DNA of 32,000 nt from Desulfobulbus propionicus DSM 2032 (GCF_000186885.1 NC_014972.1:2220001-2252000), one strand, 5' to 3'. Shown: positions 1 through 32,000, counted from the first letter of the stretch. Notes: a model not told the origin generated them from the sequence alone. Numbers and translations: made by a program.

Positions 1-157
1 CTTCCTGGATTTTTCCTGTATCCATGGTAGGTTGATATATACCTGAATACCGTCGTGTACCACAAAAAAATGCGCCGGCCGCCATTTCCGCATGGTCCTG
101 TCCATCAGGGAATACAGGACATTGCTGCAACCTAAAACCGTCACAGAGGAGAGATTC

Positions 158-1084
158 ATGGGGGAGAAAAAGAAGAAAGGGGAAGGCAAAGAGAAAAAAA
201 ACGCGCCGGAAACTGTGGTCGACTTCAGGCTGCAGGAGGGAACGGCCCTGCGGTTTAAAGACGAAAAAAAGGATGACGACCACCTGGCCGTCTGGGTAAG
301 CAAGGCTGTTCTCGCCTACGAAATGGAGCTGAAAAAGTTGCAGATCGAACTGATGAAGCTGCAGCAGGATATGAAAAAACAGGGCACCCGGGTCTTGGCC
401 ATCTTCGAGGGGCGCGACGCCGCCGGCAAGGGCGGGACCATCAAACGGATCTCGGCCTTTCTCAACCCGCGCAATACTCGCATCGTCGCCCTGACCGCGC
501 CCAGCGACAAGGAGGCGACCCAGTGGTATTTCCAGCGCTACGTCCCCCACTTGCCCGCGGCGGGCGAGTTGGTGCTCTTTGACCGCTCCTGGTACAACCG
601 GGCCATGGTCGAACCGGTGATGGGCTTCTGCACCGATGAGCAGCACAAGCGCTTTCTCAAGGACGTGCCGCTGTTCGAGGAGATGCTGGTCAAGGACGGG
701 ATCAAGCTGTTCAAGTTTTACTTCTCGGTGTCCAAGGAAGAACAGGCCAAGCGGTTTGAATCGCGCAAGACCGACATCCTCAAGCAGTACAAGCTGTCGC
801 CGGTGGACAACCTGGCCCAGACCTACTGGGATCAGTACACGGTCAAGAAGTTCCAGATGCTCAACGAATCCAATCGCACCCTGAGTCCCTGGACCATCAT
901 CCGCTCCGACGACAAGAAAAAGGCGCGGCTCAACTGCATCAAGCACCTCCTTGCCAACCTCGACTACGACAAGAAGCTGCCGGCCGAAGAGCTGGCCGTT
1001 GATCCCGAGATCGTCATTTCCGGCATCGACGAGATCAAGCACATGGAGAAAAACCTGTTTGATCCCGGACGGCTGCGGGGATAG
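158..1084 (+). CDS. ppk2: Polyphosphate kinase 2 (PPK2 family, single domain)
   Basis: ORF 92..1084. It has the P-loop FEGRDAAGKGGTIKRI and the FDRSWYNRA motif typical of PPK2. Start moved to ATG158 (M23 of the ORF) because GAGGAG (146-151) lies 6 nt upstream. A Lys/Glu-rich N-terminal tail precedes the core. Confidence 0.9.
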   Translation: MGEKKKKGEGKEKKNAPETVVDFRLQEGTALRFKDEKKDDDHLAVWVSKAVLAYEMELKKLQIELMKLQQDMKKQGTRVLAIFEGRDAAGKGGTIKRISAFLNPRNTRIVALTAPSDKEATQWYFQRYVPHLPAAGELVLFDRSWYNRAMVEPVMGFCTDEQHKRFLKDVPLFEEMLVKDGIKLFKFYFSVSKEEQAKRFESRKTDILKQYKLSPVDNLAQTYWDQYTVKKFQMLNESNRTLSPWTIIRSDDKKKARLNCIKHLLANLDYDKKLPAEELAVDPEIVISGIDEIKHMEKNLFDPGRLRG

Positions 1085-1087
1085 CCC

Positions 1088-1123
1088 AAAAAAAAGCCGT
1101 CAGCCCCGCTGGGGACTGACGGC
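1088..1123 (-). terminator. Rho-independent terminator after secA (possibly bidirectional, also just after the ppk2 stop)
   Basis: The stem pairs gccgtcag+cccc (1096-1107) with gggg+ctgacggc (1111-1123), with one bulged A and a 3-nt loop. It is flanked by an 8-A run (1088-1095), which is a U8 tail on the minus-strand transcript. It sits between convergent ppk2 and secA. Confidence 0.8.
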
Positions 1124-1157
1124 TTCGCACGTGCGAACTACGACGGAACGGCCTTCT

Positions 1158-3722
1158 TCAAGCGGTCTGACCGCAGCATTTCTTGTATTTTTTTCCCGAT
1201 CCACAGGGACAGGGGGCGTTGCGGCCGACCTTATCCTCGGTTCGCAGCACCGGCTTGCGCTCCATGTCAGCCGTTCCGACCGCCGCCGCGGCATTCGACC
1301 GTTTAGCCTCGGCAAGCTCTTGCTCGCGTTGCTGGCGCCGCTCCTCTTCCATCCTCGCCAGCTCGTCGTCCTGGACGATCTGGATGCGCATCAGATTGGC
1401 CACCGTATGCTGTTTGACCGCCTCGATCATGGTCATGAACAGGTTGTAGCCTTCCCGCTTGTACTCCAACAGCGGATTCTTCTGGCCGTAGCCGCGCAGG
1501 CCGATGCCCTCCTTGAGGTGGTCCATGTGCAACAGATGTTCCTTCCACAGGGTGTCGACCATCTGCAGCAGCACCATCCGTTCCAGCTGGCGCATCTGCG
1601 ACTCGCCGTTGCGGGCCTCCTGCGATGCATAGGCCTGACCGATCGATGCCCGCAGCTTGTCGACAAAGGTATCATGGTTGAGCTCCTGCCGCTCCTCCTC
1701 GGGCCAGTCAAGCTGCAGGTTGAACAGCTGCCCCACCCGCTCTTCCAAAGCGGGCCAATCCCACTCCTCGGCCGCCACCCGGCCGGGGGCGAATTCATCC
1801 GCCACCTGGGCCACGAGATCAGCGATCATGTCGTCGATGATCGGCCGGACGTTGTCGCCCTCGAGCACCTCGCGGCGCTGGCTGTAGATCACCTCGCGCT
1901 GCTTGTTCATGACGTCGTCATATTCAAGCAGGTGCTTGCGGATGTCGAAGTTATGGCCCTCGACCTTACGCTGGGCGTTTTCGATCGCCCGCGACACCAT
2001 GGAGTGTTCGATGGGCTCGTCCTCTTCCATGCCCAGCTTGTCCATGATCGAACTCAGCCGGTCGGAACCGAAAATGCGCAGCAGGTCATCCTCCAGGGAC
2101 AGATAAAACCGGGAGGAACCGGGATCGCCCTGGCGTCCGGAACGACCACGCAGCTGATTGTCGATACGCCGGCTTTCATGGCGGCTGGTGCCGAGGATAT
2201 GCAGCCCGCCCAGCTCGCGCACCCCTTCGCCCAGCTTGATGTCGGTCCCGCGGCCGGCCATGTTGGTGGCAATGGTCACTCGACCCTTCTGGCCGGCGCC
2301 GGCGATGATCTCGGCCTCGCGCTCGTGCTGCTTGGCGTTGAGCACGTCGTGGGGAATGCCCTCCTTGGTCAGCATCTTGGAGATCTTCTCGGAGATGTCG
2401 ATGGAGATGGTGCCCACCAAAATCGGCTGCCCCTTTTCATGGAGTTCCTTGATTTCGTTGACGATGTTCCGGTACTTGGCCGCCTGGTTCTTATAGATGA
2501 CGTCGGCGTAGTCCTTGCGGATCATCTTCTGATGGGTGGGAATGACCACCACGTCGAGGTTGTAGATCTTCTTGAACTCCGGCGCCTCGGTGTCGGCGGT
2601 GCCGGTCATGCCCGCCAGCTTCTTGTACATGCGGAAATAGTTCTGGAAGGTGATTGAGGCCAGCGTCTGGTTCTCCTTCTCGATCTTAACCCCCTCCTTG
2701 GCCTCCAGGGCTTGGTGGAGGCCGTCGGAGTAGCGCCGCCCCTCCATGGTCCGGCCGGTGAACTCGTCGACAATGACCACCGCCCCGTTCTTGACGATGT
2801 AGTCGACATCCCGCTGAAAGATGACGTGGGCCTTGAGCGCCTGGTTGACGTGGTGCAGGTGGTTGATGTTGCGTGGATCGTAGAGATTGTCCACCTCCAG
2901 CAGCTCTTCGGCCAGCCCCACGCCTTCATCGGTGAGCATGACCTGGCGGGATTTCTCGTCCTTGGTGAAGTGTTCCTCGGGCTTGAAATGGCGCATGATC
3001 CGGTCGACCTTGAGGTACAGATCGGTGGACTGTTCGGCCGGTCCGGAGATGATCAGCGGTGTGCGCGCCTCATCGATGAGGATGGAGTCAACCTCGTCGA
3101 CGATGGCGTAGTTGAAGCCGCGCTGGCAGTAGTCCCGCAACGAAAATTTCATATTGTCGCGCAGGTAGTCAAAGCCGAACTCATTGTTGGTGCCGTAGGT
3201 AATGTCGGCTCCGTAGGCGGTGCGCCGCTCGTCGTCGTTCATTTCGTGAAGGATGCAGCCGGTGCTCAAGCCGAGGAACCGGTAGACCTCACCCATCCAC
3301 TGCACGTCGCGGCGGGCCAGATAGTCGTTGACCGTGACCACATGCACGCCCTTGCCGCTCAGGGCGTTGAGATACACCGGGGCGGTGGAGGTCAGGGTCT
3401 TGCCCTCGCCGGTCTTCATCTCGGCGATCTTGCCCTGGTGGAGGACCATGCCGCCGATCAGCTGCACGTCGTAGTGGCGTTCGCCGAGCACGCGCTTGGC
3501 CGCCTCGCGGACCACGGCAAAGGCCTCGGGCAGCAGGTCGTCCAGGGTGGCACCCTGGGCAAGCCGTTCCCTGAACTCATCGGTCTTGGCGGCCAGTTCC
3601 GCGTCGGACAACGGTTCGACCGTGGCCTCGAGATCGTTGATCACCCGGACGACGCGCCGGTACTGCTTGATCATCCTGTCGTTTTTACTGCCGAAAATTT
3701 TAGCGAGTGTCCTTCCTAGCAT
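1158..3722 (-). CDS. secA: Preprotein translocase ATPase SecA
   Basis: ORF 1158..3746. It has the canonical N-terminus [16 protein letters not shown], the DEAD-like motor motif [19 protein letters not shown] and the C-terminal zinc finger [14 protein letters not shown]. Start set at the M9 ATG (3722), with GGAG 5 nt upstream. Confidence 0.97.
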
Positions 3723-3790
3723 TATGGGGTCTCCATCGAGGGCCATCCGCCCTCGGGATAATAAGAAAAAGAGAGGAATTCCGCTTTGAA

Positions 3791-4294
3791 TCAGGTGGCG
3801 GAGGTGCGGCGTTCAGCGGTGCGGATCAGTGCATCCTCGTCGCAGTCGGGAAACTTGGGGCAGTGGATGCAGTCGCTCCAGATCTTATGGGGCAGATCCT
3901 GTTTGTCGCAGTCCTTGAAGCCAAACTTGCGAAAAAAGGCCGCCTGGTAGGTGAGGACAAAAACTTTGCCGATTTCGAGACTGTTGGCCTCATCGAGGCA
4001 GGACTCCACCAGCAGGGCGCCGATGCCGCATTTCTGCCGCTCCTCGGCCACCGCCAGGGAGCGGATTTCGGCCAGATCGTCCCAGCAGATGTGCAAAGCG
4101 ACAATGCCCAGGACCGTGCCGTTTTCCTCGTAGACCACAAAATCGCGCAGATGATCGTAGAGGGAACTGATTGATCGGGACAGCATCAGTCCCTTGTTGG
4201 CAAAGGTGGCCAGCAGGGCGTGAATGGCGCGGACATCCCCCATCCGGGCCGGGCGAATCCGCCCGGATATCGGTTGTTGCTTGTGTTCAGACAT
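3791..4294 (-). CDS. GNAT family N-acetyltransferase (ArgA-like short form with C-terminal Cys cluster)
   Basis: ORF 3791..4330. It has the GNAT acetyl-CoA motif region [21 protein letters not shown] and the C-terminal [21 protein letters not shown]. Start set at MSEHKQQ (4294). Confidence 0.8.
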
Positions 4295-4345
4295 AGAGCT
4301 CTCTTCCGTGTTGATTCGAGCGCCCCGCATGCGCTCTGCGTTCGC

Positions 4346-4897
4346 TTATTCGGGCTGCTCTTCCAGCCGATGCTCCTCGATCACTGGATCGGGAACGGCC
4401 AATTTGCGATAAAAAAACCAGTTGCCTTCACCGGCAGCCACGCCGATGCAAAAGACCAAAAGGACATTGAACCAGGTATCGGGCACCAGCAACAGGAGAA
4501 GCGCCAGACCAATGGCCGCTCCATAGACGGCACCGGTGACGAGATGCATGGTGGTCGTGGTCCAAAAGGAGCACTTGCGCGCCAACAGCCCGGTCACGGG
4601 TCGGGCAACGGCGAAAAAACACAGGTAGGAACAGAGCAGCAGCGGCAAAAAACCGTACACCGCCCAGGTGACAATGATTTTATGCACGTCCTGTTCTTGG
4701 TGCATGCCCCCGGATTTCATCAAGAAGAAAGCCAGCAGGGTGAGCAGATGGGCGAACAGGAAGAAAGCCACGGCCGAAACGGCCGGCGCATACCAGGCCG
4801 CATGCTCCCTGACATGCTGATTGATGGCCTGGCGCGCTTCCCTCGTTAGAGAGCCGCGCGCCCTGGGCACGCTTTTTCGCTTTCGTCGAACACCCAT
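4346..4897 (-). CDS. Hypothetical polytopic membrane protein
   Basis: 183-aa ORF with a basic N-terminus and 4-5 hydrophobic helices (for example AVSAVAFFLFAHLLTLLAFFL, GAAIGLALLLLLVP). It is co-directional and tightly packed with its neighbours. I recognise no family motif. Confidence 0.5.
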   Translation of the reverse strand: MGVRRKRKSVPRARGSLTREARQAINQHVREHAAWYAPAVSAVAFFLFAHLLTLLAFFLMKSGGMHQEQDVHKIIVTWAVYGFLPLLLCSYLCFFAVARPVTGLLARKCSFWTTTTMHLVTGAVYGAAIGLALLLLLVPDTWFNVLLVFCIGVAAGEGNWFFYRKLAVPDPVIEEHRLEEQPE

Positions 4898-4908
4898 TGC
4901 GTTTGTCG

Positions 4909-5211
4909 CTATTCCGGTTGCTTGAGTTGCGGTGATTGCCGTGTCGATGCGTTCCCGCTGGCCGCTTGGCCGGGAAGCGGGGCCACCTGCTCAACGGCAG
5001 GGGGTGCCTTCTGCTCCCTGGGCGGAAAAAGAATGGTTTGTCCTGCCCAGATTCCCAGCACAAACATCCAGAAAAACAAGAAGAAACAGACAACCACCAG
5101 GCCGAACATCCCGCGCCAGCCCAGTTCAATGCGAAACGGCTTGGCCTTGCGCGGTCGCGGCCTTTCCCCAGGGGGGGCTTCCGGCGGGGCTTTTCGGGTC
5201 AACAGTTCCAT
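4909..5211 (-). CDS. Hypothetical single-pass membrane protein with Pro/Gln-rich tail
   Basis: 100-aa ORF with one TM helix (MFGLVVVCFFLFFWMFVLGIWAG) and a basic, Pro-rich N-terminus. GGAGAGG lies upstream. It is immediately downstream of argS. Confidence 0.45.
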   Translation of the reverse strand: MELLTRKAPPEAPPGERPRPRKAKPFRIELGWRGMFGLVVVCFFLFFWMFVLGIWAGQTILFPPREQKAPPAVEQVAPLPGQAASGNASTRQSPQLKQPE

Positions 5212-5358
5212 GGCTGTGTGCGGTTCCTCTCCTTGCCCAGGAATGCCAATCCCTTGATGTCCCTTCGGGGTCCGGGGGGAGGCACGCGTTCTTTGTTAAG
5301 TATTGCCGGGAAAAAAGCAAGCCAGAAAACAGGAAAAGATGCGCGACCGATCCGCCGG

Positions 5359-7008
5359 TTACATTGTCTCCGGGGCGCGGAGGCCAATGAGCGTGAGCCC
5401 GTTGCGGAACACCCGTTTCAGGGCCCCGCACAGATACAGGCGAGCGCGGCTCAACTCGGGATCATCGCCCAGCACCTTGTGCTTGTTGTAGAAGCCGTGA
5501 AATTGTCCGGCCAGGTCCATCAGATAGAAAACCACCCGATGGGGCGCCAGATCGGCCGCGGCGCCAGCCACCAGCTGGGGATACTCGGCCAGGGTCTTGA
5601 GCAGGCCATACTCCTCGGGTTCAGCCAAACGGGCCAAGATCTGGTCCGGGGTTCCAACGTTCACGCCCTGCTCCCGGGCTTGCCGTTCGATGCTGCACAG
5701 CCGGGCATGGGCATACTGCACGTAGTACACCGGGTTTTCCTGGCTCTGCTTCTTGGCCAGATCAAGATCAAACTCGATCAGGTTGTCGGGCTTGCGCATG
5801 AGGAAGAAAAAACGCAGAGCATCCGGACCGACCTCGTCGACCAGTTCATCCACAGTGACAAAGGTGGCCTTGCGGGTCGACATCTTGACCTGCTTGCCGT
5901 CGCGCAGCAAGGTGACAAACTGGTAGAGGACCACGGTGATCCGGCTGTCGTCATGGCCCAACGCCCGCACTCCGGCGAGCACGTCGGGCACGGTGGCGAT
6001 GTGATCGGAGCCGAACACATTGATCATCCAGTCATAGCCGCGCTTGAACTTGTCGCAGTGGTAGGCGATGTCCGGCAACCGGTAGGTGGGCTCGCCGCTG
6101 CTTTTGATAATCACCCGGTCCTGTTCCTGGCCGAACTCGGTGGTCTTGAACCAGGTGGCTCCCTCTTTCTCGTACACCAGATTTTTTGCCCGCAGCTCCT
6201 CGACCACCTGGTTGACGCGGCCGTCCTCATACAGGGTGTGCTCGTTGAAATAGGTGTCGAACCCGATGCCGATTCGTTTGAGGGTGGCGTCGATGTCGGC
6301 GAAGATGGCCCGTTGGGCCCGCTCCTTGAAAACCGCGAGCTCGGCATCCTTGAACCCGTCTCCGGCCTCGTCGATCATCGCCCGGGCGATGTCGTAGATA
6401 TAGTCGCCCTGATAGCCGTCCTCGGGAAAAGTATTGGCCAAGCCGAGCAGTTCCAGGTAGCGCGCCCGGGTCGATTCCCCCAGCACCCGCATCTGGCGGC
6501 CGGCATCGTTGAAGTAGTATTCCCGCTGAACCGCGTAGCCGCTGGCGGTCAGCAGCCGGGCGATGGTATCGCCGAGCACCGCGTTGCGGCCATGGCCGAC
6601 GCTCAGGGGACCGGTGGGATTGGCGCTGACAAACTCGACCAGCACCCTGCGGTCGGCGCCGTTGGTGGAGCGGCCAAAATGGGCGTCCTGCTCGTAAATG
6701 GGGGCGAGCACCGTGACCCAGATCTTCTTGTCGAGAAAGAGATTGATGAAACCCGGACCAGCGACCTCCACCCGCTCGATCATCGACTGACCGCCGAGCA
6801 GCTCCGCAAACTGCGCGGCCAGGTCACGCGGCTTGCGTTTGTCGATGCCAGCGGCCACCAGGGCAAAATTGGTGGAAAAATCACCCTGCCCTTCGCGCTT
6901 GGGCACCTCGACGGTGTAACGGCCGCCAGCGGCCTCGCTCCAATACCCTTGTTTGACGCCCTCGGTGAAACAGCGGTCAACAATTTCTTTAACGTGTGAT
7001 TTGATCAT
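5359..7008 (-). CDS. argS: Arginine--tRNA ligase
   Basis: 549 aa. It has the class I signature region SANPTGPLSVGHGRN, a KMSKS-like segment VKMSTRKATF and a typical C-terminal DALR-type anticodon-binding end ...GLRAPETM. Confidence 0.95.
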   Translation of the reverse strand: MIKSHVKEIVDRCFTEGVKQGYWSEAAGGRYTVEVPKREGQGDFSTNFALVAAGIDKRKPRDLAAQFAELLGGQSMIERVEVAGPGFINLFLDKKIWVTVLAPIYEQDAHFGRSTNGADRRVLVEFVSANPTGPLSVGHGRNAVLGDTIARLLTASGYAVQREYYFNDAGRQMRVLGESTRARYLELLGLANTFPEDGYQGDYIYDIARAMIDEAGDGFKDAELAVFKERAQRAIFADIDATLKRIGIGFDTYFNEHTLYEDGRVNQVVEELRAKNLVYEKEGATWFKTTEFGQEQDRVIIKSSGEPTYRLPDIAYHCDKFKRGYDWMINVFGSDHIATVPDVLAGVRALGHDDSRITVVLYQFVTLLRDGKQVKMSTRKATFVTVDELVDEVGPDALRFFFLMRKPDNLIEFDLDLAKKQSQENPVYYVQYAHARLCSIERQAREQGVNVGTPDQILARLAEPEEYGLLKTLAEYPQLVAGAAADLAPHRVVFYLMDLAGQFHGFYNKHKVLGDDPELSRARLYLCGALKRVFRNGLTLIGLRAPETM

Positions 7009-7081
7009 GCCCTAACAGAGTGAAGTGTGAAGGTAGAATTGCATGCGGCCCGCCAGCGGCATCCGTGGCGTATCATCGGGG

Positions 7082-8206
7082 TCAGTCGATCATTTCCCGG
7101 TCGTTCAGCTTGCCGAACAGGCACAGCACCTCGTAACTGATGGTTTCCATCCAGGCGGCGATTTCGTCGGCGGTGATGGTTTCTTCGCCCTGGCGGCCGA
7201 GCAGCACGGCCTCGTCGCCCACCTGCACCCCGTCGATCCCGGTGACATCGACCAGAGTCAGGTTCATGGAGATGCGGCCGACCGTCGGTACTCGCCGGCC
7301 ATGGATCAGCACCTGGGCGCGGTTGGAGAGTTTGCGCAGATAGCCGTCGTCATAGCCCACCGGCAGGACCGCGATGGTCGAGGGGCGACTGGTGGTGAAC
7401 AGATGGCTGTAACCGAGACCGCTGCCGGCAGGAACTCGGCGCACCTGGATGATCCGGGTGGCAAAACGCATGGCCGGCCGCAACAGAGGCGGCGCAGCGG
7501 CCGCCCTGCCGGTCTCGCCGTCCGGGTAGTAGCCATAGAGGGCGATGCCCGGACGGACCATGTCGAGCCGGGCGCCGGCAACATAAAATAAACCGCCGGA
7601 ATTGGCAAGGTGGAGACAGCATCCGCCGCCGGTCAGTGCGGCAAGCGATGCGGTGGTGGCGGTGAAGGTCCGCAGCACCTGGGCGGAATTGGCCGATTGC
7701 GGCTCATCGGAACAGGGAAAGTGGGCCATGACACCATCGAGCCGCAGATGGGGCGCACCGCGCACCGTTCGCACCAGATCGACGAAATCCTCGGGCAGGA
7801 CACCCTGGCGGCCCATGCCGGCATCGAGTTTGACATGGACGCCGATCTCACGCCGCTGCAATCCGGCCAACCGGGACAGCTCCGGCACAATCGCCGCATC
7901 GACCACCACCGGGGTCAAATCGGCCTCGACCATGGTCGGCAGCGTCTGGGGAATCACTCCGGCCAGAACTAGGATGGGCTGGGTGATGCCGGCCGCCCGC
8001 AGCCGCACCCCCTCGATAGCCTCGGCCACCCCAAAGGCGGCCGCGCCCTGCTCGGCAAAGACCCGGGCACAGTCGATCATCCCATGCCCATAGCCATCGG
8101 CTTTGACCAGAGGCATGATCGCGGCCCCATCCGCCCACTGCCGACAGATCCCGAAATTATGGATCAAGGCGGAACGGCTCACTTCCACACGATTAAGCGA
8201 TCTCAT
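7082..8206 (-). CDS. alr: Alanine racemase
   Basis: 374 aa. It has the PLP-lysine motif PLVKADGYGHG and a typical C-terminal ...TISYEVLCLFG. The start ATG overlaps the upstream gene by 14 nt. Confidence 0.9.
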   Translation of the reverse strand: MRSLNRVEVSRSALIHNFGICRQWADGAAIMPLVKADGYGHGMIDCARVFAEQGAAAFGVAEAIEGVRLRAAGITQPILVLAGVIPQTLPTMVEADLTPVVVDAAIVPELSRLAGLQRREIGVHVKLDAGMGRQGVLPEDFVDLVRTVRGAPHLRLDGVMAHFPCSDEPQSANSAQVLRTFTATTASLAALTGGGCCLHLANSGGLFYVAGARLDMVRPGIALYGYYPDGETGRAAAAPPLLRPAMRFATRIIQVRRVPAGSGLGYSHLFTTSRPSTIAVLPVGYDDGYLRKLSNRAQVLIHGRRVPTVGRISMNLTLVDVTGIDGVQVGDEAVLLGRQGEETITADEIAAWMETISYEVLCLFGKLNDREMID

Positions 8207-8648
8207 TGTTTCGTACCCATTGTATCCATTGCCTCCAGCCCAGACGGCTGGAGAGGCACAGCGACCAACCGATGGCGCAGTAGATCATTCCCAGGAGCGG
8301 GCCCGGATGGCCAGCCCATCGCAGGAAAAAACCTGCGGCCGCCATCAGGGCCACCAACAGCCAGGTTTGCCAGGAATAGACGGCTCCGAGACAAGTACCG
8401 TCCTGCAAAAGGATGATCCGCCGGATGGAGCGCCGGGCCATGCCATCGAGAATCAAAAGCGACTTGAGCGTGCCCAACGCCAGGGCGACAACAATCAGCA
8501 AGCGGCCGCTGCCCTGGCCCATCCACGCCCAACCACGATGCACCAGCATGCCGCCGACCAAGGTCCAAAGCAACGGCGCGGCAAAGAGATGCACCGACCG
8601 CCGGGCACCTGGCTTGCGCCACCGGCTGAACCTCGCGCCCCCTGTCAT
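8193..8648 (-). CDS. Hypothetical membrane protein
   Basis: 151-aa ORF with about 4 hydrophobic helices. It overlaps the alr start by 14 nt (8193-8206), which suggests co-transcription and translational coupling. Confidence 0.55.
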   Translation of the reverse strand: MTGGARFSRWRKPGARRSVHLFAAPLLWTLVGGMLVHRGWAWMGQGSGRLLIVVALALGTLKSLLILDGMARRSIRRIILLQDGTCLGAVYSWQTWLLVALMAAAGFFLRWAGHPGPLLGMIYCAIGWSLCLSSRLGWRQWIQWVRNNEIA

Positions 8649-8675
8649 CCGCCTCTCCGCACAGCAAATGTCATC

Positions 8676-8717
8676 CCTTAAAACAAGTTAAGCCCATCCC
8701 CCGCAAGGGATGGGCTT
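8676..8717 (-). terminator. Rho-independent terminator downstream of the ferredoxin gene
   Basis: An 11-bp perfect stem pairs aagcccatccc (8690-8700) with gggatgggctt (8707-8717), with a 6-nt loop. On the minus-strand RNA it is followed by aacuuguuuuaa (partly U-rich). Confidence 0.6.
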
Positions 8718-8744
8718 ACACACCAACCGAATGTTGCGCAGCAA

Positions 8745-8930
8745 TCAGATTTCAGTAACGGTGATGGCGCCCTCGGGGCAAACTTCAACACAGGTTTCGC
8801 AACCCAGGCATTCATCGGAATGCACGGGCTCGGCCTTGCCGCCCTGCATCTCGAAAACCTGCGCGGGGCAAGCGTTTACACACTCTTCATCACCGGAACA
8901 CTTGTCTTTATCAACAACGATTTCCCACAT
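8745..8930 (-). CDS. Small 4Fe-4S ferredoxin (7-Cys type)
   Basis: ORF 8745..9005. Start set at MWEIVV (8930), with GGAGG 8 nt upstream. Motifs are CX5CX3CP (CSGDEECVNACP) and CX2CX2CX3CP (CLGCETCVEVCP). 61 aa. Confidence 0.85.
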   Translation of the reverse strand: MWEIVVDKDKCSGDEECVNACPAQVFEMQGGKAEPVHSDECLGCETCVEVCPEGAITVTEI

Positions 8931-9022
8931 GGCACAACCTCCAAAATGAATAAATGAAAAATTCAAAAACGATGTTGTTACAACCTCGGTTACAAGGCAA
9001 AACAATACGTAAGAATCGATTT

Positions 9023-9051
9023 TTTTTAAAGGACCGGCCCAGGTTTGTCAA
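9023..9051 (-). promoter_or_regulatory. Candidate sigma70-type promoter for the ferredoxin gene
   Basis: On the minus strand there is a perfect TTGACA (plus 9046-9051), a 17-nt spacer, then TAAAAA (plus 9023-9028). It lies in an AT-rich intergenic region about 90 nt upstream of the ATG. Confidence 0.35.
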
Positions 9052-9226
9052 GCTAAAAGAGTGGACGGCATGGCGGCGGGGATGGAAGCGGCTGCCGCCT
9101 CCGTGTACCACAGTTGCTTTGTCACCGGGTCACCCGCAGCGGTATTCATTTTTTTGATTTGCTCTTCCGCCAAATAACGGTAAGAAGGGACCATCATTCG
9201 TTTCCCTACAAGAGGCAGGGTTCACC

Positions 9227-9571
9227 ATGGCAACAAAACAACACAAAAAAGGCAAGGGTACGGTTTCCCCGGAACAGGGGGAACGGGCCATGATCGAAGG
9301 CATCCTCGAAGGCAGCCCGGACGCGGTCGGCGTCGCCGTTATCCGGCTCGATTGCGGCTGCCGGAAAATGGCGGCGGTCAACCAGTCCGGCGATCCGGCG
9401 AGCAAAATCATCATGTATCGGGACAACGCCGAATCCATCTGCGACCAGTGCAAAACGGACAACGGACCGTTCATGCGTGTGACGGAGCAGTTCATCAGCT
9501 GGAAATCTCCGGAACCCGATGCCCATACCCAGAAAATGATCATTGCCAAAGTGCTGGGCACCGAACAGTAA
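9227..9571 (+). CDS. Hypothetical small protein with CxC...CxxC motif
   Basis: 114-aa ORF with a basic N-terminus. Its four Cys are arranged as LDCGCRK and ICDQCK, a possible metal site. I recognise no family. Confidence 0.4.
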   Translation: MATKQHKKGKGTVSPEQGERAMIEGILEGSPDAVGVAVIRLDCGCRKMAAVNQSGDPASKIIMYRDNAESICDQCKTDNGPFMRVTEQFISWKSPEPDAHTQKMIIAKVLGTEQ

Positions 9572-9700
9572 GGCTCCAAAAATTGGTGCAGTGGCACCGG
9601 AACGGAAAAAGGATCCCACAGCACCAACCCCGAGCACCCTGTGCCGGCCGATGAAGCCGTATCTCTCCAGTTCCGACACATTGACATCGTTTCGTCTTCC

Positions 9701-10576
9701 ATGTTTCCCCTATATCCGCACAGCACGCCCCCGGCCCTGACCCATCGTCCCTTGCTCCATCCGCTGTTCCAACAACTGCGTGACGGCATTTCCGAATTCA
9801 CCTTCGCCAATATCTATCTGTTCCGCCACGCCCACCAGTACCGCCTCACTTCGCTGGCCGACGGCACCGTTGCTCTTCTCGGCCGGGATCGGAACGTTCC
9901 CTTCTTCATTCTGCCCTTTGCCCTACCCCGGCAACCGCTGCTCGACGAGCTGTTTCGCGACCACGGCATGATGAAATGCGCCACCACGTCCCAGAGTCAA
10001 GCGCTGGCTGCCTTGGGCTACCGCGTCGTCGAGGACCGGGATAATTTTGACTATCTCTACCACAGGCAGGCCCTGGCCGAGCTGGGCGGCCGCACCTACC
10101 ATAAAAAACGCAATCTGATCAAGGCGTTCGTCAACGCCTACCCCTCCTATACCGCCCGCCCCCTGCGGGAGGAATTCCTCGCCGATGCCCTGCGGGTGCT
10201 CGAAGACTGGCGCGCCGGCAACGATCAGGACGGCGACTACGCGGCGGCCCGCGAGGCCCTGGAAAGCATGGAGACCCTGCAACTCTGCGGCGGCCTGTAC
10301 GCCGTGGAAGAACGGCCGGTGGCCTATGTGCTGGGTGAGGAACTGGCCGGCATGGCCACCTTTGCCATTCACTTCGAAAAAGCGGTGGCCGGCTACAAGG
10401 GGCTGTATCAGTTCATCAACCAGTCCTTTGCCGCCGTCCTGCCCGAGGAATATGCAACCATCAATCGCGAACAGGACATGGGCGATCCCGGCCTGCGCCA
10501 TGCCAAACTTAGCTACAAGCCTTCGGGATTCGTGGAAAAATTCAAGATCTATCCGGCTGAAGCGGCCACCGTTTAA
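9701..10576 (+). CDS. DUF2156-like protein (stand-alone homologue of the MprF C-terminal aminoacyl-transferase domain)
   Basis: ORF 9641..10576, start set at MFPLYP (9701). My motif recognition rests on the segments FTFANIYLFRHAHQYRL and GGRTYHKKRNLIKAF, plus the overall ~290-aa size. The assignment needs HMM confirmation. Confidence 0.55.
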   Translation: MFPLYPHSTPPALTHRPLLHPLFQQLRDGISEFTFANIYLFRHAHQYRLTSLADGTVALLGRDRNVPFFILPFALPRQPLLDELFRDHGMMKCATTSQSQALAALGYRVVEDRDNFDYLYHRQALAELGGRTYHKKRNLIKAFVNAYPSYTARPLREEFLADALRVLEDWRAGNDQDGDYAAAREALESMETLQLCGGLYAVEERPVAYVLGEELAGMATFAIHFEKAVAGYKGLYQFINQSFAAVLPEEYATINREQDMGDPGLRHAKLSYKPSGFVEKFKIYPAEAATV

Positions 10577-10614
10577 ACGCCTGGCGGCCGGCGGCGGCAG
10601 GGGGGAGGAAACCC

Positions 10615-11595
10615 ATGCGAACGATTAGTCTGAACGATATTGACGACATCACGATCGGCCATGCCCAGGATACCGAGGCGGGCACCGGCTGCACCGTGAT
10701 CCTCTGCGAGCAGGGAGCGACGGCCGGAATCGACGTCCGGGGCGGCGCACCCGGCACGCGGGAAAGCGACCTGCTCAACCCCGTCAACCTGGTGGACACG
10801 ATCCATGCGGTTGTCCTGGCCGGGGGCAGTGCCTTTGGCCTGGATGCGGCCTCCGGCGTCATGCAGTACCTCGAGGAGCGGGGGGTGGGGTTCGATGTCC
10901 AGGTGGCCCGGGTGCCCATCGTGTGCGGCGCGGTGCTCTTCGACCTGGCCGTCGGCAATCCCCGCATACGGCCAGACCGGCAGATGGGCTACCAGGCCTG
11001 TTGCAACGCCGCCCGGCGGGACGTCGTCGCCGAGGGCAATGTGGGTGCCGGCACCGGGGCCACGGTGGGTAAGCTTCTTGGCATGGGGCGGGCGATGAAG
11101 GGCGGATTCGGCTGCCATGCGCTCCAGGTGGGCGCGTTGCAGGTGGGCGCGCTGGTCGCGGTCAACTGTCTGGGCGATGTGATTGATCCCGCGAGCGGCA
11201 CCCGGCTGGCCGGTCTCCTCCAGGACGATCTGACCACCCTGGCCGACAGCGAGGCCCAGATGACGCAGTCCTATGCGGAACAAAAGAATCTCTTTGCCGG
11301 CAACACCACCATCGGAACCATCGTCACCAATGCCCGCCTGACCAAGGCCCAGGCCAGCAAGATCGCTTCCATGGCCCACAACGGCTACGCAAGAACCATG
11401 CGTCCGGCCCACACCATGTTCGACGGCGACACCATCTACACCCTGGCCACGGGGCAGGTGGAAGCGGATGTGAGCGTGCTCGGCCTGCTGGCGGCGCGGG
11501 TCATGGAGCGGGCCGTTGTTTCGGCCATCAACAAGGCCGGCCCTCTGTTTGGATTAAAGTGCGCGGCGGACCTGCAGAGCAAGGAGAACGGATGA
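10615..11595 (+). CDS. DmpA/P1 (S58) family Ntn-hydrolase aminopeptidase
   Basis: 326 aa. It has the N-terminal ITIGHAQDTEAGTGCTVIL...GIDVRGGAPGTRE and the putative self-processing/nucleophile segment AGNTTIGTIVTNA. A strong SD (GGGGGAGG) lies upstream. Confidence 0.85.
   Translation: MRTISLNDIDDITIGHAQDTEAGTGCTVILCEQGATAGIDVRGGAPGTRESDLLNPVNLVDTIHAVVLAGGSAFGLDAASGVMQYLEERGVGFDVQVARVPIVCGAVLFDLAVGNPRIRPDRQMGYQACCNAARRDVVAEGNVGAGTGATVGKLLGMGRAMKGGFGCHALQVGALQVGALVAVNCLGDVIDPASGTRLAGLLQDDLTTLADSEAQMTQSYAEQKNLFAGNTTIGTIVTNARLTKAQASKIASMAHNGYARTMRPAHTMFDGDTIYTLATGQVEADVSVLGLLAARVMERAVVSAINKAGPLFGLKCAADLQSKENG
11122..11151 (+). repeat. In-frame tandem 15-bp direct repeat inside the DmpA-like gene
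   Basis: ctccaggtgggcgcg (11122-11136) is followed by ttgcaggtgggcgcg (11137-11151), 13/15 identical. Together they encode LQVGA-LQVGA. Confidence 0.7.
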
Positions 11596-11659
11596 GCACC
11601 GGGTGTTCCAGGCGGGCGGGTGCGGCCGATGGTCTACATGCCCCCCACGGAGGCCGGTC

Positions 11660-12190
11660 TTGAAAAGAACCATCATTGCACTGTTGTTCCTGCTCACCGG
11701 TTGTGTCCGCCTTCCCGAGGGCGTGCAGCCCGTGGACAATTTCCAGTTGGCACGATACCTGGGAACCTGGTACGAGATCGCCCGTCTTGATCATTCCTTT
11801 GAGCGGGGCATGACCCACGTCACCGCCGAGTACACCCTGCGCGGGGACGGCGGCATCAGGGTGTTGAATCGGGGCTACGCCGAACAGGAACAGCGGTGGC
11901 GGGAAGCCGAGGGCAAGGCCTCTTTTGTGGACCGCCCGGATCAAGGCTACCTGAAGGTCTCGTTTTTTGGCCCCTTCTATGGTGCCTACGTGATTCTCGC
12001 CCTGGATCAGGACCAGTACCGCCATGCCCTGGTGTGCGGCCCGGACCGCTCCTACCTATGGATTCTGGCACGAACGCCGGTGCTCGACCCGGTGATTCGG
12101 GACGCCCTCATCGCCAAGGCGGCGGCTTTGGGGTTTGCCACCGATCAACTGATCTTCGTCTATCATCACCCGCCCGCCCCCTCCTTGTGA
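11660..12190 (+). CDS. blc: Outer-membrane lipocalin lipoprotein Blc
   Basis: ORF 11603..12190. It has the lipocalin motif YLGTWYEIARLDHSFERG. Start set at TTG11660, which gives the signal peptide LKRTIIALLFLLTGC (lipobox LLTGC), with GGAGG 6-7 nt upstream. Confidence 0.85.
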   Translation: MKRTIIALLFLLTGCVRLPEGVQPVDNFQLARYLGTWYEIARLDHSFERGMTHVTAEYTLRGDGGIRVLNRGYAEQEQRWREAEGKASFVDRPDQGYLKVSFFGPFYGAYVILALDQDQYRHALVCGPDRSYLWILARTPVLDPVIRDALIAKAAALGFATDQLIFVYHHPPAPSL

Positions 12191-12194
12191 TCCC

Positions 12195-12821
12195 ATGTTT
12201 GACGCCGGTACCCTGATTCTCTTTGCTTCCGCTTCCCTTCTTCTCGCCTTGGCGCCCGGGCCGGACAACATCTTCGTGCTCACCCAGTCGGCCCTCAAGG
12301 GAAAGCTGGTGGGCCTGGTGGTGACGCTTGGCCTGTGCACCGGCCTGGTTGTCCACACCAGTGCCGTGGCCTTGGGTGTAGCCGCTATCTTCCAGGCCTC
12401 GGCCCTGGCCTTCAATCTGCTCAAGTTCGCGGGAGCAGCCTACCTGCTCTACCTGGCCTGGGGTGCTTTCCGCGCCGGGACGAGTTCCCTGGAGAGCGAG
12501 GCCAGCCGGGAAATCGGCCTTGGCCGATTTTACCTGCGAGGCATCATCATGAACGTGACCAACCCCAAGGTCTCGATCTTCTTCCTCGCCTTTCTCCCCC
12601 AGTTCACCCGCCCGGAACAGGGCCATCTGCCACTGCAGATGTTCATCCTGGGCGGGATCTTCATTCTCGCCACCTTGCTGGTGTTCGGCAGTGTCAGCCT
12701 GCTGGCTGGAGTGCTGGGCCAATGGCTGCGCCGTTCCGAACGGGCGCAGAAGCTGCTTACCAGAACCGCCGGCGCCATCTTCGCCGCCCTTGCCCTGAAA
12801 CTGGCCACCGCCAGCCGCTGA
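12195..12821 (+). CDS. LysE/RhtB family amino-acid exporter
   Basis: 208 aa and about 6 TM helices. The N-terminal signature LALAPGPDNIFV is typical of the LysE family. It starts 4 nt after the blc stop. Confidence 0.85.
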   Translation: MFDAGTLILFASASLLLALAPGPDNIFVLTQSALKGKLVGLVVTLGLCTGLVVHTSAVALGVAAIFQASALAFNLLKFAGAAYLLYLAWGAFRAGTSSLESEASREIGLGRFYLRGIIMNVTNPKVSIFFLAFLPQFTRPEQGHLPLQMFILGGIFILATLLVFGSVSLLAGVLGQWLRRSERAQKLLTRTAGAIFAALALKLATASR

Positions 12822-12905
12822 TCCGCTCCCCTCACTGTCAGTCCGCCAACCAGCGCGGGAAAATACCCCTTCTTTGTTTCCGTTTCGCGATTCGGCCGCT
12901 TTCCA

Positions 12906-13979
12906 TCAGCGGCCGCCGGTGATCAGGCCGAGCGGTCCAGGGCAGAACCTGGCCAGGAACCGATGGCAGCCGACCAGCAGGGCCATCACCAGTACCGGAA
13001 TGGTCAGATAGAGCGTCAGCATGGTGTAGGCGCCGTCGAGCGGGATAAAGCGAAAAGCCAGCAGACGAACGATGCCCAGCAGCGGTTCATGGGCCGCATA
13101 GACAAAAAAGCTGGCGCCGCCAAGGGTGATCAGGGCGTCGCGCAGCCGTGGCCACGCCAGAATCGGCTTGGTGACGCACAGGGCCGCCAGCACGCCGACA
13201 ATCAGACCGGTGCGGTGGAGGTAGACGTTGAACCAGGCATGATACCAGATGACGTCGGCGACCAGCATCGGCACATAGAGGCCATAGATGGGCTTGGCGA
13301 AGCGGTCAAAGGCGAACAGATTCTCGCCCTTGATGCCGCATAGGGCGCCGGCGGAAAAGAACAGCACGCCCACCGCCCCCGGCATGGCGACCGGCCAGGT
13401 ATCCGTCACCCAGCAAAGATAAACGACGATGAAAAAGGGGATGGGCACGAAGCGGACAATAACGGCCAGCAGCGGCGCCAGCAGCACCAGGAGCATCAGG
13501 TCGCGGATGAACCAGAAATGATAGGCGATCGGGTAGCCCTTGAGGCCAAGGAGAGCGTTGAGGTAGTCAAAGGCGCCGTATTGGGCGATTTTTTTGCCCA
13601 GTCCGGTAAAATAGGGCTGGATCGACGGAATGGCCTGGGCAAGGGCAAAAAACGCCAACGCCGCCAGGTTCCAGAAAAGAAAGGGGATGAGCAGGCTGCG
13701 CAGCCGGGTCATGATCTTGTGCACATACGTCCGTCGTGACCAGTGGAAGGTGGCAAAAAACAGATACCCTGCCATGAGAAAAAACAACGGCACCGCGATA
13801 CGGGCGATCCCCTCCGAGAGCAGGATGCGGATCCAATTGGTCAGGGCGTTGAGCTGGTCGGTGCCGAGACTGCCGCCCGAATAGTGGATCACCGTGTTGT
13901 AGGCATGGATGTAGATGACGCCGATGATCGGAGGAAAGCGAAGCAGCTTGAGGCGCAGCGAGGACTCGTTGTCTATCAT
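12906..13979 (-). CDS. Acyltransferase family 3 (AT3) integral membrane O-acyltransferase
   Basis: 357 aa and about 10 TM helices. The N-terminal region LRFPPIIGVIYIHAY is consistent with the AT3 conserved His-containing first helix, and the general AT3 topology fits. Confidence 0.75.
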   Translation of the reverse strand: MIDNESSLRLKLLRFPPIIGVIYIHAYNTVIHYSGGSLGTDQLNALTNWIRILLSEGIARIAVPLFFLMAGYLFFATFHWSRRTYVHKIMTRLRSLLIPFLFWNLAALAFFALAQAIPSIQPYFTGLGKKIAQYGAFDYLNALLGLKGYPIAYHFWFIRDLMLLVLLAPLLAVIVRFVPIPFFIVVYLCWVTDTWPVAMPGAVGVLFFSAGALCGIKGENLFAFDRFAKPIYGLYVPMLVADVIWYHAWFNVYLHRTGLIVGVLAALCVTKPILAWPRLRDALITLGGASFFVYAAHEPLLGIVRLLAFRFIPLDGAYTMLTLYLTIPVLVMALLVGCHRFLARFCPGPLGLITGGR

Positions 13980-14137
13980 GATTGTTGGCTATGGGGAAAA
14001 CAGGGAGACAGAAAATAGATAGATGGAGCAGACAGCGACACCTTCATTGGACGCGACACGTCACCGCCGAGCCGCGCGGGGGGCAACAGGATGAACCGTC
14101 GCCCTCCAGCCGTCGACTGGTCGAGCCAGGCCGTTGC

Positions 14138-14386
14138 TCAGCGACGATGGTGGCCGCCGTGCGGATAGCCTCGATGGCTGCCACGTCCCTCGTGATAGGT
14201 AAAATCGAAAAAAATGTTCGGATAGAGAAAAATCCAGCCCGGATCGGCGTAGAGGGCCGGAGGCCGATACGGGGTATAATACGGTCCATAGGGATAGGCA
14301 TCGTAATAGTACGGGTCGTGATAATAGCCCACACAACCGCCGCAGGCCAGAAGCAGGATTGCGGCCGCAAGCAAACGACATTTCAT
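14138..14386 (-). CDS. Small Tyr/Pro/His-rich lipoprotein
   Basis: 82 aa. It has the signal peptide plus lipobox MKCRLLAAAILLLAC and GGAAGG upstream of the ATG. The mature part has 14 Tyr in 68 residues (GYYHDPYYYDAYPYGPYYTPY) and a His-rich C-terminus. Confidence 0.6.
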   Translation of the reverse strand: MKCRLLAAAILLLACGGCVGYYHDPYYYDAYPYGPYYTPYRPPALYADPGWIFLYPNIFFDFTYHEGRGSHRGYPHGGHHRR

Positions 14387-14484
14387 GGTTCACCTTCCTT
14401 GCCGCCCGCAAGAGGGGCGATAGGCGGCACTATACCACAACGCCGCCGAAAAAGGACTCTTTTCCTGCCACTCTTCCAGGACCG

Positions 14485-15540
14485 TTACCACGCGCGATGA
14501 AAACGGACCCGGACCGGCAGTCCCTCGATGGCCTGCTGGACAGGCAGCGGTTTGACCGGATCGAGGGTCACCAGTACCATCATTTCGCGGCTGCCGATCG
14601 CCGAACTAAGCTCCGCCGGAAGACGGCGCGTCTGGCCGGGTGCGTCCCGCACCGTTGCCTCCAGGGACAGATCGCCGGCAACGGTGACCGTGGCCCGCGT
14701 TCCCGCGCTCACCCACTTGACCTGTTCCGGCCGCATATAGGCCTCCACATGGGGCCGTTCCTGCCGGCCGATCACTAGCACCCCCGCGCCGGCGTCCAGC
14801 ACGCTGCCCCGTTCAGCCAGAATCTCCAGCACCGTGCCGTCGCCGTCGGCAACAAGCGTCAACGGCTGCCGTTGCGCCTGCAACAGAGGGAGTTGCCGTT
14901 GCAACTGCTCACGGGAGAGAGGGGCTCCCGTGGCCGGCGATGACGGCACCGCTGCCTGCCCCTCGGCCTCGGTTCGTTCCAGTTGCGCCTGGACTAGGAC
15001 ATGCCGCGCCGCGTCAAGCTGGGAGCGGATTGCATTGACCTCGGCCTCGGTGGCCGCTCCCTGGGCGCGCAAACGGGCGACAACGGCCAGGCGCTGCTCC
15101 TGATGGGCCACGGCCCTGGCCGCATGCAGCTCCTGCTGGCGATAAAGGGCCAGCCTCTTTGGTCCGGCAAGCGATCCGGACACTGGTTCCAGCATCGTCT
15201 CCACGGTTTCGATTTGCTGTTCAAGCTTGGGCGCGCTCAGCCGCGCCACCTCTTGGCCCCGCCGTACCCGTTCACCCGGCTGGACAAGGACGCGGTCAAC
15301 CACGCTCTCGGTCACCGCGACCAGGGTTTCCTTGTCCAGGACAACGACGCCGGGCGCGGTCACCACCACCAACGGCAGAACCAGCTGGTAGAGCAGATAG
15401 AAGAACGGACTGGCCACCAGGGCGAGGATGATCCACCAGCGCCAGGAAGCAACGGCCCGCCTTCCCGGCGTATAGGGAACCTTCATCCCCTGGCTGACAT
15501 CCGCGGGCTGTTGCTCCCGTTGACTGAAACGAATGTTCAT
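14485..15540 (-). CDS. HlyD-type membrane fusion (periplasmic adaptor) protein
   Basis: ORF 14485..15567. Start set at MNIRFSQ (15540), which forms an ATGA overlap with the upstream stop (15537-15540). It has a single N-terminal TM helix (WWIILALVASPFFYLLYQLVLPLVVV), a lipoyl-like segment VLVQPGERVRRGQEVARL, a long Ala/Gln/Arg coiled-coil hairpin and a C-terminal beta-barrel-like region. Confidence 0.8.
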   Translation of the reverse strand: MNIRFSQREQQPADVSQGMKVPYTPGRRAVASWRWWIILALVASPFFYLLYQLVLPLVVVTAPGVVVLDKETLVAVTESVVDRVLVQPGERVRRGQEVARLSAPKLEQQIETVETMLEPVSGSLAGPKRLALYRQQELHAARAVAHQEQRLAVVARLRAQGAATEAEVNAIRSQLDAARHVLVQAQLERTEAEGQAAVPSSPATGAPLSREQLQRQLPLLQAQRQPLTLVADGDGTVLEILAERGSVLDAGAGVLVIGRQERPHVEAYMRPEQVKWVSAGTRATVTVAGDLSLEATVRDAPGQTRRLPAELSSAIGSREMMVLVTLDPVKPLPVQQAIEGLPVRVRFHRAW

Positions 15541-17741
15541 GGTTGCATCTCCTGCCACCGGCTCCAATCCTGGACCACGAGACCATGAAAATTGGGAGCG
15601 GCGAGCAACTGGGCCAACCGGGTCATGCGGGCGGTGAACTGTGCCCGGCCCGCCTGATAATGACTTTCCTCGGTCGACAACTCCGGTTCCACGCTCTGAG
15701 CCACGGAAAAACGCTGGCGCGGGAACGCTTGGAGGATGGGGGTGGCCACCTCTGCCACCCGTTGCGGATTGGCCGCATAGATCATCAACACCACCTCCGT
15801 CACCTGCAGACGATCAAGCATGGCCCCTAACTCCTTCTTTTTCCCGTTCGGCTTCAGGGTCCGCGGATGCAGGCTCACCCCGACGGGCCAGGGGCTGGCC
15901 CGCCTGGCCGCCTCGACCGTGGCGGCCCACTCTGTGAGCATCTTGGTATCACGTCGATGCCGCTCATCCAGCTGATCGATTTCAAGATCCAGATGCAGGC
16001 CGGCAAAGGGTAGGTCCGCCAGCGAAGCGACGATCTCCACCAGGCGCGGCCGATGCTGCGCCAGAATCCATGACGGTTCGCCCAGCAGCAGTTCCACCGT
16101 GATCCCCTGGCCATGCAACCGCTCAATCCAGGAGGAAAAAATCGCCCGCGCCTCCGGGGTGGCCAAGCTGTCGATCTGCCTCTGGTCAAGTGACAGCAAC
16201 AGGCGCTCCACGCCCGTTTTCCGCAGGGCAGGGACAAAGGCGGAATCAGCCTGCTCCTGCTGCCGAAAGCGGTCCGATCGCCACACGTAGAGGGTGTTAA
16301 CACCCCGGCCGGCCAGTGGTGATTCCGCCTCCACGACCTGTTTTTCCGTGCCAGCCGCCGAAACCTCCCCCAGCAACCGGGGATCGATCTTCTCGACCGG
16401 GGAACCCTCCTCCCGCGGCCGCCGATCCTCTTGGCGTTGGGCGGCGAGGGGTGTATGGGCGAGCAGGGTAATCAGCTGACCGTATTGCCGGGCCTGGGCG
16501 TCCACCGCGTCGAGGGACGCCTGATAGTAAGCGTACCGACTTTGTTGCAGCTGCTCCAGAGTATCCCCCTCCATAGCGATCCGCAGTTTGTTCTCCTTGA
16601 CCCGCTGGCCGGCCGCCTGAAGCCGTTGGCCGGCAAAGCCCAGATCGGCTCGCGAAGCGCGGTACAGGGCCTGGGCCTCCTCGACCCGGAGGCGGACATT
16701 GTCTCGCTCCAGCGCCAGTTCCCGGCGGCATTTGGCGGCCAAGGTTTGGGCAGAGCGCTGGGCGGCATTGTCATTCCTGGCGATGGTGCCCAGCGGCAAT
16801 TCAACCGCGAAATTGACCCCAAGACTGTACTCCGGTTCCTTGTCGCCGTCATCGACGCCAGCGGCGGTGTACAGATCGAAATGGGCGCTGGTGCCGGCAT
16901 GGCTCGTCAGGGGAATCTGCTGTTCCAGCCCCCGCAGCCGCTCCCGCAGGAGCGCCACAGCGGGAAAGTCGTCCATGGCCCGTCGCGGCAGGTCAGCAAG
17001 ATCGTCCTTGGGCCGGGCAAAACGGGGTGTCTGGGCAATGAACGGCAGGGAAATTCCGGTCAACCTCTGGATGGTGTGCAGGGCGGTCTGCTGGGTGACC
17101 CGCAGGGTTTCCTGGTTGCGACGGACCAGATCAAAGGAGGAAAGAAACTCGAGCCGGTCGGCTTCCAGCAGATAACCTGCCTGCTGCCGGCGGGTCAGGA
17201 GCTGGCGCTGTTTGGCTTCACCGGCAAGAAAGGTCTGGCCCAGCCGCTGTTTTTCCTGGGCTGCCCAGTAGGTGACATAGGCTTGGCGGAGCAGGGCCAA
17301 GGACTGGAGGCGGGCGAGGCGTACCTGCTGCTCCTTTTCCCGCACCGATGTCTGGGCCTCGACCACCTCCCGGCGCTCGGCATCGGCACGCCCCAACAGG
17401 GGGCGGCGCAGGCCGGCGCGCACATCGTAGGTGGTGTACCGGCGATCGTCGCCACTGAGCGCGGCATCCTCGGTCAAGCCGGTCCCCGCGCCAGCAAAGA
17501 GCTTCCATCCCTGTTCACTTTGCCGCTGATCCAACTGGGCTTGGCCAGCCTCCAGATCGGCGGCGGCGATCTGGACCTCATCCGCCCGGATCAACCCGCC
17601 TTCGAGCTCGTCCAGCCCATGGACCGACTCGGCGGTGCCGGCCAGCAGGCGCACAGGACACAACAGGAATACCAGCAGCACGAGCAGCGTGACGGCCGGA
17701 CGGCAGGCAAGCGGTGCACGAAACATCATGGGAACACGCAT
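15537..17741 (-). CDS. TolC-like outer-membrane channel protein fused to a C-terminal alpha/beta (TIM-barrel-like) domain
   Basis: 734 aa with a signal peptide (LLVLLVFLLCPVRLLAG). Residues ~40-430 are Ala/Gln/Arg/Leu-rich coiled-coil repeats interrupted by strand-like segments (YDVRAGLRRPLL, YSLGVNFAVELPLG), as in OEP/TolC proteins. A charged linker spans 431-478 and an extra domain spans 479-734. A GAGG SD lies 5 nt upstream, and the gene starts 9 nt after the GT2 stop. Confidence 0.65.
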   Translation of the reverse strand: MRVPMMFRAPLACRPAVTLLVLLVFLLCPVRLLAGTAESVHGLDELEGGLIRADEVQIAAADLEAGQAQLDQRQSEQGWKLFAGAGTGLTEDAALSGDDRRYTTYDVRAGLRRPLLGRADAERREVVEAQTSVREKEQQVRLARLQSLALLRQAYVTYWAAQEKQRLGQTFLAGEAKQRQLLTRRQQAGYLLEADRLEFLSSFDLVRRNQETLRVTQQTALHTIQRLTGISLPFIAQTPRFARPKDDLADLPRRAMDDFPAVALLRERLRGLEQQIPLTSHAGTSAHFDLYTAAGVDDGDKEPEYSLGVNFAVELPLGTIARNDNAAQRSAQTLAAKCRRELALERDNVRLRVEEAQALYRASRADLGFAGQRLQAAGQRVKENKLRIAMEGDTLEQLQQSRYAYYQASLDAVDAQARQYGQLITLLAHTPLAAQRQEDRRPREEGSPVEKIDPRLLGEVSAAGTEKQVVEAESPLAGRGVNTLYVWRSDRFRQQEQADSAFVPALRKTGVERLLLSLDQRQIDSLATPEARAIFSSWIERLHGQGITVELLLGEPSWILAQHRPRLVEIVASLADLPFAGLHLDLEIDQLDERHRRDTKMLTEWAATVEAARRASPWPVGVSLHPRTLKPNGKKKELGAMLDRLQVTEVVLMIYAANPQRVAEVATPILQAFPRQRFSVAQSVEPELSTEESHYQAGRAQFTARMTRLAQLLAAPNFHGLVVQDWSRWQEMQP
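15540..16307 (-). other. C-terminal ~255-aa domain of the TolC-like protein: predicted (beta/alpha)8-like fold, putative glycoside-hydrolase-like
   Basis: Eight short hydrophobic strand-like segments alternate with amphipathic helices: TLYVW, RLLLSL, ITVELLLGE, AGLHLDLE, VGVSLH, EVVLMIY, FSVAQSVE, GLVVQDW. Acidic residues sit at strand ends (E555, D585/E587, E685, D725). The fold call is inferred from this pattern only. Confidence 0.4.
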
Positions 17742-17750
17742 CGCCGCCTC

Positions 17751-19085
17751 TTAAAACTTGGATTTGCGCAGCACCCACCAGGGGGCCATGCTGGAATCGA
17801 GATGGGAGCGGCAGGTTATCTCCCGCATTGTTGCCAAGGCGCTGCCAATCCGCTGGAAAAAGGTGAAATGGGGAAGCAGCGGCAGCAGCCAGGCCAAACG
17901 CAAATCCTCGGCTGGCCGGTCCGAGACCAGTGCGACATGAGCCGCAAAGAGCATGATACTGATCAGCAGGTAAAAGAGATAGACGAGAAACCAGATGGCC
18001 ATGACCAGTGCCGGCGGGTACAGGAAAAACAAGGCCAGGCTGTAGAAAAGAATGATGAACGGCATCACCACCTGAAAAAACAACCCGGTCCACACCTGCA
18101 GGATCAGGTTGCGCCATCCCAGCAGGGCGGGCGAAAAACTGAGCGGGTGCTTGCGGATGTACAGGTAGTAGAGGTCGCCGTCCCATCGCTGCCGCTGCTT
18201 GAAAAAACCACGCCAGGTGGCGGGAACATCAGTGTGGCCGATGGCATGGGGTTCAAAGACGATGCGCAGGTGGGGATGACGGCCAAAATAATTTTTGATC
18301 CGCAGCGTCAGGTCGAGATCTTCCGCCGTGCCGGTGTCCCAGCCGCCGATTTTATCAATGAAACTGCGACGGAACACTCCAAAGGCGCCTGAGATGTTGT
18401 TGACCGTGTTGAATTCGCTCAAACCGACCCTGCTCAGCTGAATGGACAGCAGGTACTCGATCGCCTGCAGCCGGGTGATCAGGTTGACCCGCCAGTTGCG
18501 CACCCGCAGACATCCCGCCACGCCGACCACATGAGGGTCCTCGAAATGGCGGGTGGCGTGACGGACCATGTCGTTATCAAAGGAAGTATCGCCGTCCAGG
18601 GCCATGACAATCGAACCTTTGGCCAAGTGCAGGCCGAGGTTGAGCGAGGATACCCGGCCGCCTCGCTGCCATTTCGGCACCACCATCAGGGAACGGTTAC
18701 CCAACCGGCTGACGACGGGTTGCATGGTCAGGGCTGCCTGGTGGGTGTCCCTGTTGTCCACGGCACCGTCGATCAGGGCGATGATTTCTATCGGGCCGGA
18801 ATAGCGCTGTTCCGCCAAGGAGAGAATGGTTCGCCGCACGTCGTTGCCCTCGCCGTAGCAGGTGATCAGGCAGCTCACCCGGGGAAAAAAGGTGCGTTCC
18901 TCGCGGACCGCCGCATCCTGCCGCAGGGCATACCGGACCACACCCAGCAGAATGAACAGGTAGACCGGCAATTCCAGAAAAAGCACAAAAGGAATGAATT
19001 TAATCAGGAGTTCCATCCATCCCGCGGTGAACGGCATGACCGCCAGCAGGCAGAAGGCGCTCCAGGTTTCAAGAATAATATCCAT
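17751..19085 (-). CDS. Processive-type family 2 glycosyltransferase (membrane-embedded polysaccharide synthase, PgaC/IcaA/NodC/BcsA-like core)
   Basis: ORF 17751..19136. Start set at MDIILETW (19085), with GGAGG 9 nt upstream and only 1 nt after the upstream stop. Motifs are IALIDG (D1), ALDGDT (DxD), GGWDTGTAEDLDL (catalytic ED) and QRQRW (18183-18197). There are 2 N-terminal and about 4 C-terminal TM helices and no PilZ domain. Confidence 0.85.
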   Translation of the reverse strand: MDIILETWSAFCLLAVMPFTAGWMELLIKFIPFVLFLELPVYLFILLGVVRYALRQDAAVREERTFFPRVSCLITCYGEGNDVRRTILSLAEQRYSGPIEIIALIDGAVDNRDTHQAALTMQPVVSRLGNRSLMVVPKWQRGGRVSSLNLGLHLAKGSIVMALDGDTSFDNDMVRHATRHFEDPHVVGVAGCLRVRNWRVNLITRLQAIEYLLSIQLSRVGLSEFNTVNNISGAFGVFRRSFIDKIGGWDTGTAEDLDLTLRIKNYFGRHPHLRIVFEPHAIGHTDVPATWRGFFKQRQRWDGDLYYLYIRKHPLSFSPALLGWRNLILQVWTGLFFQVVMPFIILFYSLALFFLYPPALVMAIWFLVYLFYLLISIMLFAAHVALVSDRPAEDLRLAWLLPLLPHFTFFQRIGSALATMREITCRSHLDSSMAPWWVLRKSKF

Positions 19086-19086
19086 G

Positions 19087-20484
19087 TTACGCGAATCCTC
19101 CTTCCAGGCGGGCAAGGAGCAGCTTTCCGGTTTCACCGGGGATGATATCCTCCGGGGCGGTGAAGACCACGGTCTCGAAGTCTAGCTCGCCCCCCTCGGC
19201 TCGGTGGATCATGCTCCGCAGGGCAAGAATGCGCGCCAACACCACCTCGTGGCTCGGCCGTCCGGTCTTGGGCAGCAGCAGCCACAGCATCTGCTGCCCG
19301 GTGCGGGTGGTCAGGTCCGTGGTTCGCACCAGTTCGCGCAGCCGCTGGGCCAAGGCATCCACCAGCTCCGCCGCCGTCTGTTTGCCGTGCTGGACGTCGA
19401 GTTCCAACAGATTGGTCAGCTTGATGCCGATGATGGTGAAGCGCTCCTCCGCATGCCGGCGGGCCAGGTCAATCAGCCAGCCAACCAGCTGCATGAAATA
19501 GCTGGGCGGAACGCTGTTGACCGTATCGAGCAGGGCAAACAGATCCTCCATGGTGCCGCTCTTGGCGGCTTGCCCCCCCAGATCGGTCAGCTCGTAGGTG
19601 AAGATCTGGCCGGGGATCAGCTTCTCCGGTGGCGACGGCGTGCCGCAGTGCATGCAATGGGCCTGCACCTCGGGATCGATGAACACGTGGCCACAGCCCT
19701 GGCATTCGTAATTCTCCAACGGACGATCGTAGTCCGCGCCGATATGGCGCAACCGGGCGGCGCACTTCGGACACTGGAGCGCCCCCTTTTCGACAAACCG
19801 CTCCTCCGGGGCCACCATGCCGCAGGTGAAGCAATGGAGGAAGGGTTTTTGCAAGATGTTGATGCCGCCGCAGCTCGGACAGCAATCGATGAAATTGAGA
19901 TGCACCCCATGGCAGGCCGGACAGTGCCGAAGGCGGTCGACCAGGGTGGCACGCCGGATCAATTTCCGCTCACCCATCGATGCAAGCCGCGAGGCGACCA
20001 GCTGCGCCGACCCCAGCATGGCCTCCAGCGCCGGATACGCATAAAAGGCTTGATTGGACCAGAGCCGTCGCGGGGCAAGCGCCTCAACGGCACGGGACAG
20101 CATGTAGCCGGCGATGCGGAGCACGTCGCTGGCGTCCGGCGCAAAGAGGGAGGCGTCCAGCTGCGCCAGCCGCGCGACAAGGGTGCGGCCACGATCGCGG
20201 GCCTCTTCCGGTGAGGCGACGATGCCGTCGCTGAGGTCATCGTCCGGATCGCCCAGCGGGCTGGTGGTCAAAATCGGCTGCAGGCCAGTGCGTGGATCCC
20301 GGCGCAGTGCCCGCACGATACGGACGGACTCGTGGTGTTCACCGGTGGCGACGACAAACACCGTGGATCGGGTCGTTGTCGGCGCGAGGCTGTCGAAATC
20401 GGTCGCGCATCGGACATGCGCACCTTCCGGCGGTTCCTGTCCAAGGCAGGAGGCAGGGGAAGAGACGATATAGATCAGTTCCAT
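19087..20484 (-). CDS. Soluble regulator: receiver-like N-domain + triple zinc-ribbon module + degenerate GGDEF domain with intact I-site (putative c-di-GMP receptor)
   Basis: 465 aa with no TM helix. Six CxxC pairs fall between residues 188 and 280. The C-terminal ~150 aa align by eye to GGDEF domains, with GQQML in place of GGDEF and RTTD at the canonical RxxD I-site position. It is the first gene of the operon. Confidence 0.7.
   Translation of the reverse strand: MELIYIVSSPASCLGQEPPEGAHVRCATDFDSLAPTTTRSTVFVVATGEHHESVRIVRALRRDPRTGLQPILTTSPLGDPDDDLSDGIVASPEEARDRGRTLVARLAQLDASLFAPDASDVLRIAGYMLSRAVEALAPRRLWSNQAFYAYPALEAMLGSAQLVASRLASMGERKLIRRATLVDRLRHCPACHGVHLNFIDCCPSCGGINILQKPFLHCFTCGMVAPEERFVEKGALQCPKCAARLRHIGADYDRPLENYECQGCGHVFIDPEVQAHCMHCGTPSPPEKLIPGQIFTYELTDLGGQAAKSGTMEDLFALLDTVNSVPPSYFMQLVGWLIDLARRHAEERFTIIGIKLTNLLELDVQHGKQTAAELVDALAQRLRELVRTTDLTTRTGQQMLWLLLPKTGRPSHEVVLARILALRSMIHRAEGGELDFETVVFTAPEDIIPGETGKLLLARLEGGFA
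19090..19551 (-). other. Degenerate GGDEF-like domain (inactive cyclase fold with I-site)
   Basis: DTVNSVPPSYF replaces D-x-LTGLPNRR-x-F. IGIKLT replaces the metal-binding (L/I)D(L/I)D. RTTD-LTTRT-GQQML (nt 19285-19326) matches the RxxD-x5-GGDEF spacing, with the I-site kept and the active site lost. The WLLLPKT continuation matches the canonical xxLLPxT. Confidence 0.65.
19645..19923 (-). other. Three tandem CxxC...CxxC zinc-ribbon units
   Basis: The Cys pairs are 188/191+202/205 (CPACH...CPSCG), 218/221+238/241 (CFTCG...CPKCA) and 261/264+277/280 (CQGCG...CMHCG). Confidence 0.7.
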
Positions 20485-20607
20485 CGATTTTTTTCAGAAA
20501 CCTTTTTTTGTTGCACAACGTGCTCCCACGCCTGTCGCGGATGCGCATGGCCGGAGAGGCGAAAGAGGCGGTTGCCGACGATGATAGGTGAGGAGAGGGC
20601 GGCCATT

Positions 20608-20660
20608 CAAGAAAAATAATTCCCGAATGATAAAATTTACCAAAAGTTGACTTAAGACTT
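20608..20660 (-). promoter_or_regulatory. AT-rich putative promoter region for the EPS-type operon
   Basis: This is the only AT-rich stretch in the 351-nt divergent intergenic region. Minus-strand candidates are TTAAGT-N17-TATCAT (plus 20650-20655 and 20627-20632) or TTGGTA-N16-AATTAT. Both match the consensus only moderately. Confidence 0.25.
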
Positions 20661-20835
20661 GGAGTCGGCCGATACCATTTAATACCGGCCGCCTCATGCC
20701 CGATCCCCCCGGATGCACGGAAAAATCCCTTGAAAAAGTTGCGTTTCTATACTTTAGACAGAAAGGAAAACCAAGGGCTTGCGTGTGACTCCGCAAGGCC
20801 GATCACGACAACCATCACGCTGTTGGGGGGCATCC

Positions 20836-21660
20836 ATGCGGGAAGACATGCACCATGTGTTGCGGCGGATCGCCGGCGGAACGGGCAAGATCACCATACT
20901 GACCGGAGCCGGAATCTCGGCCGAAAGCGGCATTCCCACCTTTCGTGGACCGGAAGGCTACTGGACGGTGGGTTCGCAGGTCTATCACCCCCAAGAGATG
21001 GCCACCTTCCACATGTTCTGCCAGATGCCCGACGAGGTGTGGAAATGGTACCTGTACCGCATGGGCGTGTGCGGCGCGGCCCAGCCCAACCCGGGACATC
21101 TAGCCCTGGTGGACATGGAGCGCCACTTCGGCGACCGCTTCACCCTCATCACCCAGAATGTCGACGGCCTCCATCTGCGTGCCGGCAATACCCTGGCCCG
21201 CACCTATCAGATCCACGGCAACGTCTTTTACATGCGCTGCTCGCTGGAATGCAGCGAGGCGGTGCATCCCATTCCGCCGGCGGTCAAGCCCAAAACCAAG
21301 GACCAGGATTTGACCGACAGTGACCGCGAGCTGCTGCGCTGCCCGCTGTGCGGTGCCCGGTCCCGGCCGCACATCCTCCTGTTCGACGAAAGCTATAACG
21401 AGCATCACTACCATTTCTACAGCTCGCTCAAGGCCGCCCAACAGACGGAGCTGCTCATCGTGGTCGGCACCGCCGGCGCCACCAATCTGCCCAACCAGGT
21501 GGCCCGCGAAGTCTACCAGCGCGATGGAGTGATCATCGATATCAATATCGAGACCAATCCCTTTGCCCAGCTGGCCGAAAAGAGCACCTGCGGGTTTGCT
21601 CTTCAGGAGCCGAGCGCGTCGGCCCTGCCCGCCCTTTTCAAGGTCATGACCGCCGCCTGA
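20836..21660 (+). CDS. cobB: NAD-dependent protein deacylase (sirtuin, CobB-like)
   Basis: ORF 20779 (TTG)..21660, start set at ATG20836 (MREDMHH). Motifs are LTGAGISAESGIPTFRG, ITQNVDGLH and the catalytic-His region YQIHGN. Zn-site cysteines occur in CSLEC...CPLCG. Confidence 0.88.
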   Translation: MREDMHHVLRRIAGGTGKITILTGAGISAESGIPTFRGPEGYWTVGSQVYHPQEMATFHMFCQMPDEVWKWYLYRMGVCGAAQPNPGHLALVDMERHFGDRFTLITQNVDGLHLRAGNTLARTYQIHGNVFYMRCSLECSEAVHPIPPAVKPKTKDQDLTDSDRELLRCPLCGARSRPHILLFDESYNEHHYHFYSSLKAAQQTELLIVVGTAGATNLPNQVAREVYQRDGVIIDINIETNPFAQLAEKSTCGFALQEPSASALPALFKVMTAA

Positions 21661-21789
21661 GCGTCACTCGCCTCGCACCGGCCCCGCGCCTGCCAGGAAA
21701 GGAACACTACTTGCGGACGGCAGATTTTGGTGCGCCGCCCTCGATTATACCGTAACCATTTGAAACAAAAAGATATTCACAAGAGAGAG

Positions 21790-21818
21790 TTGACCTTGCG
21801 CACAGGACAGCTTATTTT
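21790..21818 (+). promoter_or_regulatory. Candidate sigma70-type promoter for pdxH
   Basis: TTGACC (21790-21795), a 17-nt spacer, then TATTTT (21813-21818), about 30 nt upstream of the pdxH ATG. Confidence 0.4.
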
Positions 21819-21850
21819 GCTGCCGTATCGACGCCTCAAGGAGAACCCAA

Positions 21851-22489
21851 ATGGACATTAAAGGATTGCGCAAAGAATACTCTAACCCGGTCCTCAAGCG
21901 GGACATGCTGGCCGCCGATCCCGTTGATCAGTTTGCGCACTGGTTTCAGGAGGCCTGCGATGCCGGGCTGCCCGAACCCAACGCCATGACCCTGGCCACG
22001 GTCGGGGCAGACGGCCAACCCACCCTGCGCACCGTTCTGCTCAAGCTGTTTGATACAAACGGTTTCGTCTTCTACACCAACTACGGCAGCCGCAAGGCCC
22101 GGCAGATCGGCGAGAACCACAAGGTCGCCCTGCTCTTCCCCTGGGTCAAGCTGGCGCGCCAAGTGGCGATCACCGGCACGGCGGAAAAGGTCAGCTCGGC
22201 CGAATCGGCCCGCTACTTCGCCAGCCGGCCGCGCGAGAGCCAGTTAGGCGCCTGGATCTCCAAGCAGAGCGCCGTGCTCACCTCGCGTCAGCTGCTGATG
22301 ATGGAATTGGAGAAAATGAAGAACAAGTTTCTCAAGGGCGAGATTCCCTTGCCTGATTTCTGGGGAGGGTATCGGGTTCGGCCGGACACGGTTGAATTTT
22401 GGCAGGGCCAGACCAGCCGACTGCATGACCGGTTTCTCTACACCCGCCAGCAAGGAAATGCCTGGTGCATCGAACGGCTGGCCCCCTGA
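21851..22489 (+). CDS. pdxH: Pyridoxamine 5'-phosphate oxidase
   Basis: 212 aa. It has LATVGADGQPTLRTVLLK, EFWQGQTSRLHDRF and the C-terminal ...IERLAP, all typical of PdxH. A GGAG SD lies upstream. Confidence 0.92.
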   Translation: MDIKGLRKEYSNPVLKRDMLAADPVDQFAHWFQEACDAGLPEPNAMTLATVGADGQPTLRTVLLKLFDTNGFVFYTNYGSRKARQIGENHKVALLFPWVKLARQVAITGTAEKVSSAESARYFASRPRESQLGAWISKQSAVLTSRQLLMMELEKMKNKFLKGEIPLPDFWGGYRVRPDTVEFWQGQTSRLHDRFLYTRQQGNAWCIERLAP

Positions 22490-22496
22490 ACCACCT

Positions 22497-22552
22497 CTCG
22501 GTGCGCAGATACGTGTTGGCCATGGGCCGTATCTCACCGAGCTTTCTTTTTT
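22497..22552 (+). terminator. Rho-independent terminator after pdxH
   Basis: A two-part stem pairs ctcggtg(cgc)agatacg (22497-22513) with cgtatctcaccgag (22528-22541). That is 14 bp with a 3-nt bulge and a 14-nt loop. It is followed by ctttcttttttcc. Confidence 0.8.
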
Positions 22553-22578
22553 CCACCTTTTCTCAACGGACTTGATCC

Positions 22579-24789
22579 ATGCGAATCCTGTTGCTTTGCT
22601 CCTGCATCCTGACCCTGGCTATCAACGCCCTGGCCGAAGAACCCAAGACCGCTCCTCCGGCCGGCGCCCCGCCCCTGCTGACCGCACCGGCCCCGCAGCC
22701 GGCGCCGGAAAGCAAGCCGCCGGCTTGGCTGCCGCAGCCAGGGCAAGCCCCGCCATCTCTCTCGCCCGCCGCAAGGCCGGCTGCCGACAAACCACAGACC
22801 GAGAAACCGGCCGTCTCGCCGGCGGCAACGGCTAAACCCGCGGTCGACAAACCGGCGGCACCGCAACAAACTGAAATCGCGCCGGCGGCCAAACAGAACA
22901 AAACAGCCAAAAAGAACGCCAAGAACAACAGTCAGCGGGCCAAAACCACAGCCAAGAAATTCGGCCGGGGAAACGATGTCCCCCCGCTGATTGCCGGCGC
23001 GGTCGACGACTCGGAATCGGCCCGGCAACAGGCCTCCCTGTGGCACCAGGTGCTGGATCTCCCCCTGACGCTTCGTCAAGTCACGGCCACGCCGCCGCTG
23101 CTGGCCGGCATTCGTCCGCAGCACACCAAAGCCGCGGTCGAGGAGTCCGAGCCACTGTTCAAATTTGAATCAGCGTTGGCCAAGCGGCTGGCGCAGCAGG
23201 AGGAGAAGGAGCAGAAAATCAGCAGCACCCTGGACATGCTCACCTCGCTGGTCGATCTGCAGCACAACATCAAGCAGCAGATCTCGATTCTTTCCAAAAA
23301 GCTGAAGACCAGCGGTTCGGAAACCGAGAAACAGGCCTTGCAGGAAGAGTTGGCCAAACTGGACAAACAGCTGTCCGAAACTGGAGCCGATTTCGAACGC
23401 ATCGCCACCGGCATCGAGCCCCAGGTCTTTTCCGAGCAAAAAGACGTGAGTTTCAGTTGGAAGGAGGAGCTGGCCACCCTGCTCGAACCGAGCATCAAGG
23501 AACTGAAACAGCTCACCGCTCGGGCACGGCAGAAATCGGAACTCAAGGAAACCATCGATGAGTACCACGAACAGGTCGTCACGGCTCAACGCGCGGTGGA
23601 ACACCTCAACCAGCTGATCAACGAGACCAAGGATCCGAACATCAAGGCCTATCTGGGCGAACTGATGCCCGCCTGGCAGCACATGGAGAAACGGATCGGC
23701 AGTAAATTGGAACTGGCGCAGCGGGAACTGGCCAAGCTGGAAGACAAGGATGTCTCGCTGCTGGAAAGCTCGGGCAATTCAGTGCGCGAATTTTTCCGTG
23801 ACCGCGGCTGGTACCTGCTCATCGCTCTGCTCGCCTTCGTGGTCATTCTTCTGGCCTTCCGCCTGATCGCCCGCCTGCTTTTTTTCATCCTGCCGGGCGC
23901 GCGCAAGGAACAGCGGCCCCTCCACGTCCGCATCCTGGACATCTTTTTCCAGATCTTTTCGGTGATCTCGGCCATTTGCGGCCTGATCTTCGTTCTCTAC
24001 ACCGCCGAGGATTGGCTTTTGCTCAGCGCCGCCATCATCCTCCTGGTCGGCATCGCCTGGACAGTGCGCCAGACCCTGCCCAAGATGTGGCAGCAGGTTC
24101 GGCTGCTGCTCAACATGGGCTCGATCCGCGAGGGCGAACGGGTGGTCTACCAGGGCGTGCCCTGGCGGGTGGAATCGCTCAACGTGTTCTGCAAGCTCTA
24201 CAACCCAGACCTGGGCATGCACCTGCGTATTCCGGTGGAAAACATGATCGGCCTGATCTCAAGGCCCTATCACAACGACGAGCCCTGGTTCCCCTGCAAA
24301 CGGGGCGACTGGATCGCCATTGACGGCAAGCCCTTTGCCAAGGTGGTCAGCCTCTCGCACGAACAGGTCGAGGTGGTCGAACTGGGAGGACGGCGCACGG
24401 TCTACCGGACCGCTGATTTTCTGAGCAAGTCGCCGGCCAACCTGTCGAGCAACTTCAACCTGCGGGTGGTCTTTGGCCTCTCTTATGCCCTGCAGGCCGA
24501 AATCACCACCACGGTCCTGGACACGTTGAAGACCTTCATCCACAAAAAAATGGAAGAGCATGGGTATGCCGAGGACTGCCTCAGCCTGTCGGTGGATTTT
24601 CTCCAGGCCGGCCCCTCTTCCCTTGACGTGGCGGTGCTGGCCGATTTCAAGGGCGACCAGGCCCCGGCCTATCGCCGGATCGAACGGGCCCTGGCCAAAT
24701 GGTGTGTCGAGTGCTGTAATGCCAACAATTGGGAAATCCCCTTCCCGCAGATGACCGTGCACCTGCCCGGTTCGGAAGGCACGGCCTGA
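22579..24789 (+). CDS. MscS-family mechanosensitive channel with long periplasmic N-terminal extension (MscK/MscM-like architecture)
   Basis: 736 aa. It has a signal peptide (MRILLLCSCILTLAINALA), a Pro/Ala/Lys-rich low-complexity region at aa ~21-130 and a coiled-coil region to aa ~400. TM helices start at aa 411. An MscS-like beta-domain follows (IREGERVVYQGVPWRVESLNVF). Confidence 0.75.
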   Translation: MRILLLCSCILTLAINALAEEPKTAPPAGAPPLLTAPAPQPAPESKPPAWLPQPGQAPPSLSPAARPAADKPQTEKPAVSPAATAKPAVDKPAAPQQTEIAPAAKQNKTAKKNAKNNSQRAKTTAKKFGRGNDVPPLIAGAVDDSESARQQASLWHQVLDLPLTLRQVTATPPLLAGIRPQHTKAAVEESEPLFKFESALAKRLAQQEEKEQKISSTLDMLTSLVDLQHNIKQQISILSKKLKTSGSETEKQALQEELAKLDKQLSETGADFERIATGIEPQVFSEQKDVSFSWKEELATLLEPSIKELKQLTARARQKSELKETIDEYHEQVVTAQRAVEHLNQLINETKDPNIKAYLGELMPAWQHMEKRIGSKLELAQRELAKLEDKDVSLLESSGNSVREFFRDRGWYLLIALLAFVVILLAFRLIARLLFFILPGARKEQRPLHVRILDIFFQIFSVISAICGLIFVLYTAEDWLLLSAAIILLVGIAWTVRQTLPKMWQQVRLLLNMGSIREGERVVYQGVPWRVESLNVFCKLYNPDLGMHLRIPVENMIGLISRPYHNDEPWFPCKRGDWIAIDGKPFAKVVSLSHEQVEVVELGGRRTVYRTADFLSKSPANLSSNFNLRVVFGLSYALQAEITTTVLDTLKTFIHKKMEEHGYAEDCLSLSVDFLQAGPSSLDVAVLADFKGDQAPAYRRIERALAKWCVECCNANNWEIPFPQMTVHLPGSEGTA

Positions 24790-24808
24790 ATTGCCCCGGA
24801 CACGATTT

Positions 24809-26233
24809 ATGGACACCGAGCAGCTCGTCAATCAACTCGCGGCCATTGTCGGTCGGGAGAACGTTTCCGCCAGCGCCGTCGACCGGATCACCCACTCTTT
24901 TGACGCCACCCAGCGCCAATGCCTGCCGGACGTGGTGGTGCATCCAGCCAGTGCCGGGGAAATCAGCCAGATTGTCGGTCTGGCCAACGAAAAACGCATC
25001 CCCATCCTTCCCCGGGGCGCGGGCAGCGGCTTCACCGGCGGCAGCCTGCCCGTGCGGGGCGGCATCGTGCTGGTGCTCACGCGGATGAACCGCATCCTGG
25101 AGATCGATGTCGACAACCTGATCGCCGTGGTCGAGCCCGGGGTGGTCACCGCCCGGCTGCAACGGGAGGTGGAACGGCTGGGCCTGTTTTACCCGCCCGA
25201 CCCGGCTTCCAAGGATTTTTCCACCCTGGGCGGCAACATCGCCGAGTGCGCCGGCGGACCGCGCTGCGTCAAGTACGGCGTCACCCGCGACTATGTGCTG
25301 GGGCTGGAGGTGGTCACCCCCACCGGCGACATCATCCACACCGGCGGCCGGGCGATCAAGAACGTGGTCGGCTATGACCTGACCCGGTTGTTTGTCGGCT
25401 CCGAGGGGACGCTGGGCATTGTCACCCGCATCATTCTCCGCCTCCTGCCCAAGCCCGAGGCGCGCAAGACCATGCTGGTCGCCTTCTCGTCCATCGACGG
25501 CGCGGCCCGGGCGGTGTCGGCCATCATCCGTGGCAAGATCATCCCCGCCACCCTGGAATTCATGGATGCCTCGGCCATCGACTGCGTGCGCAAGGCCGCG
25601 CCGCTCGACCTGCCGCTGACCTGCCGGGCGGTGCTGATCATCGAGGTTGACGGCGATCAAGCGCAACTCGACGGCCAGGCCGCCCGCATCCTGGAAATCA
25701 TCCAGCCGTTGGGCGTGGTGGAAACACGGGTGGCGGCAACCGCCGACGAATCGGAGGCGATCTGGAAGGTGCGGCGCAGCGTTAGCCCCAGTCTGCGCAT
25801 CCTCAATCCCAACAAGTTCAACGAGGACATCGTCGTGCCGCGCTCGCGGGTACCGGAGATGATCCGTGCCCTGGAGGCCATCTCCAACCGGTACGGGGTG
25901 CCGATCGTCAACTTCGGCCATGCGGGCGATGGCAATATCCACGTCAATGTCATGGTCGATCTGCGGCAATCCGGGATGCAGGTAAAGGTGGAGCAGGCTC
26001 TGCATGACATCTTCCGCACCACCGTTGATCTCGGCGGATCGGTCAGCGGCGAACACGGTATCGGCACGGCCAAGGCCCCTTACATCGCCATGGAACTGGA
26101 CCCGGCCACCCTGGCCACCATGCGTGCCATCAAACAAGCCCTGGATCCCCGCAACATCATGAATCCGGGCAAGATCTTTCCGCCCGAGGAAGGGCAGCCG
26201 TCCTGCGTCCCCACGGTTTCGCCATCGCCATGA
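24809..26233 (+). CDS. glcD: FAD-linked oxidase, GlcD-type (D-lactate dehydrogenase / glycolate oxidase subunit)
   Basis: ORF 24791 (TTG)..26233, start set at ATG24809 (MDTEQL). It has the PCMH FAD-binding region IPILPRGAGSGFTGGSLP and the C-terminal GSVSGEHGIG. Its stop overlaps the next start (ATGA at 26230-26233). Confidence 0.88.
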   Translation: MDTEQLVNQLAAIVGRENVSASAVDRITHSFDATQRQCLPDVVVHPASAGEISQIVGLANEKRIPILPRGAGSGFTGGSLPVRGGIVLVLTRMNRILEIDVDNLIAVVEPGVVTARLQREVERLGLFYPPDPASKDFSTLGGNIAECAGGPRCVKYGVTRDYVLGLEVVTPTGDIIHTGGRAIKNVVGYDLTRLFVGSEGTLGIVTRIILRLLPKPEARKTMLVAFSSIDGAARAVSAIIRGKIIPATLEFMDASAIDCVRKAAPLDLPLTCRAVLIIEVDGDQAQLDGQAARILEIIQPLGVVETRVAATADESEAIWKVRRSVSPSLRILNPNKFNEDIVVPRSRVPEMIRALEAISNRYGVPIVNFGHAGDGNIHVNVMVDLRQSGMQVKVEQALHDIFRTTVDLGGSVSGEHGIGTAKAPYIAMELDPATLATMRAIKQALDPRNIMNPGKIFPPEEGQPSCVPTVSPSP

Positions 26234-27489
26234 ACGAATTGCATTCACTGGAACACTACCGCGAGGCAATCGCCCAATGCGTGCGCTGCGGCGCCTGCCA
26301 AGCCCACTGCCCGGTATATCGGGAGACCGGCCGCGAGGGCTCGGTGGCCCGGGGCAAGATCGTGCTGGCGGCGGCGGTGCTCAACGGCGAGGTCGGGCTG
26401 GATGAGCGGCTGCGCGAGGAGATCGGCCTCTGTCTGCTGTGCGGTTCCTGCGTGGTCAAATGCCCCAACCGGGTGCCCACCGATGCCATTGTCGGCGCGC
26501 TTCGCCGACAGATCACCGCCGAGCACGGCCTGTCGCCGATCGGCAAGGGGGTGGCGGCCCTGACCGGGTCCAAGTCGTTGCTCAAAACCCTGGTGAAAGG
26601 CGCGGACCTGCTCTCGCCCCTGCTGTTCAAAAAAATCCCCGAAAGCAGTGGCCTGCGGCTGCGATTCTCGCCGGAACTGCTGCGGGAACGCAGCCTGCCG
26701 CCGATTGCCGACCGGGATCTCTTTGCCCGGGTGCCGGAGTTTCTTGAGGGCGAGGCAGACAAACCGGTGCTGGGAGTCTTTGCCGGCTGCGCCCTCACCT
26801 ACCTCTACCCCCAGATAGGGGAACTGCTGGTGCGCCTGCCGCACCGCCTCGGCTATTCGGTGTTTCTCCCCAGAGCCCAGGGCTGCTGCGGCATGCCGGC
26901 CCTGTCCTCGGGCAACGGACCGCTGATCGACAAGCTCTCAACCGCCAATATCAGGGCCTTTGCCGGCCGCGAGGTGACGGCCGTCCTCACCGCCTGCGCT
27001 TCCTGCCACGGCATGCTCGCCGGCCATTCCGGCAAACAGGCGGGCACGCCTTTTACCGCGCCGCTGATGGACATCCATGCGTTTTTCCACCAGCAGGGGC
27101 TGGTCGATCGCCTGGCATCGCTTCCCCGATGGCAACAGCGCATCCGGGTCACCTACCACGACCCCTGCCATCTCCGCGGCGCGGGGATCGTCAAGGAACC
27201 GCGCGCCCTGTTGCGCGCCCTGCCCCAGGTCGATTTTGTCGACATGGAAGACGCCGGACTGTGCTGCGGCCTGGGCGGCACCTTCACCGCCGCGCATCCG
27301 GAACTGAGCCGCACCATCGGCGACCGCAAAGTCCAGGGTCTGCGGGCAAGCGGGGCGGCCGTGGTAGCCAGCGGCTGTCCCGGCTGCATTCTCCAACTGC
27401 AGGATATCATCGACCGATCCGGCCTGCCGATACGCGCGGTGCATACCCTGGAACTGATCCACCAGGCCCTCAACGAGCCAGCGCAATGA
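26230..27489 (+). CDS. glcF: GlcF-like Fe-S subunit with two CCG domains
   Basis: 419 aa. It has two ferredoxin-type motifs (CVRCGACQAHCP, CLLCGSCVVKCP) and two CCG motifs (GCCGMP, LCCGLGG). It is translationally coupled on both sides. Confidence 0.85.
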   Translation: MNELHSLEHYREAIAQCVRCGACQAHCPVYRETGREGSVARGKIVLAAAVLNGEVGLDERLREEIGLCLLCGSCVVKCPNRVPTDAIVGALRRQITAEHGLSPIGKGVAALTGSKSLLKTLVKGADLLSPLLFKKIPESSGLRLRFSPELLRERSLPPIADRDLFARVPEFLEGEADKPVLGVFAGCALTYLYPQIGELLVRLPHRLGYSVFLPRAQGCCGMPALSSGNGPLIDKLSTANIRAFAGREVTAVLTACASCHGMLAGHSGKQAGTPFTAPLMDIHAFFHQQGLVDRLASLPRWQQRIRVTYHDPCHLRGAGIVKEPRALLRALPQVDFVDMEDAGLCCGLGGTFTAAHPELSRTIGDRKVQGLRASGAAVVASGCPGCILQLQDIIDRSGLPIRAVHTLELIHQALNEPAQ

Positions 27490-28718
27490 CCGATATTCGC
27501 ACCCTGGACCTGCGCTATGGACGCGACCGTCTCCAGTTCACCGTCCCTGGTCATGCCGACATCCTCGATATTCGCGAGCCACGGGCCACGGTCAGCCGCG
27601 CCTCGTTTCTCGACGGTGTGTACCGTTTACTGCCGTCCTCCCTGCCGCCGGGCCCCATTGCCATTGTCGTCGCCGACAAAACCCGCCTCTGCGACTATCC
27701 CTTGGTCCTGCCCTGGCTGATTGAAGCCCTTCTGGCGCGGGGCGCGCAACACGAACAGATCTGCTTTTATATCGCCTACGGCACCCACAGCCGGCAGAGC
27801 GAGGAAGAATCGCTGGCTGCCTACGGTCCCCTGTACCGCGATTTTCCCTTCATCCACCACCAATGCACCGAACCGGATCGGTTCATTGACCTGGGGCGGA
27901 CCAGTCGCGGCACACCGGCACGCATTCGCAAGGAGTTGCCCGATGCCGAACTGCTCATTACCGTAGGAGCGATTTCCCATCACTATTTCGCGGGATTCGG
28001 CGGTGGCCGCAAACTGCTCTTTCCCGGCTTGGGCGAGCGGGAGGCAATCTATCACAATCATCGGCTGTTTCTCGACCCCCAGCGCCGCGCCTTGACCCAG
28101 GATTGCCAGCCTGGCCAGATTGCCGGCAATCCGGTCGCCGAGGATCTGGCGGAAATCGAGCGGATGTTGCCGCCGTATCATGCCATCCACGGCCTGCTCG
28201 ACAGCCACGGAAGGGTGGCCGCCTTCCGTTTCGGCAACTCACCCGCCGATTTCCTCGCCGTCTGCAACGAGCATGACGCCCTCTACCGTGCGGCAACGAA
28301 CAAACAATATGAATTGGTCCTGGCCTCGGCAGGCGGTTATCCCAAGGACATCAACATGATTCAGACCCACAAGGCCATTGACAACGCGGCCGCCTTTGTC
28401 CGTGACGGCGGCACCCTGATCCTGCTGGCCGAGTGTGCCGATGGTCTTGGCTCTTCCACCTTTCTCCCATATTTCGATCTGGGGAGCCGGCGGGCGGCCT
28501 TTGATCGCCTGGCCGCCAAGTACAGCGGCAACGGCGGCACGGCCCTGGCGATGATGGCCAAAACCGAGCGCATCCGCATCTGTCTGGTCACCGCGTTGGC
28601 GGATTCCCTGTGCCGACGAATCGGCATTGGCCGCATCAGCGGCCACCAAGCGGCCGAACAGGCCGCCCAGGCAGGTGAATTGGCGGTGATCGCCAATGCC
28701 TCGATGCTGATTCGCTGA
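27486..28718 (+). CDS. larA: LarA-family nickel-pincer-dependent (lactate) racemase
   Basis: Start at MTDIRT (ATGA overlap with the glcF stop at 27486-27489). The longer ORF from 27129 is antisense-free read-through. LarA signatures are VVADKTR (DxTR), AYGTHS and SHHYFAGFGGGRK (catalytic His plus cofactor-tethering Lys), followed by IYHNH. Confidence 0.85.
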   Translation: MTDIRTLDLRYGRDRLQFTVPGHADILDIREPRATVSRASFLDGVYRLLPSSLPPGPIAIVVADKTRLCDYPLVLPWLIEALLARGAQHEQICFYIAYGTHSRQSEEESLAAYGPLYRDFPFIHHQCTEPDRFIDLGRTSRGTPARIRKELPDAELLITVGAISHHYFAGFGGGRKLLFPGLGEREAIYHNHRLFLDPQRRALTQDCQPGQIAGNPVAEDLAEIERMLPPYHAIHGLLDSHGRVAAFRFGNSPADFLAVCNEHDALYRAATNKQYELVLASAGGYPKDINMIQTHKAIDNAAAFVRDGGTLILLAECADGLGSSTFLPYFDLGSRRAAFDRLAAKYSGNGGTALAMMAKTERIRICLVTALADSLCRRIGIGRISGHQAAEQAAQAGELAVIANASMLIR

Positions 28719-28871
28719 CGCGCTTGAGCCAATGGCCTGGAGGCCCACAGCGTGGTTGTCACCGTCCGTGCTTTTGCCTGTTGCCAGTTGCTGTCGCCCA
28801 TGCTATGGAATGGCCCTGTATTCATTGGCCGCAACTACGATACCCTGTTTGCAGATTGATTGGAAAAATCC

Positions 28872-30221
28872 ATGACTCCCCAGAAAAAGAACCCGCTCTT
28901 CAGCCTCTTTGCCTCGGTCGAACTGGCCCTGTTTCTGCTTTTTCTCCTGGCAACCACCTCAATCATCGGCACCCTGATCCCGCAAAACAGTCCGCCTGAT
29001 TTCTATATCCAGCGATACGGACATAAGACGGCTCAGCTGCTGCGATTGCTCGACATCCCGGACATGTACAACTCCTGGTGGTTTCTTGCCCTTCTCGCCC
29101 TGTTCGCCTTGAATCTCGTGGTCTGCAGCCTGGAACGCATCCCCCAGGTGGTCCGCACCTTGCGCCGGGATGGCTTGGCCGTGGCTCCCGAACAACTGCC
29201 CAAATTTCCCCTTCACCGGGAGGTTTGCCTTCCCCTTGGCGTGGAGACGGCGGCCGGCCAGGTGGCCGCCCTGTTCAATACCCATGGCTGGCGAACCAGG
29301 GAGGCCGCCACGGCAACAGGCCGCCTTCTTTTTGCCCAGAAAGGAGGGTGGACTCGTTTCGGTGTCTACGTGGTCCACTGCTCGATTCTGATCATCCTCG
29401 TCGGCGCCCTGATCGGTTCTTCGAAAGTGGCCCGCAACGTGTTGCACAATCCTCATTTTGCCTTCAAAGGATCCGTCATGCTTCCGGAAGGGGAAAGCAC
29501 CAATCACATTGTGGCCTTCAAGAGCGGTGAGCACATCGATCTTGATTTCCATCTGCGGTGCAATGCCTTTACCATCGAGTACTATCCCAACGGCATGCCC
29601 AAATCCTATCGTTCCGAGGTGACGATTATCGAAAACGGCCAGCCAGTGCGCGATGCAGTCATCAAGGTCAACCAGCCCCTGACCTATAAAGGAGTCACCT
29701 TTTACCAATCCAGCTACCAACCCTATCAACATTACCGTGTTGCCCTGAACAAGCAGGGGGGTGACGCGACCACCGCGACCATTGCCGCCGCCCAACAGAT
29801 GGACTGGCCCGAGGCCGGAATCAGTTACGGCATCATCAACCGGGAAAGCCAGGGCGAGGTCACCCGGAGGCTGAAGATCTGGTTCAGCGACAACCAGGGC
29901 GAACCGTCGGTGTTCTGGGTCAATGCTGGCCAGGAGGCGGTTGTCGAGCGGCCCTCCGGCACCTATACCCTGACCCTGAATCAGTTGTACGCCACCGGCC
30001 TCCAGGCAACCAAAGATCCAGGCGTTTGGCTGGTGTATGGGGGATGTCTGCTGATGCTGATCGGTCTGTACATCGCCTTTTTCCTGTCGCACCGCAAACT
30101 GTATGCCTTTGTCGAAGGCGAAGGAAACGGCTGCCGCATCCTTTTCGCTGGTGAAGCCAATAAAAACAAGGTAGGTTTTGAGAATACTTTTTCAGAGCTT
30201 ATCAATACCTTACAGAAATAA
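28872..30221 (+). CDS. resB: Cytochrome c biogenesis protein ResB/Ccs1 (System II)
   Basis: ORF 28860 (TTG)..30221, start set at ATG28872. The N-terminal LFASVELALFLLFLLATTSIIGTLIPQN is typical of ResB. It has a large periplasmic domain and a C-terminal TM helix. Confidence 0.88.
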   Translation: MTPQKKNPLFSLFASVELALFLLFLLATTSIIGTLIPQNSPPDFYIQRYGHKTAQLLRLLDIPDMYNSWWFLALLALFALNLVVCSLERIPQVVRTLRRDGLAVAPEQLPKFPLHREVCLPLGVETAAGQVAALFNTHGWRTREAATATGRLLFAQKGGWTRFGVYVVHCSILIILVGALIGSSKVARNVLHNPHFAFKGSVMLPEGESTNHIVAFKSGEHIDLDFHLRCNAFTIEYYPNGMPKSYRSEVTIIENGQPVRDAVIKVNQPLTYKGVTFYQSSYQPYQHYRVALNKQGGDATTATIAAAQQMDWPEAGISYGIINRESQGEVTRRLKIWFSDNQGEPSVFWVNAGQEAVVERPSGTYTLTLNQLYATGLQATKDPGVWLVYGGCLLMLIGLYIAFFLSHRKLYAFVEGEGNGCRILFAGEANKNKVGFENTFSELINTLQK

Positions 30222-30272
30222 TTCAGTTTCGGCGCCCCTTTCCCGGGCATTCTCTCTGGTATCGAGTCGACT

Positions 30273-31121
30273 ATGGACAGTTCTCAACTTTTTGGCGTGA
30301 CCATGATGGCCTATATCCTGGCCGCCGCCTTTTACCTCGGGTTGTTTCTCTTTAAAAGCAAGCGCATGGGACTGATCGGCCTGTTGCTGGCGATCGGCGG
30401 CCTCCTGGTGCAGACCGTGGCCATCGGCTTGCGCTGGCACGAGTCCTACCAGATGGGCGTCGGCCATGCGCCGCTGACTAACATGTATGAATCGCTGATC
30501 TTTTTCGCTTGGTGCACCACCCTGTTTTATCTTGGCCTGGAGTTTCGCTTCAAGACGAGGGTGATGGGGGCCTTTGTAATGCCCTGTGTGGCCATGGCCA
30601 TGGCCTACGCCTCGCTGTCCGATCGAATCGACGACCAAATCAGCCCATTGATTCCGGCCTTGCAATCGAATTGGCTGATCGCCCACGTGGTCACCTGTTT
30701 CATCGGCTATGGCGCTTTTGTGGTGGCCGGTGGTTTGGGGATGATGTATCTGCTCAAGCAATCCGTGTCGAACACCCCCCAGAAGGCCTCACTGTTCGAT
30801 GCCTTGCCGGCATTGAAGGTGATCGACGATCTAACCCATAAAACCATTGTCTTCGGCTTCATCTGGCTGACGGCGGGGATCATCACCGGCGCCATCTGGG
30901 CGAACGAGGCCTGGGGTACCTACTGGAGTTGGGATCCCAAGGAAACCTGGTCGATCATCACCTGGTTTCTGTATGCCTCAACCCTGCATGCCCGGTTCAC
31001 CCGGGGCTGGCGGGGACGACGCATCGCCTGGTTGGCCATTCTCGGACTTTTCGCCGTCTTTTTCACCTACTTTGGCGTGAATTTTCTTCTCTCCGGCCTG
31101 CACAGCTACGGTTCGGTGTGA
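30273..31121 (+). CDS. ccsA: Cytochrome c-type biogenesis protein CcsA/ResC (System II haem handling)
   Basis: 282 aa and polytopic. It has the tryptophan-rich WWD motif WGTYWSWDPKETWS and conserved His residues. Confidence 0.9.
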   Translation: MDSSQLFGVTMMAYILAAAFYLGLFLFKSKRMGLIGLLLAIGGLLVQTVAIGLRWHESYQMGVGHAPLTNMYESLIFFAWCTTLFYLGLEFRFKTRVMGAFVMPCVAMAMAYASLSDRIDDQISPLIPALQSNWLIAHVVTCFIGYGAFVVAGGLGMMYLLKQSVSNTPQKASLFDALPALKVIDDLTHKTIVFGFIWLTAGIITGAIWANEAWGTYWSWDPKETWSIITWFLYASTLHARFTRGWRGRRIAWLAILGLFAVFFTYFGVNFLLSGLHSYGSV

Positions 31122-31164
31122 GCACGCCAGCGACCTCGCAGGGTCGCACGACTCCCCTGGAGGC

Positions 31165-31194
31165 TTGACAAACAACCCGGCGGCGAGCTATACA
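31165..31194 (+). promoter_or_regulatory. Candidate sigma70-type promoter for the cytochrome c3 gene
   Basis: A perfect TTGACA (31165-31170), an 18-nt spacer, then TATACA (31189-31194), about 70 nt upstream of the ATG. The gene has a strong SD (GAAGGAGGAGGAG). Confidence 0.4.
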
Positions 31195-31263
31195 TTTTCG
31201 CAGCGGTTATCCTGTGGTTGTCATGAATAACATTTCAAGAATATTGAAAGAAGGAGGAGGAGC

Positions 31264-31656
31264 ATGAAAAAATGGCTTGCTTGCGGAGCTGTCCTGGCGG
31301 TTTGTTGCGCACCTTGCCTGATGGGCATCGCACAGGCCGCCGACAACGGCCCGGCGGAAATCACCCTGCAGTCCACCATTGATCCGGCCAAGACCCCGAA
31401 ACCGGCACAATTTCCCCATGCGGCCCATCAAAGCCGGTTGGAATGCAAGACCTGCCATCACAGCAAGGGGGCCGATGGCAAACGCATTTCCTATGAGGAA
31501 GGACAAAAGATCGAAAAATGCGAGACGTGCCACAACAGCAAGGCCGGTATGCCGGAAAAGCTTGGCACCTTTAAAAACGCGGCCCATGCCCTGTGTCAGG
31601 ACTGCCACAAAAAGAACAAGCCGGAACTGGCGAAATGCACGGTTTGCCATAAATAA
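31264..31656 (+). CDS. Periplasmic tetrahaem cytochrome c3 family protein
   Basis: 130 aa with a signal peptide. It has four CxxCH sites (CKTCH, CETCH, CQDCH, CTVCH) and the c3-type distal His pair FPHAAH. Confidence 0.9.
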   Translation: MKKWLACGAVLAVCCAPCLMGIAQAADNGPAEITLQSTIDPAKTPKPAQFPHAAHQSRLECKTCHHSKGADGKRISYEEGQKIEKCETCHNSKAGMPEKLGTFKNAAHALCQDCHKKNKPELAKCTVCHK

Positions 31657-31692
31657 GGCAAGAAACTGGATCGTTTTGCCTGTTGCCCAACG

Positions 31693-31740
31693 GCCCAACA
31701 AAAAAGGCTGCCCGAAACCGGGCAGCCTTTTTTGTTGGGC
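31693..31740. terminator. Bidirectional Rho-independent terminator between cytochrome c3 and glyS
   Basis: The stem pairs ggctgcccg (31706-31714) with cgggcagcc (31719-31727), loop aaac. It is flanked by A6 upstream and T6 downstream, and the extended palindrome gcccaacaaaaaa.../...ttttttgttgggc gives a U-tail on both strands. Confidence 0.85.
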
Positions 31741-31781
31741 CTGTTCACATGACGGGGTCAGACAATCGCCTCCTTGGCCGC

Positions 31782-32000
31782 TCACCCTTCCTTCTCGACA
31801 TGCATCCGGGAAATATCACCGACGCGAAGAACCAACTCGCCCAGCGCGGTGAGCAAATTAAGCCGGTTCTGCCGAACCGCTTCGTCCTCGGCCATGACCA
31901 TGACCTTGTCAAAAAATCGGTCGACCGGTTCCTTCATTTCCAGCATCTCCAACAGGGCGGGTTGATATTCCCGTTGTTCGATCATTGGCCACGCCTTTTC
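31782..32000 (-). CDS. glyS: Glycine--tRNA ligase beta subunit, C-terminal end (partial; 5' part lies beyond the window)
   Basis: The frame stays open to the window edge. The sequence ...PVDRFFDKVMVMAEDEAVRQNRLNLLTALGELVLRVGDIS matches the conserved GlyS C-terminus. Confidence 0.75.
   Translation of the reverse strand, partial: EKAWPMIEQREYQPALLEMLEMKEPVDRFFDKVMVMAEDEAVRQNRLNLLTALGELVLRVGDISRMHVEKEG

What the first reader, a model, noticed from the sequence alone, without database searches (positions are those of the whole stretch)
15537..17741. TolC-like outer-membrane duct fused to a C-terminal TIM-barrel-like, putative glycoside-hydrolase-like domain
Seen directly: after a signal peptide and ~390 aa of TolC/OEP-like coiled-coil repeats there is a charged, Pro-containing linker (aa 431-478). 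A ~255-aa extra domain follows (aa 479-734, nt 15540-16307). This domain shows eight hydrophobic strand-like segments alternating with amphipathic helices: TLYVW 483-487, RLLLSL 513-518, ITVELLLGE 547-555, AGLHLDLE 580-587, VGVSLH 620-625, EVVLMIY 649-655, FSVAQSVE 678-685 and GLVVQDW 720-726. Carboxylates sit at strand C-termini, notably HLDLE (nt 15981-15995). That is the pattern of (beta/alpha)8 glycosidases and GH-like families. Established knowledge: both termini of TolC-family proteins are periplasmic. Nearly every synthase-dependent EPS system includes a periplasmic glycanase/lyase (BcsZ, the PgaB C-domain, the PelA hydrolase domain, AlgL, PslG). Inference: here the polymer-processing enzyme appears to be physically fused to the exit duct. 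I do not know of this arrangement for TolC-family proteins.
Basis: partly seen in the sequence, partly recalled or inferred. Interest (0 to 1): 0.7.

Follow-up and report, generated by a model that had tools for sequence, protein, structure and literature searches.

The report
TolC-like duct fused to enzyme-like barrel
A real, widely conserved gene encodes an outer-membrane exit duct of the TolC type with an enzyme-like TIM-barrel domain tethered to its periplasmic end. It sits in a four-gene cassette that looks like an undescribed c-di-GMP-controlled machine for making and exporting a sugar polymer.

Summary
ORF 15537-17741 (-) is the 734-aa Desulfobulbus propionicus protein ADW18104, annotated only as "TolC family protein".

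AlphaFold2 models (pLDDT about 91) show:
- a signal peptide;
- a complete two-repeat TolC-type outer membrane factor, aa 35-427, with Foldseek E down to 8e-15 and target TM 0.6-0.8 against TolC, OprM and CusC;
- a poorly conserved Pro/Ala-rich linker;

The fusion is not an artefact. It occurs in 134 of the 163 proteins in hand (the 150 best profile hits plus the first search's homologues) and in 64 of 80 genomic loci across many phyla.

It always lies in a cassette of a degenerate-GGDEF regulator (RxxD kept), a processive GT2 synthase, the OMF::barrel gene and a HlyD adaptor. Natural split versions exist in which the barrel has its own signal peptide.

The barrel matches no Pfam or CAZy family. 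Its only clear relative is an uncharacterised Cellulomonas fimi structure, 10yv. Invariant W, D, E, S and Q residues sit at the catalytic face, so hydrolase activity is plausible but unproven.

The closest known systems are the Xcs and BgsBA-TolC tripartite polysaccharide exporters. This is a new variant of a known kind.

The parts
19087..20484 (-). Cytoplasmic regulator of 465 aa with a TackOD1 zinc-ribbon-rich domain followed by a degenerate GGDEF domain. It is the likely c-di-GMP receptor.
   Evidence: Pfam TackOD1 E 2.2e-60 and GGDEF E 6.3e-7. The RxxD I-site (RTTD, aa 387-390, nt 19315-19326) is kept in nearly all of about 70 homologues, while the GGDEF motif is lost (TGQQM and similar). 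The gene is present next to the GT2 gene in 67 of 80 loci.
17751..19136 (-). Membrane-embedded processive family-2 glycosyltransferase (the synthase). The true start is probably the ATG at 19085.
   Evidence: Pfam Glyco_trans_2_3 E 1e-20 and Chitin_synth_2 E 1e-12. The best NCBIfam match is PgaC_IcaA at E 9e-41, which is below its cutoff, followed by NodC. The DGD, AED and QRQRW motifs can be read in the translation. Homologues align from about residue 18 onward.
17640..17741 (-). Signal peptide of the fusion protein, aa 1-34.
   Evidence: Read directly from the sequence: a basic N-terminus, a hydrophobic core and LLA|GT. Helix 11-32 in the model has low pLDDT. No dedicated signal-peptide predictor was run.
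16461..17639 (-). TolC-type outer membrane factor (exit duct), aa 35-427.
   Evidence: Pfam OEP, the AF2 secondary structure, and Foldseek hits to TolC, OprM, CusC and others at E 8e-15 to 5e-11 with target TM 0.6-0.8.
16302..16460 (-). Flexible Pro/Ala/charged linker, aa 428-480.
   Evidence: pLDDT is below 50 for aa 463-475. Linker length is 12-205 aa (median 49) across 60 homologues, and it is the least conserved segment.
15540..16301 (-). (beta/alpha)8 TIM-barrel domain, aa 481-734, a putative periplasmic polysaccharide-processing enzyme. Invariant residues are W487, W558, D585, E587, S683, E685 and Q724.
   Evidence: AF2 pLDDT 91.9. Invariant columns come from 41 and 60 diverse homologues. 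All invariant residues lie at, or at most 5 residues after, the C-terminal ends of strands 1, 3, 4, 7 and 8. hhalign to the 10yv family gives Prob 97.8%.
15981..15995 (-). HLDLE motif at the end of strand 4 (H583, D585, E587), carrying candidate catalytic residues.
   Evidence: D585 and E587 are invariant in A3 and A4. The motif aligns with LDVEP of the C. fimi family.
15687..15689 (-). E685, an invariant carboxylate just after strand 7.
14485..15540 (-). HlyD-type membrane fusion (periplasmic adaptor) protein. Its ATG overlaps the stop codon of the fusion gene (ATGA).
   Evidence: Pfam HlyD_3 and HlyD_D23. The ATGA overlap is seen at 15537-15540. The gene is adjacent to the OMF::barrel gene in nearly every locus.
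14138..14386 (-). Small Tyr/Pro-rich ORF of 82 aa with a lipoprotein-like N-terminus. Whether it belongs to the system is uncertain.
   Evidence: It is conserved only in the closest relative, L001, and has no Pfam hit.
12906..13979 (-). Acyltransferase-3 family membrane protein, a possible O-acylation accessory.
   Evidence: Pfam Acyl_transf_3 E 1.4e-23. Among the 80 loci it is present only in L001, so it is not a core component.

Best explanation
The gene encodes the outer-membrane component of a tripartite, synthase-dependent exopolysaccharide secretion machine. A cytoplasmic receptor with a degenerate GGDEF domain senses c-di-GMP through its retained RxxD site and switches on a membrane GT2 synthase. 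The synthase polymerises the sugar chain and pushes it across the inner membrane. A HlyD-type adaptor bridges the periplasm to a trimeric TolC-type duct through which the chain leaves the cell.

Each duct subunit carries a TIM-barrel enzyme on a flexible C-terminal tether, on the outside of the periplasmic part of the duct. This barrel most likely cuts or trims the system's own polymer using the invariant D585/E587 (strand 4) and E685 (strand 7) carboxylates. It would then do the job that separate periplasmic glycanases (BcsZ, XcsC, the PelA hydrolase domain, the PgaB C-terminal domain, AlgL) do in other systems: chain release, length control, or clearing polymer that strays into the periplasm.

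Shown here: the architecture, the folds, the conservation and the gene neighbourhood. Inferred: c-di-GMP binding, the identity of the polymer, and the hydrolytic activity and its substrate.
For: - Architecture and folds.
- The fusion is conserved in 134 of the 163 proteins in hand (from a profile search with 1052 clusters at E<=1e-3) and in 64 of 80 genomic loci. The loci span Desulfobacterota, Gamma- and Betaproteobacteria, Synergistota, Planctomycetota and Binatia.
- All four genes are found in 67 of 80 loci, and the other 13 loci are on short or truncated contigs. The stop of the fusion gene and the start of the HlyD gene overlap as ATGA.
- No ABC, RND or MFS transporter is in the cassette. 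The only inner-membrane partner is the GT2, which has a QRQRW motif.
- Split versions place the barrel as a separate gene with its own signal peptide between GT2 or OMF and HlyD: L006, four Synechococcus loci, and L083/L084. This is Rosetta-stone evidence that the barrel is a periplasmic core part of the system.
- The barrel is the best conserved part of the protein.
- Its eight invariant residues, two Trp among them, all sit at the C-terminal face of the barrel.
- The RxxD site is conserved while GGDEF is lost.
- Precedents: Xcs (GT2, HlyD and an endoglucanase, with TolC in trans) and BgsBA-TolC (PMC12430437, PMC8892547, PMC13438883). PelA hydrolase is activated by binding the outer-membrane porin protein PelB (PMC8892547).
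Against: - No hydrolase family could be assigned. Pfam and NCBIfam are silent on the domain.
- Foldseek hits are generic TIM barrels with query TM at most 0.61, and they include non-glycosidases.
- The one significant relative, 10yv, is uncharacterised.
- A sealed adaptor-duct conduit would hide the polymer from an enzyme mounted on the outside of the duct, so how the enzyme reaches its substrate is unexplained.
- Relatives carry peptidoglycan-binding SPOR or OmpA modules at the same position, which fits a cell-wall role as well.
- The polymer is unknown: the best GT2 match, PgaC/IcaA, is far below its cutoff.
Confidence: 0.55

Rival explanations
1. The barrel is part of the polysaccharide system but is not a hydrolase. 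It could be a modifying enzyme (deacetylase, lyase, transglycosylase, epimerase) or a non-catalytic polymer-binding or guiding module.
For: No glycoside hydrolase family matches the domain. The top Foldseek hits include metal-dependent lyases and synthases. H583 and H625 are at least 90% conserved next to D585, so a metal site is conceivable. One distant member of the 10yv family sits in a UniRef cluster named ChbG/HpnK deacetylase. From general knowledge, the PgaB C-terminal domain was long regarded as a binding module.
Against: The paired invariant carboxylates after strands 4 and 7, together with conserved Trp, Tyr and Gln at the barrel mouth, are the classic layout of retaining glycosidases. 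The two His residues are not conserved in the C. fimi branch, whereas D and E are. No YdjC or CE4 signal was seen in Pfam.
Confidence: 0.2
2. The barrel works on peptidoglycan rather than on the exported polymer. It would locally open or grip the cell wall so that the envelope-spanning machine or the bulky polymer can pass.
For: In L083/L084 the orthologous duct ends in a SPOR peptidoglycan-binding domain, and in P0092 an OmpA-like domain is inserted in the barrel. Linkers can be as short as 12 aa, which keeps the barrel at mid-periplasm height. There is a weak GH18-like DGLxLDLE resemblance and one MupG_N hit at E 0.005. A review raises recruitment of peptidoglycan-remodelling enzymes as an open possibility for such systems (PMC8892547).
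Against: There are no matches to known muramidase, lytic transglycosylase or amidase families. From general knowledge, ordinary TolC-adaptor machines cross the wall without a dedicated hydrolase. In L083 the barrel is still present in addition to SPOR, so the two are not interchangeable. A polymer-specific glycanase is the near-universal accessory of synthase-dependent systems (PMC8892547).
Confidence: 0.15
3. The duct and adaptor are an ordinary efflux or type I secretion pair, as current annotation says, and the neighbouring GT2 is coincidental.
For: RefSeq names the genes 'TolC family protein' and 'HlyD family efflux transporter periplasmic adaptor subunit'.
Against: There is no energised transporter gene in the cassette. 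GT2 and the regulator co-occur in 67 of 80 loci across phyla and on a mobilizable plasmid.
Confidence: 0.03
4. The fusion is an assembly or frameshift artefact that joins two genes.
For: None beyond the rare split loci L006, L027, L029 and L076.
Against: The same single ORF is seen in 11 near-identical cluster members, eight of them full-length at 734 aa, from independent sources, in 14 full-length homologues, in 134 of the 163 proteins in hand and in 64 loci.
Confidence: 0.01

Closest known systems
Cyanobacterial Xcs extracellular cellulose system (XcsA GT2-PilZ synthase, XcsB HlyD-like adaptor, XcsC endoglucanase, TolC-like duct; Maeda et al. 2018 as described in PMC12430437 and PMC8892547)
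   Same: It is a synthase-dependent polysaccharide machine in which a GT2 synthase is coupled through a HlyD-type adaptor to a TolC-type duct. It has a dedicated glycanase and c-di-GMP control.
   Different: In Xcs the glycanase is a separate protein of a known cellulase family, the duct is encoded elsewhere, and c-di-GMP is sensed by a PilZ domain on the synthase. Here the duct is in the operon and fused to an unclassified TIM barrel, and the sensor is a separate TackOD1 plus degenerate-GGDEF protein. The polymer here is unknown.
BgsBA-TolC mixed-linkage beta-glucan system of Sinorhizobium meliloti (PMC13438883)
   Same: It has a GT2 synthase and a HlyD-type adaptor, requires TolC, and is activated by c-di-GMP.
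   Different: It uses the housekeeping TolC in trans. No glycanase is part of the module. c-di-GMP binds the synthase C-terminus.
PelB-PelA and PgaA-PgaB pairs (Pel and PNAG systems)
   Same: The outer-membrane export protein and the periplasmic polymer-processing enzyme work as a physical pair. PelA hydrolase is activated by binding PelB (PMC8892547). PelD is a degenerate-GGDEF c-di-GMP receptor that uses its RxxD site (general knowledge).
   Different: Those exporters are TPR plus beta-barrel porins rather than TolC-type ducts. Their association is non-covalent, and their enzymes belong to defined families (GH166/CE4 and CE4/GH153).
Classical outer membrane factors (TolC, OprM, CusC, VceC)
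   Same: The two-repeat fold and the pairing with an adaptor protein are the same.
   Different: To my knowledge, and in the papers searched, none carries an enzyme-like globular domain at its C-terminus. Sequence similarity is low: 12-19% identity, and Pfam OEP matches only at E 1e-6.
PDB 10yv, 'Putative GH97 from Cellulomonas fimi' (hypothetical protein P0193)
   Same: It is homologous over the whole barrel: hhalign Prob 97.8%, E 1.2e-12, 247 columns. It shares the LGG(D/E)xxW, LDxEP and (Q/E)xW motifs.
   Different: It is a stand-alone actinobacterial protein with no Pfam domain and no described function. Its family is named 'hypothetical' throughout. The residues on strands 5-7 differ.

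Membership tests
Outer membrane factor / OEP (TolC family, PF02321) | Profile match above the curated threshold | tested here: met
   PF02321 scores 29.1 bits against a cutoff of 22, over aa 55-229. The NodT subfamily model is far below its cutoff (21 against 210 bits), so this is a divergent member.
Outer membrane factor / OEP (TolC family, PF02321) | Two structural repeats, each with a beta-hairpin and long antiparallel helices | tested here: met
   AF2 model at pLDDT 91. Foldseek hits to TolC, OprM, CusC and others at E 8e-15 to 5e-11, target TM 0.60-0.80, about 410 columns.
Outer membrane factor / OEP (TolC family, PF02321) | Trimer forming a 12-stranded barrel and an alpha-helical tunnel | not testable with these tools
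   Only a monomer was modelled.
Outer membrane factor / OEP (TolC family, PF02321) | Cognate periplasmic adaptor (membrane fusion protein) | tested here: met
   A HlyD-type gene lies directly downstream with an ATGA overlap. It is adjacent to the duct gene in nearly every locus.
Glycoside hydrolase with (beta/alpha)8 fold and carboxylates on strands 4 and 7 (clan GH-A-like layout) | (beta/alpha)8 barrel | tested here: met
   AF2 pLDDT 91.9, pTM 0.90, eight strands.
Glycoside hydrolase with (beta/alpha)8 fold and carboxylates on strands 4 and 7 (clan GH-A-like layout) | Invariant carboxylates at the C-terminal ends of strands 4 and 7 | tested here: met
   D585 and E587 (strand 4 end, +2) and E685 (strand 7 end, +3) are invariant in 41 and 60 diverse sequences. 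The Asn that precedes the acid/base Glu in the GH-A NEP motif is absent here (LDLEP).
Glycoside hydrolase with (beta/alpha)8 fold and carboxylates on strands 4 and 7 (clan GH-A-like layout) | Significant sequence or fold match to a characterised GH family | tested here: not met
Glycoside hydrolase with (beta/alpha)8 fold and carboxylates on strands 4 and 7 (clan GH-A-like layout) | Hydrolytic activity on a glycan | not testable with these tools
   This needs an enzyme assay.
GH18 chitinase-like (clan GH-K) | DxxDxDxE motif and a profile match | tested here: not met
   The motif here is DGLHLDLE, with His in place of the middle Asp. The A3 profile against GH18 chains gives E 0.1-2 and covers strands 3-4 only. 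PF00704 is hit by 1 of 41 members at E 0.16.
10yv / C. fimi hypothetical-protein family | Profile-profile homology over the whole domain | tested here: met
   hmmsearch E 2.2e-6. hhalign Prob 97.8%, 247 columns.
Tripartite synthase-dependent polysaccharide secretion (Xcs / BgsBA-TolC type) | Processive membrane GT2 with D, DxD, (T/A)ED and QxxRW motifs | tested here: met
   Pfam and NCBIfam matches. The DGD, AED and QRQRW motifs are read in the translation.
Tripartite synthase-dependent polysaccharide secretion (Xcs / BgsBA-TolC type) | HlyD-type adaptor and TolC-type duct functionally linked to the synthase | tested here: met
   Gene linkage is seen in 67 of 80 loci and on a plasmid. A physical complex was not tested.
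Tripartite synthase-dependent polysaccharide secretion (Xcs / BgsBA-TolC type) | c-di-GMP activation | tested here: inconclusive
   RxxD is retained and GGDEF is lost in the neighbouring regulator. Binding itself cannot be tested here.
Tripartite synthase-dependent polysaccharide secretion (Xcs / BgsBA-TolC type) | A secreted polysaccharide product | not testable with these tools
   No experimental data were found.

The most novel reading that the evidence does not exclude
This is the founding example of an undescribed, phylum-spanning, c-di-GMP-gated exopolysaccharide machine, present in Pseudomonas/Stutzerimonas, Nitrosomonas, Desulfobulbus, Synergistota and picocyanobacteria and carried on an Aeromonas plasmid. 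Its TolC-type duct is covalently armed with the first characterisable member of a new glycoside hydrolase family. It would be the first enzyme-bearing outer membrane factor and the first functional context for the TackOD1 domain.
Probability: 0.4. Interest if true: 0.8.

Novelty: new variant of a known kind. Interest (0 to 1): 0.66.

Why it matters
Tripartite export of polysaccharides (synthase, adaptor, TolC) is a recent and still thinly supported idea, known from Xcs and BgsBA-TolC. In both of those cases the duct is encoded elsewhere.

Here the duct, the adaptor, the synthase and a c-di-GMP receptor are hard-wired in one mobile cassette, found in at least a thousand sequence clusters. That gives strong genomic support for this export route and offers a clean system for testing it.

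The covalent link between the exit duct and an enzyme-like barrel bears on a long-standing puzzle: why do polysaccharide secretion systems carry an enzyme that degrades their own product, and where does it act? The barrel family has no Pfam model and no known function, so it may define a new carbohydrate-active enzyme family with potential for dispersing biofilms.

There is also a practical point. Current pipelines label these genes as efflux components and a diguanylate cyclase, which is probably wrong.

Tried and rejected
- **Artefactual fusion.** Rejected: the single ORF recurs in independent assemblies and across phyla.
- **GH18 membership.** The DGLHLDLE, LLLGEP and LMIY motifs look GH18-like, and GH18 chains are the next PDB sequence hits after 10yv. 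But E-values are 0.1-2 and confined to strands 3-4, PF00704 is essentially silent, and hhalign against a remembered hevamine sequence gave 0.5%. My last protein search, meant to build a GH18 profile, returned only fragments.
- **PelA/GH166 relationship.** A faint hit at E 1.8 with the narrow profile disappeared with the broader one.
- **The 'GH97' label of 10yv.** The C. fimi protein has no Pfam match at all, including the GH97 model, and its relatives are all named 'hypothetical'. The label carries no functional weight.
- **Model coordinates** are not exposed, so I could not measure the distance between the carboxylates.
- **Solved relatives of the GT2** gave no clue to the polymer.
- **Literature.** Eight searches found no description of the fusion or the cassette. 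Subscription-only papers are not covered.

Full report
**What is there.** The minus-strand ORF at 15537-17741 is intact. It is preceded by a GAGG 5 nt upstream of its ATG, and it encodes 734 residues. It is identical to Desulfobulbus propionicus DSM 2032 ADW18104.1 / WP_015724644.1. The sources name it only 'outer membrane protein-like protein' or 'TolC family protein'.

**The N-terminal part is a TolC-type duct.** Pfam OEP matches aa 55-229 just above threshold, so the protein is a divergent member. A full-length AlphaFold2 model built on 60 homologues has mean pLDDT 91.2. It shows the canonical duplicated outer-membrane-factor unit: a helix, a beta-hairpin (80-115 and 285-314) and pairs of very long helices (116-172 with 193-228, and 326-387 with 394-427). 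Foldseek against the PDB returns TolC, ST50, OprM, OprN, CusC, VceC, CmeC and MtrE at E 8e-15 to 5e-11, with target TM-scores of 0.60-0.80 over about 410 columns. Residues 428-480 are modelled with low confidence. Across 60 homologues this linker is 12-205 residues long (median 49), rich in Ala, Pro and Ser, and the least conserved part of the protein.

**The C-terminal part is a TIM barrel.** Modelled alone with 12 homologues, aa 476-734 gives pLDDT 91.9 and pTM 0.90.
- In alignments of 41 and 60 diverse relatives the invariant residues are W487, W558, D585, E587, S683, E685 and Q724. Y485, G554, P556, R564, H583, H625, R627, Y655 and Q682 are nearly invariant.
- Every invariant residue lies at, or within five residues after, the C-terminal end of strand 1, 3, 4, 7 or 8. 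That is the face where TIM-barrel enzymes have their active sites.
- Carboxylates after strands 4 and 7, with aromatic residues around them, form the layout of many retaining glycosidases. This is a resemblance and not a family assignment.

**No known family claims the barrel.** Pfam and NCBIfam find nothing in it, even at E up to 10 across 41 members. Foldseek against the PDB gives only generic barrels with query TM at most 0.61. Glycosidases (PslG, a GH53 galactanase, a GH20 hexosaminidase, GH18-like proteins) are mixed with citramalate synthase, isocitrate lyase/PEP mutase enzymes and methylenetetrahydrofolate reductase.

The one significant relative is PDB 10yv, deposited as 'Putative GH97 from Cellulomonas fimi'. 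The profile E-value is 2.2e-6, and hhalign between the two families gives 97.8% probability over 247 columns. That protein and all its relatives are 'hypothetical', have no Pfam domain and have no described function. The label therefore adds no functional evidence.

A GH18-like look (DGLHLDLE against DGxDxDxE, LLLGEP against SxGG, LMIY against MxYD) did not hold up statistically.

**The fusion is real and widespread.**
- A profile of the barrel finds 1052 clusters at 50% identity with E at most 1e-3, and 270 with E at most 1e-30.
- Of the 163 proteins in hand (the 150 best of those hits plus the first search's homologues), 134 also contain the duct part. Most of the rest are fragments, and a few have their own signal peptide.
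- In 80 genomic loci from one genome per species, 64 have the single fused ORF, 7 are cut by contig ends, 4 are split and 5 encode the barrel alone.
- The hosts include Desulfobulbales, Syntrophobacteraceae, Nitrosomonas, Pseudomonas, Stutzerimonas, Marinobacter, Pantoea, Cupriavidus, Synergistota, Planctomycetota, Binatia and Synechococcus.

**The neighbourhood says what the system is.** In 67 of 80 loci, with the remaining 13 on short or truncated contigs, the fusion gene sits in the same four-gene cassette. The order is regulator, GT2, OMF::barrel, HlyD. In Synergistota it is permuted to OMF::barrel, HlyD, regulator, GT2.
- In the window the HlyD start codon overlaps the fusion gene's stop codon (ATGA).
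- The GT2 carries the DGD, AED and QRQRW motifs of processive synthases. Its best curated match is PgaC/IcaA, followed by NodC and chitin synthase, all below family cutoffs. The polymer therefore cannot be named.
- The regulator has a TackOD1 domain, an archaeal-type zinc-ribbon module of unknown function (PMC5847659), followed by a GGDEF domain. The catalytic motif of that domain is gone, but its RxxD inhibitory site is kept in nearly every homologue. From general knowledge, this is how PelD senses c-di-GMP.
- No ABC, RND or MFS transporter is present. The duct and adaptor can therefore only be serving the synthase.
- The cassette also sits on a 29-kb mobilizable Aeromonas caviae plasmid, where it is annotated as efflux components and a diguanylate cyclase.
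- The flanking genes in the window are housekeeping genes (SecA, PPK2, alanine racemase, cytochrome c assembly and others).

**Natural split versions are informative.**
- In a Desulfobacterales genome (L006) a stop codon lies in the linker, and the barrel ORF begins with its own signal-peptide-like segment.
- In four Synechococcus loci the barrel is a separate gene with an N-terminal hydrophobic segment, between GT2 and HlyD, and no duct gene is in the cassette.
- In marine metagenome contigs (L083/L084) the orthologous duct ends in a SPOR peptidoglycan-binding domain, and the barrel follows as a separate secreted protein.
- One representative (P0092) has an OmpA-like domain inserted in the barrel.

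These variants show that the barrel is a periplasmic core component whether or not it is fused. They also show that the C-terminus of this duct clade tolerates cell-wall-binding modules.

**Most likely mechanism.**
1. c-di-GMP binds the receptor.
2. The GT2 makes and translocates the polymer.
3. The HlyD adaptor and the trimeric duct carry it out.
4. Three tethered barrels per duct act on the polymer in the periplasm.

The barrels would then play the part that BcsZ, XcsC, PelA, the PgaB C-terminal domain or AlgL play elsewhere. Reviews describe that role as nearly universal yet poorly understood (PMC8892547). Covalent tethering would be the extreme form of the PelB-PelA arrangement, in which the exporter binds and activates the hydrolase (PMC8892547).

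I put 0.55 on this whole statement. About 0.97 applies to the architecture, about 0.85 to the polysaccharide-export role, and about 0.5 to hydrolysis of the system's own polymer. One open problem is how an enzyme on the outside of a sealed conduit reaches the chain.

**Rivals.**
- The barrel could be a non-hydrolytic modifying or binding module (0.2).
- It could act on peptidoglycan (0.15). The SPOR and OmpA variants and the short linkers keep this alive. It is weakened by the lack of any match to cell-wall hydrolase families and by the barrel persisting alongside SPOR.
- The annotated efflux reading (0.03) and an assembly artefact (0.01) are effectively excluded.

**Comparison with known systems.** The system works like the cyanobacterial Xcs cellulose machine and the rhizobial BgsBA-TolC glucan machine (PMC12430437, PMC13438883). 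It differs in four ways: the duct is in the operon, the duct is fused to the enzyme-like domain, the barrel family is unclassified, and the c-di-GMP sensor is a separate protein. The protein is a member of the outer-membrane-factor family. It is not demonstrably a member of any glycoside hydrolase family. Eight full-text searches found no description of the fusion or the cassette. Subscription literature is not covered, so prior description cannot be fully excluded.

**Verdict.** This is a new variant of a known kind. Interest is moderately high, at 0.66.

Noticed in passing
L081/L082 (NZ_AP024951.1, Aeromonas caviae plasmid pKAM345_3, 29 kb): The cassette sits on a mobilizable MOBP plasmid. 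The 'diguanylate cyclase' gene (record 26660-28042), the TolC family gene (352-2436) and the HlyD gene (2446-3462) are annotated. A GT2 gene is presumed to lie in the unannotated stretch across the record origin, but this was not checked. The module therefore appears to be horizontally mobile, and it is annotated as efflux.
   Followed up: partly
L083 695-2749 and 2756-3679; L084: In marine metagenome contigs the orthologous duct (35% identity) ends in a SPOR peptidoglycan-binding domain. The TIM barrel is a separate 307-aa secreted protein located before the HlyD gene.
   Followed up: partly
P0092 (957 aa), aa 771-873: An OmpA-like peptidoglycan-binding domain is inserted inside the TIM barrel of a fused homologue, between strands 7 and 8.
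   Followed up: partly
L006 7650-8000: An in-frame stop lies in the linker, and the downstream barrel ORF carries its own signal-peptide-like start (MAGPLAVLLWVASIVTVHA|GS). This is a natural gene fission of the fusion.
   Followed up: yes
L057, L059, L060, L067 (Synechococcus); L060 7797-8741: Picocyanobacterial cassettes have the regulator, GT2, a stand-alone barrel and HlyD, but no duct gene. They presumably use a TolC encoded elsewhere.
   Followed up: partly
window 19087-20484 (-): TackOD1, described as an archaeal response-regulator output domain of unknown function (PMC5847659), is here fused to a degenerate GGDEF domain. It is linked to a polysaccharide synthase across bacteria, which gives a first functional context for this domain. 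RefSeq calls the protein a diguanylate cyclase, which the lost GGDEF motif makes unlikely.
   Followed up: partly
window 14138-14386 (-): An 82-aa ORF has a lipoprotein-like N-terminus (LLACGGC) and a Tyr/Pro-rich body, and lies between the HlyD and acyltransferase genes. It is conserved only in the closest relative, L001, and has no Pfam hit.
   Followed up: no
window 12906-13979 (-): An Acyl_transf_3 gene follows the cassette. Among the 80 loci it is shared only with L001, so it is a lineage-specific accessory, possibly for polymer O-acylation.
   Followed up: partly
window 17751-19136 (-): The listed GTG start of the GT2 overlaps the regulator gene by 50 nt. Homologues align only from about residue 18, so the ATG at 19085, just after the regulator's stop, is the more likely start.
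   Followed up: partly
window 22579-24789 (+) and 4936-6999 (+): Two long ORFs (736 and 687 aa) have no Pfam match. The second overlaps a 549-aa ORF on the other strand, and I did not resolve which of the two is real.
   Followed up: no
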